Positions 1 through 64,000 are shown, numbered from the stretch's first letter. The stretch is 64,000 nucleotides of DNA from an uncultured delta proteobacterium (GCA_963810935.1 CAWEPK010000012.1:1-64000); one strand, 5' to 3'. The notes: a model not told the origin generated them from the sequence alone. A program made the numbers and translations.

Positions 1-573
1 CAGCGCCTCGACCAGCACGTAGGCCGCCTGTAGGGCCTCGGTCGGGCACAGAGGGAAGCATTCCTTGCAGTTCCAGCATTCTTTGGCCGCTATGTCTGGG
101 ATAAAGCTTATCTCCTTGCGGATGCCCCTGTCCACGAAGCCGATGGCGTTTGCCTTCTTGACCTCGTTGCAGTAACGGATGCAAAGGCCGCAGTGGATGC
201 AGAAAGAAGACTCCTTCTCGAAGCGGTTTTTGTCCGCCCCGTATTCCCTGGCGTAGTCCTGTAGGATGAAGGCGTCGGGCGCATGTGCAAGCTGCAACTC
301 CAGGATCATCTTGCGTATCCTGTCTACTTTCTCGGACCGGGTGCGCACTATTATATTCTTCTCGGCAGGATAGACGCAGGAGACGGCGAGCTTGGTCCAG
401 CCCTTTATTTCTATCTCGACTATGCAGAGCCGGCAGGCCCCGAAGGGCTCCAGCTTCTCATGCCAGCAAAGGGTCGGGATGGATATGCCGTTCGCCTGCG
501 CTACTTCGAGGACGGTCTGTCCCTCGGTCGCCTTTACTTCCTTGCCGTCGATCTGGAAGACGATCTCACTCAT
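1..573 (-). CDS. bamI: BamI, NuoG/HydA N-terminal-like 2Fe-2S/4Fe-4S subunit of class II benzoyl-CoA reductase (3' end runs off the window)
   Basis: Absent from the ORF track because it has no stop in the window. Manual translation from ATG 573, which overlaps the bamH stop as ATGA: MSEIVFQIDGKEV...IPTLC...GACRLCIVE...SC...CIHCGLCIRYC...CWNCKECFPLCPT. Confidence 0.88.
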   Translation of the reverse strand, partial: MSEIVFQIDGKEVKATEGQTVLEVAQANGISIPTLCWHEKLEPFGACRLCIVEIEIKGWTKLAVSCVYPAEKNIIVRTRSEKVDRIRKMILELQLAHAPDAFILQDYAREYGADKNRFEKESSFCIHCGLCIRYCNEVKKANAIGFVDRGIRKEISFIPDIAAKECWNCKECFPLCPTEALQAAYVLVEAL

Positions 574-2498
574 TTCTGTTTAGCCTCCCTGACTATCTTT
601 CTCGCTTCTTCGGTAAGGGGCGGCGGAACGGGGACGCCCGATATCTTGGTCACCGCGCGGAACTTGGGAGGACAGACTTCAAAGCACGTTCCACATTTCG
701 TGCACTTTTCCTGATCTACCATATGGATGAGGTTCTTCCCCCCTATAATCGCTTCCGAGGGGCATTTCCTGGCGCAGGTGGTGCAGGCGTTGCACTTCGC
801 GGGGTCGATGTAGAAGTTGATAAGCTCCTTGCACGACAAGGCGGGGCAGCGCTTCTCTTTAACGTGCGCCTCGTACTCGTCCCTGAAGTATTTAAGCGTT
901 GAGAGGAAGGGGTTCGGGGAGCTTTTACCGAGCGCGCAGAGGGCCGCCTCTATGGCAGTCTCGGAGAGCGCCTCGAGGGTCTCTACGTCGCCTTCCTTGC
1001 CTTTGCCCTTGGTGATATTGGTAAGCAGCTTGAGCATCTGCCTCATGCCCTCACGGCAGGGTACGCACTTGCCGCACGACTCGTCGGTGAGGAACTCCAT
1101 GAAGTACCTGGCGACGTCGACCATGCAGGTATCTTCATCCATGACGATCATGCCGCCGGAGCCCATCATCGAGCCTGCTTTGGTCAGCTCGTCGAAGCCG
1201 ACTGGCAGGTCAAGGGCGTCTTCAGGCAGGCAGCCGCCCGAAGGCCCGCCCGTCTGTACGGCCTTGAACTTCTTGCCGTTCGGTATGCCGCCGCCTATGT
1301 CGTAAATGATCTCCTTCAGAGGAGTGCCCATAGGCACTTCGACGAGACCCGTATTCGTTATCTTGCCGACAAGGGAGAATATCTTGGTGCCCTTGCTCGT
1401 CTCCGTGCCGTATTGCGTGAACCAGTCGGCGCCGTTGTTGATGATAAGCGGGACGTTGGCCCACGTCTCGACGTTGTTGAGGACGGACGGCTTGCTCCAG
1501 AGGCCGACGATATTGGACCGGATATACTTGGGCCTGGGCTCTCCCGCCCTGCCTTCGATGGCGGTCATGAGGGCGGTCGATTCGCCGCAAACAAAGGCGC
1601 CTGCGCCCCTGTGTACCTTGACGACGAAGTCGAAGCCGGAACCCAGGATGTTCTTGCCCTGGAGGCCCATTTCTTCCGCCGTCTTTATGGCCATGTTGAC
1701 GTTTTCGACAGCGAGGGGGTATTCCTGGCGGACGTATATGTAGCCCTCGTGGGCGCCTATCGCATAAGCCCCCAGGGTCAGGCCCTCAAGCACCGCATGC
1801 GGGTTGCCTTCGAGCAAGCTCCTGTCCATGTAGGCGCCGGGGTCGCCCTCGTCCGCGTTGACGATCACGTATTTCACGGGGTCTTTCGCGTTGCGGGAGC
1901 CTTCCCATTTGACGCCTGCCGGGAAGCCGCCGCCCCCACGGCCCCGGAGGTTGGCCTTCTTGACTTCCTGGAGCACGTCGTCGGGGCTCATGGCGCCCAG
2001 GGCCTTAGCCAGGGCGGCGTATCCGCCTATGGCCAGGTAGTCGTCGACGTTCTTCGGGTCAACGCTGACGTTCGCGCCGAAGACGATACGCCCCTGGTTC
2101 TTGTAGAAAGGTATCTCCGATTCGTGGATGATCTTTTCTTTCGTGACCGGGTCGTTGTAGACCAGGCGGTCTATGACCTTCTTGCCCACTATCGTCTCGG
2201 AGATGATCTCAGGCACGTCCTCCGGCTTGATCTGGAAGTAGCATATCTCGTCGGGCCGTATGACGATGATGGGGCCTCTCTCGCAGAAGCCGTGGCAGCC
2301 TGTCTTCCTTATATCGACCGTGGAAGAAAGGCCCTGCTTTGCCACCTCTTCTTCGAGCTTGATCGCCACTTCCCGGCTGCCCGAGGCATGGCAGGCAGAA
2401 CCCGAGCAGAGGGTGATGACCGTCTTCTTCGGGTCTCTCTGCGAGATGATATCTTTTCTGAGTGCTTCAAGGTCGGCGGGTGAGTTTATCCGCGGCAT
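570..2498 (-). CDS. bamH: BamH, NuoF/HydB-like NADH/FMN-binding subunit
   Basis: LRGRGGGGFP, NADEGDPG, AFVCGE, ESCGKCVPCREG, C-terminal 2x[4Fe-4S]; position in the bam cluster. Confidence 0.93.
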   Translation of the reverse strand: MPRINSPADLEALRKDIISQRDPKKTVITLCSGSACHASGSREVAIKLEEEVAKQGLSSTVDIRKTGCHGFCERGPIIVIRPDEICYFQIKPEDVPEIISETIVGKKVIDRLVYNDPVTKEKIIHESEIPFYKNQGRIVFGANVSVDPKNVDDYLAIGGYAALAKALGAMSPDDVLQEVKKANLRGRGGGGFPAGVKWEGSRNAKDPVKYVIVNADEGDPGAYMDRSLLEGNPHAVLEGLTLGAYAIGAHEGYIYVRQEYPLAVENVNMAIKTAEEMGLQGKNILGSGFDFVVKVHRGAGAFVCGESTALMTAIEGRAGEPRPKYIRSNIVGLWSKPSVLNNVETWANVPLIINNGADWFTQYGTETSKGTKIFSLVGKITNTGLVEVPMGTPLKEIIYDIGGGIPNGKKFKAVQTGGPSGGCLPEDALDLPVGFDELTKAGSMMGSGGMIVMDEDTCMVDVARYFMEFLTDESCGKCVPCREGMRQMLKLLTNITKGKGKEGDVETLEALSETAIEAALCALGKSSPNPFLSTLKYFRDEYEAHVKEKRCPALSCKELINFYIDPAKCNACTTCARKCPSEAIIGGKNLIHMVDQEKCTKCGTCFEVCPPKFRAVTKISGVPVPPPLTEEARKIVREAKQK

Positions 2499-2508
2499 GA
2501 TTTTTTCC

Positions 2509-2961
2509 TCAATCGTAGTTTTTCAGTACGTCGGCCGTCTGGACAGGGGACATCTTGCCGTGTGTCTTCCCGTCGATCTCCATGACGGGACCCAAGGCGC
2601 AGCAGCCCAGGCAGTTGACGATCTCCAGGCTGAATTTCAGCTCCAGGTCCGTCTCGCCGGGCTTGATGCCCGTTATCTCCTCCACCGTGTCGAGGACGCG
2701 TGACGCCCCTCGGACGTGGCAGGCCGTGCCCATGCAGATGTGGACCTGGTGGCGGCCCTTCGGCACTAGGCTGAATGCCTTGTAGAAGGTGGCGATATGC
2801 TGGATGCGCGTCATGGGGACCTGAAGTTTTTCTGCTACTCTGCCCAAGGCCTCCCTGGGCAGCCAGCTATTCTCCGCCTGGATGTCTAAAAGCACCTGGA
2901 TGAGATAGCTCGCATCGCCGTGATACTTGTCGATGATCTTGTCGATTCTCTCATTGTCCAT
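2509..2961 (-). CDS. bamG: BamG, NuoE/HydC-like 2Fe-2S subunit
   Basis: ATFY, CMGTACHVRG and NCLGCCALGP motifs. Confidence 0.93.
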   Translation of the reverse strand: MDNERIDKIIDKYHGDASYLIQVLLDIQAENSWLPREALGRVAEKLQVPMTRIQHIATFYKAFSLVPKGRHQVHICMGTACHVRGASRVLDTVEEITGIKPGETDLELKFSLEIVNCLGCCALGPVMEIDGKTHGKMSPVQTADVLKNYD

Positions 2962-3015
2962 AGGATATGTCCCGGTCCTTACTTTTTTTGCTCTCTGCTC
3001 AAGGCACAGTCCGCC

Positions 3016-3783
3016 TTAAGCGACGGCGTAACGCTTCCCGCTTTCGTCGTACCTGACGAGCCTCTGGCGCGACGAGCTGTTCAGGTACTTCGACACCTCC
3101 GACGGGGTAAGGCCCAGGGCCTTAGCTATCTCGGCTGTGGACAGCGGCTTCTCCCGCAAAAGGGCGATGATCTGCGTGACAGCGAGCTTGTCGGCGATAG
3201 TCTCCTTGAACAGGCGCTCAAGCTCCTCGCTCTCGAAGAACTTGTGATACTCTTCCTCGGACATGGGGGGCAGCCTGAGCCTCTCCCTTTCCACCAACCT
3301 GATGTAAGGGATGAGCTTTGTCACGGAATCGAGCCTGAACTTTAGCGTTTCCGCGTCAATGCCCTCGCTCTTACCCAGCGGTCCCAGCTCCTTTATCGTC
3401 TTGACGAAGTCGTTGACGCTCTCCGTAAAAAGGTTCGCCTCGGCGCCGGACATGAACCGCATCCTAAGCCTTTCCGGGTCCAGCCCTATGCGCGCCAGGA
3501 GCTTCTTCGCTAGCTGCACCATGGCAAAGGTATGGTAGTTGCCGTGGGTGACGTAGTTGCACTCGTTCAGGTGGCAGCCGCCGATAAAGACCCCGTCGGC
3601 GCCCTTCGAGAAGGCCCTGAGCACAAAGCTCATATCCACCCTACCCGTGCACATGACGCGGATAAGCCTCATTTCGGTTGTATATTGCAGTCTGGAAACT
3701 CCAGCCAGGTCAGCAGCGCCGTATGCTCACCAATGGCATACGAAGCCCAGTACCTTCGGCTTGAACTTAAGGTCCGCACTCAT
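3016..3783 (-). CDS. bamF: BamF, MvhD-like 2Fe-2S selenoprotein (Sec19) with a C-terminal winged-HTH-like extension
   Basis: ATG 3783 gives MSADLKFKPKVLGFVCHW-TGA(3727-3729)-AYGAADLAG, in frame with the track ORF 3016..3672 (VMCTGRVD, GCHLNECNY). The TGA occupies the second Cys of the MvhD CxWC motif. Confidence 0.92.
3692..3704 (-). promoter_or_regulatory. SECIS-like hairpin of bamF
   Basis: mRNA CUGGA-GUU-UCCAG stem-loop beginning about 22 nt 3' of the UGA, with G first in the apical loop. Confidence 0.7.
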
Positions 3784-3835
3784 CAGCACTCACCCCCTTG
3801 TCTTACCTTACCGGTTGACTTCGCTCTCATCAGTC

Positions 3836-6800
3836 TCACCCTCCGACCGCCGCGTCGATCTGCTTCATGATGTCTTCGGCAGAAACCGCCGCGTCGATCT
3901 CGGTTATTACCTCTTCGTCCGTAAAATGCTTCAGCTTAATGGCGTTGGTCGCGCACTTCGTGTTGCAGAGCCCGTCGCCCTTGCAAAGGACGGGGTTGAC
4001 TCTGGCTTTCCTGCCTGTGGGCGACTCATAGAAGTCTATCGCGCCGTACGTGCAAGCCGTGATGCAGGCCCCGCACGAGATGCATTTGTTCTCGTCCACC
4101 TCGCATACCGAGCCGGAAGCGACTACCGTATCGTGGGACAGCAGCGTCAGCACCCGCCCGGCAGCGCCGTAAGACTGGTTGATCGTCTCCTGCATGAACT
4201 TCGGATAATGGGCGAGCCCGCACAGGTAGACGCCGTCGGTCGCGAACTCGACCGGCCTCAGCTTGACGTGTGCCTCTTTGAAGAAGCCGTCCGGGCTTAA
4301 CGTAACCTTGAACAACCCGGCAACCTCCTTCGTCGAGGACGCGGGAATGACGGCTGCGGCGAGGGCGATGACGTCCGCGTCTATCTCCAGCTTCTTCTCA
4401 AGCACGTAGTCGATAGCCGTCACTTTCAGGACCGGCCGCCCCTCTTCGGATTTGCCCGGCTTTAGCTTGGGCGGCTCCTGTTGCTCGTAGCGGATAAACC
4501 GCACGCCTTTGTTCGCGGCCTCCCTGTAAAAATCTTCCTTGAAGCCGTAACTCCTAACGTCCCTGAACAGGATGTAAATGTCCATATTCGGGTTGATCTC
4601 TTTCAGCTTAAGGGCGTTCTTTATCGACTCGCTGCAGCACAGCCTGCTGCAATAGTTCCTCTCTTCGTTCCTGCACCCGACGCACTGGATCATCACGAGG
4701 CTCTGCGCAGCCGTGACCTTCTCGTCGCCCGCGAAGATCTTCTCCTCCAGCTCAAGGTGCGTCATCACCCTTTCGTCCTGACCATAGAGGTACTCCGTCG
4801 GAGTCAATACCTCTGCGCCGATGGCGAGGACGGCCGCGCCGTGCTTTATCTCTGTCGCACCCCTGTCGGACTTGATCTTCGTGACGAAGTTGCCGATGTA
4901 GCCGGCCGCGTCGGTAATGGTCGCGCCGGTGTAGACGTGGACCATCGGGTTGGTATAGACCTCTTTGATCAGGCCCTTAAGGTATGCCTGGACGTCCGTG
5001 CCTTCCAGGGTGTAATGGATCTTCCGCGCTATGCCGCCCAGATCGTTCTCTTTCTCGATCAGGTAGACCTCATGCCCCTGCCGCGCTATCGACAGGGCGG
5101 TCGTCATGCCGGCAACGCCTCCGCCGACGACCAGAGCCCTCTTATCGACGGGCAGGTCGAACTCGCGCAAAGGCTCGAGGAGATGGGCGCGCGCAACGGA
5201 CATGCGGATGATGTCTTTCGCCTTCTGCGTCGCCTCTTCCTTCTCCTTCTGGTGGACCCACGAGTTGTGCTCGCGGATGTTGGCCATCTCGTAGTAATAC
5301 TGGTTGATGCCCGCCTCGCGCAGTGTGTCGCGGAAAAGCGGCTCCAGCGTCCTCGGAGAGCAGGCTGCGACCACAACGCGGTTCAGCCCTTTCTCCCTCG
5401 TTATATCCGTGATCTCCCTCGCTGAGTTCGTCGCGCACGAAAAGAGCTGGTTCTGTGCGTAGACGACGTTCGGCAGGCTCTTGCAGTATTCGACCGTATC
5501 CGGGATGTTTACTATCGCCGAAATGTTCGCGCCGCAATGGCAGACGAAAACGCCTATCCTCGGCTCCTCCTGGGAGACGTCCCTTTCTTCCGGGTAAATC
5601 CTTTCTTTGGTCAGGTTCCCGCGCCTGTAGTCGAGCATCTCGCCTATCTGCGCGCCCGCCCCGCTTGCGCTGAAGACGGACTCCGGGATGTCGATAGGGC
5701 CTTGGAAGGCGCCGCTCACGAAGATGCCGGGCCTTTTGGTCTCCAGCGGGTTGAAGGGGTTGAGCTTCGCGAACTTATGCTCGTTCAGATCGATGCCGTA
5801 CTGCTTCGCCATCGCCTCGGCCTCTTTGGGAGGGTTCAGGCCGATGGAGAGCACCACCATCTCGAACTCTTCTTCCTTGACCCCTTCGTTGGTCGTGGAG
5901 TAGCGGACCGTGACGTTCTTCGTAACGGGGTCCTCTTTTACTATCGAGGTGTAGCTCCTGATGAAGCGCATGCCCGGCAGGTTCTCGGTCCTCTGGTAGT
6001 AGCGCTCGAAATCCTTGCCGTACGACCGGACGTCGTTGTGGAATATCGTGCATTCGGCGCCAGCGTCGTGGTCCTTGGTCAGTATCGCCTGTTTCTGGGC
6101 GTAGGTGCAGCAGACGGCCGAACAGTAGCTGTTCCCGCCCTCGATGACCTGCCTCGATCCGATGCACTGTATCCACGCAACTTTATGCGGGTGCTTCAGG
6201 TCGGAGGAGCGATATATCTCGCCTTGGTAAGGGCCCGTCGAGCAAAGGAGCCGCTCGTAGTCCATACTGGTGACTACGTTCTGGAACTCACCGTAGCGGT
6301 ACTCCGCACGCACCTTCGGGTCGAACGGCTCGAAGCCGGGAGCGAGGACTACGGCGCCCACGTTGATATCCTGCTTTTCCGCCGCCTGGTTGAAGTCTAT
6401 CGCGTTGTTCTTGCAGACAGCCTCGCAGATGCGGCATTTCTTCTCTTTGAGGTAGAGGCAGCTCTCGTCGATATACGTCACGAGAGGGATGGCCTGCGCG
6501 AAGTAAACGTGCACGGCCTTGTTCTTCGATATGTCCTGGTTGAACTCGTCCGGGTACTTTACCGGGCAATAATCGACGCAGGTAGTGCAGCCGGTGCACT
6601 TGTCCTCCAGGATATACCTCGGCTTCTTGGTAAGGGTTACCTTGAAGTTTCCCGCTTCTCCCTCGATACCGTCAACTTCGGTATACGTGAGGACCTCGAT
6701 GTTAGGATGCCGGCCGACCTCGACCAGCTTGGGTGCGAGTATTCACATCGAGCAGTCGTTGGTCGGGAAGGTCTTATCGAGCTGGGCCATGTGGCCACCG

Positions 6801-6973
6801 ATGCTCGGCGACTTCTCGACCAGGTACACCTTGAAGCCCGCCGTGGCCAGATCGAGGGAGGCCTGAATACCGCTGATGCCGCCGCCGACGACCATGACGT
6901 CCCCGAAGTTACCGCCTGCAAGACTCTTGCAGACCTGCTGGATGTTTTCCTTCAGCATTATTACGTTATCCAC
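3836..6973 (-). CDS. bamE: BamE, tandem HdrA-like FAD/Fe-S protein, selenoprotein (Sec77), about 1045 aa
   Basis: Track ORFs 6743..6973 and 3836..6514 are in the same frame, joined by TGA 6743-6745 in [18 protein letters not shown] (canonically CSxC). Two GGGxxG FAD sites, two CxGxR...CSxxCC motifs, ferredoxin motifs. Confidence 0.92.
6709..6728 (-). promoter_or_regulatory. SECIS-like hairpin of bamE
   Basis: mRNA GCUGGUCG-AGGU-CGGCCGGC, an 8-bp stem with two G-U pairs beginning about 14 nt 3' of the UGA, with G in the loop. Confidence 0.68.
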
Positions 6974-7041
6974 CTTTTCTCACCTCGTCAGGTTTTGTGG
7001 TCTATGCCATTTCGGGTATCTCACCCGACTTAAAGCTCTCC

Positions 7042-7839
7042 TTACGCAGGGCCGCCGCCCAGCCGCTCCGGATGGGAATAAACCGTGAGACGATTCCCCC
7101 GCGCATAGCCTATCAGCGTGACGCCCAGATCGCGCGCGATGGAGACTGCGGCCCCCGTCGGCGAATGGCGCGACACGACGACAGGCGCCTGCATCCTTGC
7201 CGCCTTCAGCATCATCTCCGAAGAGACACGGCCCGTAGTCAAAAGCAGCCGGTCCTTCGTCGGTATATTTCTCATCAGGCATTCCCCCTGTATCTTGTCC
7301 AGGGTATTATGCCTGCCTATATCGTCCGTCACGACGAGCAGGCCCTTTGTATCCGCCAGGGCCGACGTATGCATGCCGCCACTCGTGCGCTCGGTCTCTA
7401 TCCGTTCCTGAAGCTGTCTCATCGTGGAAAGCACTACCGCAGGCTCAAGCCGGAAGTCCGATTCGACTTTTCTGGTTTCGATCTTGAAGACCGCGCCACC
7501 GCCGCACCCCGAAGTTATCGTCCGGGACGTCGGGACCTGGTAATCGGGATTGACAAGCCTTACGTCGGCCATTGCATCCGAACCGCAGACGCTCATACTG
7601 GTCACGTCTCCGAGGCCCGATATGATGCCTTCAGCGTATAAGAACCCGTAAATGAGACAATCGATTTTTGTGGGGGTGCACTGGATGGTGACGAGTTCCT
7701 GGAGGTTAATGTAGACCGTGATTTCCTTCTCGAAGGGCACGCCGACCGATGTCTTGGCCCACCCCTGATCGGAAAAGCGGTCGCAGATTACTTCTCCCGC
7801 GATGCCATTCGTCTCCGACATGTCAACCGCCGCCTGCAT
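7042..7839 (-). CDS. fdhD: FdhD/FdsC family cofactor sulfurtransferase
   Basis: GFLYAEGII, TSGCGGG, GGMH, DIGRHNTLDK, TGRVSSEM motifs. Real start is ATG 7839 (or 7821); the track extension to 8094 overlaps bamD. Confidence 0.9.
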   Translation of the reverse strand: MQAAVDMSETNGIAGEVICDRFSDQGWAKTSVGVPFEKEITVYINLQELVTIQCTPTKIDCLIYGFLYAEGIISGLGDVTSMSVCGSDAMADVRLVNPDYQVPTSRTITSGCGGGAVFKIETRKVESDFRLEPAVVLSTMRQLQERIETERTSGGMHTSALADTKGLLVVTDDIGRHNTLDKIQGECLMRNIPTKDRLLLTTGRVSSEMMLKAARMQAPVVVSRHSPTGAAVSIARDLGVTLIGYARGNRLTVYSHPERLGGGPA

Positions 7840-7901
7840 CAGTATTTCTTTCCCCTCGCCGGCCCCAAAAGGCCAACGATCCCCCGTCGTACGATTTACG
7901 G

Positions 7902-9053
7902 CTATATCACTTCTGCCAGCACTTCCGTAATGTCCTTTACCTCTATCACGTCGCTGTAATTGAGCACGGCCCTGCTGTCCTCGAAGTTCGTTATGCAATA
8001 GGGACAGGCCGTAACTACTTCTTTCACCCCAAGCGCGACGGCCTCTTCCGTCCGGATGTTGACGAACCGCTCGTTCTTCGGCGTCTCCGCCCATATCCTG
8101 CCTCCGCCCATGCCGCAGCAGAGGGCCTCGTCCCGCGACTCGGAGAACTCGGTAAGCTCGAGGCCGGGCACTTTCGAAAGGACGTTCCGGGGCTCGTCGT
8201 ATATGCCGTTGTGGCGGCCCAGGTAGCAGGGGTCGTGGTAAATTACCTTCTTCTCGTAACCCTTCTGCACTTTCAGCCTTCCCTCGTCCATGAGCTGCGA
8301 GAGATACTGGGAGATATGGATTATCTCGAAGTTAACCATGAACTCCGGGTACTCGTTCTTGAACGTGTGATAGCAGTGCGGGGAAGATACGAGGATCTTC
8401 TTTACCCCGTTGTCGATAAACGTCTTGATGTTCTCTTTGGCGAGGCGCCTGAAGAGGTCTTCGTTGCCTGTCTTGCGGATGCTCTCGCCGCAGCAGCTCT
8501 CCTTCGCGCCCAGTATGCCGAAATCGACCCCGGCCTTCTGGAGCACCGTAGCCGTCGCCCTGGCGACTTTCTTCAGCCTCGGGTCATAGCTAAGGTAACA
8601 GCCGGGAAAATAGCAAACTTCCATGCCTTCGGCAAACGGCTTTACGCCGAGCCCCTCGGCCCAGTCCGCGCGCGTTTTCCGGTCCTCGTTAAAGGGGTTC
8701 CCCTGCGCTGTCAGGCCTGCGCTCACGGTGCGATACGGCTTGACCGAGGCGTGGAACACGTTGTATCCCGTCGCCATCTTGCGGATGGCAACCATATTGT
8801 TTATCTGCTTCACGTCCCTGGGGCACCGCTGCGGGCACTTGCCGCAAGTCGTGCAGCGCCATATATCTTCCTTCTCGATCTCCGAGAGGCCGAATACGGC
8901 CTCACGGATGAGCTTGCGCATGCTGAACCTGTGAACGCGGTTCCAGGGGCAGACGGTGTCGCATTTTCCGCACTGGTAGCAGAGTTTGACAAAGTCACCG
9001 CCCTTGTCTCTTATCTCGTCTATTACCTCTTTAAAGGGGGCTACAGTCTCCAC
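7902..9053 (-). CDS. bamD: BamD, HdrC/HdrB-like (2x[4Fe-4S] plus two CCG domains) Fe-S oxidoreductase
   Basis: CYQCGKCDTVCP, CTTCGKCPQRCP, SCCG, YHDPCYLGR, LCCGMGGG, TACPYC. Confidence 0.9.
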   Translation of the reverse strand: METVAPFKEVIDEIRDKGGDFVKLCYQCGKCDTVCPWNRVHRFSMRKLIREAVFGLSEIEKEDIWRCTTCGKCPQRCPRDVKQINNMVAIRKMATGYNVFHASVKPYRTVSAGLTAQGNPFNEDRKTRADWAEGLGVKPFAEGMEVCYFPGCYLSYDPRLKKVARATATVLQKAGVDFGILGAKESCCGESIRKTGNEDLFRRLAKENIKTFIDNGVKKILVSSPHCYHTFKNEYPEFMVNFEIIHISQYLSQLMDEGRLKVQKGYEKKVIYHDPCYLGRHNGIYDEPRNVLSKVPGLELTEFSESRDEALCCGMGGGRIWAETPKNERFVNIRTEEAVALGVKEVVTACPYCITNFEDSRAVLNYSDVIEVKDITEVLAEVI

Positions 9054-9083
9054 GATTAAGCCTCTCGTTTTATCTTGACGTCC

Positions 9084-9623
9084 TTAGCCCTTCTCGCTCA
9101 TGCGGGCTACGGTGTCGGCCACCTTCTGTAATCCGTACTTGTCCACCATCGACGCGAGACCCGACGCTACGTCCTCCATCTCGACGCTTTCTTCGACTTC
9201 CTCTTCCCTTTCCTCGTAAATCAGCGCGTCGTTGAGGCACCACTGGACGCAGAGCGGTTTCTCCTGCTTCGGGTCGTCCTCGCACATGTCGCACTTCAGG
9301 GGGAGGCCGGAATCCGGCTCCTTGAAGATGTTCCTCGAAGGACACGAGGCCCTGCAGAAGCCGCACTCATCGTATTCTTTTCCGTCGATGACGTACGCGT
9401 CTCTGCCCAGGCACTCCGCCGGCGTATACTCACCCGCGTAGACGGGGAGATAGACGTCCCTGATCGGGTCGCGGATAAGGCGTATGCGCGACCTTGCCGG
9501 GTTGTTGCTGCCGTACTTCGGGTTGGAGTGGAAGGCGGAGCAAATCATCTCGCACGCCCGGCAGCCGTTGCACTTGTCGACGTCAATCTTGATCGTCTTG
9601 ACTATCTTCTTAACTTTGCTCAT
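9084..9623 (-). CDS. bamC: BamC, electron-transferring Fe-S subunit
   Basis: CNGCRACEMICS, CGFCRASCP, KCDMC, CVQWC; overlaps the end of bamB. Confidence 0.92.
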   Translation of the reverse strand: MSKVKKIVKTIKIDVDKCNGCRACEMICSAFHSNPKYGSNNPARSRIRLIRDPIRDVYLPVYAGEYTPAECLGRDAYVIDGKEYDECGFCRASCPSRNIFKEPDSGLPLKCDMCEDDPKQEKPLCVQWCLNDALIYEEREEEVEESVEMEDVASGLASMVDKYGLQKVADTVARMSEKG

Positions 9624-11580
9624 TTTTTATGATCCCTCTCTGTTCCAAGTCTTCGGCAACGTGCCCCAGGTCGAGGCTCTTCAGCGACTCTTTCGTGGGG
9701 ATGCCGTCATTGTCCCAGCCCTTGAACTTGTAGTACGCGTCGAGGAGCTGATTTTCCAGCTCGGGGAACCGTTTCTTCCAGTGGTCTTCCGGCGGCTTCT
9801 CGTCTGCCCTCCGCAGGCCCCTTCTGACGTTGATGGCCCTGACGAGGCTGCGGTTCCGCTTGTAGACAGTCTTCAGGCCCTCTTCGTCTATCTCCACGCC
9901 TGCCCCGGACGAGATGAGCTTCGGGTAATTGTGTATGTGGTACGGGGGCTTTAACGGGAAGGAAGACAGGCCGGCGCAAACGCCCAGGGCGTCGTCCGTG
10001 TAGTGCATCATCTCCTGCCAATCGACGATGTCGACGGACATGTCTACGGTCGGGTAATACGGGTTGGAGCGCTCGCCCCTTAAATCCCAGTCAAGGACAT
10101 ACTGCTTGAACTTCTCGTCCGGCACCTGTACCCAGTCCCTGATGAACTCTTCTTTCTCTTCCTGGGTGGCAAAAGCCGACTGCGGGAACTGCCCTTCGAT
10201 CTGGGTGATATTTATCTTCTCCCCCGTGGCATACATGAGGAAATAGACGGGGTTGAGCATTCCGAGCTTCAGGGGAAGCTGCTCGTGCTTCTTGATGTTG
10301 TTGTGGGCAAATGCTTCCGCACCCTTGCCGATTTTCTGCGCGGCCCAGTGGGTGCCGTCCGCCAGGATGTCGCCTATGCCTTCCCTGCGGACGATCCTGT
10401 CGAGGAGCCAGTAGAACTTGCCCTCGGCGTCCGTCGGGCAGCCCGCGAAGTCGGAGTCGCTCAGGATGCCTGCCTCTCTCAGCTCGAAGGCGAAAGCCAT
10501 GATCTGCGGCGTCGAGAAGCCGTCCACTCCGTACTCGGTGGCGCGCTGGGCGATCTTGAAGCCGAAATCGAGGTCGTCCACAAAGGCGGCCATCGTGTAA
10601 GTCAGCTTCGAGAAACACTTCATCATGTACGTGGAGATGCCCGGCACGGTGATGATCGCGCCGCACTTGATCGGGCAGTTATAGCAGCTTATGAGGCGCT
10701 TGCGGACGTTGAGCTGCGTATCTTTCCACTTCTTCTCGATCTGGTCGTTCCAGAAATCCTTCCGGCGCGTGCGCGCGTTGCCCCACATGAAGTTCTCGGT
10801 GTGCCACTTCTCATCGGTGTGGAGCATTTCCTGCGGCGAGCCGAGGCCCTGCAGAATGGTCATGACGTTGGGCACGGGGTTTTCGTTCCGGAACCTTATG
10901 TACTTGAGGACGTCGTTGCAAAGCTCAAGGAATTCCCCCGGCCTGGCGAGGTTGATATCCTTGGTGCCGCGGACGGCAATCGCCTTTACGCCTTTCGAGC
11001 CCATGACTGCGCCTATGCCCAGCCGGCTGGCGCTCGACCTGCCCTGCTCGATCGACGCCGTGAACACCCTGTTCTCGCCTGCAAGGCCAATAGCGGCGAC
11101 CTGGGCCATCGGCTCCTTCAGCTCCTTGCGGATCAACTCCTGCGTCTCGACCGCCCCTTTGCCCGCAAGGTGGGCTGCGTCGCGGATCTCGATCTTGTCG
11201 TTGTTTATCCAGATGTAGACAAGGCTCGGCGACTTGCCGCGCAGGATGATTTTGTCGTAACCCGCATATTTCATCTCCGGCGCAAAGAAACCACCCATCA
11301 TCGAGTAGCCCATCAGCAAGGTCTGGGGCGAATACGTTGTGATGATGGTCCGGTTGGCGCCCGGCGCAGGCGTGCCGCCGAGAAGTCCGGCGCTGAATAT
11401 GAGCAGGTTATCGGGAGAGAAAGGATCTGTCTCTGCCGGGACCCTGTCCCAAAGCATCTTGGCGTTCGTGCCCAGACCCCCGAGGTGAAGATCGGTATCC
11501 TTCTGGTCCGTCGCTACCCTTTCTACCCCCCCTCGTGAAAGATCGATTTCCAGATTAAAACCGGTTTCTGCGTACCTCAT
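9610..11580 (-). CDS. bamB: BamB, tungstopterin active-site subunit of class II benzoyl-CoA reductase (AOR family)
   Basis: AOR motifs (GGLGTNA, AAIGLAGEN, GAVMGSK, CYNCPIKC) plus BamB-type QEMLHTDEKWH, MKCFSK and ITQIEGQFPQ segments. Confidence 0.95.
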   Translation of the reverse strand: MRYAETGFNLEIDLSRGGVERVATDQKDTDLHLGGLGTNAKMLWDRVPAETDPFSPDNLLIFSAGLLGGTPAPGANRTIITTYSPQTLLMGYSMMGGFFAPEMKYAGYDKIILRGKSPSLVYIWINNDKIEIRDAAHLAGKGAVETQELIRKELKEPMAQVAAIGLAGENRVFTASIEQGRSSASRLGIGAVMGSKGVKAIAVRGTKDINLARPGEFLELCNDVLKYIRFRNENPVPNVMTILQGLGSPQEMLHTDEKWHTENFMWGNARTRRKDFWNDQIEKKWKDTQLNVRKRLISCYNCPIKCGAIITVPGISTYMMKCFSKLTYTMAAFVDDLDFGFKIAQRATEYGVDGFSTPQIMAFAFELREAGILSDSDFAGCPTDAEGKFYWLLDRIVRREGIGDILADGTHWAAQKIGKGAEAFAHNNIKKHEQLPLKLGMLNPVYFLMYATGEKINITQIEGQFPQSAFATQEEKEEFIRDWVQVPDEKFKQYVLDWDLRGERSNPYYPTVDMSVDIVDWQEMMHYTDDALGVCAGLSSFPLKPPYHIHNYPKLISSGAGVEIDEEGLKTVYKRNRSLVRAINVRRGLRRADEKPPEDHWKKRFPELENQLLDAYYKFKGWDNDGIPTKESLKSLDLGHVAEDLEQRGIIKNEQS

Positions 11581-11616
11581 TAGTCGGCCTCTCTACTTGT
11601 TCTTATTTTCACGTAC

Positions 11617-11645
11617 TGTATACCAACTCATCGCTGCTCTGTCAA
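11617..11645 (-). promoter_or_regulatory. sigma-70-type promoter of the bam operon
   Basis: Minus strand TTGACA-17 nt-TATACA, with TG upstream of the -10, 36 nt before the bamB ATG. Confidence 0.65.
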
Positions 11646-11660
11646 GACATTTTTCGCTCC

Positions 11661-12437
11661 TTAACGCTCATGCACCCTGGGGTGCAGCCGCCACGAGATC
11701 TCCTCCGATATTCCCTTCAGCAATGCCCTCACCTGCGAGATCGACGCGTCCGGCACCTGGCTCGTCAGGCCGACCGCCCAGACCGCCGCCTGGACGTCGC
11801 TGCGCCCCGACACAACAGGCACGGCAAAGGCAACTACCCCATCTATAAACTCCTCCATATCGTATGCAACGCCCTCTTCGCGGACTTTCAGGACTTCCGC
11901 CCTGAACACTGCTTTATCGACGACCGAGCGGGCTGTAAACCTGTGCAGCTCCGCGCGAGCCAGGACATCGTCGATTGCCTGGTCGGGCAGAAGGGAAAGC
12001 ATCGCCTTGATGCCGGCCCCCGCCAGGACGGGCATCTGCAAGCCTATCTCGGCCGACACCTTCAAGCCATGCCCGGAATCGACTTTATCGATAACGATGG
12101 CGTGCTTGTCCGAGCGAAGCCCGAGAAACGCCGAAAGGCCGGTCTGTTCGTGGATTTTGTCGAGGTATGGGTGGATGGTCTGGATCAGGGCGGAGCGCTT
12201 GCCCGCCATGTTCGCAAGCATATAGAAGCGCGCGCCGAGACCGAACTTTCCGTCGCCGTGATTTTCAAGGACATTGAGGGCCGTGAGGGTGTGGCCTATG
12301 TTGAAGACGGTGCTCTTATTGAGGTCGAGCTTACCCGATATGTCGCTGATCCCCATAGGCCCTTTCGCCCTGGCAAGAAGCTCCAGTATGGCGAAGCACT
12401 TATCGATGGCGGGCACTCTCGTAAACACGGGGGACAT
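11661..12437 (-). CDS. IclR family transcriptional regulator
   Basis: VPAIDKCFAILELL...GISDISGKLDLNKSTVF HTH and IclR effector domain (EFIDGVVAFAVPV). Start trimmed to ATG 12437. Confidence 0.92.
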   Translation of the reverse strand: MSPVFTRVPAIDKCFAILELLARAKGPMGISDISGKLDLNKSTVFNIGHTLTALNVLENHGDGKFGLGARFYMLANMAGKRSALIQTIHPYLDKIHEQTGLSAFLGLRSDKHAIVIDKVDSGHGLKVSAEIGLQMPVLAGAGIKAMLSLLPDQAIDDVLARAELHRFTARSVVDKAVFRAEVLKVREEGVAYDMEEFIDGVVAFAVPVVSGRSDVQAAVWAVGLTSQVPDASISQVRALLKGISEEISWRLHPRVHER

Positions 12438-12450
12438 AACGATCCTGCCT

Positions 12451-12505
12451 GTTTTATATATAGAACGCTTGTTTATTATAGCACGTTCCATTGGTACGCT
12501 GTCAA
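12451..12505 (-). promoter_or_regulatory. iclR promoter with overlapping imperfect palindromes (candidate operators)
   Basis: Minus strand TTGACA-19 nt-TATAAT with an extended -10 (TGc). Palindromes GTTTTATATATAGAAC (12451-12466) and GTTCCATTGGTAC (12485-12497). Confidence 0.55.
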
Positions 12506-12741
12506 TACCAATTGGGGCCTGTATGTGAAAAGCTGTTACAAGCCAGGGGTGTGTCAAGCATACGGCCAGCTGGCGCCGGGATTTGTCTGCCGGGCGCTCT
12601 CCTTGCCGGTCACGTCAAGCATATTTATACTCTAAGACGACGGACGGGCCGCGAAAGCCGCCTGTATTTGCGCGTAATTGGCCTTTGCGTAAAATTTTCT
12701 AGCCGTTTTGAGGCCGTTTTAGGTTATACTATGCGTCGCAT

Positions 12742-12818
12742 GCGCCCATAGCTCAACTGGATAGAGTGCCGGACTACGAATCCGTAGGTTGCAGGTTCGA
12801 ATCCTGCTGGGCGCGCCA
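12742..12818 (+). tRNA. tRNA-Arg(ACG)
   Basis: GCGCCCA acceptor stem, D loop, anticodon loop CT-ACG-AA, GTTCGAATC T loop, encoded CCA. Confidence 0.97.
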
Positions 12819-12919
12819 TTTTCCCCATTCGGAGTCTCTGTAGAGTCTCCGGCCCTTAACACTCCAAGTGTAAAAACCTATTGTCTCATCAATAAGAATC
12901 AGAATTTCTAAAATTTTTC

Positions 12920-12948
12920 TTGACTGACGATGACGGTAGGTCTATATT
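12920..12948 (+). promoter_or_regulatory. sigma-70-type promoter of the tetR gene
   Basis: TTGACT-17 nt-TATATT. Confidence 0.55.
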
Positions 12949-12985
12949 ATGGACATGACGTCTTATGAATGGAGTGTGGGTCCAG

Positions 12986-13663
12986 ATGGGAGTCGTTGAG
13001 CGAAGGAAGCGCGAAAGGGAAGTAAGGAGAGAACTCGCCATCGACGCGGCGATGAGGATATTCGAGGAGGAGGGTTATTACGCCCTCACCATGGAAAAGA
13101 TCGCGGAGCGTTCCGAGGTCAGCCGGGCAGCCCTCTATCTCTATTTCAAGAGCAAGGAAGAGATACTTATAAGCGCGATAGTCTCCCACGCCGACTATTT
13201 TGCCCGCATCTTACAGGAGACCTACGATAACCGAGAGACCATCCGGGACGAGCTGCTGGAGAAACTATGGGAATGCTTTAAGAGGTTCTACGCAAAAGAC
13301 CCCGTGGCCTTTACAGCGTGGCAGTTTTTCCATCAATACCAGACGATCGGCGCGCTCCCTCAGGAGCTGCGCGATGTCCTACACGAGGCCGGCGCCAGGG
13401 TCGTCGGCATTCAGCACAAGATAGTCGGATATGCCGTAGAGGAAGGGATATTCATTGAAAGCGACTACAGGGCGCTCTCGGAGGTTATATGGTCTACTTT
13501 CCTGGGCATCGTATACACAGAACGGAGCAAGAACGTGCTCTCGCACAAGAACCATATGGCCGTGACACAGGACCTCGCGAAGAAGTTGCTGGCGCGTGGC
13601 GTGCTGAATCCGTCCCAGGGAAGCGGCAGGAAGGATGCCCGTCCGCCGAAGGTGCGTTCATGA
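12986..13663 (+). CDS. TetR/AcrR family regulator
   Basis: ERRKRERE...AAMRIFEEEGY...TMEKIAERSEVSRAALYLYFKSKEE HTH. Confidence 0.92.
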   Translation: MGVVERRKREREVRRELAIDAAMRIFEEEGYYALTMEKIAERSEVSRAALYLYFKSKEEILISAIVSHADYFARILQETYDNRETIRDELLEKLWECFKRFYAKDPVAFTAWQFFHQYQTIGALPQELRDVLHEAGARVVGIQHKIVGYAVEEGIFIESDYRALSEVIWSTFLGIVYTERSKNVLSHKNHMAVTQDLAKKLLARGVLNPSQGSGRKDARPPKVRS

Positions 13664-13799
13664 AGACGGAGCATCGGGAACGGTCGGATAGCGCAGAGCG
13701 ATGGATGCGGCCAGCCGCTTGTCGCTTGTCGTTATATACACTCTCATATATCGATCTTTCGGGAATTGCTGAAAAATCGCGAAGGAAGGAGGAAGGATC

Positions 13800-13979
13800 A
13801 TGCAGATGGGTATGACTATGGGCTGCGAGCTTTATCAAGAGCTCCTGCCGGATTTCGAGGACGAGGCTGATGAGGCAACCGGGGACCGATCTTCTACCGT
13901 CCAGTCCACAGGGTCGGCTTCCCCTGCTCGGGACGACGGAACGACAGGCTCGAACGCGTCCCATGCAGTGACGAAATAG
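13800..13979 (+). CDS. putative 59-aa small protein
   Basis: Strong SD (AAGGAGG) before the ATG; MQMGMTMGCELYQELLPDFEDEADE...VTK*. Below the track cutoff; no family recognised. Confidence 0.4.
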   Translation: MQMGMTMGCELYQELLPDFEDEADEATGDRSSTVQSTGSASPARDDGTTGSNASHAVTK

Positions 13980-14043
13980 TATATCACCGGCGTTCCCTCG
14001 AAGGGACTGCCGGGCGCCATTCCTTAATAAAGGAGGAATTACT

Positions 14044-14550
14044 ATGGGCAGAGTGACAGAGGCAGTAAGGCGTTTCGTCTTCCGGGAGAAACTACTCCAG
14101 AGGTTCGAGAAAGAAGTGGTGGCGGGAGAAGCGGCAACGATCGACGTGCACCTGAGAAAAGGAACAGAATACGTAGTGGAGGGCGCTATCCTGAAAAGCA
14201 GGGCAAAGCCGGTCCTGTCGCTCGGGGATGTCCACGGCCTTGCGCGTCCGTGCTACGTCTTAGACACACAAGGCCGTTTCTACTTCACTCCTGACAAGGA
14301 CGGGTTCTACACCATTCGCGTCGCCGTCGAGGCTGCGGCGGCCCGCCAGGAAGCGGCAACCGTCTCGATCGCCCTTTGCGCCGTCCTTCCTTCTCACCAG
14401 TGTTTCGAATCGCCCTGGGTTTTTCCACGCTACTTCGCATTGCCGCCGGCCGTAGGAAAAGAGCCGGCCGGAGAAACGCCCACGACGGAAGCAGCCGTTC
14501 GGGACTGGGAAGCGCAGGACAGACGGGTGGCGTCACAGAGACGTAACTAA
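14044..14550 (+). CDS. hypothetical protein
   Basis: 168-aa ORF with a strong AAGGAGG SD; no family recognised. Confidence 0.6.
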   Translation: MGRVTEAVRRFVFREKLLQRFEKEVVAGEAATIDVHLRKGTEYVVEGAILKSRAKPVLSLGDVHGLARPCYVLDTQGRFYFTPDKDGFYTIRVAVEAAAARQEAATVSIALCAVLPSHQCFESPWVFPRYFALPPAVGKEPAGETPTTEAAVRDWEAQDRRVASQRRN

Positions 14551-14792
14551 CTTCCGGTCGAAAAGGTATCTTCGAGGGTCTACCCCCTTCGGCCCTCTTT
14601 CGCCGGCAGGCAGTGTTCCCCGGTAAACCGGGGACCTGCCTTCCGGTCAGCTCTTGACGGCCGAGCGCCCCATGTCACAATACCTGCCTCCGCCGATTTC
14701 TATCTAACTCAACTTGCCGCAGCAGCCGCATGTGGTATATAATGAGTTGCACGTAACCAACACGGAAAAGCCTCCGGAAAGGACATAAGAGA

Positions 14793-15854
14793 GTGGGAAG
14801 AAGGAAGACCAGGGTCATAAGCGTCGGCAGCGTGCGCATCGGAGGGGCCAACCCCATCAGCGTCCAGTCGATGCTCAAGACGGACCCGCAGAATTTTCCG
14901 CAGACCCTCGCCCAGCTCAGGGACGTAAAAAGGGCAGGCTGCGAGATCATAAGGATCGCCCTGCCCCAGGAAGACACGTGCAAGATCATCCCGTTTTTGA
15001 AGCGGGAAGTCGATATACCGATCATCGCCGATGTCCATTTCAACCACCGCATCGCGCTTAAGGCCGTTGATGCAGGTATCGACGGCATCAGGATCAACCC
15101 CGGCACGATCAACAACACGAAGAAGCTGAAGGAAGTGGCAGCCGCCTGCCGCGACGCCAAAGTGCCTGTCCGCATAGGAATAAACGTGGGCTCCCTCGAA
15201 AAGAGGATCATCAGGAAGTACGCGAGGCCCGGCGCGGATGCAATGGTGGAAAGCGCCCTCGACGCAGTAAAGCTCTTCGAGGACCAGGGGCACCCTGCCC
15301 TCAAGGTCTCCCTCAAGGCGTCCGACATCCTCCAGACCTTAGAGGCGTACAGGAAGTTCTCCCGCGCATCCGACGTGCCCCTTCACGTGGGCGTCACAGA
15401 GGCGGGGCCTGTTTTCTCGGGCGTCATCAAGTCCGCAATGGGGATCGGCATACTGCTGAATGAGGGCATAGGCGATACGATACGCGTCTCTCTCACGGGC
15501 GACCCTGTTTATGAAGTGACTGCGGGATACCACATCCTGCGCGGCCTGGGACTGAGAAAGAGGGGCATCAATATCATCTCGTGTCCGACGTGCGGCAGGT
15601 GCAGAGTAAACTTGCGTGAGACGGTAGAGGAATTCGAGAAAGCGGTCGCCCACGTAGACGCCTACCTGGACGTCGCTATCATGGGGTGCGAAGTGAACGG
15701 CCCCGGAGAGGCGCGCGACGCGGACTTAGGGATAGCCTTCGGCGCGGAGAACGCCATCCTCTTCTCGAAGGGCACGGTCAAGAAGACCGCTATACCGAGG
15801 GAGCTTGCGACAAAGATTCTGGTCGAAGAGATACACGACCTGTCCCGCTCTTAG
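14793..15854 (+). CDS. ispG: 4-hydroxy-3-methylbut-2-en-1-yl diphosphate synthase
   Basis: ISVQSM, ADVHF, RINPG, HVGVTEAG, GDTIRVSLT, CPTCGR, MGCEVNGPGE. Confidence 0.97.
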   Translation: MGRRKTRVISVGSVRIGGANPISVQSMLKTDPQNFPQTLAQLRDVKRAGCEIIRIALPQEDTCKIIPFLKREVDIPIIADVHFNHRIALKAVDAGIDGIRINPGTINNTKKLKEVAAACRDAKVPVRIGINVGSLEKRIIRKYARPGADAMVESALDAVKLFEDQGHPALKVSLKASDILQTLEAYRKFSRASDVPLHVGVTEAGPVFSGVIKSAMGIGILLNEGIGDTIRVSLTGDPVYEVTAGYHILRGLGLRKRGINIISCPTCGRCRVNLRETVEEFEKAVAHVDAYLDVAIMGCEVNGPGEARDADLGIAFGAENAILFSKGTVKKTAIPRELATKILVEEIHDLSRS

Positions 15855-16460
15855 CCTTTTTTCTCCAACTGACCCGACGCCGCCCGCCTCGTCAGCACCA
15901 CGCGCTGAATCACAGTCAGGTGAGTAAGCACCGCCAGGATGACGACCACCGGGCGCAGCACATTGAAGAACAGCCCCACCAACAGCAGGATGATCCTTTC
16001 AGACCTCTCCAAAAGGCCGTTCCTGCACTCGATAGACGCAGCCTCCGCCCGCGCCCTCGCGTACGGGATGATGGCCGTCCCTATCGCCGCGAAGAACGCG
16101 ATCATCGCGAAGACCGGGTCGGGCTCGGCCTCGCGCAGGAAATGGATCGAGATACCGAGCATAATAAGGAGGTCCGAGTACCGGTCGAGCACAGAGTCGA
16201 GGAAGCCCCCGAAGGGCGTCATCATCTTCGTGCTGCGCGCTACTGCGCCGTCCAGAAGGTCGAAGAAACCTGATATCACGAGAAGGAAGCCGGCCACATA
16301 AGAGCGGCCACCCGAAAGCCGCAGACGCGGCTGCCAGGATCGAAAACAAAAGCCCGAAAACGGTCAGGACGTTCGGGCTGACGGCCCTGCGGCCGAAAAA
16401 AAGTCCGTACAATTTGATCAGCAATGGGTCGAGAGAATGGCCGATTTTCGAGCTAATCAA
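15851..16460 (-). CDS. CDP-alcohol phosphatidyltransferase, phosphatidylinositol-phosphate synthase-like (one frameshift near 16298)
   Basis: N-part SPNVLTVFG (ORF 15999..16460) joins C-part FDLLDGAVAR...GGFLDSVLDRYSD...YARARAE...GLLERSER (15851..16297). Confidence 0.85.
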
Positions 16461-16520
16461 AGGAAATCCTGAAACACCCTTACGACAGCTTGAAGAGACC
16501 GCGCCTGTCAGCCCCGCGCG

Positions 16521-17618
16521 TTACCTGAACCTCTCCCCTTTTATAAACTCCTCGACCATCCTTCTGGCCACGTCGTCGGGGTACTGATGTATCGGGTGTT
16601 TCATGGTGTATCCCGATATCGACTCAAGGACGCCGCCTACGCCCCTGTCGCGCGCGAGCTTGCAGCACCTGATGGCGTCGATGACGCAGCCGCCGCTGTT
16701 CGGCGAATCTTCGACGGAGAGGCGCAGTTCCAGGTCGATAGGGATGTCCCCGAAGATCCTTCCTTCCATGCGGAGGAAGCAGACCTTGTTGTCGAGCTGC
16801 CACGGGACATAGTCGGACGGCCCGACGTGGATGTTATCCGGGTCGAGGGGCTTGTCGAGAAGGGACTGGACGGCCTCGGTCTTCGATATCTTCTTGGACA
16901 CGAGCCTTTCCCTGTTCAGCATATTGAGGAAGTCGGTATTGCCGCCGGTGTTGAGCTGGTAGGTCCTGTCGATGGAGACGCCCCTGTCGGAGAAGAGCTT
17001 GGCCAGCATACGGTGGATTATCGTAGCGCCTATCTGCGATTTTACGTCGTCCCCGACGATGGGGATCCGCTTCTCCTCGAACGCGGCTGCCCATCGCTCG
17101 TCGGACGCGATAAAGACCGGGATACAGTTGATCAGGCTGACGCCTGTCTCCAGACAGCAGGTCGCGTAAAACCTGGCGGCCTCTTCCGAGCCGACGGGGA
17201 GATAGTTCACCAGGATATCGACTTTGCGGTCCTTGAGGATGGCAACGACGTCGTCGGGCTCCTTGTCCGCAGGGACAAACCTCCGCTCTTCGGGGTAGTC
17301 GGCCATGTGGGGGGAGACGCCGTCGAGCACCCTACCCATCGAGACCGTCATATCGCCGTCCCTTAAAGCGGACCCGATCTTCTTCGTGCAATTCGGGGCC
17401 GCAAAGATGGCCTCCCGGAAGGGCTTGCCCACCTTGCGCTTGTCTATGTCGAAGGCCGCAACGATCTTGATGCTTTCGGCCGTGTACCCGCCGATCTCAT
17501 AGTGCATCAAGCCCGAAGCGACGTCTGTTTCCTTTTTGGCAGAGTAGTAGTCAATTCCCTGAGCGAGGGAGCTTGCACAGTTGCCGGTTCCTACAATCGC
17601 TATCCTGATATCGCGCAT
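16521..17618 (-). CDS. ino1: myo-inositol-1-phosphate synthase
   Basis: GTGNCASSL, YLPVGSE, GDDVKSQIGAT, QLNTGGNTDFLNM, VEDSPNSGG. Confidence 0.95.
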   Translation of the reverse strand: MRDIRIAIVGTGNCASSLAQGIDYYSAKKETDVASGLMHYEIGGYTAESIKIVAAFDIDKRKVGKPFREAIFAAPNCTKKIGSALRDGDMTVSMGRVLDGVSPHMADYPEERRFVPADKEPDDVVAILKDRKVDILVNYLPVGSEEAARFYATCCLETGVSLINCIPVFIASDERWAAAFEEKRIPIVGDDVKSQIGATIIHRMLAKLFSDRGVSIDRTYQLNTGGNTDFLNMLNRERLVSKKISKTEAVQSLLDKPLDPDNIHVGPSDYVPWQLDNKVCFLRMEGRIFGDIPIDLELRLSVEDSPNSGGCVIDAIRCCKLARDRGVGGVLESISGYTMKHPIHQYPDDVARRMVEEFIKGERFR

Positions 17619-17697
17619 CAGCTCCCCTAGTCGTTTCTCATTTTTAGAATATTTATTAAAAAAAGTCAATCAAAACGGCCCGGACCGGGCGGAACAA

Positions 17698-18255
17698 TCA
17701 GGCCGTCTTCTTGTATTGGCTCACTCCCATCTCGTACAAATCATTACCGAAAACATCGTTGATAACGAACAGCGGAAAATCTTCCACGAGGAGCCTCGAT
17801 ACGGCTTCCGGTCCGAGTTCCGCGTAGGCTATGATGTCGTATGTCTTTATACATTTCGAAAGGAGCGCCCCGGCTCCGCCCGTCCCGCCGAAATAGACCG
17901 CCTTGTTCTCCCGGAGGGCGTCTTTTACTGCCTGCGACCGCTTCCCTTTGCCGATCATCCCTTTCAGGCCGAGGGCCAGAAGCGTCGGTGCATAGGCGTC
18001 CATACGGGAAGCCGTAGTCGGCCCGGCTGCGCCGATAACGCGGCCCGGGGGCGGCGGGGTCGGCCCGCAATAGTAGATGACCTGGCCCTTGATGTCGAAG
18101 GGCAGAGGGCTGCCTTCGCGCAGCGCCTCCATGAACCGCTTGTGCGCCGCGTCCCTTGCTGTATAGATATAGCCGGAGAGCAGCACCTTGTCCCCCGACT
18201 TCAAAGCAGTCACGCTCTCGTCGTCGAGCGGAGTCCTGATCTTCTTTATCTCCAT
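17698..18255 (-). CDS. fumB: class I (Fe-S) fumarate hydratase, beta subunit
   Basis: TARDAAH, GPTTASRMD, MIGKG; adjacent to the alpha subunit and malic enzyme. Confidence 0.88.
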   Translation of the reverse strand: MEIKKIRTPLDDESVTALKSGDKVLLSGYIYTARDAAHKRFMEALREGSPLPFDIKGQVIYYCGPTPPPPGRVIGAAGPTTASRMDAYAPTLLALGLKGMIGKGKRSQAVKDALRENKAVYFGGTGGAGALLSKCIKTYDIIAYAELGPEAVSRLLVEDFPLFVINDVFGNDLYEMGVSQYKKTA

Positions 18256-18263
18256 TCGTCCCC

Positions 18264-19103
18264 CTAAAGCGTCACTTCCCGGACCCTGTGGGCATGGCAC
18301 TGTATATTTACCGCTACCGGCAGAGATGCGATGTGGCACGGCTGGGTCTTGATATGCACGTCGAGCGCCGTGACCGTACCCCCGTAGCCGCCCGGGCCTA
18401 TCCCCAGGCGGTTTATCTCCTCAAGCACCTCGAGCTCGAGGCCGGCGACGAAGGCATCCTGGTTCCTCGCGCCGAAGGGGACCATCAGGGCCTCTTTCGA
18501 CAGCAGCGCCGATGTCTCGAAATTCCCCCCTATCCCGACGCCTACCGTAATGGGCGGGCACGGGTTCGGGCCTCCCTTCTTCACCATATCGATGATGAAT
18601 TCCTTAATGCCGGGCACGCCAGCAGAGGGGGTGAGCATCCTCACCTCGCTGTAGTTCTCGCTCCCGCCCCCCTTGGGCATCACGACGATCCTCACCCCTT
18701 CGCCGTTTACAACGGACGTGTGGATGATGGCCGGCGTGTTGTCCCCCGTATTCTTCCTCGTGAAGGGGTCGCAGCAGGATTTCCTCAGGTAGCCTTTGGC
18801 GTAGGCGTCGCGGACGCCGGCAGTGACGGCCTCTTTCAGGGGTCCGCCGGTCAGGTGCACGTCCTGGCCTACCTCAATGAAGAGGATGGCCAGGCCCGTG
18901 TCCTGGCATATGGGTATTCTCTCTTTGGCAGCAGTCTCTGCGTTCATAAGCAGCTCCCGGAGCACTTCCCTGCCTGCGGGAGACATCTCTTCCCCGACCG
19001 CTATCGTCAGCCTGTCCAGAACGTCCGGGTGAAGGTCGATGTTGGCTTCGATAAACAGCTTTTCGACCGCGGCTGCGATATCTGTTACAGGCACCTCCCT
19101 CAT
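18264..19103 (-). CDS. fumA: class I (Fe-S) fumarate hydratase, alpha subunit
   Basis: PICQDTG, KGGGSEN, GPNPCPP, HIASLPVAVNIQCHA. Confidence 0.9.
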   Translation of the reverse strand: MREVPVTDIAAAVEKLFIEANIDLHPDVLDRLTIAVGEEMSPAGREVLRELLMNAETAAKERIPICQDTGLAILFIEVGQDVHLTGGPLKEAVTAGVRDAYAKGYLRKSCCDPFTRKNTGDNTPAIIHTSVVNGEGVRIVVMPKGGGSENYSEVRMLTPSAGVPGIKEFIIDMVKKGGPNPCPPITVGVGIGGNFETSALLSKEALMVPFGARNQDAFVAGLELEVLEEINRLGIGPGGYGGTVTALDVHIKTQPCHIASLPVAVNIQCHAHRVREVTL

Positions 19104-19105
19104 CG

Positions 19106-20453
19106 TTACTCCTTGTAAGCCTGGATGATGCCCTTCTCCATGAGGATGCCGACCTCTTCCTGCGCCCTCTTGATCTTCGTCTCGGCTATGGTGAACAGTT
19201 CTTTTTCGCTCAGCTTCAGGCGGGCGACGCCCTGCTCCATCGCTTTCTTCGCTACTGCGACGGCCTCCCTCGGGAAGACTTCCATTTCATCCATCGTGGG
19301 GAGCAGGTAGGTTTCGGAGATGCCCTTGTCCTCGGCGCACTTGGCAAGCTCGACGGCTGCCGCAATGCACATCTCGTCCGTGATCGTCCTGGCCATGACG
19401 TCCAGGGTGCCCCTGAATATGGCCGGGAAGCCGATGGAGTTGTTGACCTGATTCGGAAAATCGCTCCTGCCCGTCGCAACGACCCTCGCGCCCGCCTCTT
19501 TGGCGTCCCACGGCCAGATCTCCGGGATGGGGTTCGCGCAAGCGAAGACGATGCCGTTGTCGGCCATCTTCGAGATCCATTCCTTCTTGATTACGTCCGG
19601 CCCGGACTTTGACAGCGCAATAACTGCGTCCTGGCCCGCTAAGGCCTCCGGCATGTCGCCGTTCCTGTTTTCGCCGTTTGTCACCTGGGCAAGCTCCCAT
19701 TTCTCCTTGTGCTTCTTCGGGTCGATGTCGTCCCTCTTCTTCGAGAGGATGCCCTTGCTGTCCACGATGAGCATCTTCTTCGGGTCCGCCCCTGCCTTGA
19801 AGAGCATGCGGGCAGTGCAGACGTTGGCGGAGCCTACGCCGATGAGCGTTATTTTCGCCTCATTCATCGGACTTCTTCACGACCTTCAGCGCATTTATCA
19901 GGCCCGCGACCGTCACGGCCGCCGTGCCCTGCTGGTCGTCGTGCCATACGGGGATAGGGGCCTCGGCGCGCAGCTTTTCGAGGATATAGAAGCACTTCGG
20001 GTTTTCTATATCTTCCAGGTTGATGCCCCCGAACGTCGGGCAGAGGTACTTGACCGTCTTAATGAACTCATCGGGGTCTTTCGTATCCAGACAAATCGGG
20101 AATGCATCGACGCCGCCCAGGTATTTAAACAGAAGGGCCTTGCCCTCCATAACCGGCAGGCCCGCCATGGGCCCTATGTCGCCCAGCCCGAGCACGCGGG
20201 TGCCGTCCGTGACGATGCCGACCATGTTCCCTTTGTTCGTCATTTCGTAGACGGCCTCCGGGTTGCGCTGTATCTCCCGGCACGGCTCGGCTACGCCCGG
20301 CGTATACCAGATGGAGAAATCATTGATGTCCCGTATTACGCACTTGGGCACGATCTCGATTTTCCCCCTATAATAGGGGTGCATCTTCATAGCGTCCGCA
20401 GCCGGCTTCTTTGCCTTTGCCAGAAGTTCTTCCTTCGTTACCTTTGTCTCCAT
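19106..20453 (-). CDS. mae: NAD(P)-dependent malic enzyme (one frameshift near 19868)
   Basis: [31 protein letters not shown] in 19860..20453; ANPIPEI and [12 protein letters not shown] in 19106..19867. Confidence 0.9.
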
Positions 20454-20721
20454 AATCTCCTCACTCTCCGGAATCTATTTGTCGTGATTGTTATTTTCCG
20501 GGCGCTCTTATTATTCCGGCCCGCCAAGCTTTAAACGGCGCCCTGTCACCCTAGAACATTTTATAGACAATCAGAAAAATTTGCTACAATATACGTGATA
20601 TTTCAACCCCGGAACACGAAAAAACATGGTCACAAAAGATACCAATTTCAAGGGGCCCCATTGATCGCCCCTTAACCCCAATGATTGCAATCTGTCCCGG
20701 TTTTGCTTATTATTCACGTAG

Positions 20722-23506
<2,785 letters not shown>

Positions 23507-23507
<1 letters not shown>

Positions 23508-24766
23508 TGGACATCCTGATCAAAGGCGTCCGTCTCGCCGACGGTCTGTTTCGGGATATTTTCATCGATAACGGCAGGATCGAAGAGATATCGCCGGAAT
23601 GCAGGCGTCCCGCTCATAAGATCATCGACGGCCGCAGCAAGGTCGCCCTGCCCTCTTTCATCAACGGCCACACGCACGCCGCGATGACGCTCATGCGCGG
23701 TTACGCGGACGACATGCCCCTGAAGCAATGGCTGGAAGAAAAAATATGGGTGCTGGAGGCAAAGCTGACGGGCGAGGACGTCTACTGGGGAACAAAGCTC
23801 GCCTGCCTGGAGATGATAAAGAACGGCATCACGGCCTTCAACGACATGTACTGGTTCTGGGAGGACTCGGCCAGGGCCGTATGCGAGATGGGCATGCGGG
23901 CCGTCCTGTCGGGCGTCTTCATCGATATGCTCGACCCGGAGAAGGGCAGCAAGCAGATAGACGCGAACATCGAGCTTTTCGGCATCGCAAAAAAATACAG
24001 CCCGAACGTCGTCTTCGCCCTCGGCCCGCACGCGGTCTACAGCGTATCAAAGGAGAGCCTCGCATGGGTGGGCGACTTTTCAAGGCAGCACGACGTACCA
24101 GTCCACATGCACCTTGCGGAAAGCGCCGACGAGGCGCGGCTCACGCATGAGAGATACGGCCTCTCGCCCGTCGAGCTGCTGGAGGAGCTGGGCGTGCTGT
24201 CAAGCCGGTTCGCGGGCGCCCACGGCTGCTGGCTGACGGAAGCCGACGCATCGCTCCTTGCGCGCTCCGGGGCCAGCCTTGTCACGAACCCCGTCTCCAA
24301 CCTGAAGCTTTCCGTCGGCAGCCTTTTCCCGTACAGGCTCGTAAAGGAGCACGCTATCCCATACTGCTTCGGCACGGACGGCTCCTCATCCAATAACGGC
24401 CTTGACATGGTGGAGACGATGAAGCTCGCATCCCTCCTCGGCAAATTCTCAACGGGGGACCCGACCTTCCTGCCGGCCCGCGAGGCGCACGAAAGGGCCA
24501 CAAAAGAGGCCGCACGCATCTTCTCGCTCGGCGACTGGTCGATAACGACAGGCTCCACTGCCGACATAATCCTTCTCGACCTGGCGAGCGTCCGCTTCGT
24601 GCCCAACTTCGACATCTATTCCGACATCGTCTATTCGGCGAAGTCGTGCGACGTGGACACGGTGATCTGCATGGGAAAAGTGCTGATGGAGAACAAGCAC
24701 GTAGAAGGCGAGGAAGAGATCATGCAGCGGGCCGGACAGATTGCCAGGGGCCTGCCTTCACGATGA
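23507..24766 (+). CDS. mtaD: 5'-methylthioadenosine/SAH deaminase (amidohydrolase)
   Basis: NGHTH, GPHAVY, HMHLAE, AHG, SNLKL, GTDG; translationally coupled to the phosphorylase. Confidence 0.85.
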
Positions 24767-25209
24767 GGCTCGTCTGCGACGCCATGCTGGGGAAGCTGGC
24801 CCGTTACCTGCGCATGCTCGGATTCGATACGGCCTATGTCCCGAACAGGGCAGCCCTCGACCGCATGCTTGCGAGCGAGCCGGACCGCATTCTTCTCACC
24901 CGCCGCAGGGGCGCAGTTCCCGGCTTCAACCGCACCGTGCGTATCGAATCGGAGATCGCGCGGGAGCAGCTTAGGGAAGTTAAAGCGCTCGTAAAACCGC
25001 ACCTCTCACGCGATGCCGTCTTTTCCAGGTGCATCGAATGCAACGTGGAGCTTACGGACATCGACAAGAGCGACGTCGAGCCGTCCGTCCCCGAATTCGT
25101 TTACCACAATTACTCGCGCTTCAGGACCTGCCCTTCCTGCAGAAGGATATACTGGGAAGGCTCCCACAGCAAGGCTATGGAAGCGCTGATAGAGGAGATA
25201 TTCGCCTAA
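24763..25209 (+). CDS. Mut7-C RNase domain protein (PIN-like domain plus zinc ribbon)
   Basis: DAMLGKLARYLRMLGFD, SRCIECN, CPSCRRIYWEGSH. Confidence 0.9.
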   Translation: MRLVCDAMLGKLARYLRMLGFDTAYVPNRAALDRMLASEPDRILLTRRRGAVPGFNRTVRIESEIAREQLREVKALVKPHLSRDAVFSRCIECNVELTDIDKSDVEPSVPEFVYHNYSRFRTCPSCRRIYWEGSHSKAMEALIEEIFA

Positions 25210-25863
25210 TGCCGCCCTTCCCTTTCAAGAAATTAATCGAACGATTAAAGGAATTTTATTCGGACGACGTGCCTGTCGTCACCAGGCTCGCCGCCCGCAG
25301 GCACGACCCGTTCCTGGTGCTCATCGGCTGCCTCCTCAGCCTGCGCACCAAGGACGAGACGACGGATAAGGCCATGGAACGGCTGACCAAAATAGCCCGC
25401 ACGCCGAAGGCAATCCTTGCGATGCCCGTTGCGGAGATCGAGAAGGCGATTTATCCGGTCGGCTTCTACAGGGTAAAGGCGCGCCTCCTGCGGGAGCGTG
25501 TCGCGGACCGTCATCGAGAAATACGGCAACCACGTGCCCGATACGCTCGAAGAGCTGCTGACTATCAAGGGCGTTGGGCGGAAAACGGCCAACATCGTTA
25601 TCACGGAGGCCTTCGGCATCCCCGGCGTAGCAGTCGACACGCACGTACACCGCATCTCGAACAGGCTGGGCATCGTCAGGACCAGGTCGCCGGTCGAGAC
25701 AGAGATGGAGCTGCGCCGGCTTCTTCCGCAGCAATACTGGATATCATTCAACCCGCTCATCGTCACCCACGGGCGCAGGACATGCGTGCCCATCTCTCCT
25801 TTCTGCAGCAAATGCCCGGTGTGGGATATATGCGGCCGGGTTGGCGTAACGCGGTCCAGGTAA
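25209..25863 (+). CDS. nth: endonuclease III (one frameshift near 25497)
   Basis: PFLVLIGCLLSLRTKD, GFYRVKA, then GVGRKTAN, VDTHVHRISNR and C-x6-C-x2-C-x5-C. Confidence 0.92.
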
Positions 25864-25958
25864 GGAGAGCGCATTAAGCAACCCGTGCTGCGCCGTTTCA
25901 AAGCCCGTAAAGACACCACCTTTATCTTTTTCCGGTTCGGTCGATAATAGTTACGATT

Positions 25959-27839
25959 ATGGAAAAGTGCCACGGGGTCCGAAAACCAGATAAAAGCCCG
26001 GGGTGCGCATCCGAGGATAATCTGCGGCCCAGAGTCCCTGCCGGCCAGGGAGGCGGTTCGCAGGCCATCCGGAAGGCTGCGGCCCCGATGTCCGCCGAAG
26101 GCGCCGAGAAATTCAGGCTCCTTTTCGATAACTCCCCCGACGCCATACTACTGATAGACGGCGAGACGTACATCGATTGCAATGAGGCGGCCCTGGCGAT
26201 GCTCGGGTGCGAGCGGAAAGACCAGGTAATCGGCCTCTTCCCGTGGGATCAGGCCCCTGAGAGGCAGCCGGACGGCCGCCTCTCGCGCGACGTGGCCAGG
26301 GAGCACATCCGGCGGACCCTGCGTCAAGGCCGCAACCGCTTCGAGTTCCTGAGGCGCGCGATGGACGGCAGGGAGGTACTGGTCGAGATTTCACACACGG
26401 TCATCCCCATCGGGGGCAGACCGATTATTTATAACGTATTGAGGGACATCACCGAGCGCCGTAAGGCCGAGATTTCCCTCCAGGAATCGGAGAGGAAGTT
26501 CAGGGACCTTGTAGAGAAGTCCTTCGTGGGCGTCTATCTCCTACAGGACGGCCTCTTCAGATACGTCAACGCCCGGCTTGCGGAGATATACAAGCTCTCT
26601 GTCGATGAGATAACGAACATAAAGAGCCCCGCAGACCTGGTTCATCCGGACGACTTACCGGAGGTAGCGGAGCATACCCGCAGGAAGATCTCCGGGGAGG
26701 TCGACTCGACCCACTTTAGCTTCAGAGCGATATTGCAGGACGGTGAGATCCGCCATCTCGAAGCCTACAGCTCCCGGACCGTCTACATGGGCCGGCATGC
26801 CATTATCGGTACGCTTCAGGACGTCACGGAGCGCAAGACCGACGAAGATGAGCTGCGCTGGAAAACGATTTTCCTTCAGGCCATGGTAAGCTCCTCTGAC
26901 GACGGCATCCTTATGGTGGACACCCGCGAACGGAGGGTCGTCGAGAACCAGAGGATGATCGACATGTGGAAGATACCCCAGAATATAGTGCAAAACGGGG
27001 ACGAAGAGGAGAAGATAAAATATGTGATGTCGGCGATCAAGGAGCCGCGCCGGTTCTACGACATGATCGTCCGCGTCTACAACCATCCCGGCGAGACGGT
27101 CAGGGGAGAGTTCGAGCTGGCGGACGGCACGGTTGTCGATGCCGGCTCCCACCCGGTCCTCGGCAAGGAAGGGCAGCATTTCGGCCGCATCTGGAAATTC
27201 CGCGACATCACTGAAATGAGGCGGTACTGGGACATGCTGGAGGCCCTCTCTACAACGGACGGCCTGACGGGCCTTTCCAACAGGAGGCGCTTCGACGAGT
27301 TCCTGGAGCGGGAATGGCGCAGGAGCATGCGCCAGCATTCGTGCATATCCCTCATACTGATGGATATCGATTACTTCAAGGAGTATAACGACTTTTACGG
27401 CCACCTTGCCGGAGACGAGTGCCTCAAACGGGTGGCAGGCGTTCTTCTTAACGTAGTCCGGCGCGCGGGCGACCTGGCGGCCCGTTACGGGGGCGAAGAG
27501 TTTGCCTGCATACTCCCGGATACGGACGCCGAAGGGGCGATGGTCGTCGCGGCCCGCATCATGGAAGGTTTGGAGGGTCTCGCCATGGCCCACGTCCGCT
27601 CGCCGAGCGTGGACCACGTCACCATGTGCTGCGGCGTAGCCACCCTCGTCCCTGAAAAAGAGCAGACAGCGTCCGAGTTGATACGTGTGTCCGACCGTCT
27701 GCTTTACGCAGCAAAAGAAGAGGGACGCAACCGGATCAAGAACTGGCCCTTCACGAAGGGAACGCCTGTCCCGACCGGGACGGGTTACAACCCGGGCAGG
27801 AAGGACGGCATCGACTTCACAAACTTCGGCCTCGCGTGA
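25959..27839 (+). CDS. multi-PAS diguanylate cyclase
   Basis: Three PAS-like repeats (RDITERR, QDVTERK, RDITE), DGLTGLSNRR, RAGD I-site, GGEEF. Start uncertain (alternative 26088). Confidence 0.9.
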   Translation: MEKCHGVRKPDKSPGCASEDNLRPRVPAGQGGGSQAIRKAAAPMSAEGAEKFRLLFDNSPDAILLIDGETYIDCNEAALAMLGCERKDQVIGLFPWDQAPERQPDGRLSRDVAREHIRRTLRQGRNRFEFLRRAMDGREVLVEISHTVIPIGGRPIIYNVLRDITERRKAEISLQESERKFRDLVEKSFVGVYLLQDGLFRYVNARLAEIYKLSVDEITNIKSPADLVHPDDLPEVAEHTRRKISGEVDSTHFSFRAILQDGEIRHLEAYSSRTVYMGRHAIIGTLQDVTERKTDEDELRWKTIFLQAMVSSSDDGILMVDTRERRVVENQRMIDMWKIPQNIVQNGDEEEKIKYVMSAIKEPRRFYDMIVRVYNHPGETVRGEFELADGTVVDAGSHPVLGKEGQHFGRIWKFRDITEMRRYWDMLEALSTTDGLTGLSNRRRFDEFLEREWRRSMRQHSCISLILMDIDYFKEYNDFYGHLAGDECLKRVAGVLLNVVRRAGDLAARYGGEEFACILPDTDAEGAMVVAARIMEGLEGLAMAHVRSPSVDHVTMCCGVATLVPEKEQTASELIRVSDRLLYAAKEEGRNRIKNWPFTKGTPVPTGTGYNPGRKDGIDFTNFGLA

Positions 27840-27882
27840 TAAGATTTGACATGGACCCGGATCACCGGGGACAAAAGACGCG

Positions 27883-28257
27883 ATGCATATAGAAGAGAAA
27901 TCCTTCGATGAGATCGTCAAACGGGCAGTCAGCCGTATTCCGGAAGAAATACGCCTTCACCTGGACAATATTATAATAGCGGTCAGGAGGCGGCCAACGG
28001 CGGACATGCTCAGGGAGGTCGGCCTCACGCACCCCGACGATTTGCTGGGCCTCTTCCAGGGAGTGCCGCTCATCGAGCGTTCTGTAACCGCCCCGCCCCT
28101 TTACCCCGACACCATACTCCTTTTCCACGAGCCTCTCGAAAGGGCCTGCGATACGGTCGAGGAGCTTGAAGAACAGATCGAGATAACGGTCGTACACGAA
28201 GTCGCACACTACATCGGCATGGGCGAAGACCGGCTCGTCGAGCTGGGCTACGAATAA
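27883..28257 (+). CDS. zincin-like metallopeptidase (DUF1025 type)
   Basis: LLGLFQGVPL, TVVHEVAHYIG. Confidence 0.85.
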   Translation: MHIEEKSFDEIVKRAVSRIPEEIRLHLDNIIIAVRRRPTADMLREVGLTHPDDLLGLFQGVPLIERSVTAPPLYPDTILLFHEPLERACDTVEELEEQIEITVVHEVAHYIGMGEDRLVELGYE

Positions 28258-28440
28258 CTGTCCTGAATCAGGCACGATAATTGCGCGCGGCTGCCCTTTG
28301 CCCTCCCCGATTTCCGGTACGCCTAAAGATTTAATGAACACACATTAAATTTCTTTAACATTTCGCTTGACATCCCGTTTCTTTATTAACTAATATTACG
28401 TTCAGTAGTATTAATTCATTTTAAAAAGGAGTTTGTTGGT

Positions 28441-28644
28441 ATGCCAGTAGGTAAGGTAAAATGGTTCAACGATTCAAAAGGATACGGGTTCATCGAGCAG
28501 GATGAGGGGGGGGATGTTTTCGTTCATTATTCCGCCATCAAGCAAAATGGTTTCAAGACCCTAAAAACAGGGGAGCAGGTAGAATTTGAGATCGTAAACG
28601 GGCCGAAGGGGCCGCAGGCATCAAATGTAGAAAAAGTCGAATAA
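28441..28644 (+). CDS. cspA: cold-shock protein
   Basis: [31 protein letters not shown]. Confidence 0.96.
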
Positions 28645-28666
28645 AAGGGGATTTACCTCCCCTTTT
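28643..28666. terminator. bidirectional intrinsic terminator between csp and mazG
   Basis: AAAAGGGGA-tttacc-TCCCCTTTT inverted repeat between convergent genes. Confidence 0.6.
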
Positions 28667-29408
28667 TCTCCTTTTCTTTAATCTGATCCCAAAGGGCATC
28701 CATTGCTGCAAGGTCGGCTTTTGCCAAATCCAGGTTGTCTTCGATATATGCAAACCTTCGCAGGAATTTGTCGATGGTCCGCCTGAGGGCGTTTTCCGGA
28801 TCTACGGCGTGACGCCGTGAGATATTGACGATTGTGAAGAGGAGGTCCCCGACCTCCTCTTCTATCTTGTCCGCGTCACCGAGGTCTTCCGCCTCTCTCA
28901 ACTCTGCGATCTCCTCGTGCATCTTTTCGTGGATGTCGTCGATCTTCTCCCAGTCGAACCCTGTTTTCGCAGCCCTTCTCGATATGAGATAAGCCCGCAG
29001 CAGCGCCGGGAGTATTTTCGGCACGTGGGAAACCGGCGAATAATCTTCCTTCTCCGCCTTCTTTATCTCCTCCCAGCGCGCCTCTATCGGCCTGTCATCG
29101 CCGTCCTTCCGGAAGACGTGCGGGTGCCTGCCGTACATCTTTTCATATGCGCCACGCGCTACGTCCTTTATATCGAACTTCCCATTTTCCCTGCATATCT
29201 GCGATATGAAAACGATATGGAACAATACATCGCCAAGCTCTTCCTTCAACGCCTCGTAATCGCCCTTCTCGATCGCCTCGATCAGCTCGTATGTCTCTTC
29301 GAGAAGGAACGTCTTGAACGACGCCTCGGTCTGTTTTTTGTCCCACGGGCAGCCCTCGTCGCCGCGCAGGGTCTCCATGAGCTTTACGAGCCTGGTGAAT
29401 TCTTCCAT
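28653..29408 (-). CDS. mazG: nucleoside triphosphate pyrophosphohydrolase MazG
   Basis: GCPWDKKQT, EETYE, EELGD, RHPHVF, GFDW, EEVGD. Real start is ATG 29408. Confidence 0.94.
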   Translation of the reverse strand: MEEFTRLVKLMETLRGDEGCPWDKKQTEASFKTFLLEETYELIEAIEKGDYEALKEELGDVLFHIVFISQICRENGKFDIKDVARGAYEKMYGRHPHVFRKDGDDRPIEARWEEIKKAEKEDYSPVSHVPKILPALLRAYLISRRAAKTGFDWEKIDDIHEKMHEEIAELREAEDLGDADKIEEEVGDLLFTIVNISRRHAVDPENALRRTIDKFLRRFAYIEDNLDLAKADLAAMDALWDQIKEKEKKGR

Positions 29409-30633
29409 ATCATCTCCATGATGAGGCCGGTCGCCTTCTCCATAACGCCCCTCTGCGTATCGAGAACGGCGCGGCCCGCGCCGGCGAGGTCTTTGCGGAC
29501 ATCCGCGTCCGTCATAACGAGCCTGATCTTCGCGAGCAGCTCCGCGCCGTCGCGCACCATGAAGCCCGCCTCTTTCGCGATGATGTCGTCTGCGATCTCG
29601 CTGAAATTCTCCACATGCGGTCCGAAGATCACGGGCGCGCCGACGAACAAAGGCTCCAGGATATTCTGGCCGCCGTACGGCGCAAGGCTGCCGCCGACAA
29701 AGGCAACGCGGCTGCCTGCATAGATGTCTATGAGGTCGCCGACCGTATCGACCAGGACGATGCCGCCCGCCTCTTCGCGCCGGCCGTCCCTCATCGCCGA
29801 GTAGCGCGTTACCGGAAGGCCCTCGGGCAGTTGCCTCTCTATCGCCGAGATCAGGGTCAGCTCCCTGGGGGCAAGGAAAATCCGTGCGCCGCCGAACTCG
29901 CGCTTCAGCGCCTCTATGACCGGCACGAGAATGGGAAGCTCTTTTTCCCTGATGCTCCCGAAGGTAATAATATTCCTCTCCGCGCCGCGTCGCCGGAAGG
30001 CGCCCGGGCTCGCGATAGTATTTCAGGTTACCTGCCGCCACCACCCTGGACGGGGACATGCCGAGGGATATGAACCTTCTGGCATGCTCCTCCGACTGCG
30101 CAATTACGAGGTCCACCGACTCAAGGAGTCCCTTGAAGAAGAAAGAGAGACGGCGGTAGCGAGGAAGGGCCCGGTCGGAAATGCGGCCGTTGATTATAAC
30201 GATGGGTATGCCCCGGAGCGAGGCCTGCCATATAAGGTTGGGCCATATCTCCGTCTCTACCAGGACCAGTACGGCAAAGTCCGCGCCCCCCATGAAGCGC
30301 CCGATGGAAAAAGGTATGTCGAGCGGCAGGGAGAATACGTCCGCCGACGCGCCGAGCTTACGCCGGAGCAGGTCTCGCGTATAGTACGTGTTCGTGGTTA
30401 TTACGATGGGGTTATCCGCTTTTGTCCGCAGGAACCCGATCAGGTTCTCCGCTACGACCGCCTCTCCCACCGAGGCCGCGTGTATCCATACGGCCCGCTT
30501 AAGCGTGTCGCTGACGCGCTTGCGGGAAAATGCGCTCGGCCAGATTGTGCCTGGTCTTGCGCTTCAGTGCGAGGAGCGGCACGAAGAAAGGCAGAGCGGC
30601 AAGGACGAGCAGGTTATATATCAGCCGGCGCAT
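29384..30633 (-). CDS. waaA: 3-deoxy-D-manno-octulosonic acid transferase (frameshifts near 30520 and 29990)
   Basis: WIHAASVGE, ETEIWPN, NGRIS, GNLK, then APRE, DTVGDL, GGSL..GGQNILEP, GPHVENF spread over three frames. Confidence 0.9.
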
Positions 30634-31293
30634 ACCATCCTGTCCGCCGCCTCCGTAAGGGCGACCATCGACCGCTCCAGGTTGAGGCGCTCCCGCTCCA
30701 GGGCCTCTCCCCTGGCGCTCCGTGGCACGTAGATGGGGTCACCCCAAACGTAAAGGATTGTCGAAAAAGGGTAAGGGAGCACGAAGCCGTCCCATGATTT
30801 GAAAACTTTCTTCTTACTGGCGGCGTACGTCACGGGCACAATGGGCCTGCCGCTTATCCTGGCCAGCTCTATTATGCCCTGCTTTACACGGTGCCTCGGG
30901 CCCTTCGGCCCGTCCGGCGTTATGCCTATATTGGTCCCTGCGGCCAGCTCCGCGATCATCTCCCTGAACGATGAGAAGGCCCCCTCTTTGCCTGCCGACC
31001 CACGGACGGCCCCTATGCCGAAATACGATATCACTCTCGCTATCAACTCACCGTCCGTGTGGCGTGATATGAGCACCTTCACCCGGTTGCCCCTATAAGC
31101 AAAAGGCATGGCGAGGAGTCTGCCATGCCAGAAGCAGGCGATGATGTTTTCGCCGCCGTCCCACAATCGGCCCACGGCCTCCCTGTTCACGTGCCTTATC
31201 CTGAGCGTGGTCCGAAGGGCTACAAGGAACACGATAGACGACGGGAGGAAGCAGGCGCGTCAGGAGCGCCCGCCTGACTTTCCTTTTAGACAT
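30621..31293 (-). CDS. lpxJ: DUF374 / LpxJ-like lipid A late acyltransferase (frameshift near 31233)
   Basis: FWHGRL, ISRHTDGE, VRGS, TPDGPKGP, SWDGFVLPYPF; lies between msbA and waaA. Confidence 0.75.
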
Positions 31294-33049
31294 TCTTCAG
31301 TCTCTTATCGATCCTGATGACCTTGTCGGCCGGCTCCTCCCTGAACTGCATCTCGTAGAGCCTCTTGTACGGGCCTTCCGCCTCGATCAGCTCGCGGTGC
31401 GTCCCCTGCTGGGCGACCCCGCCGTCCGCCAGGGCGACTATCCTGTCCGCGTTAATGATCGTGGAAAGCCTGTGGGCGATGATGATGGTGGTCCTGCCCT
31501 TCATCAGGTTCTCAAGGGCCTTCTGGACCTCCGTCTCGGAAGCCGTGTCCAGGGCGCTCGTCGCCTCGTCGAGTATCAGTATCGGCGCATTCTTATAAAG
31601 GGCCCGGGCGATGGCGATCCTCTGCTTCTGGCCCCCGGAAAGCCTTACGCCCTTCTCTCCGACAATCGTGTCCAGCTTCTTGGGCAATTTCGAGATGAAG
31701 TCGGCCGCATACGCGGAGCCGATGACCGCCTCGACCCTTTCGAGGTCTTCCTCTTTGCCGTGGGTGATATTCCTGGCGACCGTATCGTTGAAAAGGATCA
31801 CGTCCTGCGTTACGAGGGCCATGTTCTCTCGCAGCGTGTTGAGGCTTATGTCCCTGATGTCTACGCCGTCCAGGGTGATCGCCCCCTCGCTCACGTCGTA
31901 GAACCGGAGTATCAGGTTCACGAGCGTTGTCTTGCCCACGCCGCTTTCGCCAACGAGCGCCACGGTCTCGTTCCTGGCTATGCGGAGGTTGATGTTCTTC
32001 AGGACCATCTTGTCTTCGTACTTGAACGAGACATCGGACAGCTCTATCACGCCTTCGATCGGGGGCATCTTTACCGGGTCGGGCGTGTCGGTCACCTCCG
32101 GCACGCGGTCCACTATCTCGAACACCCTCTGGGCCGCCGCAAGCCCCTGCTGGATATTGTGGTTCTCCTTGTTGAGCCGCTTGATCGGCTCATACAACAA
32201 AAGGAGCGCGGTAGTGAAGGAGAAGAAGTTGCCTGGCGTCGATGTCCCGTTGATAACGGACGAGCCGCCGTACCAGATAATGAAGGAGACGGCGATGCCG
32301 CCGAGCACCTCCATGACGGGCGACGACAGGGCCTTCACTTTATAGCGCTTCAGGACGATATGGAACAGGTACTCGTTCTCTTCCTCGAACTTGCCCTGCT
32401 CGTACCGCTCCATCGTAAACGCCTTCACTATCCTCTGGCCCGTGATCGTCTCGTGGAGGAAGCTCGTCAGCCTGGCTATCGCCTTCTGGTTCTGCACGCT
32501 GATCTTGCGCAGCCGCCTGCCGAATGCGATGATGGGGTACGTCGCGAAAGGAAGGATGATAAAGGCGATGATCGCCAGCTTCCAGTCCCGATAGAAAACA
32601 ACAAATACGAGGCCGGCAATGGTAAATGCGTCCTTCAGGACTGCCGTGAAGGAGTCGGCCACCGCCCCCTGGACGAGGCCGATATCGTTCGTGATGCGGG
32701 AGATGATCTGGCCCGTGGGCGTTTTGTCGAAGAAGGCGAGCGGCTGGGCCTGGAGGCGCCGGAAGACGAGGTTCCTTATATCGGTGATGATCTTCTGGCC
32801 CACGAAGCCCATAAGATAAGACTGGAGGTAATCGAAAATGCCCTTCGAGAGGTAGAGGAGCGTGACGCCGAAGGGGATCAGCACCAGCAATGCGGCGTTC
32901 TTCTCGAAGAAGATCTTGTCCATGACGGGCTTGACGAGGTAGGCGGTAAGCCCGTTCGTCGCCGCGACGAGGGACATGAATATCATGGCGAAGAGAAGCT
33001 TCACCCAGTAAGGCTTGACGAATTCGAGGAGTCGCAGGTAAAGTGCCAT
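31286..33049 (-). CDS. msbA: lipid A export ABC transporter
   Basis: Six-TM domain plus GESGVGKT, LSGGQKQR, LDEATSALD; lipid A operon context. Confidence 0.92.
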   Translation of the reverse strand: MALYLRLLEFVKPYWVKLLFAMIFMSLVAATNGLTAYLVKPVMDKIFFEKNAALLVLIPFGVTLLYLSKGIFDYLQSYLMGFVGQKIITDIRNLVFRRLQAQPLAFFDKTPTGQIISRITNDIGLVQGAVADSFTAVLKDAFTIAGLVFVVFYRDWKLAIIAFIILPFATYPIIAFGRRLRKISVQNQKAIARLTSFLHETITGQRIVKAFTMERYEQGKFEEENEYLFHIVLKRYKVKALSSPVMEVLGGIAVSFIIWYGGSSVINGTSTPGNFFSFTTALLLLYEPIKRLNKENHNIQQGLAAAQRVFEIVDRVPEVTDTPDPVKMPPIEGVIELSDVSFKYEDKMVLKNINLRIARNETVALVGESGVGKTTLVNLILRFYDVSEGAITLDGVDIRDISLNTLRENMALVTQDVILFNDTVARNITHGKEEDLERVEAVIGSAYAADFISKLPKKLDTIVGEKGVRLSGGQKQRIAIARALYKNAPILILDEATSALDTASETEVQKALENLMKGRTTIIIAHRLSTIINADRIVALADGGVAQQGTHRELIEAEGPYKRLYEMQFREEPADKVIRIDKRLKNV

Positions 33050-33053
33050 GTTT

Positions 33054-34179
33054 TTATCCTATCAGGCGGAGGACTTCTTCGGCCGCGACGGAGTATGGGT
33101 CGCGGCCCGGAACGACGAGACGATTTCGCAGGTCCTCCATCTCTTTCCGCAGGCCGTACGTGTCATTATTTATCATAGAAAGCACTGTTTTGGCAATCCC
33201 TTCGGCGTCTGAAGACTGGATGAACTCGGGGTATACCTCGTGTCCGGCTATTACGTTAGGCAGGCTGATATGCTTGACGCGGATGACCATACGGGCGATC
33301 AGGTAAGAGATCAGCGATACCCTGTAGATGACGACCGACGGAACGCCGAGCACGGCAGCCTCCAGCGTTGCGCTGCCGGACGCCACGATGGCCGCCGCCG
33401 CATAGGCAAGGCAATCGTGCGAAAGCCCCCTGACGGGGATTATGAACGGCCTTCCGGCCAGAAAAGGCGCAAAGACGGCGTCGTCAAGACTTTCCGCCAC
33501 GGGAAGGAGGACCTTGAGGCGGCCTGTCCCGGCCCGCAGGCGGTCTACGACGTCTCCCAGCAGGGGCAGGTGCCTGTTTATCTCGTTCTGCCTGCTCCCC
33601 GGCATCACGGTGACTACGGTGTCTCTTTCAGCGATGCCGAAACGCCCGAAGAACTCTTCTTTCGTAAGAAGGGGTTTCACTGTGTGCGGGAACGGATGGC
33701 CCACGTACCTGACGGGGATATCGAAGCTCCGGTAAAGCTCCTCCTCGAAGGGCAGGATGCAAAGGACAAGGTCGATCCGCTCTTTTATCTGCTTTATCCG
33801 GCCGCTCCTCCACGCCCACACCTGGGGTGGGATGAAATAGACCGTAGGGATGGAGAGCTTCCTGGCAAGCGCGGCTACCTTCAGGTTGAAGCCGGGGAAA
33901 TCGACCAGTACGAGGAGGTCGGGCTTGTTAGCGGCGAGGCGCCGCCTGATGGTGCGATAAGCCCTCAATATGTGGGGCGCCTTCCCGAAGACCTCGCTTA
34001 CGCCTGTGATTGAGATGTCACGGTAATCGTGGATGATCTCGACGCCCGCCTCGGCAAGCCGCCCGCTGCCTATGCCGCTCCAGGCGATATCGGCCGATTC
34101 ATTCATCGCCCGGACGAGTCTGTGCTGCGTGCATCTCCCCCGAAAGCTCGCCCGCCACGATTACGGCCGTCCTGCTCAA
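33054..34179 (-). CDS. lpxB: lipid-A-disaccharide synthase (frameshift near 34120)
   Basis: TTG 34179 gives MSRTAVIVAGELSGEMHAA, then after the shift DFPGFN, PQVWAWR, LPFE, VGHP, PGSR, SGSATLE, SLPN. Confidence 0.93.
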
Positions 34180-35123
34180 GGGCCTTTGCCCCCTGCATGC
34201 GGAAGGCTGCGCTCTATCTCGGCGCTTATATCGTTTGCCACGATCAGCGCGCGGAGCCCGTCCTCTCCGCTGACAACCGGCTCCGTCCCGTCTCTGACTG
34301 CCCGGACGAAGGCCCTAAGCTCGTCATTTACGGGGTCCGGCTTCGCCGCCCGCCATGTCTGCACTTTAGCTTTGCCGCCGCTGCGCCTTTCGGTAACGGT
34401 CATCTCCCCCGCCCCCAGGTCGAGCGAAAACCAGCGGCCTTCCTCGAGGACCCTGAAGACCCTTTCCCTCGCCATCGACACCCTGCTTGCATTCAGCGTC
34501 GCTACGCACCCGCCCGCGAACTCGATGCGGGCGTGGGCAACGTCGATCTTTTCCGTAAGAACGGGCGCCCCGCGGGCCGTCAGGCTCTTTATGTTGTCTT
34601 TTACCAGGGAAAGGACAAGGTCGATGTCATGGATCATCAGGTCGTGGACCACGTCTATATCCGTCGAGCGGCCCGTAAAGGGGCCGATGCGGTGGGCCTC
34701 TATGAGGAGCGGCTTTTTTATGACGGCCCTTGCCTTGCGGAACGGCGGGCTGAAACGCTCCAGGTGGCCTACCTGAAGCACGAGCCCCTTTTTGGCGGCA
34801 AGGTCGATCAGCTTCCTCGCCTCCGCAGGGTGGGCCGCAATCGGCTTCTCGATGAAGACGTGGACCCCGTTTTCCAGGAACTCCCTTGCGACCGCGTAAT
34901 GGGAATCGGTGGTCGATGCGATGACCGCTGCCTGCAGCCCATCCGCCAGGGCATTGCCGAAATGCTGGTCAGCGGCAACCCCGTGCTCTGCTGCGGCCGC
35001 CTCGGCAGCCGCCCTGTCCGCGTCCACAATGCACGAAAGTCTCACGTCCCTTATGGCGGCGAGCTTGCGGGCGTGGATCTTACCCATGTGGCCCGCCCCG
35101 ACAAGACATATCCTTAACGGCAT
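34176..35123 (-). CDS. gnnA: Gfo/Idh/MocA oxidoreductase, GnnA-like UDP-GlcNAc 3-dehydrogenase
   Basis: GAGHMG, IEKPI, VGHLERF, DLMIHDID; located between lpxA and lpxB. Confidence 0.7.
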   Translation of the reverse strand: MPLRICLVGAGHMGKIHARKLAAIRDVRLSCIVDADRAAAEAAAAEHGVAADQHFGNALADGLQAAVIASTTDSHYAVAREFLENGVHVFIEKPIAAHPAEARKLIDLAAKKGLVLQVGHLERFSPPFRKARAVIKKPLLIEAHRIGPFTGRSTDIDVVHDLMIHDIDLVLSLVKDNIKSLTARGAPVLTEKIDVAHARIEFAGGCVATLNASRVSMARERVFRVLEEGRWFSLDLGAGEMTVTERRSGGKAKVQTWRAAKPDPVNDELRAFVRAVRDGTEPVVSGEDGLRALIVANDISAEIERSLPHAGGKGP

Positions 35124-35878
35124 ATGCCCCTCTCGGAGGCGCGGATGAACGACACAAGCTCCTTTATGTGCTGCCCATCCAACTGTTTCTCGATAGTCTC
35201 AAGGGCTGCTTGCAGCGAAAGGGACGAGCGGAAAAGGAGGCGGTATGCCTTCTTCAGCGTCGCGATATCGTCTTTCGAGAAACCCCGCCTCTCCAGGCCG
35301 ACGACATTCAGCCCGTAAAGCGTAGCCCTGTTCCCTGCGGCCATAACGAAAGGAGGGACGTCCTTCGGCACGCCGGTGAGCCCGCTCACGAAGGCGTGCT
35401 TCCCTACTTTGCAGAATTGGTGGATTGCACAAAGACCCGAAAGTATGGCAAAGTCGTCAACGTGTACGTGGCCCGCCAGCGTCGCGCCGTTCGCCATGAT
35501 TACGCTGTTGCCGACAATGCAGTCGTGCGCGATGTGGCTGTACGCCATTATGAAATTGTTGCTTCCTACTACGGTCGCGCCGTCCCCTTTCGTGCCCCTG
35601 TTGATGGTCACGTATTCCCTGATGACGTTCTTATCCCCTACTGTGCAGGTCGTATTCTCATCTTTGTAGGTGATGTCCTGAGGAGGGCCGCCCAGGGAGA
35701 CGAAGGGATGGACCGTGCAGGAGCTTCCGAGCGTTGTCGCCCCCTGCACCGAAACATGGCTGATAAGTCTCGTGCCCGAACCTATCACGGCCTTTCCGCC
35801 GACAGTGCAGAAGGGGCCTATCTCCGCGTCGGCCGCTATTTGTGCTCCTTCTTCAACAATGGCCGTAGGGTGTATCAT
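35114..35878 (-). CDS. lpxA: UDP-N-acetylglucosamine acyltransferase
   Basis: IHPTAIV, hexapeptide repeats, PQD, IREYVTINRGT, HIAHDC, LAGHV, GLNVVGL. Confidence 0.96.
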   Translation of the reverse strand: MIHPTAIVEEGAQIAADAEIGPFCTVGGKAVIGSGTRLISHVSVQGATTLGSSCTVHPFVSLGGPPQDITYKDENTTCTVGDKNVIREYVTINRGTKGDGATVVGSNNFIMAYSHIAHDCIVGNSVIMANGATLAGHVHVDDFAILSGLCAIHQFCKVGKHAFVSGLTGVPKDVPPFVMAAGNRATLYGLNVVGLERRGFSKDDIATLKKAYRLLFRSSLSLQAALETIEKQLDGQHIKELVSFIRASERGICR

Positions 35879-36315
35879 AAACTCTCCTCATTCTGCTGGA
35901 GCACCGCCATAAGCTGCGCCTCAGCCACCTTCTTGTCGTCGACGAAGGCCTTCGCATCGAAAACCCACATTTCCCTTCTGTGCTTCACGACCTCCAGCAC
36001 AAGCTTCAACTGATCGCCGGGAATTACCGGCCGTCTGAACCTTGCCCCGTCGATGCCCACGAAGCGCACGTCGCCTTTCAGGTCGGGAAGCGACTTGAAG
36101 GCGAGGATGCCGCCTGTCTGCGCCAGGGCCTCGATAATGAGAACGCCCGGCATGATGGGCTTCCCCGGGAAATGGCCGGGAAAGAAAGGCTCGTTGAAGG
36201 TCACGTTCTTAAGACCCACGATCCGCTTTAACGGCTCGTATTCCGTGACACGGTCAACGAGAAGGAAGGGGAATGCGTGCGGCAGCAGCCTTTGTATCTC
36301 GTCGATCTCGATCAT
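35875..36315 (-). CDS. fabZ: 3-hydroxyacyl-ACP dehydratase
   Basis: LPHAFPFLLVD, KNVTFNEPFFPGHFP, MPGVLIIEALAQ. Confidence 0.96.
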   Translation of the reverse strand: MIEIDEIQRLLPHAFPFLLVDRVTEYEPLKRIVGLKNVTFNEPFFPGHFPGKPIMPGVLIIEALAQTGGILAFKSLPDLKGDVRFVGIDGARFRRPVIPGDQLKLVLEVVKHRREMWVFDAKAFVDDKKVAEAQLMAVLQQNEESL

Positions 36316-37340
36316 TCTTTATCGCCCTTGCGTACGATCTCTTCTAAACTGTGAATCCTCTCAAAAAGCTCCGGCAGCCGCTTCAGGGAGGCTTGCAGCC
36401 GCAGCCATTCGCGGTGCGGCAGATGGGGAGTGCCTGCGATTACGGATCCTGCCTTGACATCCTTCGTAATGCCCGTGCCGCCCGCAGCCATGACCCCGTC
36501 GCCTATCGTAACGTGGTCCCTCACCCCTACCTTGCCCCCAAGCACGACGTTTCTCCCCAGCGTGCTGCTCCCCGCTATCCCGACCTGGGACGCAAGGACC
36601 GAATGCTCCCCAATTAATACATTGTGCGCCACCATGACGAGGTTGTCTATCTTGGTCCCCTGCCCGATGGAGGTTTTGCCGAGTGAGCCCCTGTCTATGC
36701 AGGCATTGGCCCCTATCTCTACGTCGTCCCCGATTTCCAGCGTCCCGAGCTGGGGTATCTTTTTGTGGCGGCTTCCATCCCATACATAGCCGAAGCCGTC
36801 CGAGCCGAGGACCGCCCCCGCGTGGATCGTGACCCGTTTCCCTATGCGCGTCCCCGCGTAAACCGTTACGTTGGGGTAGATGACGGTGCCCGCCCCCACC
36901 TTTACACCCGCCCCGATGAAGCAGAACGGGTGGATGACGGCGTCTTCCTCTACGACTGCGCCGCTCTCTATGCACGCGTAGGGAAGGACCGCGGCCTGCA
37001 CGGAGATGACAGCGCCTGCGGCCACACGGGCATCCGGGCTGATGCCTCGCGGCACATCGCGCCGCTTCTCGAAAATAGCGGCGGCTTCCGCGTAAGCAAC
37101 TCCGGGGTTATCGACGAAGACCGCGTTCTTCCCGGTGAAGAGGGCGGGGTCGGTCCCCTTCCCCGCCACGATGGCCGTCGCTTCCGACGCCTCCACGAAT
37201 TTTTCGAAACCCTTGTTCAGCAGGAAGGCGACGTCTCCCTTGCGCGCCTCTTTTATAGCGGCTATGCCGGTAATGCCGGCTTCGCCGTCTCCGGCGAGGA
37301 TGCCCCCTATCTTCGCCGCTATCTCCCCAAGCCTAATCAT
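36312..37340 (-). CDS. lpxD: UDP-3-O-acylglucosamine N-acyltransferase
   Basis: GSDGFGY, KIPQLG, EIGANACIDRG, KIDNLVMVAHNV. Start ATG 37340. Confidence 0.95.
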   Translation of the reverse strand: MIRLGEIAAKIGGILAGDGEAGITGIAAIKEARKGDVAFLLNKGFEKFVEASEATAIVAGKGTDPALFTGKNAVFVDNPGVAYAEAAAIFEKRRDVPRGISPDARVAAGAVISVQAAVLPYACIESGAVVEEDAVIHPFCFIGAGVKVGAGTVIYPNVTVYAGTRIGKRVTIHAGAVLGSDGFGYVWDGSRHKKIPQLGTLEIGDDVEIGANACIDRGSLGKTSIGQGTKIDNLVMVAHNVLIGEHSVLASQVGIAGSSTLGRNVVLGGKVGVRDHVTIGDGVMAAGGTGITKDVKAGSVIAGTPHLPHREWLRLQASLKRLPELFERIHSLEEIVRKGDKE

Positions 37341-37951
37341 CTTTTGACAGGACCGGGGACCATTGAGGGCACCGGCGCGCGCGAAGCAGGCGTCTGCGCG
37401 GCCGGGGTCCCAGCCGGTCTCTTCTTGGCCCATTCATTATAAGCCGCGATCACCTTATCGGTAATATCAGAGGATTGCGCCGCGAAGAGTATGCCGCCCT
37501 GGCTCTTCTCCAATATCAGGGTATACTGTTCGGTAGTGCCCATCCCCTTTATGACCTCTTCGAGCTCCCTCAGAATCTTCTGGATGTACTCCTGGTCCTT
37601 CTGCTGCAGCTCGGACTGAAAGTCGTTAGTGATCCTCTGGTAGTCTTTGAGCTTAATCTGGTACTGTTTCTCTTTTTCCGCCCTGGCCTCCTGCGTTATC
37701 ATGGCCGACTGCTTTTCCAGGGAGTCCTTCATTTTCTGAAGCTCGTCCTGCCTTTGGCTGACTTCTTTCTTGCGCTTCTCCAGCTCATCGGCAAGCAGCT
37801 TCCGCGCTTCCTTGCCCTTCTCGGACTCTACCATTACCTTCTGCAGGTCTACGTATCCTATCCTGATCGCAGGCGTCTGCGCCTGAGCATGTCCCGCTAA
37901 AGGCGCAAGGACCAAAGCAAGCAAAGCCAACGAAACCGCACATACTCTCAT
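37337..37951 (-). CDS. skp: periplasmic chaperone Skp/OmpH
   Basis: Signal peptide, IGYVDLQKV, coiled coil, DITDKVI; between bamA and lpxD. Confidence 0.92.
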   Translation of the reverse strand: MRVCAVSLALLALVLAPLAGHAQAQTPAIRIGYVDLQKVMVESEKGKEARKLLADELEKRKKEVSQRQDELQKMKDSLEKQSAMITQEARAEKEKQYQIKLKDYQRITNDFQSELQQKDQEYIQKILRELEEVIKGMGTTEQYTLILEKSQGGILFAAQSSDITDKVIAAYNEWAKKRPAGTPAAQTPASRAPVPSMVPGPVKR

Positions 37952-37959
37952 AATTCCTC

Positions 37960-40206
37960 CTAAAATGGTCTGCCCATCGAAAAGTCGAAGACGTTGCTCT
38001 TCTCGCCCGGCTTCTTGTCCAGGTTGAAGCCCATCTCTACAGTAATGGGGCCCATGGGCGAGAACCACCGTATACCTATACCTGATGCCGGGCGCAATGA
38101 TTCAAAGAAATTGTTGCTGTTAAACCCTTTGCCGTAGTCAAAAAAGAGAAAACCCTTCAGACCCGCTGGCTTGTATATATTGAAAATCCACTCCGCGTTG
38201 AAATAAAGTTCGTTAAGCGAGCCTATGACATCGCCGGTCGTCGGGTCCAGCGGCCCGGCCGCGCCGTACTGGAAGCCCCTGACCGTCTGTATGCCGCCGA
38301 CGAAGAACCTTTCGTAAACGGGGACTATACTCCCCCCATAGCCCGTGAGATTCCCGGCCGTGCCCCTGAGGAAGAACGACGTGCCCCACTTGAAAGGAAA
38401 ATATTGTCCGTATGATACGACCGATTTGTAGAACTTGTTCTCGCCGCCCAGCAGGGTCGTTGCGTACTCGAACATTGCGGTGGCCACGGAACCCCTGCTG
38501 GGGTTCATTATGTCATCGATCGTATTCCTTACCAGGGAGACGTTCACGGCGCTCGTCGAGCTCGATCCCGCCTGGTCCTGGATGAACGTGCCTGCGTCGG
38601 ATTCTATGTTGTAAACTTTTATCGACTGGTACCTGTAGCCCAGGGAACCCCTGACGAACTCGCTCAGCGGACGGGAGACGCTGACGCCGCCGCCCGACCC
38701 TTTATAGTCATACGTACTGAAGATCCTTTGCGTATTGAAGATGTTATAACTGGTCGAAAAGTCCCGGTCGAAAGTATAGGGCTGGATAAAGCTCAGGTTG
38801 TAAAGGTGCGCTATTGAGCTGAGCGAGGCGGTCAGGAAGGCCGCGTTGCCCGTGCCCAGGATGTTCTGCTGGCTTATACTGCCGCTAAGTAACGCCTTTT
38901 CATACGTGCTGTAGCCGACGCCGAGGGAGATGGTCCCCGTCGGCTTCTCTTCGACAATAACGTCCAGGTTGATCCTGTCGGGGTCGTCCGTTTTGATCGT
39001 CTTCAGCTCTTCCGACTTGAAGAAGGTGCTGTTTCGGAGCCTCCTTTTGGTCCATTTCATCTTAGTCGATGAGTAAAGGTCGCCCTCGCCGAACCGGATC
39101 TCCCGCCTTATGACGTTCTCCTTCGTCTTTTCGTTGCCCATGATGTTGATGCGGTTGAAATAGACCTCGGAGCCCTTGGCTATATCGAACGTAAGGTTGA
39201 TCGTGGTGGTCTTGTCGTCAATCTCCGTCATGGGTGCGACATCGACGAAGGCATAGCCTTTGTCCTGGTACATGTCCGTCAGCATGTTGACGTCTTCATG
39301 AAAAAAGGTGGACCGGAACGTACTGTCCACTTTGCTTTTCAGCTTCTTCCTGACGATAGCGTCGTCGAAAATAAGATCGCCCTTTAAGCCGACGCTTGCG
39401 ATCTTGTAGAGTTTCCCTTCCACTAGTGATATCGCTATGGCGATCGACTGCCCGTCCGGCGAAACGGTTACTACCGGCCGGTCCACCTTAACCCTGACGT
39501 AGCCGTAATCGTGGTACAAGGCCTCAATATTCTTCCTGTCTTCCTCGAGCACCTCTTCGTCGAGTATGCCCGACCCCGTAAACCACGAGAGCCACCCCTT
39601 CTCAGCCGTCCGCATGATCCCTGTGATGGCGCTCTTCTTGAGGTGCTTGTTGCCCGTGATCGTTACCTTGCGCACGTAAGCCCTGGCCGGTTCTTCTATG
39701 ACGAACCGCACTTCCGCCTTGTAGCCCTTCTCCGTATCGATCTCGGAGCCGACCTTGATAGCGTAATAGCCCTTCCCCAGGTATAATTTCTTGATCTCCT
39801 CAACGCTTTCCTTAACCTTCTCGATGTTGAGGACAGCCCCGGATTTTATCTTCAGCTTATCCCGTATATCCGGGGTCTTCACCTTCTTGTTCCCCGCTAT
39901 GAAGATCGCGCTGATAGGGGGCCTCTCCACGACTACGAACGTCAGGACCTTTCCCCTATCGGTATCTTTGACGTCCACCATAACGTCGCTGAAGAAACCC
40001 GTTTTGTATATATTCTTGAGGTCTTCTCCGGCCTTGGCGGCGTCGTAGACCTCTCCCTCTTTGGTTTTAACAGCGTTCAGGACCACTCCCCTGTCGATCC
40101 TCTCGTTTCCTATTACCTCAACCTTTGCGACCTTCTCATTCTCCGCTGCCAAAAGCAGGCTGGAAGAGATGCAGCAAAACACGAGGAAAAAAAGCAGTAT
40201 TCTCAT
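37960..40206 (-). CDS. bamA: outer membrane protein assembly factor BamA/YaeT (unrelated to the benzoyl-CoA bam genes)
   Basis: Five POTRA repeats, VRGF, WFSPMGP, C-terminal Phe. Confidence 0.96.
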   Translation of the reverse strand: MRILLFFLVFCCISSSLLLAAENEKVAKVEVIGNERIDRGVVLNAVKTKEGEVYDAAKAGEDLKNIYKTGFFSDVMVDVKDTDRGKVLTFVVVERPPISAIFIAGNKKVKTPDIRDKLKIKSGAVLNIEKVKESVEEIKKLYLGKGYYAIKVGSEIDTEKGYKAEVRFVIEEPARAYVRKVTITGNKHLKKSAITGIMRTAEKGWLSWFTGSGILDEEVLEEDRKNIEALYHDYGYVRVKVDRPVVTVSPDGQSIAIAISLVEGKLYKIASVGLKGDLIFDDAIVRKKLKSKVDSTFRSTFFHEDVNMLTDMYQDKGYAFVDVAPMTEIDDKTTTINLTFDIAKGSEVYFNRINIMGNEKTKENVIRREIRFGEGDLYSSTKMKWTKRRLRNSTFFKSEELKTIKTDDPDRINLDVIVEEKPTGTISLGVGYSTYEKALLSGSISQQNILGTGNAAFLTASLSSIAHLYNLSFIQPYTFDRDFSTSYNIFNTQRIFSTYDYKGSGGGVSVSRPLSEFVRGSLGYRYQSIKVYNIESDAGTFIQDQAGSSSTSAVNVSLVRNTIDDIMNPSRGSVATAMFEYATTLLGGENKFYKSVVSYGQYFPFKWGTSFFLRGTAGNLTGYGGSIVPVYERFFVGGIQTVRGFQYGAAGPLDPTTGDVIGSLNELYFNAEWIFNIYKPAGLKGFLFFDYGKGFNSNNFFESLRPASGIGIRWFSPMGPITVEMGFNLDKKPGEKSNVFDFSMGRPF

Positions 40207-40488
40207 TCAGATAGGAAAACTAACAAATAAAGGGGGAATTGTAAAGGTAAAAAGGTCACGTTCTATCAATACGGGCAAGGCGCGCCCGCTTCTCCTTTTT
40301 TGGCCATGAAACCGGCCGGGTAATTGCATTGCTGGTTTCAGCCGAATATAACTCTGGCGACCAGTAGTACTACCATTCATCCGCCTGCGTTTCAAGCAAA
40401 ATGCGACCGGCGCCGCTTGCACGGCCGTGGAAGCGCCATTAAAGTTACAAAAAAGGACGAATCTATCGCCGGACGGAGGGAGGGACCG

Positions 40489-40923
40489 ATGACAAACGTT
40501 AAGGAACTCCAGGAGCAGATCGTATCAGGGATGAAACGGTGGGAGAAAATCGAGGATACTGCCCTCGCCTCCGCCTCGAAAATCATCGAAAAGAGCGATA
40601 ATCCTTTTATCCGCCTCGTTATGGAGATTATCCGCCATGACACCGAGATGCACCGCACGGTGCAGGAATGGGTGGCCCGGAGCATCGCAGACGGCGCGGC
40701 CGAGCTGAGCTACGATGACATGGCCCGGGTATGGGAGCACGTCGAGCGGCACATGGAAATGGAGCGGCAGATGACGGCCATGGTCGATGAGATGCTCTCG
40801 ACGGTCGCCGGCAAGCGGATGGTCATGCAGGAGTATCTCCTCAACTTCCTGCTCGAAGACGAAGCCAAGCACGCCCATCTACTGGAACGCCTGGAAAAGA
40901 TAAAGCTGGGCCTCTTGCCCTGA
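40489..40923 (+). CDS. ferritin-like/rubrerythrin-like four-helix protein
   Basis: Two repeats ending in DTEMH and DEAKH with upstream Glu residues; GGAGG SD before ATG 40489. Confidence 0.65.
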   Translation: MTNVKELQEQIVSGMKRWEKIEDTALASASKIIEKSDNPFIRLVMEIIRHDTEMHRTVQEWVARSIADGAAELSYDDMARVWEHVERHMEMERQMTAMVDEMLSTVAGKRMVMQEYLLNFLLEDEAKHAHLLERLEKIKLGLLP

Positions 40924-40975
40924 TCCGCTTCATACTTATTTCGTTCCGAGAGAGGTAACAAGTGAAGAAAAGCAG

Positions 40976-41047
40976 AGCCGACGCGGGGATTTGAACCCCG
41001 GACCTGCTGATTACGAATCAGCTGCTCTACCACTGAGCTACGTCGGC
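40976..41047 (-). tRNA. tRNA-Thr(CGT)
   Basis: GCCGACG acceptor stem, anticodon arm GCTGA-TT-CGT-AA-TCAGC, GTTCAAATC T loop; CCA not encoded. Confidence 0.95.
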
Positions 41048-41183
41048 GCGGTAGGTTAATTATATAGCATAGACGGCCCTTTTCAAGCAACATTGTTTTT
41101 GCCCCGCTTCTTTGCGTCCTCAGGTCGAGAATAAAAGGCATGCTTCGGAAGTCCGGTGACGAACAGGGACGCCGACCCCGGCG

Positions 41184-41681
41184 TTATCTCTGCGGAGGCG
41201 GCGGAGGGGGCGGAGGCGGTCCGACCGTGGGATAACTTTGGGCCATCACGCCCGGCACCTGGTTCCCCTTCGCGTACATGCACTGCGTGTAAGCGTTATC
41301 GTATTGCCTCTGGAGCGCAGACGTGACCGACTGTGACCGGTTGCCGCCGACGGCCGCACCCCCGACAAGTCCGGTAGCCCCGCCGATGGCCGCGCCGGCG
41401 CCCACGTTCCCGGTGGCTGCGCCTATGCCTGCGCCGAGGCCCGCGCCAAGGAGGGTCCCCACAATTGCGCTGCCGACCCCGGCCCTGTTGCCTGCTTCAC
41501 TGGGCGATTCCTTGGCCTGCTGGGTTGCCCACTGGCGGCAGACGGCGTCGTCGGCCTGGAAGACGTCGAAGGGCTTGCCCTGGCCGGGCATGACCATAAC
41601 GCTTGGGCCGGTAGGGACGGTCGTGCAGGCACCGAGCACAGCAGCGGCCATCAGCAACGCGAATACCCGCATCGGGATCAT
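41184..41681 (-). CDS. glycine-zipper lipoprotein
   Basis: Lipobox VLGAC, GxxxG repeats, D..VC / YTQCM Cys pair, Pro-rich tail. Confidence 0.85.
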   Translation of the reverse strand: MIPMRVFALLMAAAVLGACTTVPTGPSVMVMPGQGKPFDVFQADDAVCRQWATQQAKESPSEAGNRAGVGSAIVGTLLGAGLGAGIGAATGNVGAGAAIGGATGLVGGAAVGGNRSQSVTSALQRQYDNAYTQCMYAKGNQVPGVMAQSYPTVGPPPPPPPPPQR

Positions 41682-41821
41682 CTCCTCACCTCCCTGTTAT
41701 TCGAGTGCTTTTCTAGAACATAAGGCCGGTGTTCAGGTCACGTCAATCGGATATCGTCGCTGCCGGACTCGCACCGCCCGTATCCTTGCAGAAGGAATAG
41801 ATCGTTGACATAATATTCAGC

Positions 41822-43006
41822 GTGGACCGACAGACTCGTTCCCGGCATTTTTCGTCGATATGGCGCTGCTTATTGTTCGGGCTGCTGCTCATAGTTGCAT
41901 CTACGCCCGCTCGCGCCGCCACTCTCGCGGATATCCCCGGCCCCGTTAGCGACGCTGCAATGCGTCTCGTGCGATATTGCAGCGATTTCAAGGCCGGTCT
42001 CGATGAACAGGCGGTTGCTACCCTGGTCGATTTCGTCCTGACGTCAAAGGACGGCAGTGAATACGCCCTCCCGAAATCGAATGAGTGCGTCGGGGCCTAC
42101 TATGATTTTCATACACAGACCGCCTTTCCCCGGTTGGTGGAGTATACCTATAGCTCATCCGTTCCGGCGGTCATTGCAAGACCATCGTCCCTGCGCTACT
42201 CCATATGGACGAATCCCGGAAACGACATGCAAAGGATGCCTCGAAAATGGAGCGCGATTCCGCCTAAAGGGGCTCCAGTCGTTATCCGCGGCAGGCAGCA
42301 CGAATCGAACACCCCTGACCTGAACACCGGCGTTTATTATGACTACGAGCTGGAAAGCACCCTTATTCTCCTTAACCACGACGGCCGGCAGGTGTTCATC
42401 TCCATATCGAAGCAGGTCGACAAATCAAGCGTCGGAAAAAAAGGGGTCATTCTGGGGAACGATAATGACTGGACCTACTTCTATTCGAATGAGCCGGGTA
42501 CCATGAAAAGCGGACTTGGGTGGGCAAAATCCTACATCTACGATTATTTTTCGGTTGTCGTTTATGTCGAATCGGACGGCTCGCCCGCAATGGTCAGTAC
42601 TGCAATGTTTCAATGGCTTCGAGCCGGCTGGATGGGTATCAACTTTGTCAAACCGGGTGATATACTGGGAGGCCTGAAACGATTCGCCACTAGTTTCAAG
42701 ACGGTCCTTGAGTCGCCGCGCCTTCCTGCCCCGAGTCAGCTCGCATCGGTCTATCGGTCGCTTTCAAACATGCCCGCATCTGATTTGACCCGTGAATATG
42801 CCGCACTACAGCAGGCGGTACGGTCCCTGGCTGTAGAGACCGGTAAAATAAGCGAATCCGGGGCTGACAAGAACCGATCCCGTGTTTACACATCAAGAAA
42901 GCAGATGGTGCAAGAGCTTATGCTCGAATACCTGAAAACAGCCCTGGGAAAACCAACACCCCTCGAAAAACGGTTCTTCCAGTCTTCAGCCGCGACATCA
43001 CAATAA
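41822..43006 (+). CDS. exported hypothetical protein
   Basis: 394-aa ORF with a Sec-type signal peptide (LLLIVASTPARA); no family recognised. Confidence 0.7.
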   Translation: MDRQTRSRHFSSIWRCLLFGLLLIVASTPARAATLADIPGPVSDAAMRLVRYCSDFKAGLDEQAVATLVDFVLTSKDGSEYALPKSNECVGAYYDFHTQTAFPRLVEYTYSSSVPAVIARPSSLRYSIWTNPGNDMQRMPRKWSAIPPKGAPVVIRGRQHESNTPDLNTGVYYDYELESTLILLNHDGRQVFISISKQVDKSSVGKKGVILGNDNDWTYFYSNEPGTMKSGLGWAKSYIYDYFSVVVYVESDGSPAMVSTAMFQWLRAGWMGINFVKPGDILGGLKRFATSFKTVLESPRLPAPSQLASVYRSLSNMPASDLTREYAALQQAVRSLAVETGKISESGADKNRSRVYTSRKQMVQELMLEYLKTALGKPTPLEKRFFQSSAATSQ

Positions 43007-43025
43007 GACCCGGCCGCATATAAAC

Positions 43026-44783
43026 CTACGCTTCAGGGTAGCTGATAACGTCGGAGGGACAGGTCGAGGCACACAGCCCGCATGCCACGCAGGTATCCTG
43101 CTTGATGTGGGCTTTCGGGACTACACTCTCCGTCTGCGGGCCGAAGAGGGCTACAGGCACTTGCACAAGCTCGATCTCGATGGCGCCGTGCGGGCACGCC
43201 TCCTTGCACGAGCCGCAGCCGCTGCACCGCTCTTCGTTGACTTCCGGCAGCACCCGCTCCTCTTCGTCGTCAAGCCGCATCTCGCCCATGGCCCCGAGCA
43301 CCTCGCGCGCCTCCCATCTGGCTGGGCGTGGGTGGCGGATGAAGCCGACGTGGTATCGCTTCCTGCCCCATTTCGTCGGCGACCAGCGCAACTGAGGCTC
43401 CGACCTGTAAGCAGAGAGGAATTCTTTACCGCGCACGACGGCAGCGCAATCGTCGAGCCGGATAACCTTATCGACCGCGAAGCGCATCTGCCTGCCGCCG
43501 CCGGAGACGACGACCGGTCCGCTATCCAACGTTACGTCTTCGCCCTCTTCCAGATGTATGAAGAGCACGCCCTCGCGCCTTGCCGCTTCATAGGCAAGCT
43601 CTTCATAAGAAGGCGCGGCCATGTTGCGCGTGAGCACGTAGACGGTCTTCCCTGCTGCGCGCAAGGTTCTCGCAGCATCGATGAACCTGGACGAGAAGAA
43701 TTCGTAGTACATCCGCGTTGCCGGGTCGTCCGTGCCCAGGTAGAAAAGGCAGGAATCGAAAGGACCGTCCGGGATGGAAATCTCCGGAGGCTCTTCCCTG
43801 TAAAGCCTTGCGTCGGGTGACGCAGGCAGCTTGCCGTTACCGCTCGCCCCTTTTGCTGCATCATGGACGGCTGCGAAACCGGCCCCAAAGCCCGTAAGGA
43901 TCGAGTCCTTGATGTTCATCGGCTCTAAGGCCCCGCCGCATGCATAGACGCCTTCCGCATCGGTAGCGAGCGCCCCTTTTTCACCGACGAAGCCGGAGGC
44001 ATTGAGCGAAAAGCCGAGCACGCCCGCAACGTCCGCAAGCGCCGGGTTCGGGCGCAGGCCGATCGCCATCACTACGTAATCGAACGCCTCTTCTTGGAGC
44101 TTGCCGGCCGAAAAATAGCGCAGCCGCACTTCATCGCCGTCAGCCTCGAAGTACCGCGAGTTGGCCCGGACGAACCTTACGCCGCCGTCGCGGTAGATCT
44201 TCTCCATGAAAAACTCGCTCCCGAACAGGCGCAGGTCGTTGTAGAAAACAGTAATGGCCGGGTTCGCCCTCTGGAGCGTCCACTTGATTTCTCTGATCGT
44301 GTAAGAACAGCAGACGGACGAGCAAAGGGGATACTCTTCGCAGCGCGAGCCGACGCACATGACGAAGGCGATACGGTTAAAATCTGCCGGCAGCTCGCCG
44401 TTCCGCTGGTCGATGAGGGCGTCATATTCGAGGCTCGTCAGTACCTTCGGCCCCTTATAGGCGACCGGGTCGTAAGGCAAAAGGCCCGTAGCGACGACGA
44501 CCTTATCCGCATCTATGGCCCGCCCGTCCGACAGAAGAAGGGAAAAGCCGCCGTTTCTTCTCTGCGCCGATACGATCCTTGCCCCGCTGATTACTGTAAG
44601 GCCGGGGTGGCCGCTTATCTCGTCGTGGAACGCCTTGAAGCCGACCCGGCAGTTGGCAATGCGCGCCATGAGGCCGCCGGGGGCGTCCGCCGCTTCGACC
44701 ACGGTGGCCTTATGGCCTTCTTTCAGTATGACTTTAGCGGCTGATATGCCGCTTATGCCGCCGCCCACTATGACTACGTTCAT
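43026..44783 (-). CDS. hdrA: reduced HdrA-like FAD/Fe-S protein
   Basis: GGGISG, CVGSR...CSSVCC, YNDLR, degenerate second module, C-terminal 2x[4Fe-4S]. Real start is ATG 44783. Confidence 0.78.
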   Translation of the reverse strand: MNVVIVGGGISGISAAKVILKEGHKATVVEAADAPGGLMARIANCRVGFKAFHDEISGHPGLTVISGARIVSAQRRNGGFSLLLSDGRAIDADKVVVATGLLPYDPVAYKGPKVLTSLEYDALIDQRNGELPADFNRIAFVMCVGSRCEEYPLCSSVCCSYTIREIKWTLQRANPAITVFYNDLRLFGSEFFMEKIYRDGGVRFVRANSRYFEADGDEVRLRYFSAGKLQEEAFDYVVMAIGLRPNPALADVAGVLGFSLNASGFVGEKGALATDAEGVYACGGALEPMNIKDSILTGFGAGFAAVHDAAKGASGNGKLPASPDARLYREEPPEISIPDGPFDSCLFYLGTDDPATRMYYEFFSSRFIDAARTLRAAGKTVYVLTRNMAAPSYEELAYEAARREGVLFIHLEEGEDVTLDSGPVVVSGGGRQMRFAVDKVIRLDDCAAVVRGKEFLSAYRSEPQLRWSPTKWGRKRYHVGFIRHPRPARWEAREVLGAMGEMRLDDEEERVLPEVNEERCSGCGSCKEACPHGAIEIELVQVPVALFGPQTESVVPKAHIKQDTCVACGLCASTCPSDVISYPEA

Positions 44784-45463
44784 ATTTTGCCGCTCTCTCC
44801 CATCACGTAGAGCAAAAGGTCCGTCAGGTAGATTACTTTCCTGTCGCGAGCGAATGTCGTCAGGGCCATGTGGCACAGGGGGCAGAAGACGACGAGTGTC
44901 CCCGCCGATTTTTCGAGGATCAGCATGGAAAGCTTTTCGGTGGCCCACTTGCCGGCAAAGAACCGGCCGCCGCCGCAGCATTTGTCCTTCACCTTCTCCC
45001 CTTCTATCTCCCCGCCGAAGAAGGAGATCGCCTCTTCCATGACGTTCTTGTTCCTGATGGCCGTCCCTTCCGGCCGAAGGAGTATGCACCCATAATAGGC
45101 CGTGAAAACGCGCCCTTTCAGGTCGCGCTTCGCCGGAAGACGCGAGAGCGCGTCCCCGTCGATAAGCTCCAGCGGGCTCAGCACGTTGAACGCCTTCTCC
45201 GCGTCCGCCTCCTTCAGGTTCTTATAACAGGCAGGGCAAGGCGCGACTATCCCCGCCCCGCTTGCGCCTTCCGCTTTTTGCAGGTTCTCGCCCGATAGTT
45301 TCAACAGCTCCCTGCGGTCGCCGTACTCCATCGCCCCGCAGCAGTTCCAGTCGGGCACGTCTTTCAGGGTGTGGCCCAGCGCAGCGGCAATCCGCCTCAC
45401 GCCCTTATCGAGGACGCGCGCGGAGCCTGTCAGTGAGCAGCCTGGGTAGTAGGCGTAATCCAT
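44780..45463 (-). CDS. hdrB: HdrB-like CCG-domain protein (short, 227 aa)
   Basis: YYPGCS, WNCCG, PCPAC, YYGC, KCCG, FCPLC. Confidence 0.85.
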   Translation of the reverse strand: MDYAYYPGCSLTGSARVLDKGVRRIAAALGHTLKDVPDWNCCGAMEYGDRRELLKLSGENLQKAEGASGAGIVAPCPACYKNLKEADAEKAFNVLSPLELIDGDALSRLPAKRDLKGRVFTAYYGCILLRPEGTAIRNKNVMEEAISFFGGEIEGEKVKDKCCGGGRFFAGKWATEKLSMLILEKSAGTLVVFCPLCHMALTTFARDRKVIYLTDLLLYVMGESGKI

Positions 45464-45922
45464 CTATCTCCTTTTCACCTTATGCGGCAGGTGGAAGCTC
45501 ACGTATCCGGTCCATCTGGTCAGGTGCTTCAGGTAGCCCTCCTTAACGAGGAAACCGAAGGCCCGCATGAATACGAACGGCTCGTACACCCTGCCAAGCG
45601 CGGCCACCGACGTTTTGAACGCCTTCTCGAAAGGCGAGGCGACGTGCAGCTCTTCGCGCAGGGCCATGACTACATCCGGCACGCGCACCTGCCACGGGCA
45701 GACCGAAGTGCAGCGGTAGCAGCCGGTGCAGTAGCGGACAAGGTCGTTATCCGCGTTGATCTCTTCCCCCAGGAACAGTTTCGCAAGCAGCTCCTGCGGG
45801 TTGACGCCGAGACCCAGGTCGTTAACCGTGCAGACGGACGCGCATATCTTGCAGCCGAGGCAGACCGAGAGGTCTTCCCAGCGAACCCCGGCGAACTCAA
45901 CAATGTTGTTAATCTTCTGCAT
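45464..45922 (-). CDS. hdrC: HdrC-like 2x[4Fe-4S] protein
   Basis: CLGCKICASVC, CTGCYRCTSVCP, F..SV...GRVYE. Confidence 0.85.
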   Translation of the reverse strand: MQKINNIVEFAGVRWEDLSVCLGCKICASVCTVNDLGLGVNPQELLAKLFLGEEINADNDLVRYCTGCYRCTSVCPWQVRVPDVVMALREELHVASPFEKAFKTSVAALGRVYEPFVFMRAFGFLVKEGYLKHLTRWTGYVSFHLPHKVKRR

Positions 45923-46931
45923 CGTGAAGCTCGTCCTCCTGGAACGTCAGATAGGGTATGGCCTCGTCGGCGCTGCGTCCCGACATGTAGCCGAACATGC
46001 CTTGCAGCCTTTCCGATATGCCTTTGAAGTAGCTCGCCAGCGGGATGGCCTGCGGGCAGGCCTCCTCGCACGCGCCGCACCCGACGCACGATTGTGACAC
46101 GTGAAACATTCTGACCAGATGAAAAACCTCGCGCCCCTGGGGCATGGCGCATGATCCGGTCCGCAGCACCTTGTTGAGCAGCGCATCGCCCTTCGGCACG
46201 TATTCATCGCCGTTGAACAGGCAGTCGATGCAGTAGCAGACCGGGCAGACGTCGCGGCAGTTCTTGCACATGATGCATGATGCGAAGTCTTTCTCGAAGG
46301 CGGCCATGTCCGTACGGAAAGGGGCATCCTTTGACGCGGCGGCATCAGTCAAAAGCATCTCCGGCGTCCCCTCCGCAGCATCAGTCTCGATGAGACCCAG
46401 GAACGATTCTCCCTTTTCCGTAAACGAGTACGCCCACAGGCTTCCGTCCGAGGCAACGCGTACGCCCGCGTCCCCAACTACCGCCCTGTGTTCCCTGCAA
46501 GTGCGGCAGGCGCTCCGCATCTTGTCGGATGTCTTGAAATATTCGGTGAGGCCCTGCGCGTCGGAAGGCAGGTCCGTGATTTTCTCCTTCGAAGAAACGG
46601 TGCCGGGGCAATCGATGCTCACCGCAATGATGCCCGCGGGCTCTACCTGGGTCAGTTTCGTCAGCTCGACGTACGACCTTATCTCGCAGGGGCGCAGCAT
46701 CAGCACAATCTTTGCGCCCTTTGAAAAGAGCCGCCGCAGATAGAGCGCGCCGTTCACGTCGAAGTAAGGGTTGAAGAGCACGTAATTGTCAACGGCCCCT
46801 TTGAAGATGCGGTGGCGCACGCCCGCAGGCCCCTTGTCAAACCCGAAGACAAGACAGCCCTCTTCGCTGAGGAACCGGTTGAGGGCGCCTGTGAGCGCGC
46901 CGTCTTTAAGCTTTTTTGCCTGCGTCTGCAT
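45909..46931 (-). CDS. FdhB/FrhB-related (FlxC-like) 4Fe-4S protein
   Basis: RPCE, DCPG, RSACRTC, CIMCKNCRDVCPVCYCIDC, FHLVRMFH...CVGCGACEEACP. Confidence 0.75.
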   Translation of the reverse strand: MQTQAKKLKDGALTGALNRFLSEEGCLVFGFDKGPAGVRHRIFKGAVDNYVLFNPYFDVNGALYLRRLFSKGAKIVLMLRPCEIRSYVELTKLTQVEPAGIIAVSIDCPGTVSSKEKITDLPSDAQGLTEYFKTSDKMRSACRTCREHRAVVGDAGVRVASDGSLWAYSFTEKGESFLGLIETDAAEGTPEMLLTDAAASKDAPFRTDMAAFEKDFASCIMCKNCRDVCPVCYCIDCLFNGDEYVPKGDALLNKVLRTGSCAMPQGREVFHLVRMFHVSQSCVGCGACEEACPQAIPLASYFKGISERLQGMFGYMSGRSADEAIPYLTFQEDELHDAED

Positions 46932-47328
46932 GGGCAGCTTCCTTTGTCCCTTCGTACAGGGCGGTCACTTTTTGAACGAAGCGGCGGGCCTCCGCTGCGC
47001 TCACCCAGAAGAGCCGCAGCCTGTCCTTCATGGAGAATGCGTCGAACATCTCCTTCAGGGCCGCGATCTTCCGCCTGGTAAAATAATTTCCCTTGATGAA
47101 ATGGCAATCGCCGGGATGGCAGCCCGCGACAAAGACCGCGTCCGCGCCGTCGAAGATCGACTTTATCACGAACGCCGGGTCCACCCTGCTTGAGCACGGC
47201 ACCTGGACGAGGCGCACCCCATCCGGGTATTTCATCCTGAGGCTGCCCGCCATCTCGGATGCCTTGAACGTGCAGAAGGAGCAGGCAAAACCGACTATCT
47301 GCGGCCGTACCCCGGTCTGTTCTCCCAT
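46906..47328 (-). CDS. mvhD: MvhD-like 2Fe-2S subunit (Cys form)
   Basis: FACSFC, VPCSSRV, GCHPGDCHF, WVSAAE. Confidence 0.92.
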   Translation of the reverse strand: MGEQTGVRPQIVGFACSFCTFKASEMAGSLRMKYPDGVRLVQVPCSSRVDPAFVIKSIFDGADAVFVAGCHPGDCHFIKGNYFTRRKIAALKEMFDAFSMKDRLRLFWVSAAEARRFVQKVTALYEGTKEAAHADAGKKA

Positions 47329-47350
47329 ATTTAAGTTCCCCTCTTATTAT

Positions 47351-49024
47351 TCATATGGCCTCCACGAGGGCCGATATCTCATCGTCTATCGCGCTGTCCA
47401 CATAGCCCCTAAGCCTGATGGCGGACGACGGGCATGTCGAGTTGCACAGGCCGCAGCCCATGCATGCCGCCTCCTCGACGCGGACTACCCGCGCCTCTTC
47501 GTCGAACTTTATCGCCTTCGCGACGCACGCCTTCTCGCACATCCTGCAACCGCTGCACCGCTTTATATCGACGGCAGCGACGAACGGGTCCACCGCTGCC
47601 CACCCCGCGCTTAAAAAACCGTAAAGCTTCATTGCCGAGGCCCTGCCGTGGTTGAGCGACTCTTCCATGTCCTTGGGGCCGGAGCACGTGCCTGCTATGA
47701 ATATGCCCTTGACCGCCGTATCGTACGGCCTGAGCTTTACATGCGCCTCGAGGAAGAACTTGTCCTTGTCGAGGGTGATCTTCATGAGCGACGCGATGGC
47801 CGCGCTGTCCGCAGGCGGCGACATGCCGACGGAGAGCACTGCGAGGTCGAATTCCCTTTCGAACGGCTCGTCGAGTAGCGTATCCTCACCGCGCACCAGC
47901 AACCCTTTCGGGCCGGGCACGATCTCCGCTACGTTGCCGCGCGTAAAAAGCGTGCCCTTCTCCTGCGTATCCTCGAAGAACTCCTCTCCGCCGCGCGGGT
48001 GGGCGCGTACGTCCATGTAGAAACACTCGACGTATGACCCATCGTACTTTTGCTTTACCGCCTCGGCGATGCGCAGGGCGTTGATGCAGCAGACCCTCGA
48101 GCAGTACGGCCTTCCCACCTGCTCGTCTCTCGACCCGACACAATGGAGGATGGCCACCCTGGGCTTCGCTGGCAGGGAAAGGCCCTCCCTTCTTTGCTCG
48201 AATTCAACCGTAGTCATGACCCGCTCGTCTTTGCCGTAGGCAAGCTCGGGTTTTGCTGATGCGTCGAAGGGGGAAAACCCGATCGCTATGATGCAGCCGC
48301 CAGCGGTTACCTCCCGCTCGCCGTCAGGGGTCTGTAAGGTCGCCCTGTAGTTTCCGAAAGCGCCCTCGAAATTGCTGACGGCCGTCGAGGTGAAAACCTC
48401 CACGTTGCTGCGGCCGCGCAATTCCGCTTCCATCTCTTCAATGACTGCGGCTCCGTCCTTCCTGATGGGCCATATATCCCTCAGCGTCCTCACGTGCCCT
48501 CCGAGGACAGGCCCTTTCTCGACGAGATAGACGTGCATGCCCATGTTCGACAGGAAAAGCGCCGCGGACAAGCCTGAGACGCCCCCGCCGACAATCAGGG
48601 CCGATTTCGTGACCTCGACCATCTTTTCTTCGAGGGGTACGTAATGGGCTGCGGAATAAAGACCTGCGCGGATCAGGCGTATGGCCTTTTCCGTGTTGCG
48701 GGCGACGTCGTCGCCCACCCAGGAGCAGTGCTCCCTGATGCCCACCCTGCGGAGCAGAAACGGGTTAAGGTTCGATTTTCGGAGGAGGTCCTTGAAAAGC
48801 TCGTCATGGAGCGACGGCGTGCACGAGGCGATGATTACGCGGTCGAGCCCTTCCTTCTCGATGCTCTCACGTATCATGTCCTGGCCCGGCTCCGAGCAGA
48901 CAAAGGGGTAATCGGATGCGACGATGACGTTAGGGAATGTGCTGAAGTAGTCGCGGACCTTCCGCACGTCAACCGTGTGCTTGATATTGTGCCCGCAATG
49001 GCAGATAAATATGCCTGTCTTCAT
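47351..49024 (-). CDS. hdrA: HdrA-like FAD/Fe-S protein
   Basis: FICHCG, CSEPGQ, SCTP, IREHCSW, GGGVSG, CVGSR...[15 protein letters not shown]-terminal ferredoxin. Start ATG 49024. Confidence 0.9.
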   Translation of the reverse strand: MKTGIFICHCGHNIKHTVDVRKVRDYFSTFPNVIVASDYPFVCSEPGQDMIRESIEKEGLDRVIIASCTPSLHDELFKDLLRKSNLNPFLLRRVGIREHCSWVGDDVARNTEKAIRLIRAGLYSAAHYVPLEEKMVEVTKSALIVGGGVSGLSAALFLSNMGMHVYLVEKGPVLGGHVRTLRDIWPIRKDGAAVIEEMEAELRGRSNVEVFTSTAVSNFEGAFGNYRATLQTPDGEREVTAGGCIIAIGFSPFDASAKPELAYGKDERVMTTVEFEQRREGLSLPAKPRVAILHCVGSRDEQVGRPYCSRVCCINALRIAEAVKQKYDGSYVECFYMDVRAHPRGGEEFFEDTQEKGTLFTRGNVAEIVPGPKGLLVRGEDTLLDEPFEREFDLAVLSVGMSPPADSAAIASLMKITLDKDKFFLEAHVKLRPYDTAVKGIFIAGTCSGPKDMEESLNHGRASAMKLYGFLSAGWAAVDPFVAAVDIKRCSGCRMCEKACVAKAIKFDEEARVVRVEEAACMGCGLCNSTCPSSAIRLRGYVDSAIDDEISALVEAI

Positions 49025-51737
49025 CTGCTTATATACTCCAGGCAGCGCGACGCCGCCTCCCCTGCCGAGGCGACCGTATCGGGGACGTCCTTCGGACCGG
49101 AGGCCATGCCGCAAACAAATATGCCTTCCACGTCCGTCTTCGACGGCGTCATGGCGTCAACTTTTACGAACCCGTACGTGTCCCGCTCGACGGAAGCCAT
49201 CGCGCAGAGATCGGCTGTCTCCGCACGCGGCCTTACACCTGTCGCCAAAATGACGAGATCGACCTCAATTTCCGCAAGCTCTCCGGATAACATGTCCTCG
49301 ACCCTGACGAGAAAGCCGTTCTCTCCCTTCGTCACCTCGCCGGGCAGGCCCCTTATGTAGCGCACGCCCGCCTCCTGCGCGCTCTTGTAAAATTCCTCGT
49401 AGTTCTTACCGTAAGCGCGCACGTCTATATAGGAGACGTAAACCTCCGCGCCCTTTATCCTGTCGAACACGATGCTCGCGTGCTTCGCCGTATACATGCA
49501 GCAGACGCGGGAGCAAAAGCGCGCGCCCGTCTGCCTGTCCCTGGAGCCGACGCACTGGATGAAAAAGAAGCGCTTCGGCTCTTTTCCATTTACGATGATA
49601 TCGCCGCCGGTCGGCCCCGTGACAGAGCAAATCCTTTCGAACTCGATGCCCGTCAACACGCCCTCCAGCCTGCCGTACCCGTATTCCCCCTTTTCGGTCG
49701 GGTCATACAAGTCGAAGCCGGGGGCGAGGATTATGCCGTCGCAGGCGAGGTCTATAGTCTCGTCTTTCATCGTGTAGTCGATGGCCTTAACGTCACAGCG
49801 GCGTGCGCATTCGCCGCATTCGATGCATCCCTCGACCTGCCCCGCGAGGCAGCGGGATGCTTCCCTGCCTGCCGCCTCCGGCCCGTAGGCCAGGCGGACC
49901 TCCCGGAAATCGGTAACCCGCACCTCCGGCGCTTCTTCCGGCACGGACTCGCGCCGCGCCGGTGCGACCTTCGCCTTTAATTCGGCTTTCTCGGCCTCCG
50001 TTAAGCGGCTGCGGCAGCCTCTGCTGCGGCCTCGGCAACGGGAAGCGGCTCTCCCTTCATGTACAGGTCCATCGACGCGGCCGCCCGCTTGCCTGCCGCT
50101 ATGGCATCGATCACGTATGCCGGGCCTGTGGCTACGTCCCCTCCCGCGAACACGCCCGGCCGGTCCGTCGCGCCTGTCGCCGGGTCCGCCTTTATCGTAC
50201 CGTCTTCCGCTATAGATATGGAAAGGGCGGCGGCAAAGGACGTCTGCGGCGATTGGCCGAGTGCCGTTATCGCCATATCCACCGGAAGCCTGAATTCCGA
50301 GCCTGCCACGGGCAGCGGGCGCCTGCGGCCGGTGCGTCCGGCGCGCCAAGCTCCATGCGCACGCACTCGATCTCCGAAAGCTCCCCGTCTACGGCTATGA
50401 ACCGAACAGGCGCGGCCAGGTATTCGAGCGCTATCCCTTCGGCTGCGAGGGCCTCCACTTCTTCGGCTGCTGCGGGCATCTCCGCTTGCGGTCCTCCGGT
50501 AGATGACGGTCACGTCACTACCGAGCCTTCTCGCAGTCCGCGCGCAATCGACAGCCGTATTGCCTCCGCCTATGACGGCCGCGCGCTTGCCCACGGAAAG
50601 GAACTGCGAGCTTTCGACTGCGCGCAGGAACGTGAGACCGTCGATCACGCCGGGAATGTCTTCGCCGGGTACATTCAGGGCGATGCCGCGCGGCGCGCCC
50701 GTCCCGATGAAGACCGAGTCGTAGCGGGAGGCGATGTTATCCAGCTCCAGGTCTTTCCCTATCGCGACACCGCATTCGATGCGGACGCCTTCCCTGCGGA
50801 TGTACTCAATCTCTGCGGCAAGCTCCGACTTGGGCAGCCTATACTCCGGTATGGCGTACCGCAGCATGCCGCCCGGCTCGGGCAGGGCCTCGAAGACAGT
50901 CACGTCATGGCCCGCAAGGGCAAGATCATGGGCGCATGCGAGCCCGGCAGGGCCTGCACCCACCACCATCGCCCTCTTGCCCGTTTTCTGCAACTGCGGC
51001 GGCGCAGGCTGGACAGGCGCAAGGTCCGCGATTGCCCGCTTCACGTCGCGTATCGCAAGGGGCTGGTCGATCTCTCCCCTGTTGCAGACGCCTTCGCAGG
51101 GCGCATAGCAGACCCTCCCGCAAACGGAAGGGAACGGGTTCGTCTGCCTTATCAGCAGGTAGGCTTCCTCGAACCTGCCCTCGCTTGCATGTTTAAGGTA
51201 ACCCGGCACGTTCGTATGCACCGGGCAGGCGGCGATACAGGCCGCGTGGCACTGCCTCGACCTGCGCTTGTCGATGCTCGCCTTGTTGGGGATCGCCTGC
51301 GGGAAGGGGATGTAAATCGCCTTGCGCGGTCCGGTCCCCATGTTGAACTCGCTTTTCATCACAACGGGGCAGAACGCCGAGCACGCGCCGCATGCGTTGC
51401 ACTTCGCCGTATCGACGAAGCGTGATTTTTTGAGGAGCCTGACCGAGAACCCGTTGTCCGATTTTTCAATGGAGACGGGGCGCGTCCACGAGAGGAGGTC
51501 GATATTCTTCTTGAGCGCCACCTCGACCATCTTGGGCGAGAGCGTGCACGTAGAGCAGTCGAGGGTGGGGAAGGTCTTGTCGAGCTGGATCATCCTGCCG
51601 CCGATAGACGGCCCGGCCTCGACCATAGTCACACGGACGCCGCACGAGGCAAGGTCCAGGGCTGCGGTAATGCCCCCGATACCACCCCCCACGACGACGA
51701 CGTGCTTATCCGCCCCTTCCACCCGAACTTCACTCAT
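49021..51737 (-). CDS. hdrA: HdrA/HdrL-like protein with an inserted GltD/NfnB-like NAD(P)H-FAD domain (at least 3 frameshifts near 50485, 50340 and 50005)
   Basis: [18 protein letters not shown], ferredoxin, then CIAACP...[11 protein letters not shown]...GAGPAG...IGGGNTA...GDVATGP, then CIECGEC, CVGSR...CSRVCCMY. Pieces lie in track ORFs 50001..51737, 50267..50479 and 49021..50349. Confidence 0.85.
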
Positions 51738-52669
51738 CCTTTTAAAATATCTTTCATCTTGTCCCGAAGCTTGTTCGCGTCGCCCACGAACCCGAAATGG
51801 GCGTACTGGAAGATAGGCGCTTCAGGGTCCTTATTGATCGCGATGATGCACTCCGAGTCCTTCATCCCCGCGATATGCTGGAACGCGCCGGAGATGCCCA
51901 TCGCAAAATAGACCTTCGGCTTGACGGTCTTGCCCGACGTCCCTACCTGGCGCGGTTTTGGGAGCCATGCCTTGTCGATGACCGGCCTCGACGCGGACAG
52001 CGTGGCCCTGAGCATGTCGGCAAGCTCCTCGTAGGCCGGTATCTCGTCTTTGCTGCCTATGCCCCTGCCGACTGAGAGCAGGAAATCGGCCTTCGTGATA
52101 TCGATGGCCCCTTTCTCTTCCTCGACGTACTCGATGAAGCTGCGTCCTGCGTCGGCCTCTACTGCGTCGAGCATCGTCTCCGCCGCCTGGGCGCCTTTCG
52201 GCGCAGCCTGTTCCTTGAAGCTGCCGCTCCTGACCGTTGCTATGAAGCAGCCTTCATGCGGCTTGAACTCGCCGAATATCTTGTCCGAATAATAGCTCTT
52301 CACGAAAACGCCGTTGGCCGCCTCGAAGCCGCTCACGTCCGTAATAAGGGGCATGTTAAGACTGCCCGCAGCGTATGACGCAAGCTCGATGCCCGAAGAC
52401 GAGCCGGTGAAGAGTATCGCGTCCGGCATGCCGCCGGCATCGATTGCCTTTTGAAGTATGCGGACCATGTTGAGCGGGTTTAAGAAGTCGGTCTCCGGCG
52501 CCTGCGCCCTTATTACGGCGTCGCTCAATTCCCCGCTGCCGCATACCGCGCCCGCCGGGGCGAGCAGCCGCACCTCCTTGCCCAGCAGGCGCGCAAGGCC
52601 GATGGCGTCCAGGTTCCGTTCCTCGAAAACTCCGCGCCTTACCTCTGCGACAACCAGTGCGTAGCTCAT
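51734..52669 (-). CDS. etfA: electron transfer flavoprotein alpha subunit
   Basis: [43 protein letters not shown]. Start ATG 52669. Confidence 0.95.
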
Positions 52670-53445
52670 TGATACACCCCCTTGTCCTTCAGGATGCCGA
52701 GAAGCTCCTTGCACACCCCGTCGGGCTCCCCTTGCAGCATGACGGCGCCGCCCTTCTTCGCGGGGTAGACCCACCTGACGAGGTCGATCATGCCTGCCGC
52801 GCCCTCTTTATATGCGCCTGCCTTGAAGACCTTCCTCTCGACCTTCGACGCCTTCCTGATGCCCATGATCGATACGTAGCGCGGCTCGTTGATCCCGCTC
52901 TGAATGCCGAGGACGCACGGCAGCGCAAGATTGACGCGCTCCTGAAGGCCGCCTTCCAGCTCCCGCCGTATCGTCGCCCGGCCCTGCTCGAAGGCATCGA
53001 TGCCGATCACCATGGAGGCATAGGGCAGCCCCAGCTTTGCAGCGAGGATGCCGCCGACGGACGCGAACTGGTCGTCCTCGGACTGCACGCCCGTAAAGAT
53101 CGCGTCGAAGGAGACGGACTCTTTCTTGAGGAAATCATAGAGCAGGCCGGCCCTCGCCATCGGGTCGTTAAAAGGGTCTTCGGACTCGACGAGGAAGCCG
53201 TCTTTCGCGCCCATCGCGATGGCCCTTCTCAGGACCTCGTCCGATTCGGCGTTGCCCATGGATATCGCCGTCACATCGCCGCCCGCCTTCTCCACTATCG
53301 AGACCGCTGCCTCGACCGCGTAGTTGTCCCAGTCGTTCACCTTGAACGGCACCTTCGAAAGATCGACGCGCTGCCCGTCGTCGACGATGCGCAGCTCCTC
53401 TTCCTGTGTAGCAGGGACTCGCTTCGTGAACACCAACAGGTTCAT
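52666..53445 (-). CDS. etfB: electron transfer flavoprotein beta subunit
   Basis: KRVP, NDWDNYAVE, AIAMGA, GVQSED, RELEGG, NEPRY. Confidence 0.95.
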   Translation of the reverse strand: MNLLVFTKRVPATQEEELRIVDDGQRVDLSKVPFKVNDWDNYAVEAAVSIVEKAGGDVTAISMGNAESDEVLRRAIAMGAKDGFLVESEDPFNDPMARAGLLYDFLKKESVSFDAIFTGVQSEDDQFASVGGILAAKLGLPYASMVIGIDAFEQGRATIRRELEGGLQERVNLALPCVLGIQSGINEPRYVSIMGIRKASKVERKVFKAGAYKEGAAGMIDLVRWVYPAKKGGAVMLQGEPDGVCKELLGILKDKGVYQ

Positions 53446-54537
53446 CTATATGACCTCCATAAGTATCTCTGAAAGCTCCTTGACCGTCTGGCCCTTCTCC
53501 TTTGCCGCGTCCTCCAGGGTCATGAGGCAGAACGGACAGGCCGTCGCTATGATCTCGGCGCCCATCTGCGCCGCATCGGCAGCGCGGACTTCCGCGTTCC
53601 GCAGACCCTTCGTCTCCTCCACCTCGAAGAACATCCTGCCGCCCCCGCCCTCGCAGCAAAGCGACGTCTCCCTCGAACGGCTGAACTCCAACAGCTCCAG
53701 TCCCCCGATGGAGCGCAGCACGTTCCTGGGCTCGTCGAAAACACCGTTCTGCTTGCCCAGGAAGCAGGGGTCGTGATATGCGACCTTATGCTCGTACTTC
53801 CCCTCGATCTTTAAGGCCCCTTCCCCGATAAGCCGGGCGAGGACCTCCGAATAATGGGATACCTTTATCCCAAGGTCTCCGTATTCTTTTTTGAGGGCGT
53901 TCATGCAATGGGGCGAAAGGGCGATGATCTCGCGCACCCCGTATTCCTTGAGGGCCTCGCAGTTCTCCTCGCGAAGCTCGTCGAAGAGGCCCGTCTCGCC
54001 TATCCTCCTGATCTCGTTGCCGCAGCAGGCCTCCTCTTCCCCCAGCACGCCGAACTCATAGCCCGCCTTGTGGAAGAGGGCAGCGACGTTTGCAGGGATG
54101 ACCATGCAGCGGGGGTCGTACGCCTGGATGCAGCACGTGAAAAGGAGCCGTTTCGACGTCGTCTCGCCGACGTGGGGCACATCGAAGCCCGCCTTCTCGA
54201 CCCACGCTCCCCTTTTGGCGCGCGAGCGGCCCCAGGGGTTCTTCTGCACGAAGGTATTTTCCAATGCCTTCTGGACCGATACGGGTATGCGCCCCTCTTC
54301 GACGAGCGAAGACCTGACCTCGATAACGACTTCCGAAGGTTTTACGTCCCTGGGGCACCGGAGCGTGCAGGCGCCGCAGGAGGTGCAGTACCAGGGGATA
54401 GCGGCCTCCACGTCGCGCATGAACTGTCTTTTTCGGACCATCATGCGGATGTTGAAGGCGGTCCTGCCTGCCTCGGGACAGCTCCCGGTGCACCGGCCGC
54501 ACTGTATGCACGTTAGGAGGCGACTGCTAGGCTCCAA
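53446..54537 (-). CDS. soluble BamD/HdrD-like Fe-S oxidoreductase (2x[4Fe-4S] plus two CCG domains)
   Basis: CIQCGRCTGSCP, CTSCGACTLRCP, ACCG, SPHC, YHDPCFLG, LCCEGGGG, TACPFC; no TM helices apparent. Confidence 0.88.
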   Translation of the reverse strand: MEPSSRLLTCIQCGRCTGSCPEAGRTAFNIRMMVRKRQFMRDVEAAIPWYCTSCGACTLRCPRDVKPSEVVIEVRSSLVEEGRIPVSVQKALENTFVQKNPWGRSRAKRGAWVEKAGFDVPHVGETTSKRLLFTCCIQAYDPRCMVIPANVAALFHKAGYEFGVLGEEEACCGNEIRRIGETGLFDELREENCEALKEYGVREIIALSPHCMNALKKEYGDLGIKVSHYSEVLARLIGEGALKIEGKYEHKVAYHDPCFLGKQNGVFDEPRNVLRSIGGLELLEFSRSRETSLCCEGGGGRMFFEVEETKGLRNAEVRAADAAQMGAEIIATACPFCLMTLEDAAKEKGQTVKELSEILMEVI

Positions 54538-55672
54538 GGAGCTTCCTGCCGATCAAAACTTTCTCGACTTCTTTCGTCCCCTCGAAGATCTCGAACACCT
54601 TGGCGTCGCGCCAGTAGTGCTCGACGTCGTATTCCTTCAGGATGCCGTAGCCGCCGTGCAACTGGATCGCCTCGTCCGCGACTTTTACCGCGATCTCACA
54701 CGTGTACCATTTCGCCATTGCGATGAGAGCGGGGTCAACATCTCCCCTGTCGACCGCCGAGGCGGCTCTGTAATAGATGCTTCTCCCCGCTTCCACCATA
54801 GTAGCCATTTCCGCGATCTTGGCCTGGACGATCTGAAGGCCGGACAGGGTCGTCCCGAACGCCTTCCTTTTTTTGACATGGCTTATCGCTTTATCGAGCG
54901 CGCCCTGGGCCGTGCCGATGGCAAGCGAGCACCCGCCCTCGAGCCTGGCGCGGTTGAAAAACTCCATGAGCTGGTAAAAGCCCTTGCCCTCCTTGCCGAC
55001 AAGGTTGCTCTTCGGCACCCGGACCTCTTTGAACGCGATCTCCCCCGTGTCGGAGCACCTGATGGAAAGCTTGCCGTGGAGCTTGCTCGCCTCGTAACCC
55101 GGCCGGTCCGTCTCGACGACGATCGTCGAAAACCTTTCGTGCCGCTTGGGGTTCGTCGGGTCCGTAACGCAGAGGACGACTATGAAGTTCGCGCAGTTTG
55201 CGTTCGTTATGAAGGTCTTGGTGCCCGAAATGACATATTCGTCGCCGTCCGACACCGCCGAGGTCGTCATCGAGGCAACGTCGCTGCCCGCGTCCGGCTC
55301 GGTCGAGGCCATGCCCGCCCGCCAAACTCCTGCGCAAACGGGAGGCAGGTACTTATTCTTTTGTTCTTCAGTGCCGTAGAGGTTGATCATCTGCGTGCCG
55401 AAGTGGCACGCGTTCAGCGTTTGCGCAATGCCCCCGTCTACACGGGCAAACTCTTCGAAGATGAGGCACTGCTCGAAGCTGCCGAGCCCGGCGCCGCCGT
55501 ACTGCTCGGGTATGAAAGCGCCGATAAACCCGTTCTCGGCGGCCTTCTTCCATATTGTGTCGTCGAACTTCTCATTCTCGTCAAGCTCCCTCGCGACGTC
55601 CCTGAATTCTTTTTCGGCGAATTCGCGCGCAGCCTGCCTGATGTCCTTCTGCTCATTCGTCAGGTCGAACAT
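54527..55672 (-). CDS. acyl-CoA dehydrogenase
   Basis: PEQYGG, STEPDAGSD, GTKTFITN, QLHGGYG, RDAK...IFEGT. Start ATG 55672. Confidence 0.95.
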   Translation of the reverse strand: MFDLTNEQKDIRQAAREFAEKEFRDVARELDENEKFDDTIWKKAAENGFIGAFIPEQYGGAGLGSFEQCLIFEEFARVDGGIAQTLNACHFGTQMINLYGTEEQKNKYLPPVCAGVWRAGMASTEPDAGSDVASMTTSAVSDGDEYVISGTKTFITNANCANFIVVLCVTDPTNPKRHERFSTIVVETDRPGYEASKLHGKLSIRCSDTGEIAFKEVRVPKSNLVGKEGKGFYQLMEFFNRARLEGGCSLAIGTAQGALDKAISHVKKRKAFGTTLSGLQIVQAKIAEMATMVEAGRSIYYRAASAVDRGDVDPALIAMAKWYTCEIAVKVADEAIQLHGGYGILKEYDVEHYWRDAKVFEIFEGTKEVEKVLIGRKLLGA

Positions 55673-55717
55673 GATTACCCCCCCAATTTTATGTTTCCCG
55701 TTCCTCACGGCGAATAC

Positions 55718-55733
55718 AGCAATCTTTATACCA
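55718..55733 (-). promoter_or_regulatory. sigma-54 (-24/-12) promoter of the acd-etf-hdr operon
   Basis: Minus strand TGGTATAAAGATTGCT, i.e. GG-N10-GC, 45 nt before the acd ATG. Confidence 0.75.
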
Positions 55734-55853
55734 TATCTTCCGCTTCCGCTATAACTATACGGTTGCACGGTGGAAAACGACGAAAATCAAAGGGCGGGCC
55801 GGGACGAGGGCAGCGGCGGCGCAGTTTTTGGTTATGGAAGATTTATTGAGAAT

Positions 55854-55868
55854 GTGTAATAATTACAC
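55854..55868. promoter_or_regulatory. perfect palindrome, candidate enhancer (UAS) site
   Basis: GTGTAAT-A-ATTACAC, about 120 bp upstream of the sigma-54 site. Confidence 0.55.
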
Positions 55869-55939
55869 TCAGCGCGCGTTTAGCCTGTTTTATCGGCTAA
55901 TTCACGCCGGTTCGCCCGCAAAGGGGGTGCGGGACGGAT

Positions 55940-57172
55940 ATGGACGGTAAGGCCGGAAAAGACCTGTCGGCACACGCCAAAAAGGCCCGTCAAAGAGCAG
56001 GCGGCGGCCAACCCGCCCGAAGGCGGCGCCCGCAGCCAGGCCGAAGAAACAAAAAGGCGACGACGAGTTCCTCCGCCTGAGCGAGTTCAATAAAGCCATT
56101 ATCAGCCACTCTCCCGTCGCAATCTTCACCCTCGACAAGGACGGCGTCTTCACCAGCGTCAACCCGGCCCTCGGCGTCATTTCGGGCCTGGGGCACAACG
56201 CGGGCAAGAAGCTCATCGGGTTCAATTGGCTCAGGAACTCGTACACGATAAAATCGGGACTGGCGGCCCACATCACCCGCGCCCTCGAAGGCGAGCCGTT
56301 CCAGCTCTGGGATTTCCCTTTCATAACCTACGAAGGCGACAGCAATAATTTCATCGACTTCAAGGGCGTCCCCCTAAAAGCGAAAGACGGCACGATCGAG
56401 GGCCTGCTCTGCATGATCGAGGAGACGACCGAGCGCGTAGAGACAAGGGCCCTCCTCATGCAGGAGGCGCGCAAATCGGCGGTCGGCAGGCTCGCGGCGG
56501 GGATCGCCCACGAGCTGAACAACCCCCTCGCTACCCTCGTCGCCCACGTGGAGCTTGCGGTCAACTACCTGAAATCGCTCGAAGCATCGACTGCGGATAA
56601 GGCGCTCCTCGACGAGCTGCGCGACTACCTGTCCGTCATCGAGACCCAGGCGTTCCGCTGCAAGGACGTCACGGGCAGCATCCTCAGCCTGCCCTGGAAA
56701 GAAGGGCTCGAAATTACGGAGATCGATATCAACGGCCTTCTCGACAGCATCGTCGACTCGGCGGACACGGGCAAATCAGAGGCGCGGATCGTCAGGGAAT
56801 TCTCCCCCCTGCCGAACGTCCGTGGCAACGTCGAGCTCTCTGCGGCAGGTCTTTTTGAACCTTATCAGCAACGCGTGCGACGCAGTCGAGGGAAGGATGG
56901 GCGCAACCGTGCGCGTGACGACTTCCGCCCCGGCCGGCGAGGTAGTCGTCCGCGTCCGCGACAACGGCAACGGCGTCCCGGCCGCCATGCTGAATAAAAT
57001 ATTCGAGCCGTTCTTCACTACCAAGGAATCAAAACAGGGGGTCGGCCTCGGCCTGGCCTTGTGCCGCGAGTTCCTTACCCACGCGGGCGGCAGCGTAAGG
57101 GCCGAAAGCAGTCCGGGACGGGGTTCCACGTTCATCGTCACCCTCCCGGCTAAGGGAGCGCGCAAGAGATGA
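55940..57172 (+). CDS. PAS-domain sensor histidine kinase (frameshifts near 56000 and 56840; start uncertain)
   Basis: PAS domain (AIISHSPVAIFTLDKDG...SVNPA) in frame upstream of track ORF 56413; GRLAAGIAHELNNPL H-box; QVFLNLISNA, DNGNG, FEPFFTTK, GVGLGL. Confidence 0.88.
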
Positions 57173-58556
57173 TAAGAGTACTTATCGTCGACGACGAAGT
57201 ACAGCTCATCAAGGCATTCAAAAAGCAACTGACCGAGGACGGCATGTCGGTAGTCACGGCCGCCTCCGCCGGCGACGCGCTCGGCATCATTGCAGAGCAG
57301 ACTTTCGACGTGGCGGTCCTCGATATCAAGCTGCCCGACCTGGACGGCCTGGAGCTGCTCCTGCGGATGAAGCAAGCGGAGCCGAGTGTGGAGGTAGTTA
57401 TACTCACGGGCTACGCCTCCATCGACACCGCCATCCGCTCAATGAAGCTGGGCGCGTACGATTACCTGACTAAGCCGTGCAAGATCGCGGAGTCTGGAGA
57501 AAGTGATTGCGAAAGCGTACGAGAACAAGGCCCTCAAAGAAAAAAACATCGTCCTTGCGGAGCACCTCCACAGGATCGGCGCGCACGACGCTTTCATCGG
57601 CGAAAGCAAGCAGATCATGAAGGTGCGGAAGCTGATATCCATAGTGGCCGCCTCCGGCACGCCGGTGCTGATCCTGGGCGAGACCGGCGTAGGCAAGGAG
57701 GTCGTAGCCAGGTCCATACACGACCGTTCCGGGCGCGTCGGCAACCCCTTCGTAACGATCAATGCGAGCGCCCTCCAGGAGAGCATCCTCGAAAGCGAGC
57801 TTTTCGGCTACAAGAGAGGCGCGTTTACGGGCGCCCAGGCAAATAAGCTCGGACTCCTGGAGATAGCCCATAACGGCACTTTTTTCATCGATGAGGTGGG
57901 CGACATGGGCATATCCATCCAGGCGAAGATATTGCGCGCCCTGGAGACGGGGGCCTTCATGAAGCTGGGCGACACGAAGGAGACGAAGGTGGACACCCGC
58001 TTCATATTCGCCACGAACAAGGACCTTAAAAACAAGATAGAAGAAGGTCTTTTCAGGAAGGACCTTTTCTTCAGGATTAACGGCTTCACGATCACCCTCC
58101 CTCCCCTGCGCGAAAGGAAGGGCGACATCCTCCTGCTGGCGAATTACTTCCTCGAAAAACTGAACAGGGGGAGCACCAGAAAGCGCCTATCGAGGGACGC
58201 GGCCGATTGGCTGGTCACTTACGAATGGCCGGGCAACGTCAGGGAGCTGGCAAACGTCGTCGAGCGGTCACTCCTTCTCAGCGGGCCGCGTGAGGAGATC
58301 GTAGTCGATGATTTCCCCGAGTCCATGCAGCCGGACGGAAACGCAGTCGAGGTCAGCGCGGCAGGAGGGCGGCGGCCAGGCGGATGTTTTCGAGCTTGCC
58401 CGTCTCGAAGACGAGCATATCGGAAAGGCGCTTCACTCTGCGATGGGCAACAAGAGCAAGGCCGCGCGGTTACTCGGGATCAGCAGGAAGACGCTCTACA
58501 ACAAGCTCATGCGCGGCACGAGCGGCGAAGGCCGGGGGAAAGCCGGGCAGCGGTAA
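57169..58556 (+). CDS. NtrC-family sigma-54 response regulator (frameshifts near 57490 and 58370)
   Basis: Receiver domain (IVDDE, LDIKLP, LTKP), GETGVGKE, ESELFG...GAFTGA, WPGNVREL, Fis-type HTH GNKSKAARLLGISRKTLY. Confidence 0.93.
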
Positions 58557-58741
58557 GTGCGCGGCCGGGAAAGGCCGCCGGCAGGACCACCGCGTATACG
58601 GGGCAGTCCCCGGCCAGGAACACCCGGGTAGACTCCCCACTGTATAAATCTTTTACAATTGGGTCATTTTGAGCCACATGGGCGTAGGCGATGCGGCCTG
58701 CTTCATCTCCGAAACGCGTTTATAAGCAATACAACGTATTC

Positions 58742-58757
58742 TGGCATTTTACTTGCA
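58742..58757 (+). promoter_or_regulatory. sigma-54 (-24/-12) promoter of the TRAP/ligase operon
   Basis: TGGCATTTTACTTGCA, i.e. GG-N10-GC; imperfect palindrome TGTATAAATCTTTTACA at 58641-58657 upstream. Confidence 0.8.
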
Positions 58758-58827
58758 TTTTTGAATTCGCCGATTGTAAAGTTAGTTAGAATTTAGTTCG
58801 AGCGCAAAGTCCAATTAAGGGGGGATT

Positions 58828-59850
58828 ATGAAAAGGGGAGGTTTTGCGTACGTCCTGGCATCGGTCCTGATCGCATCATTCCTGGCGGCTCCGGCCTGCT
58901 TCGCGGCAGACAAGGTCGTCACGCTCAAAGTCGCCAACTGGTTTCCCATAACCCACCAGCAGAGTGTCCTTCTGGAAGCCTGGTGCAAGGACGTCGAGAA
59001 GAAGACCAACGGCAAAGTTAAGGCCAATTATTATCCCGGCGGGACGCTCGTCCCTGCCGCCCAGGCATACGACGCGGTAACCAAAGGCATCTCCGACGTC
59101 GGCAACCACGTCCTCGGCTACACGGTGGGGAGGTTCCCATTGACCGAGGTCATCGACCTGCCTCACGGCTACCCGAACAACGTCATCGCCACCAGGCTGG
59201 CAAACGCGTTTTATAATAAGTTCAAGCCGAAGGAGTTCGACGATGTAAAGGTGCTCTGGTTCCACTCCCAGGGCCCGGGACTCGTCCACACCAAATCGAA
59301 GCCCATCCATAAGCTCGAAGACCTCAAAGGGTTGAAGATGAGGACTTACGGCTCTAACGCGAAGCTGATGGCGTACCTCGGCGGCGCGCCGGTCGCAATG
59401 CCGATGACCGACGTCTACGATGCCCTCTCCAGAGGCGTAGCCGACGGCCTTATGTGCTCTTACGAGGCCCTCGAAGGCTTCAGGACGGGCGAGCAGATAA
59501 AATACTGCACGGAGAACTACGGGACGTCATACACGGCCTGCTTCGTAGTGGCAATGAACAAAAACAAGTGGAATTCCCTTTCCCCGGACGTCCAGAAGGC
59601 AATCGACGAGCTCAGCCGTGAATACATAACAAAATATGAAGTGATGTGGGACACCATCGAGAAGAGCGGCAAGCAGTACATGCTGAAGAGGGGCGCGACG
59701 ATCATACCCCTCTCCAAGGCCGAAGAGGCCAGGTGGATCGAGAAGGCCCAACCTGTCTACGAAGATTACGTCAGCAGGATGAAGGCCAAAGGTCTGCCCG
59801 GCGCAGAGGCGCTCAAGTTCGTGCGCGACTTCCTGAAAACGGGCGGCTGA
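58828..59850 (+). CDS. dctP: TRAP transporter substrate-binding protein
   Basis: Signal peptide, YPGGTL, DLKGLKMR, DVYDALSRGVADG, MNKNKWNSL. Confidence 0.93.
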   Translation: MKRGGFAYVLASVLIASFLAAPACFAADKVVTLKVANWFPITHQQSVLLEAWCKDVEKKTNGKVKANYYPGGTLVPAAQAYDAVTKGISDVGNHVLGYTVGRFPLTEVIDLPHGYPNNVIATRLANAFYNKFKPKEFDDVKVLWFHSQGPGLVHTKSKPIHKLEDLKGLKMRTYGSNAKLMAYLGGAPVAMPMTDVYDALSRGVADGLMCSYEALEGFRTGEQIKYCTENYGTSYTACFVVAMNKNKWNSLSPDVQKAIDELSREYITKYEVMWDTIEKSGKQYMLKRGATIIPLSKAEEARWIEKAQPVYEDYVSRMKAKGLPGAEALKFVRDFLKTGG

Positions 59851-59892
59851 AAGCCGACACGCGCCGACGTCTTTTCTTGATAGGAGTCCCAG

Positions 59893-60378
59893 ATGAACGG
59901 ATTCAATAATATCGTTCTGAAGTTGGCCAAGTCCATGGACGTCCTGGGCGGGCTCGTTCTCAGCTTCATGATGCTTATCACGGTGGCCGATGTCGTCCTG
60001 CGCGTTTCCGGCAGGCCGATAACGGGCACTTACGAGCTGGTCTTCCTGAGCGGCGCAGTCGTTATCGCCTGCGCCATCCCCATGACTTCATGGGAGGGCG
60101 CGCACGTCAACGTCGATTTCGTGGTCATGGGCTTTTCCAGGACCATGCGAAAGATAGTAACGGTCTTCACCAGGTTCTTCGGCATCGCCTTTTTCTTCCT
60201 CCTGGGATGGAACCTCTTTGCCCTCGGGACGGAGCTTTACAGCAAGGAAGAGGTCTCCCTCACACTCCACGTGCCCATCTACCCCGTCGCATACATTCTG
60301 GGGATATGCGCGTTCGTCGAATGTCTGGTGCTCGTCTCGGACATGATACAGACGCTAATGGAGGCCAGACATGAATGA
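59893..60378 (+). CDS. dctQ: TRAP transporter small permease
   Basis: Four TM helices, DVVLR, HVNVD. Confidence 0.92.
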   Translation: MNGFNNIVLKLAKSMDVLGGLVLSFMMLITVADVVLRVSGRPITGTYELVFLSGAVVIACAIPMTSWEGAHVNVDFVVMGFSRTMRKIVTVFTRFFGIAFFFLLGWNLFALGTELYSKEEVSLTLHVPIYPVAYILGICAFVECLVLVSDMIQTLMEARHE

Positions 60379-61672
60379 GGTAGCAATAGGCGTCATAGCG
60401 CTTGTCATACTGCTGGCCTTCTTCCTGACGGGTATAGAGCTTGCGTTCGCTATGGGGATCATCGGCGTGGCCGGCTTTGCATACCTGGTCGACGTAAAGG
60501 CCGCGATGGGCCTCATGGCGAACGATTTCTTCGACGCCCTGGCCTCGTACGGTCTCACCGTCATACCCCTCTTTATATTGATGGGCCAGATAGCCTTCAA
60601 CGCAGGCATCGCGAAGCGCCTCTACGACTGCGCCCACAAATTCATAGGACACATACCGGGGGGCATGGCCATAGCGACGGTGGCAGGTGCTACCGCGTTC
60701 AAGGCAGTCTGCGGCTCCGTCGCCGCCACGGCCGCCACGTTCGCCAGCGTGGCGGTGCCGGAGATGACCAAGTACGGCTACGCCAAGAAACTATCGACGG
60801 GCATCGTGGCTACGGTCGGCACCCTCGGCGTGCTCATACCGCCAAGCGTCGTGCTGATCGTCTTCGGCATCATCACGCAGATTTCGATAGGCAAGCTCTT
60901 CCTCGCAGGCATCATACCCGGCCTCCTGATCGCCTTCTTCTTCGTGGTGGTCATATTCGGATGGTGCAGGATAAATCCGGCCCTGGGCCCCAGGGGCGAA
61001 AGGTACGGCTGGGGAGATAGGATGAGAACGCTCCCTGAGATTGTGTGGCCGATAGTGATCTTCTTCGTGATCATCATCGGACTGATGAAGGGCTTCTTTA
61101 CACCCACGGAAGCAGGCAGCATAGGCGCCTTTGCCGTGCTCGTGCTTTGCCTTTTCAAAAGAAACATCACTTTCTCGGGGTACACGAAATCCGTCAGGGA
61201 AGCTCTGCGCACCGCCTGCATGGTGCTGCTTTTGATCGCCACGTCCAACATGCTCGGCCATTTTATCGCGGTAACGAACATACCGAACTACCTCGGAACG
61301 TGGGTCCTGAGCCTTAGCCTGCCCGCCTTTGCAATCATGATACTCATCTTCCTCGTCTATCTCGTGGGTGGCTCGTTCATAGACGATATGGCTTTTATGA
61401 TCCTGGCAACGCCCATTTTCTTCCCGATCATGACGAAGCTGGGATACGACCCGCTTTTGGTCGGCATCCTCGTAGCCCTTACCATCTGCATAGGCTCGGT
61501 GATCCCGCCCGTGGCCATCTGCGTCTTCGTGGTCAAGAACATAACGAAGGTGCCGATGGGCGTCATTTACAGCGGGGTTTATCCGTTTCTTATCTCGCTC
61601 GTGCTGGTAGTGATTCTCTGCTTTGTCTTCCCGCAGATCGTGCTTTTTCTGCCGAACCTGCTCATGGGATAG
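60371..61672 (+). CDS. dctM: TRAP transporter large permease
   Basis: IPLFILMG, GTLGVLIPPS, FTPTEA. Confidence 0.94.
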   Translation: MNEVAIGVIALVILLAFFLTGIELAFAMGIIGVAGFAYLVDVKAAMGLMANDFFDALASYGLTVIPLFILMGQIAFNAGIAKRLYDCAHKFIGHIPGGMAIATVAGATAFKAVCGSVAATAATFASVAVPEMTKYGYAKKLSTGIVATVGTLGVLIPPSVVLIVFGIITQISIGKLFLAGIIPGLLIAFFFVVVIFGWCRINPALGPRGERYGWGDRMRTLPEIVWPIVIFFVIIIGLMKGFFTPTEAGSIGAFAVLVLCLFKRNITFSGYTKSVREALRTACMVLLLIATSNMLGHFIAVTNIPNYLGTWVLSLSLPAFAIMILIFLVYLVGGSFIDDMAFMILATPIFFPIMTKLGYDPLLVGILVALTICIGSVIPPVAICVFVVKNITKVPMGVIYSGVYPFLISLVLVVILCFVFPQIVLFLPNLLMG

Positions 61673-61710
61673 ATGCGCAACGGAATAGAAATAGATTAGG
61701 GGGGCCGGAA

Positions 61711-63249
61711 ATGACGATAGGTGATCTGCTTGTAAGAAACGCGAACAAATACCCTGATAAGAGGGCCGTCGTCAGCGAGGGCTTCAGTGAGACGTTCAGG
61801 ACGCTCAACGAGCGCGTTAACGGCCTCGCAAACGCGCTTCTCGGCATGGGACTCCAAAAGGGCGACCGTATCGGCGTAGTGGTGCACAACTGCCACCAGT
61901 ACATCGAGATATACTTTGCGGCGGCCAAAACCGGCGGCGTCTTTTGCCCGTACAACAACCACGTGAAGCAGCGGGAGTTAAAGGACGTCATCCTTTATTC
62001 GACGCCGAAGTTCCTTTTCGTGGACAATGATTTCGCCGACATGATAACGGGAGTCGCGCCGGAGCTCGGCTGCGTGAAGCACCACATTTCCCTTCAAAAA
62101 CCGACGGCGGCCGGTGTGGAGGAATATGAGCAGCTCATCGCGCAGGCAAAGAAGGACGAGCCCGGCGTAAAGATCGACGAGGAAGACCTTCTGAGCATTT
62201 TCTTCACGGCGGGCACCACCGGCAATCCGAAAGGCGCCATGCGGACGCACAGGCATCTCATGTCCGACGCAATCACCTCCGTTATCGACCTCCGGGTGGA
62301 GTACGACGAGAACGTCCTCATCAGCTTCCCCATGTACCACATCGCCTGCGAGGACAATATAGTCCGCCACTCATTCATGCCCAACACGTTCTTCATACGC
62401 CGCGAGGGCAGTTTCGACCCTAAACAGGTACTAAAGTATATATCGGACGAGCGGATATCGCGCGTCCAGATGGTCCCCACGATGATCCACAGCATGCTCC
62501 AGGTGCCGGACATCGGAAGCTACGACCTCACCAGCCTGCGGCTCATACTTTACGCCGGGGCCTCGATGCCCGTGGAGCTGCTTAAGAGGGCGCTGGCCGC
62601 CTTCCCGTGCTGGTTCGCCCAGCTTTACGGACAGACGGAGAGCGGCCCCTTTACGACCTGTCTGAAGCCCGAAGACCATGTGCTCGACGGCTCCGAGAAG
62701 CGCTTGGCCCGGCTCGCCTCCTCCGGCAAGCCGGTGCTCAATTACGAGATACGGATCGTTGACGATGACGACCGCGACGTGCCGGTCGGCCAGGTCGGCG
62801 AGATCATCGGCAGGAGCGAGGCGGTCATGAAGGGCTACTGGCAGATGCCGGATGAGACGGCGAAGAAGCTGAAGAACGGCTGGCTCCATACGGGCGATCT
62901 GGGAAGAATGGACGAAGACGGCTATATCTACATCGTCGAGAGAAAGAACGACATGATCATCTCCGGCGGAGTTAACATCTACCCGAGGGAGATCGAGGAA
63001 GTGCTCTACCGCCACCCGGCCGTATCGGAGGCATCGGTCATAGGGCTGCCCGACGAGCACTGGGGAGAGGTCCCAAAGGCCGTGATCGTGCTGAGGGAAG
63101 GCGCACAGGCCACCGAGGCCGAGATCATCGACTTCTGCGCCAAGAACCTGGCCGGCTATAAGAAGCCGAAGAGCGTCGATTTCTGGGCGGAGCTACCCAA
63201 GAGCCCGCAGGGTAAAATCCTGAAGAAGGAAATCCGCAAGAAGTACTGA
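61711..63249 (+). CDS. acyl-CoA synthetase / carboxylate-CoA ligase
   Basis: FTAGTTGNPKG, YGQTE, GWLHTGD, IISGGVNIYPREIE, LPKSPQGKILK. Confidence 0.94.
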   Translation: MTIGDLLVRNANKYPDKRAVVSEGFSETFRTLNERVNGLANALLGMGLQKGDRIGVVVHNCHQYIEIYFAAAKTGGVFCPYNNHVKQRELKDVILYSTPKFLFVDNDFADMITGVAPELGCVKHHISLQKPTAAGVEEYEQLIAQAKKDEPGVKIDEEDLLSIFFTAGTTGNPKGAMRTHRHLMSDAITSVIDLRVEYDENVLISFPMYHIACEDNIVRHSFMPNTFFIRREGSFDPKQVLKYISDERISRVQMVPTMIHSMLQVPDIGSYDLTSLRLILYAGASMPVELLKRALAAFPCWFAQLYGQTESGPFTTCLKPEDHVLDGSEKRLARLASSGKPVLNYEIRIVDDDDRDVPVGQVGEIIGRSEAVMKGYWQMPDETAKKLKNGWLHTGDLGRMDEDGYIYIVERKNDMIISGGVNIYPREIEEVLYRHPAVSEASVIGLPDEHWGEVPKAVIVLREGAQATEAEIIDFCAKNLAGYKKPKSVDFWAELPKSPQGKILKKEIRKKY

Positions 63250-63302
63250 ATCATTTTGCGCTATAATTATACATGTGGTAGATTCTTTCATAAGGAGACC
63301 CG

Positions 63303-63503
63303 ATGAAACTGCATGTAATAATAGAGAAAGATGAGGCCGGTTACTATGTTGCCGAAGTGCCGGCCCTTCCCGGCTGCCTGTCTCAAGGCGGGACCTACGA
63401 TGAAGCCGTCACAAACATCAAGGAAGCTATCGAAGGATGGCTTGAAGTGATGGAAACCAGACATCCCACCGATTCCTCGAAACTCGTCGAAATCGCCGTA
63501 TAA
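63303..63503 (+). CDS. hicB: HicB family antitoxin (short form)
   Basis: YVAEVPALPGCLSQG.TYDEA..NIKEAI. Confidence 0.9.
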   Translation: MKLHVIIEKDEAGYYVAEVPALPGCLSQGGTYDEAVTNIKEAIEGWLEVMETRHPTDSSKLVEIAV

Positions 63504-63805
63504 TGGGCACGGGTGTAGCACTTTGTTCGGGCGCTGAAGCGGTTCGGAAATTCCAACGCGCAGGATGGAGGACAGCACGACAAAAGGGTTCCCACGTAAT
63601 GATGACCAAAGAAGGTTATCAGTGGACCCTATCCGTTCCACAGCATAGTCAACTGGGTCCCGGCCTTCTGGCGAAATTGATCAAGCAAGCGGGACTCGAT
63701 CCTGACGAATTCAATAGTCTCTATCGTTTGACAAACCTTCCTCCCTGTAATAGACTGCCCTATGATCGGCCCCAACGACCTCGGCGTCGTCGTCTACAAA
63801 GATAA
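63503..63805 (+). CDS. hicA: HicA family mRNase toxin (C-terminus possibly over-extended)
   Basis: AGW...RQKGSH...VPQH...GLLAKLIKQAGL. Confidence 0.88.
   Translation: MGTGVALCSGAEAVRKFQRAGWRTARQKGSHVMMTKEGYQWTLSVPQHSQLGPGLLAKLIKQAGLDPDEFNSLYRLTNLPPCNRLPYDRPQRPRRRRLQR
63728..63756 (+). promoter_or_regulatory. sigma-70-type promoter immediately before trmI
   Basis: TTGACA-17 nt-TAGACT, 5 nt before the ATG. Confidence 0.6.
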
Positions 63806-64000
63806 AAAATACCTCAAACGGATCGAAGACGGTAAATCCTTTCACGGCAAGGGCGGCATCCTCCAGTTTGCCTCCGTTATCGGCTGCCCCTGGGGCAGCC
63901 GCTTCGGCGAATACGAGGTCTTTCGGCCCACCATCGAAGATTTGATGATGTACGGCGTCAGGCGGGAAACCCAGATCGTCTTCCCCAAGGACGCCTTCTT
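63762..64000 (+). CDS. trmI: tRNA (adenine-N1)-methyltransferase TrmI, partial
   Basis: Not in the track. MIGPNDLGVVVYKDKKYL...FHGKGG...IG.PWG...RPTIED...RRETQIVFPKD matches the TrmI N-terminus. Confidence 0.8.
   Translation, partial: MIGPNDLGVVVYKDKKYLKRIEDGKSFHGKGGILQFASVIGCPWGSRFGEYEVFRPTIEDLMMYGVRRETQIVFPKDAF

Follow-up and report, generated by a model that had tools for sequence, protein, structure and literature searches.

A conserved gene cassette of the Syntrophorhabdales that probably ties ETF to a soluble HdrA-type flavin-bifurcation module

Results

The locus and its gene set

The window analysed here, a stretch of 64,000 nucleotides from an uncultured delta proteobacterium, carries eleven genes that all lie on the minus strand, from position 55672 down to 43026, in the order acd, ccg, etfB, etfA, hdrA1, hdrA2, mvhD, fdhB/flxC-like, hdrC, hdrB and hdrA3. 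These genes and the features upstream of them are as follows:

56413..58672, plus strand: histidine kinase and sigma-54 response regulator, divergent (Pfam); both frameshifted here
55718..55733, minus strand: sigma-54 -24/-12 motif TGGTAT-N5-TTGCT, 46 nt upstream of the acd start
54527..55672, minus strand: acd, acyl-CoA dehydrogenase, 381 aa (Pfam Acyl-CoA_dh N/M/C)
53446..54537, minus strand: ccg, CCG protein (two [4Fe-4S] and two CCG), HdrCB-like, 363 aa; BamD/EMO type, soluble
52666..53445, minus strand: etfB, 259 aa, non-bifurcating single-FAD type
51734..52669, minus strand: etfA, 311 aa (Pfam ETF and ETF_alpha)
49021..51737, minus strand: hdrA1, TrxR domain plus an inserted ferredoxin domain that itself contains a GltD insert; frameshifted in the assembly
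47351..49024, minus strand: hdrA2, 557 aa; N-terminal domain, TrxR and C-terminal ferredoxin, no inserted ferredoxin (alignment to 5ODC_A)
46906..47328, minus strand: mvhD, 140 aa, Cys form (PF02662)
45909..46931, minus strand: FdhB/FlxC-like Fe-S protein, 340 aa (PDB sequence and fold matches)
45464..45922, minus strand: hdrC, 152 aa, two [4Fe-4S] motifs
44780..45463, minus strand: short hdrB, 227 aa, ten Cys, no blocking His (PDB HdrB alignments)
43026..44783, minus strand: hdrA3, 585 aa; TrxR, remnant second TrxR half and C-terminal ferredoxin

Spacing between the eleven genes ranges from -26 to +22 nt. Pfam, PDB matches and spacing confirm both the gene identities and the tight minus-strand packing given in the initial annotation. 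None of the eleven products has a hydrophobic stretch reaching the Kyte-Doolittle threshold of 1.8 (maxima 0.98-1.67), which upholds the earlier reading of the set as soluble; the same test, applied as a control to the genome's membrane ETF:menaquinone oxidoreductase (EMO), found five stretches above threshold.

The sigma-54 motif has no second match along the 13.2 kb searched on the operon strand, and such a motif occurs at most 300 nt upstream of ccg in 25 of 39 relatives vs 0.9% in shuffles. Scans for sigma-70 promoters and for terminators gave chance-level counts (7 vs 4.1 and 15 vs 13.2, respectively) and were discarded. Several relatives carry a kinase or sigma-54 regulator gene immediately upstream of ccg, and the divergent kinase/regulator pair is likely to govern the operon. 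Metatranscriptome contigs from four bioreactor or wastewater sets, representing strains about 95% identical, cover pieces of the cassette of relative L027 from ccg to hdrA3; some span gene borders. Coverage extends to the flanking genes, and a single transcript cannot be proven from contigs of this kind.

Conservation and variant cassettes

A search for relatives at the level of the whole locus returned only two true ones. Among the 53 relatives fetched, the ten-gene order from ccg to hdrA3 is complete in 45; in seven of the other eight, contig ends truncate an otherwise colinear locus, and the last is a 2-kb contig with hdrA3 only. The arrangement is far beyond chance, and the conserved synteny expected earlier is borne out. 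The acd gene is a variable add-on rather than a member of the conserved core, since it adjoins ccg in only 7 of the 45 complete relatives (it lies within 7 kb in 25 of them). What was first described as an eleven-gene operon thus stands as a ten-gene unit with acd outside the core. This unit is probably co-transcribed and soluble, with its ETF tied to an HdrA flavin-bifurcation module.

The hdrA3 gene is nearly order-specific, being present in 2 of 386 genomes outside Syntrophorhabdales. We also considered 34 etfB loci of the cassette's ETF clade from outside the order, chosen by score and family and not at random: in 11 of them etfB comes after an EMO-type gene and in 18 it comes before hdrA1-hdrA2, 13 of these 18 having a soluble ccg in front. 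One outside family has a NuoEFG module in place of mvhD-fdhB-hdrCB, which marks ccg-etf-hdrA1-hdrA2 as the stable core. In family f14, a NuoE-NuoF-NuoG-like NADH module, resembling BamGHI, lies between ccg and etfB. Its molybdopterin-family neighbour was rejected as a formate dehydrogenase, the RxCH motif that we take to mark such enzymes being absent in 4/4, and was treated as NuoG/BamI-like.

The CCG protein and ETF

Among PDB entries, the CCG protein matches the soluble part of EtfD/EMO best (9OJN, E 4e-54). The protein bears the His that occupies EMO's heterodisulfide site and, two residues before it, a Ser, as in the genome's BamD-like proteins; the resulting S-P-H-C motif is found in 39/39 CCG proteins and in both BamD-like proteins of the genome. 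A tree places 24 ETF-linked CCG proteins in one clade (99) beside BamD, a grouping whose support is only 86 in what was a quick search with long branches. In EtfB, for which the closest solved structure is the Methylophilus ETF (1O94), the motif GVQ(S/A)ED(D/E) is present in 39/39 sequences at the place where the genome's own bifurcating-type ETF has DGDT, presumably the beta-FAD binding mark of bifurcating ETFs (Bcd-EtfAB, FixAB, CarDE type). By its motif the cassette ETF is assigned to the non-bifurcating class. Docking of ETF to BamD and to EMO has been shown by cryo-ET/cryo-EM (bioRxiv 10.64898/2026.04.10.717634; bioRxiv 10.64898/2026.08.18.745454), and we propose that the CCG protein is the ETF dock of the cassette, a membrane-less relative of both.

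The HdrA proteins

The full HdrA domain set (N-terminal, inserted ferredoxin, C-terminal ferredoxin), together with MvhD, is attained only by HdrA1 and HdrA2 jointly. The two are colinear with fused BamE-type and HdrL proteins that the genome also encodes, HdrA2 matching the C-half, and are identified from this alignment as one split BamE/HdrL-type protein. The initial annotation spoke of three HdrAs; three HdrA-type genes are indeed present, but HdrA1 and HdrA2 are halves of one and the count of three full HdrAs does not stand.

In BamE, TrxR1 is bifurcating and TrxR2 is not (bioRxiv 10.64898/2026.04.10.717634), and the roles of the K409- and E356-equivalent residues in HdrA bifurcation have been described (PMC12054007). 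HdrA1 has CCMYTAK (K409) and DCxxC in 37/37 sequences each and keeps E356, with E(F/L)ER in 35/37 by pattern. At K409, HdrA2 has R in 27/34 and K in 7/34, and HdrA3 has R in 120/120, along with D at E356 in 116/120 and IANCR in 119/120; the HdrA3 model (pLDDT 83) finds its best fold match in 6TJR, which is HdrA-like. HdrA1 alone consistently bears the bifurcation signature and its FAD is the proposed bifurcating flavin; HdrA2 is probably non-bifurcating, and HdrA3 is classed as devoid of the signature. This one-flavin picture is not universal, because K is found in the 7/34 HdrA2 sequences and is kept by HdrA2 homologues outside Syntrophorhabdales.

In the assembly hdrA1 is not one open frame: single-base indels occur near 50487, 50334 and 50000-50020, all within the GltD insert. 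Relatives have a single frame of about 900 aa in 29/37 cases and one of about 430 aa, without insert, in 8/37; all 29 inserts, which are NADP-type, carry GGGNTA and YRR. Scattered single-base indels also affect other genes of the assembly and of the close relative G002, for which reason we think true pseudogenisation of hdrA1 unlikely.

The FdhB/FlxC-like protein, HdrC and HdrB

PDB matches of the FdhB/FlxC-like protein include FdhB (9T1S, 7BKB_E of 7BKB, 8RVU_E of 8RVU), and it shares 25% identity with the FlxC part encoded in the same genome. The fold is FdhB-like, yet the N-terminal GGxVT-type motif, which we take to be the FAD motif of the FrhB/FdhB domain, is not conserved across the 37 FdhB/FlxC-like sequences; the protein is probably a flavin-less connector. 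HdrB has the motifs CPAC and YYGC(L/V/I), with L/V/I instead of His after the second YGC in 38/38 sequences, and is a candidate thiol/disulfide site. DsrC was rejected as an obligate disulfide partner, as it was not found in 15 of 34 genomes of family f4, several of them 99-100% complete and cassette-bearing; a sulfite-reductase domain was not found in many cassette carriers.

Discussion

A soluble bifurcating assembly

With slightly better than even confidence, we read the ten core genes as encoding a soluble HdrA-type bifurcating assembly with ETF on its high-potential arm. It would share the layout of class II benzoyl-CoA reductase (BCRII), minus the tungsten catalytic module and the NADH module, with the HdrA1-HdrA2 pair as a split BamE and the sole bifurcating FAD in HdrA1. 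Homology and synteny suggest a high-potential arm running from HdrA1 through the BamD/EMO-like CCG protein to the non-bifurcating ETF. Acyl-CoA dehydrogenases would exchange electrons with this ETF, as very likely would the orphan membrane EMO. On the low-potential arm, the partner of the inserted ferredoxin domain would be ferredoxin or, in versions with the GltD insert, NADP(H). The mid-potential port would comprise the C-terminal ferredoxin of HdrA2, MvhD and the FlxC-like protein, followed by HdrA3 and HdrCB and a thiol/disulfide couple. That this route ends at the HdrA3/HdrCB couple is the weakest step, a tentative one that we hold at somewhat less than even confidence. In the bifurcating direction, that of characterised relatives, the assembly would yield reduced ferredoxin or NADPH and reduced ETF, for enoyl-CoA reduction or for EMO; in the opposite direction, electrons from reduced ETF and from reduced ferredoxin or NADPH could pass to a disulfide, a reaction feasible by 5-20 kJ.

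Because families f16 and f50 place mvhD-fdhB-hdrCB after a separate fused HdrA that keeps K409, these genes may form a second complex instead of the mid-potential port. One could then envision two co-regulated complexes, CCG-ETF-HdrA1-HdrA2 and MvhD-FdhB-HdrC-HdrB-HdrA3, joined only by diffusible carriers, the second being a degenerate HdrABC/HdrL-type unit (like Sfum_0819-0824 and Dred_1325-30) and the first having its mid-potential partner encoded elsewhere. Outside the order the halves do assort apart: f14, f18 and f112 have the first half but not the second, and f50 has the two in swapped order. In G400 the cassette ends at hdrB and hdrA3 is an orphan gene, and hdrCBA-mvhD-fdhB-like units without ETF are already known. 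We nevertheless consider this rather unlikely: mvhD-fdhB immediately follow hdrA2 in 45/45 complete loci, and the second module of Syntrophorhabdales has lost its K409-bearing HdrA, so that on its own, with R and D at K409 and E356 of HdrA3, it would have no evident energy-coupling site.

Very improbable, in our judgement, is a simple wire without bifurcation that carries electrons from NADPH (through the GltD insert) or a thiol to ETF, and on to Acd acting as an enoyl-CoA reductase. Acd met no NCBIfam equivalog cut-off, its best score being that of the acryloyl-CoA reductase AcrC (368/640 bits), and the NADP-type insert is as common as stated above; against this, the insert is dispensable, acd is not a fixed member and HdrA1 keeps K409, DCxxC and E356.

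The membrane route and energetics

The accepted route for the high-potential electrons of acyl-CoA dehydrogenases in strict anaerobes is the membrane EMO loop. An EMO is encoded elsewhere in the genome and in 58/60 relatives, and the EMO genes have no adjacent etf in 21/21 loci, so the cassette ETF probably serves the membrane EMO route too; a membrane-independent route is then not needed to explain the operon. Computed per two electrons and resting in part on assumed redox potentials, transfer from reduced ETF plus reduced ferredoxin would cost +5 to +12 kJ with NAD+ as acceptor and +7 to +14 kJ at the H2/formate level, and would release energy (-13 to -20 kJ) with a -150 mV disulfide.

These results bear on a strong form of the initial proposal of a membrane-independent route of reverse electron transfer, in which electrons from acyl-CoA/ETF and reduced ferredoxin would be confurcated onto NAD(P)+ or to the H2/formate level, so that syntrophy could dispense with its membrane reverse loop. 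The cassette is soluble, conserved, ETF-linked and set in a beta-oxidation context, with acd often nearby and acyl-CoA ligases and TRAP transporters near the cassette in relatives; the module of f14 would permit transfer from reduced ETF and ferredoxin to NAD+. The proposal is weakened by the near-ubiquitous orphan EMO and by the uphill energetics of both acceptor levels. The Syntrophorhabdales cassette also has no NAD-type module in its mid-potential arm, and NAD(P)+ is an unlikely confurcation acceptor because the NADP-type insert belongs to the low-potential arm and 8/37 relatives do without it. Moreover, BCRII, which holds the only demonstrated HdrA-to-ETF link, runs toward ETF reduction (bioRxiv 10.64898/2026.04.10.717634). 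We regard the route as quite improbable; among the options first put forward, a disulfide acceptor and reverse running fit best.

Significance

What strict anaerobes do with the high-potential electrons from their acyl-CoA dehydrogenases is a question at the heart of syntrophy. The cassette appears to plug the acyl-CoA electron shuttle into a soluble, methanogen-type electron-splitting enzyme beside the known membrane route. It resembles the HdrA-ETF link of BCRII in the form of a free-standing, nearly order-wide Syntrophorhabdales system whose ETF probably serves EMO as well; in sister cassettes the third module is exchanged for others. Since all its parts belong to known families, the surprise is moderate. 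Should bifurcation prove true, the repertoire of HdrA partners would be widened, ETF-coupled bifurcation would gain a simpler model than BCRII and energy models for aromatic-degrading syntrophs would need revision. It is tempting to go further and see in the cassette the founder of a whole family of bifurcating HdrA complexes, soluble and coupled to ETF, with ccg-etfBA-hdrA1-hdrA2 and swappable third modules, in Syntrophorhabdales and several other families of the phylum; in Syntrophorhabdales the cassette would confurcate electrons from acyl-CoA/ETF and ferredoxin/NADPH onto a thiol carrier as a quinone-free alternative to EMO, with ETF directing electrons to either the membrane or the soluble route. 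This wider view we hold to be unlikely.

Comparison with known systems

The openly available literature that was searched describes no characterised complex of this composition, in agreement with the initial annotation. The nearest system is BCRII of Geobacter metallireducens, Bam[(BC)2DEFGHI]2 with the ETF BamOP, a cytoplasmic complex whose ETF is reoxidised by EMO (bioRxiv 10.64898/2026.04.10.717634). Shared features are an HdrA pair in which one FAD bifurcates and the other does not, predicted here, an MvhD-type adaptor and an HdrBC-like subunit, its heterodisulfide site blocked, from which electrons go, or would go, to ETF; the His-blocked HdrBC fusion of BamD type is recognised in the cassette by comparison with the genome's own BamD-like proteins. 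Unlike BCRII, the cassette lacks the BamBC tungsten module (it has no AOR gene) and BamGHI (NuoEFG-like), splits HdrA over two genes and in many cases has a GltD insert in it, includes the etf genes and adds FdhB-like, HdrC, HdrB and HdrA3 subunits. A separate bam-like cluster lies in the window at 570-11580, and AOR genes occur elsewhere in the genome, including window positions 9610-11580.

With EMO/EtfD, the ETF:(methyl)menaquinone oxidoreductase of Syntrophus aciditrophicus (bioRxiv 10.64898/2026.08.18.745454; PDB 9OJN), the CCG protein shares the soluble cubane and non-cubane domains and the blocking His. Its gene directly precedes etfBA, a position that emo takes elsewhere in this ETF clade; unlike EMO, it has no NarI-type heme b membrane domain and would be wired to HdrA rather than to quinone.

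Uncharacterised HdrABC/HdrL clusters, proposed to reduce DsrC, are known from Syntrophobacter fumaroxidans (Sfum_0819-0824, PMC5947623), Desulfotomaculum reducens (Dred_1325-30, PMC4759654) and Desulfobacterium autotrophicum (locus VIII, PMC2702500). Like the cassette, they combine hdrL/hdrA, mvhD, fdhB-like, hdrC and hdrB and include neither a catalytic hydrogenase nor a formate dehydrogenase. As far as these sources describe them, they have neither ETF nor a BamD-like ETF dock, and they differ from it further in that the cassette's HdrL is split, its HdrA3 degenerate and DsrC missing from many of its carriers.

The FlxABCD-HdrABC systems (Hdr-Flox/Hdr-Ifo) of Desulfovibrio vulgaris and Syntrophorhabdus aromaticivorans likewise have MvhD (FlxD), a FlxC-like connector and HdrABC; their FlxA/FlxB NADH module, in contrast, is absent from all 45 complete cassette loci, and a separate Flx-Hdr-like cluster lies on contig C7 of the genome. 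Finally, like the bifurcating Bcd-EtfAB of Clostridium and Acidaminococcus, the cassette may couple enoyl-CoA and ferredoxin reduction; its ETF lacks the bifurcating beta-FAD motif of those enzymes, and the proposed bifurcating flavin would reside in HdrA1.

Gene order and the probable start of the conserved unit

The eleven genes run on the minus strand from 55672 to 43026, with spacings of -26 to +22 nt. The labels that the initial annotation had given them were borne out by Pfam, NCBIfam and PDB searches, as was its picture of a soluble operon lacking a membrane subunit: hydropathy shows no transmembrane stretch in any of the eleven products. The synteny search suggested in the same annotation was carried out on 60 relatives, with the HdrA3 orthologue as marker; these genomes are kin, hence the counts are not independent. 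A strong orthologue was found in 54 of the 60 and none in the six others searched. Among the 53 carrier loci fetched, the ten-gene order ccg-etfB-etfA-hdrA1-hdrA2-mvhD-fdhB-hdrC-hdrB-hdrA3 is complete in 45, colinear and interrupted by contig ends in seven, and reduced to hdrA3 in one. An orthologue standing alone among unrelated genes was seen in genome G400 (locus L086:1532-3352), whose cassette stops at hdrB on another contig.

The acd gene did not hold its place as a fixed operon member, lying directly before ccg in just 7 of the 45 complete loci and within 7 kb of it in 25. A sigma-54 -24/-12 motif occurs no more than 300 nt from ccg in 25/39 relatives, versus 0.9% of shuffles, and relatives often have a kinase or sigma-54 regulator next to the start of the cassette. 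Because acd rarely adjoins, the motif lies near ccg and regulators flank the start, the conserved transcription unit most likely begins at ccg, with acd most likely an add-on. In the window, the sole such motif on the operon strand (13.2 kb) stands before acd.

Other features of the window
570-11580, minus: bamBCD-fdhD-bamEFGH-like class II benzoyl-CoA reductase (BCRII) cluster (AOR, BamD-like, fused HdrA, MvhD, NuoE, NuoF), about 31 kb from the cassette
12742-12818: tRNA-Arg
40975-41047: tRNA-Thr
41822-43006, plus: convergent ORF of 394 aa whose start resembles a signal peptide; no match in Pfam or NCBIfam
56413-63249, plus: histidine kinase and sigma-54 regulator (frameshifted), then TRAP transporter and acyl-CoA ligase; many relatives have similar genes beside the cassette

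ETF, the CCG protein and HdrA1

Among solved structures, the CCG protein best matches the soluble part of EtfD/EMO, the membrane ETF:(methyl)menaquinone oxidoreductase (9OJN, E 4e-54). Its S-P-H-C motif is present in 39/39 sequences, and likewise in the BamD-like proteins of the genome; the histidine is the counterpart of the EMO residue blocking the CoM site, as described in the available portion of bioRxiv 2026.08.18.745454. In a quick tree of CCG proteins, which has long branches, 24 ETF-linked sequences form one clade (99) beside BamD-like proteins (86), with EMO outside; BamD of the 570-11580 cluster and the CCG protein share 38% identity. Docking of ETF has been demonstrated structurally on BamD and on EMO, and BCRII reduces ETF in vitro (accessible parts of bioRxiv 2026.04.10.717634 for BamD and BCRII, and of 2026.08.18.745454 for EMO). 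The cassette ETF is, judged by sequence, of the non-bifurcating type; its clade (E up to 1e-45) was found in 87/401 genomes, as a single copy in each of the 14 Syntrophorhabdales genomes matched. The high-potential arm would thus run from the CCG protein to ETF, and we consider the predicted ETF-CCG-HdrA1 link quite probable.

In the window, single-base indels interrupt hdrA1 inside its GltD insert; since other genes of the same assembly are frameshifted too, an assembly error is likely. Intact relatives encode about 900 aa (29/37) or, where the insert is absent, about 430 aa (8/37). Equivalents of K409 and E356, the residues proposed as the mark of a bifurcating HdrA (available text of PMC12054007), were located by counting along the alignment to 5ODC_A. 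The K409 position holds K in 37/37 HdrA1 proteins, R in 27/34 and K in 7/34 HdrA2 proteins, and R in 120/120 HdrA3 proteins, 116/120 of which have D at the E356 position. With the lysine of HdrA1 invariant, we find a plain wire without bifurcation very unlikely. The N- and C-terminal domains are missing from HdrA1 and the inserted ferredoxin from HdrA2; the two complement each other, being jointly colinear with the fused BamE-type and HdrL proteins of the same genome. BamE carries its bifurcating FAD in the first TrxR domain, the second being non-bifurcating (bioRxiv 2026.04.10.717634, in the part available), a pattern matched by HdrA1/HdrA2. The DCxxC motif of HdrA1 (37/37) is probably the equivalent of the BamE Cys59-Cys62 pair. 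The GltD insert splits the inserted ferredoxin domain of HdrA1 and bears GGGNTA and YRR in 29/29 cases, which we take to be an NADP(H) signature. HdrA1 would be the bifurcating subunit, its low-potential arm served by ferredoxin or NADP(H).

HdrA3 and a possible thiol end

HdrA3 looks like a shrunken fused HdrA; its structure model (pLDDT 83) has an HdrA-like fold. Its invariant Cys45 (IANCR in 119/120), just past the FAD-binding motif (window 44649-44651 region), may be a redox cysteine close to the flavin, or else a ligand left over from a cluster. In the phylum sample, the C-terminal part was matched in 13/14 other genomes of the order versus 2/386 outside, and two full-length clusters emerged when 1.84 billion representatives were searched with a profile.

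HdrB keeps ten cysteines and lacks the blocking histidine, and therefore may handle a disulfide. The FdhB-like protein folds as FdhB does, without a conserved FAD motif, and is therefore probably a connector, as FlxC is. The mid-potential arm would pass through MvhD, the FlxC-like protein, HdrA3 and HdrCB to a thiol, a port we put forward tentatively. DsrC as obligate partner was ruled out, not being found in 15/34 genomes of family f4. The genome has dsrAB, a two-Cys dsrC and dsrMK(JOP)-like genes at G000:C10:306000-317500 (L118) and a second dsrAB-like pair at C8:662500-664200; sulfite-reductase domains were matched in 39/61 order genomes searched.

Relatives outside the order

Outside the order, we looked at 34 etfB loci in 33 genomes, picked by score and family. 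Eleven come after an EMO-type gene, 18 come before hdrA1-hdrA2 (with soluble ccg in front in 13 of these, in the stretch fetched), one is ccg-etf-acd at a contig end, and in four neither an EMO-type gene nor hdrA1-hdrA2 was found alongside. The third module is mvhD-fdhB-hdrCB plus a K-bearing fused HdrA in families f16 and f50, and NuoE/NuoF/NuoG-like genes in f14; some cassettes have no evident third module and often lie amid beta-oxidation and B12-mutase genes. In f14 (L156-L161; G269, G211, G070, G111, G147, G352), NuoF and NuoG-like genes precede etfBA-acd-hdrA1-hdrA2, with NuoE and ccg additionally in front in L156 and with B12-mutase, adenosyltransferase and thiolase-like genes downstream; set against BCRII, this sister cassette looks like BamDEGHI without BamBC. 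Such exchange of the third module is what two separate complexes would allow; the ten-gene order of the 45 complete loci speaks for one assembly, and we hold two complexes to be unlikely.

The membrane EMO and energetics

A five-helix EMO is encoded in the same genome, with orthologues of at least 60% identity in 58/60 relatives. No etf genes were found beside EMO in 21 loci (3-8 kb fetched per side), so the cassette ETF would be a natural EMO partner too. Energetics were computed with ETF at -10 or +16 mV and ferredoxin at -500 mV; further inputs were ferredoxin -450, NAD -280, NADPH -370 and disulfide -150 mV. Confurcating ETF and ferredoxin electrons onto NAD+ costs 5-12 kJ per two electrons and onto a disulfide yields 13-20 kJ; NADPH as low donor instead of ferredoxin, onto a disulfide, yields 5-8 kJ (all computed). 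Thus, of the two acceptors proposed in the initial annotation, NAD(P)+ or a disulfide, the disulfide fits better and NAD+ is unlikely. The membrane-independent route suggested there is likewise counted against by the prevalence of EMO, its loci without etf and the uphill delivery to NAD+. Confurcation onto NAD(P)+ in place of a membrane loop is accordingly very unlikely. We lean modestly toward a soluble HdrA-type bifurcating assembly with ETF, which might run in either direction.

Comparison with known systems

The genome has further Hdr clusters: a second BamD-like gene with fused HdrA, MvhD and a 605-aa AOR-family gene, an uncharacterised HdrA-AOR cluster (G000:C8:524000-530500, L064); ACS/CODH genes with hdrCB-hdrL-mvhD-metVF, and an hdrCBA-mvhDGA hydrogenase (G000:C16:124700-148000, L066 and L067); and an Hdr-Flx-like cluster (C7:70800-77600, L065). 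A full-text literature search found no description of the cassette, although the S. aromaticivorans genome paper or preprint supplements may list it; nor is it described in the available parts of PMC5606693 (with supplement rows), PMC5736913, PMC7382037, PMC5371069 and PMC5109826. ETF-less hdrL/hdrA-mvhD-fdhB-hdrCB clusters appear, in the portions available, in S. fumaroxidans (PMC5947623), D. reducens (PMC4759654), D. autotrophicum (PMC2702500) and Smithellaceae (bioRxiv 2024.08.04.606487). The cassette is real; its parts are of known kind and the ETF-coupled arrangement appears new. In membership tests it fell outside EMO, Flx-Hdr and, for its ETF, bifurcating ETF; it is not itself a BCRII by the same tests, but would work like the BamDEF-ETF part of one.

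What the first reader, a model, noticed from the sequence alone, without database searches (positions are those of the whole stretch)
46906..54537. The second cluster is a Cys-only paralogue of the BamD-E-F module 40 kb away
Seen: 53446..54537 follows BamD motif for motif (CPRDV, YDPR, CCG, SPHC, YHDPC.LG..NG..DEPR, TACP.C). 49021..51737 resembles the N-half of BamE, 47351..49024 resembles the C-half, and mvhD follows as bamF follows bamE. Both Sec positions are Cys here (DCSTC vs DCSMU; CSFC vs CHWU). Inference: a reusable D-E-F electron-transfer chassis is docked to BamBC for ring reduction in one locus and to Acd/ETF in the other. The built-in GltD-like domain may replace BamGHI as the NAD(P)H port.
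Basis: partly seen in the sequence, partly recalled or inferred. Interest (0 to 1): 0.75.

Follow-up and report, generated by a model that had tools for sequence, protein, structure and literature searches.

The report
ETF-linked HdrA electron-splitting gene cluster
These genes are part of a ten-gene block kept in fixed order across a class of aromatic-degrading, methanogen-dependent bacteria; the block is a distant cousin, not a copy, of the neighbouring benzoyl-CoA reductase wiring and likely builds a soluble enzyme that splits electron pairs between the fatty-acid electron carrier ETF and NADP+ or ferredoxin.

Summary
The motifs are real, but the genes are not a selenium-free copy of BamD-E-F. 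Identity to the window's Bam proteins is 33-47%. Trees reject CCG+BamD (AU p 0.012) and HdrL+BamE-N (p 3e-6) as clades. The genome's true cysteine-form bamE-F lies on another contig (77%). The finding is the front of a ten-gene block (CCG, etfB, etfA, hdrL, hdrA, mvhD, fdhB-like, hdrC, hdrB, degenerate hdrA') whose marker gene is in 67 of 68 good genomes of the class. The acyl-CoA dehydrogenase is only a loose neighbour. The GltD-like insert sits in the ferredoxin domain that in BCRII faces BamBC, not BamGHI, and 13 genomes lack it. Three frameshifts in hdrL are absent from conspecific short-read contigs. Best reading (0.4): a soluble, reversible HdrA-type bifurcating complex with ETF on the high-potential arm, NADP(H) or ferredoxin on the low arm, and MvhD-FdhB-HdrA'CB as the middle port; direction is unproven. 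All parts are known (BamDEF-ETF, HdrL loci); I found no paper on this combination. The scan noted the same block before in other genomes.

The parts
54527..55672 (-). Acyl-CoA dehydrogenase (381 aa); loose neighbour, not a fixed member of the block
   Evidence: Pfam Acyl-CoA_dh N/M/C. Same strand within 1 kb upstream in 3 of 20 fetched loci, anywhere in the fetched flank in 7 of 20.
53446..54537 (-). Soluble CCG protein (two cubane motifs plus two CCG domains), BamD/EMO-like, with the S-P-H-C motif; likely ETF-facing subunit
   Evidence: Pfam CCG x2 and Fer4; 38% to BamD; best PDB hit 9ojn, mycobacterial EtfD, E 4e-54; SPH in 32 of 32 covered loci; own clade, SH-aLRT 100.
52666..53445 (-). EtfB, of the non-bifurcating type by best structural relatives
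   Evidence: Pfam ETF; profile scores 1o94 160 bits and 1efp 119 bits above the bifurcating 6fah 101 and 5ol2 91 (the types of these entries are recalled).
51734..52669 (-). EtfA
   Evidence: Pfam ETF_alpha and ETF.
49021..51737 (-). HdrL: N-type HdrA half (FAD domain, CxxC, inserted ferredoxin, bifurcation-type Lys and Glu) with a GltD-like insert; three indels in this assembly
   Evidence: Frames; indels absent from conspecific contigs; about 900-aa open frames in relatives; Lys in 33 of 33 and CxxC in 32 of 32 covered loci.
49850..51260 (-). Optional GltD-like NAD(P)H/FAD/[4Fe-4S] insert inside the ferredoxin domain of HdrL (approximate limits)
   Evidence: Alignment with insert-less orthologues and BamE; best PDB hits of an intact orthologue are 9bov, NfnA 9n5u and StnC 8oh5, above NfnB/NfnL; absent in 7 of 32 genome loci.
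47351..49024 (-). C-type HdrA half (N-terminal CHCG domain, FAD domain, C-terminal 2x[4Fe-4S]; no CxxC, no inserted ferredoxin)
   Evidence: Alignment to PDB 5odc; 33% to the BamE C-half; Arg in 23 and Lys in 10 of 33 loci at the Lys site.
46906..47328 (-). MvhD [2Fe-2S] adaptor, 140 aa, Cys form, without BamF's C-terminal winged helix
   Evidence: Pfam FlpD only, while BamF also hits HTH_5; Cys in 34 of 34 covered loci.
45909..46931 (-). FdhB/FlxC-like Fe-S protein; no catalytic FdhA or hydrogenase gene in the block
   Evidence: PDB FdhB chains 9t1s_M, 7bkb_E, 8rvu_E; fold search tops 8rvu_E and 7bkb_E.
45464..45922 (-). HdrC-like 2x[4Fe-4S] protein
   Evidence: TIGR03290 hit below its cut-off; Pfam Fer4.
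44780..45463 (-). Short HdrB-like protein with both full cysteine sets and no blocking His (CPAC)
   Evidence: Pfam CCG x2; motifs; CPAC in 32 and CPLC in 1 of 33 covered loci.
43026..44783 (-). HdrA': degenerate HdrA (FAD domain, cluster ligands, partial second domain, C-terminal 2x[4Fe-4S]); Lys replaced by Arg and Glu by Asp, so likely non-bifurcating; class marker
   Evidence: Model pLDDT 86, top fold hit sHdrA 6tjr; Arg 35 of 35, Asp 30 of 31; in 87 of 96 class genomes.
570..11580 (-). Reference BCRII cluster bamB-C-D-(fdhD)-E-F-G-H used for comparison; Sec TGA at 6745 (bamE) and 3729 (bamF)

Best explanation
The ten genes from the CCG protein to HdrA' are a fixed block that likely encodes one soluble, reversible HdrA-type electron-bifurcating complex, predicted to pass the high-potential electron to ETF and the low-potential electron to NADP+ or ferredoxin. 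Shown: gene content, order, class-wide conservation, domain positions and residues. Inferred from the BCRII structure: HdrL and the C-type HdrA pair like the two halves of BamE; the HdrL flavin is the splitting site; the CCG protein sits on it as BamD does and meets ETF; the inserted ferredoxin domain is the low-potential exit, ending in the GltD-like NADP(H) domain where present and in free ferredoxin where absent. More speculative: the mid-potential pair arrives through MvhD and the FdhB-like subunit from the non-bifurcating HdrA'-HdrC-HdrB arm, which would turn over a thiol/disulfide, or from an enzyme encoded elsewhere. I commit to the BCRII direction (ETF as acceptor, low-potential carrier made), with reduced ETF recycled by the EMO-like membrane protein.
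For: Order kept in 32 of 35 distinct genome loci, the other 3 cut by contig ends, and complete in 36 of 80 metagenome loci. Marker in 67 of 68 good genomes. In BCRII the B-FAD has a conserved Lys, E4 leads to BamD and ETF, and the inserted ferredoxin leads to BamBC. Of the three HdrA-type genes only HdrL keeps Lys, CxxC and the inserted ferredoxin together. The CCG keeps the His that blocks the heterodisulfide site in BamD, SaEMO and EtfD, and its nearest 50%-identity clusters are BamD-sized and EMO-sized CCG proteins. The ETF resembles non-bifurcating ETFs, so any splitting must be at HdrA. The insert resembles the non-bifurcating NADPH domain of StnC. The class needs reduced ferredoxin for BCRII (bamB in 63 of 68) but has Rnf in only 1 of 77 genomes, and an EMO-like protein in 77 of 77. 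With a donor at -266 to -280 mV, reducing ETF plus ferredoxin is downhill by 4-15 kJ per four electrons (assumed potentials).
Against: No activity, complex or expression data. The Lys is not diagnostic alone: BamE C-halves of this class also have Lys at the aligned site although that flavin is non-bifurcating in G. metallireducens, and 10 of 33 HdrA2 have Lys. Recycling through EMO needs a quinone, yet mqnA/D was found in 7 of 77 and menD over cut-off in 0 of 77 genomes. A thiol donor at -170 mV would be 3-8 kJ uphill for the NADP+ form and 28-33 kJ uphill for the ferredoxin form. DsrC, the obvious thiol carrier, was found in only 50 of 77. Neighbouring Acd, CoA ligase and TRAP genes fit ETF oxidation at least as well. 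One metagenome locus (L140) has 10 kb upstream but lacks the first four genes on that strand.
Confidence: 0.4

Rival explanations
1. Same wiring, opposite direction: the complex re-oxidises ETF from beta-oxidation and BCRII by confurcation with reduced ferredoxin or NADPH, sending the pairs to a disulfide (HdrA'CB) or to CO2/H+ through an FdhA or hydrogenase docked on FdhB. It would be a quinone-free alternative to EMO.
For: The CCG is a membrane-free relative of ETF oxidases. Acd, CoA ligase or TRAP genes often flank the block. Known menaquinone entry genes are missing in most genomes. ETF plus NADPH to a -170 mV disulfide is 3-8 kJ downhill.
Against: ETF plus NADPH cannot reach H2 or formate (29-34 kJ uphill) and ETF plus ferredoxin is 4-9 kJ uphill. 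The class lacks Rnf to supply ferredoxin and already has EMO-like proteins.
Confidence: 0.3
2. The GltD-like domain is the two-electron NAD(P)H input, as usually assumed for HdrL, and the block makes two loosely linked units: CCG-HdrL-HdrA-MvhD-FdhB with ETF, and HdrA'CB as a second disulfide-reducing outlet, without tight energy coupling.
For: HdrL was described as an NADH port in sulfate reducers. hdrC-hdrB-hdrA' has the usual three-gene order.
Against: The insert is missing in 13 genomes of at least 6 genera while the rest of the block stays, where fetched, so it cannot be the only input. It sits on the low-potential domain. The ten genes stay together.
Confidence: 0.2
3. A selenium-independent backup of BamD-E-F that can partner BamBC/BamGHI.
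For: Cys at both positions in every covered locus, Sec in 14 of 14 bamE and 16 of 16 bamF covered among 20 Bam loci; same domain layout.
Against: Clades rejected. MvhD lacks the BamI-binding helix. A 77%-identical Cys-form bamE-F-G-H exists on C1 behind a short TGA-ending leader. The block is a class core gene set.
Confidence: 0.03

Closest known systems
BamDEF-ETF part of class II benzoyl-CoA reductase, Geobacter metallireducens (bioRxiv 10.64898/2026.04.10.717634; parts 1-3 of 8 read, plus passages)
   Same: Soluble His-blocked CCG protein, N-type and C-type HdrA halves with one Lys-type flavin and CxxC, MvhD adaptor, ETF as likely partner of the CCG.
   Different: HdrA halves on two genes; separate clades; no BamBC or BamGHI; short MvhD; optional GltD insert; etf genes inside the block; extra FdhB, HdrC, HdrB and HdrA'.
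HdrL loci: Desulfobacterium autotrophicum HRM2 locus VIII (PMC2702500; passages and section 18) and HdrABC/HdrL Sfum_0819-0824 of Syntrophobacter fumaroxidans (PMC5947623; passages)
   Same: HdrA with a glutamate-synthase-like NAD(P)H domain, tandem hdrL/hdrA, mvhD, fdhB-like and hdrABC genes without a catalytic hydrogenase; locus VIII also has an hdrD.
   Different: No etf genes described in those loci; proposed partner DsrC/sulfite reduction; here HdrA' is degenerate and the insert optional. I could not align their sequences.
EMO/EtfD, ETF:(methyl)menaquinone oxidoreductase (bioRxiv 10.64898/2026.08.18.745454, passages; PDB 9ojn)
   Same: Cubane plus non-cubane CCG domain with the His ligand that exchanges electrons with ETF.
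   Different: No membrane or heme domain in this CCG; EMO-like proteins form another branch and are encoded elsewhere in the same genomes.
Flx-Hdr (Hdr-Ifo) of Desulfovibrio and Syntrophorhabdus (PMC5736913 and PMC5946492; passages and supplement rows)
   Same: HdrABC with MvhD and an FdhB/FlxC-like subunit.
   Different: That cassette is a separate locus (G000:C7; FlxA-like gene in 71 of 77 genomes); this block has no FlxA/B and adds ETF, CCG and split HdrA.

Membership tests
BamDEF module of BCRII | Soluble HdrC+CCG fusion with His in the heterodisulfide site and a disrupted distal cluster | tested here: met
   SPHC in 32 of 32 covered loci, as in window BamD; feature.
BamDEF module of BCRII | CCG protein branches with BamD | tested here: not met
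   48-row tree, LG+G4 quick; one clade rejected, p-AU 0.012. BamD rows came only from this class plus one database representative.
BamDEF module of BCRII | BamE is one fused HdrA dimer | tested here: not met
   Two genes in all complete loci examined.
BamDEF module of BCRII | N-half with CxxC, inserted ferredoxin and Lys; C-half with N-terminal domain and C-terminal ferredoxin | tested here: met
BamDEF module of BCRII | HdrA N-half branches with BamE N-half | tested here: not met
   p-AU 3.4e-6, 22 rows, mixture model, HdrA' left out; the C8 and C16 fused proteins are closer to BamE.
BamDEF module of BCRII | BamF with winged-helix extension and Sec19 | tested here: not met
   140 aa, FlpD only, Cys; the tree test alone is borderline, p-AU 0.052.
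BamDEF module of BCRII | Linked to bamBC and bamGHI | tested here: not met
   No bam gene hit in the 20 fetched loci L032-L051.
BamDEF module of BCRII | Electron transfer from the CCG subunit to ETF | not testable with these tools
   Needs an assay with purified proteins.
HdrL-type HdrA | HdrA with an inserted GltD-like NAD(P)H-binding domain | tested here: met
   met in the window and most relatives, absent in 13 genomes.
HdrL-type HdrA | Co-located mvhD, often fdhB and hdrABC | tested here: met
   feature.
Canonical bifurcating HdrABC (for hdrC-hdrB-hdrA') | HdrB with two full cysteine sets and an open site | tested here: met
Canonical bifurcating HdrABC (for hdrC-hdrB-hdrA') | HdrA with the flavin Lys/Glu and an inserted ferredoxin | tested here: not met
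   Arg 35 of 35, Asp 30 of 31; top fold hit sHdrA 6tjr. Site located by counting in the 5odc alignment; the names Lys409/Glu356 are recalled.
EMO/EtfD | Membrane heme-b domain fused to the CCG domain | tested here: not met
   363 aa with no such domain; the genome's EMO-like protein has PF02665.
Flx-Hdr | FlxA NADH dehydrogenase gene in the cluster | tested here: not met
   None in the block; a separate locus exists.
Bifurcating ETF (Bcd-Etf, CarCDE) | EtfB of the second-FAD/NADH type | tested here: not met
   Ranks non-bifurcating entries first and shares their GxQxxD stretch; indirect, and entry types are recalled.
QmoAB | Branching with QmoA/QmoB | not tested

The most novel reading that the evidence does not exclude
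The block is a self-contained three-terminal machine in which a thiol/disulfide handled by HdrA'CB is the middle partner rather than the high-potential sink, ETF is the high arm and NADP(H) or ferredoxin the low arm. It would close the electron budget of a whole class of syntrophs that lacks Rnf and, mostly, known menaquinone synthesis.
Probability: 0.2. Interest if true: 0.75.

Novelty: new variant of a known kind. Interest (0 to 1): 0.5.

Why it matters
How Rnf-lacking syntrophs such as Syntrophorhabdus balance ETF, ferredoxin and NAD(P)H while degrading aromatics is unresolved. A near-universal ten-gene block that ties ETF to an HdrA flavin is a concrete candidate, and natural variants with and without the NADP(H) insert give a built-in test of which port does what. 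It would also show that the BamD-ETF interface of BCRII is a general design. It does not show a selenium-free benzoyl-CoA reductase.

Tried and rejected
Complex prediction of the CCG with EtfA and EtfB: no verdict (score 0.68, one control 0.51), so not used. Atlas searches gave no answer. Sequencing runs: no RNA holder listed. Nobu et al. 2015, the Syntrophorhabdus genome paper, is not held and may mention this block; the 2021 review of HdrA(BC) modules by Appel et al. is recalled, not seen. Extended Data and supplements of the two bioRxiv preprints were not seen and bear on CCG phylogeny. Literature searches that found no description of this gene combination. A second clade test (CCG + BamD + C8 CCG + P0124) did not finish. 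Cluster look-ups of 10 CCG neighbours gave few names, so most outgroup rows are unlabelled. The first HdrA tree warned of long-branch joins and was rebuilt without HdrA'. Rejected: real pseudogenisation of hdrL; Acd as a fixed subunit; the cluster as the only ETF outlet for lack of EMO. A selenium-type leader before this block was looked for only by eye in 340 bases and none was seen. Reach outside the class was not settled: pattern scans find close relatives only.


Full report
Observation. The named motifs are present. The CCG protein aligns with window BamD at 38%, the two HdrA genes with the N- and C-halves of BamE at 33-47%, and MvhD with BamF at 35%. DCSTC and CSFC replace the TGA-bearing motifs of bamE and bamF. 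[quoted passage not shown] The hdrL gene is broken by three indels in this assembly. Short-read contigs of near-identical strains from four runs of one study carry the compensating letters at all three places, and relatives have open frames of about 900 codons, so I treat the breaks as assembly errors; other genes in the window look split in the same way.

The unit is larger than reported. Downstream of mvhD come an FdhB-like gene, hdrC, a short hdrB and a degenerate hdrA'. Of the 23 genome loci found with HdrA', 22 are close relatives, and those whose titles name a family or order are nearly all Syntrophorhabdaceae or Syntrophorhabdales. After dropping 7 duplicates from 42 loci, 32 of 35 show all ten genes in the order CCG-etfB-etfA-hdrL-hdrA-mvhD-fdhB-hdrC-hdrB-hdrA', and 3 are cut by contig ends. 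Among 80 metagenome loci 36 show all ten; the others show a trailing part of the same order, one of them (L140) despite 10 kb of upstream sequence. All loci were chosen through HdrA', so these counts are conditional on it. HdrA' is found in 87 of 96 genomes of the class and 67 of 68 good ones; bamB in 63 of 68. The acyl-CoA dehydrogenase is directly upstream in only 3 of 20 fetched loci; CoA ligase, TRAP and two-component genes are other frequent neighbours.

Relation to BamDEF. The genome has several CCG, HdrA and MvhD paralogues (ten FlpD matches), and others are closer to Bam: a CCG-HdrA-MvhD-AOR locus on C8, a fused HdrL on C16 and a 77%-identical bamE-F-G-H on C1. In a 48-row CCG tree (chosen from 161 rows) this CCG family is its own clade on the same side as BamD-sized proteins, but BamD's sister is the C8 protein; forcing CCG with BamD is rejected (p-AU 0.012). 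For the second FAD segment, HdrL with BamE-N is rejected (p-AU 3e-6), while the unrooted tree still places HdrL next to the N-type halves and HdrA2 next to the C-type halves with moderate support. MvhD groups with the MvhD of the fused HdrL locus, and the test against BamF is borderline. The block is thus a deep relative of the same design, not a recent or sister paralogue. The trees hold only sequences of this class and unlabelled database representatives.

Selenium. Cys is fixed in the block (32 of 32 and 34 of 34 covered loci; 37 and 46 motif hits in metagenome loci), and Sec in Bam loci of the class (14 of 14 and 16 of 16 covered, of 20). But 5 of 7 HdrA CxxC motifs in this genome are Cys-only and G. 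metallireducens BamE has Cys59-Cys62. The C1 copy has DCSMC and CNWC and a short upstream frame ending in TGA; it is the better candidate for a selenium-free backup.

Which port is which. In the BCRII structure (bioRxiv 10.64898/2026.04.10.717634, parts 1-3 read), BamGHI feeds BamE through BamI and BamF's winged helix, the bifurcating FAD has a Lys, the high-potential electron goes by E4 to BamD and ETF, and the low-potential one by the inserted ferredoxin to BamBC. Here the GltD-like domain is inserted between the two halves of that ferredoxin domain, so it occupies the BamBC side. It is optional: by my count of the listed rows, 13 genomes have a whole insert-less protein of about 430 aa and 70 match only the part behind the insert, 62 of them in frames of 860 codons or more. 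Its closest structures are the NADPH domains of 9bov, NfnA and StnC; StnC's is non-bifurcating (PMC10482914, passages). The BamGHI side is taken by a short MvhD and the FdhB-like protein, whose fold matches the FdhB/ElpB chains of methanogen Hdr complexes. Only HdrL keeps Lys, Glu, CxxC and the inserted ferredoxin; HdrA2 mostly has Arg and lacks CxxC; HdrA' has Arg and Asp and folds most like sHdrA. The CCG keeps the site-blocking His seen in BamD, SaEMO and EtfD, whereas HdrB has both cysteine sets and no His. The ETF ranks with non-bifurcating ETFs.

Mechanism. These features point to a complex with ETF on the high arm, NADP(H) or ferredoxin on the low arm and MvhD-FdhB, probably wired to HdrA'CB, in the middle. 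This wiring is inferred (about 0.65); the direction is open. For the BCRII direction: Rnf in 1 of 77 genomes, EMO-like proteins in 77 of 77, and favourable energetics from a donor near -270 mV. For ETF oxidation: flanking beta-oxidation genes, and mqnA/D in 7 of 77 and menD in 0 of 77, although this genome has four UbiA-family genes. With NADPH as low partner the reverse reaction cannot reach H2 or formate, only a disulfide. The potentials are assumed: ETF +16 mV, ferredoxin and NADH from an abstract, the rest recalled. DsrC is in 50 of 77 genomes, so it cannot be the only thiol partner. The Lys signature is not sufficient on its own.

Known systems. HdrL with mvhD, fdhB and hdrABC was described in D. 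autotrophicum locus VIII (PMC2702500) and S. fumaroxidans (PMC5947623), without ETF. The Flx-Hdr (Hdr-Ifo) cassette discussed for Syntrophorhabdus is another locus; a supplement table lists two HdrABC sets per genome without further description. Eight literature searches found no account of this block, but the key genome paper was not available. Passages of PMC5861303, PMC7382037 and PMC5109826 added nothing on it. The scan's earlier notes describe the same block in other genomes and similar CCG-ETF-HdrA operons in other phyla; these are unchecked leads.

Verdict. The block is a new variant of known HdrA/BamDEF-type modules, core to one class of syntrophs and untested. Interest 0.5.

Noticed in passing
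G000:C1:1-6700 (L028): Cys-form bamE-F followed by bamG-H, with a short upstream reading frame ending in TGA; a likely selenium-free backup.
   Followed up: partly
L055, L057, L060, L063, L064, L065, L067, L070: BCRII loci where a short BamF is followed by only a BamH-like C-terminal ferredoxin (one fused frame read in L055) and no bamG/H; L055 and L070 continue into an EMO-like gene and etfBA.
   Followed up: partly
G000:C8:523000-531000 (L024): CCG, fused HdrA dimer, MvhD and a tungsten AOR-like gene: the closest non-Bam relative of BamD-E in this genome.
   Followed up: partly
G000:C16:130000-136100 (L025): A second HdrL, 1469 aa, fully fused (N-half, GltD insert, C-half), after an hdrB-like gene and before a Sec-type mvhD, near CO dehydrogenase/acetyl-CoA synthase-like genes.
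   Followed up: partly
class-wide, 77 genomes at least 90% complete: EMO-like protein in 77, but mqnA/D in 7, menD in 0 and Rnf in 1: the quinone for EMO is unexplained.
   Followed up: partly
window 7042-8094, 19106-20453, 56413-57172, 57169-58672: fdhD, malic-enzyme-like, histidine kinase and response regulator genes appear split by single-base indels, as expected of a long-read assembly.
   Followed up: no
window 41822-43006 (+): 394-codon frame right behind the block with no Pfam or NCBIfam hit.
   Followed up: no
L032, L033, L034 downstream of hdrA': ABC transporter genes and a probable prenyltransferase (label from reading the sequence, no family search) follow the block on the opposite strand in these three small genomes.
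   Followed up: no
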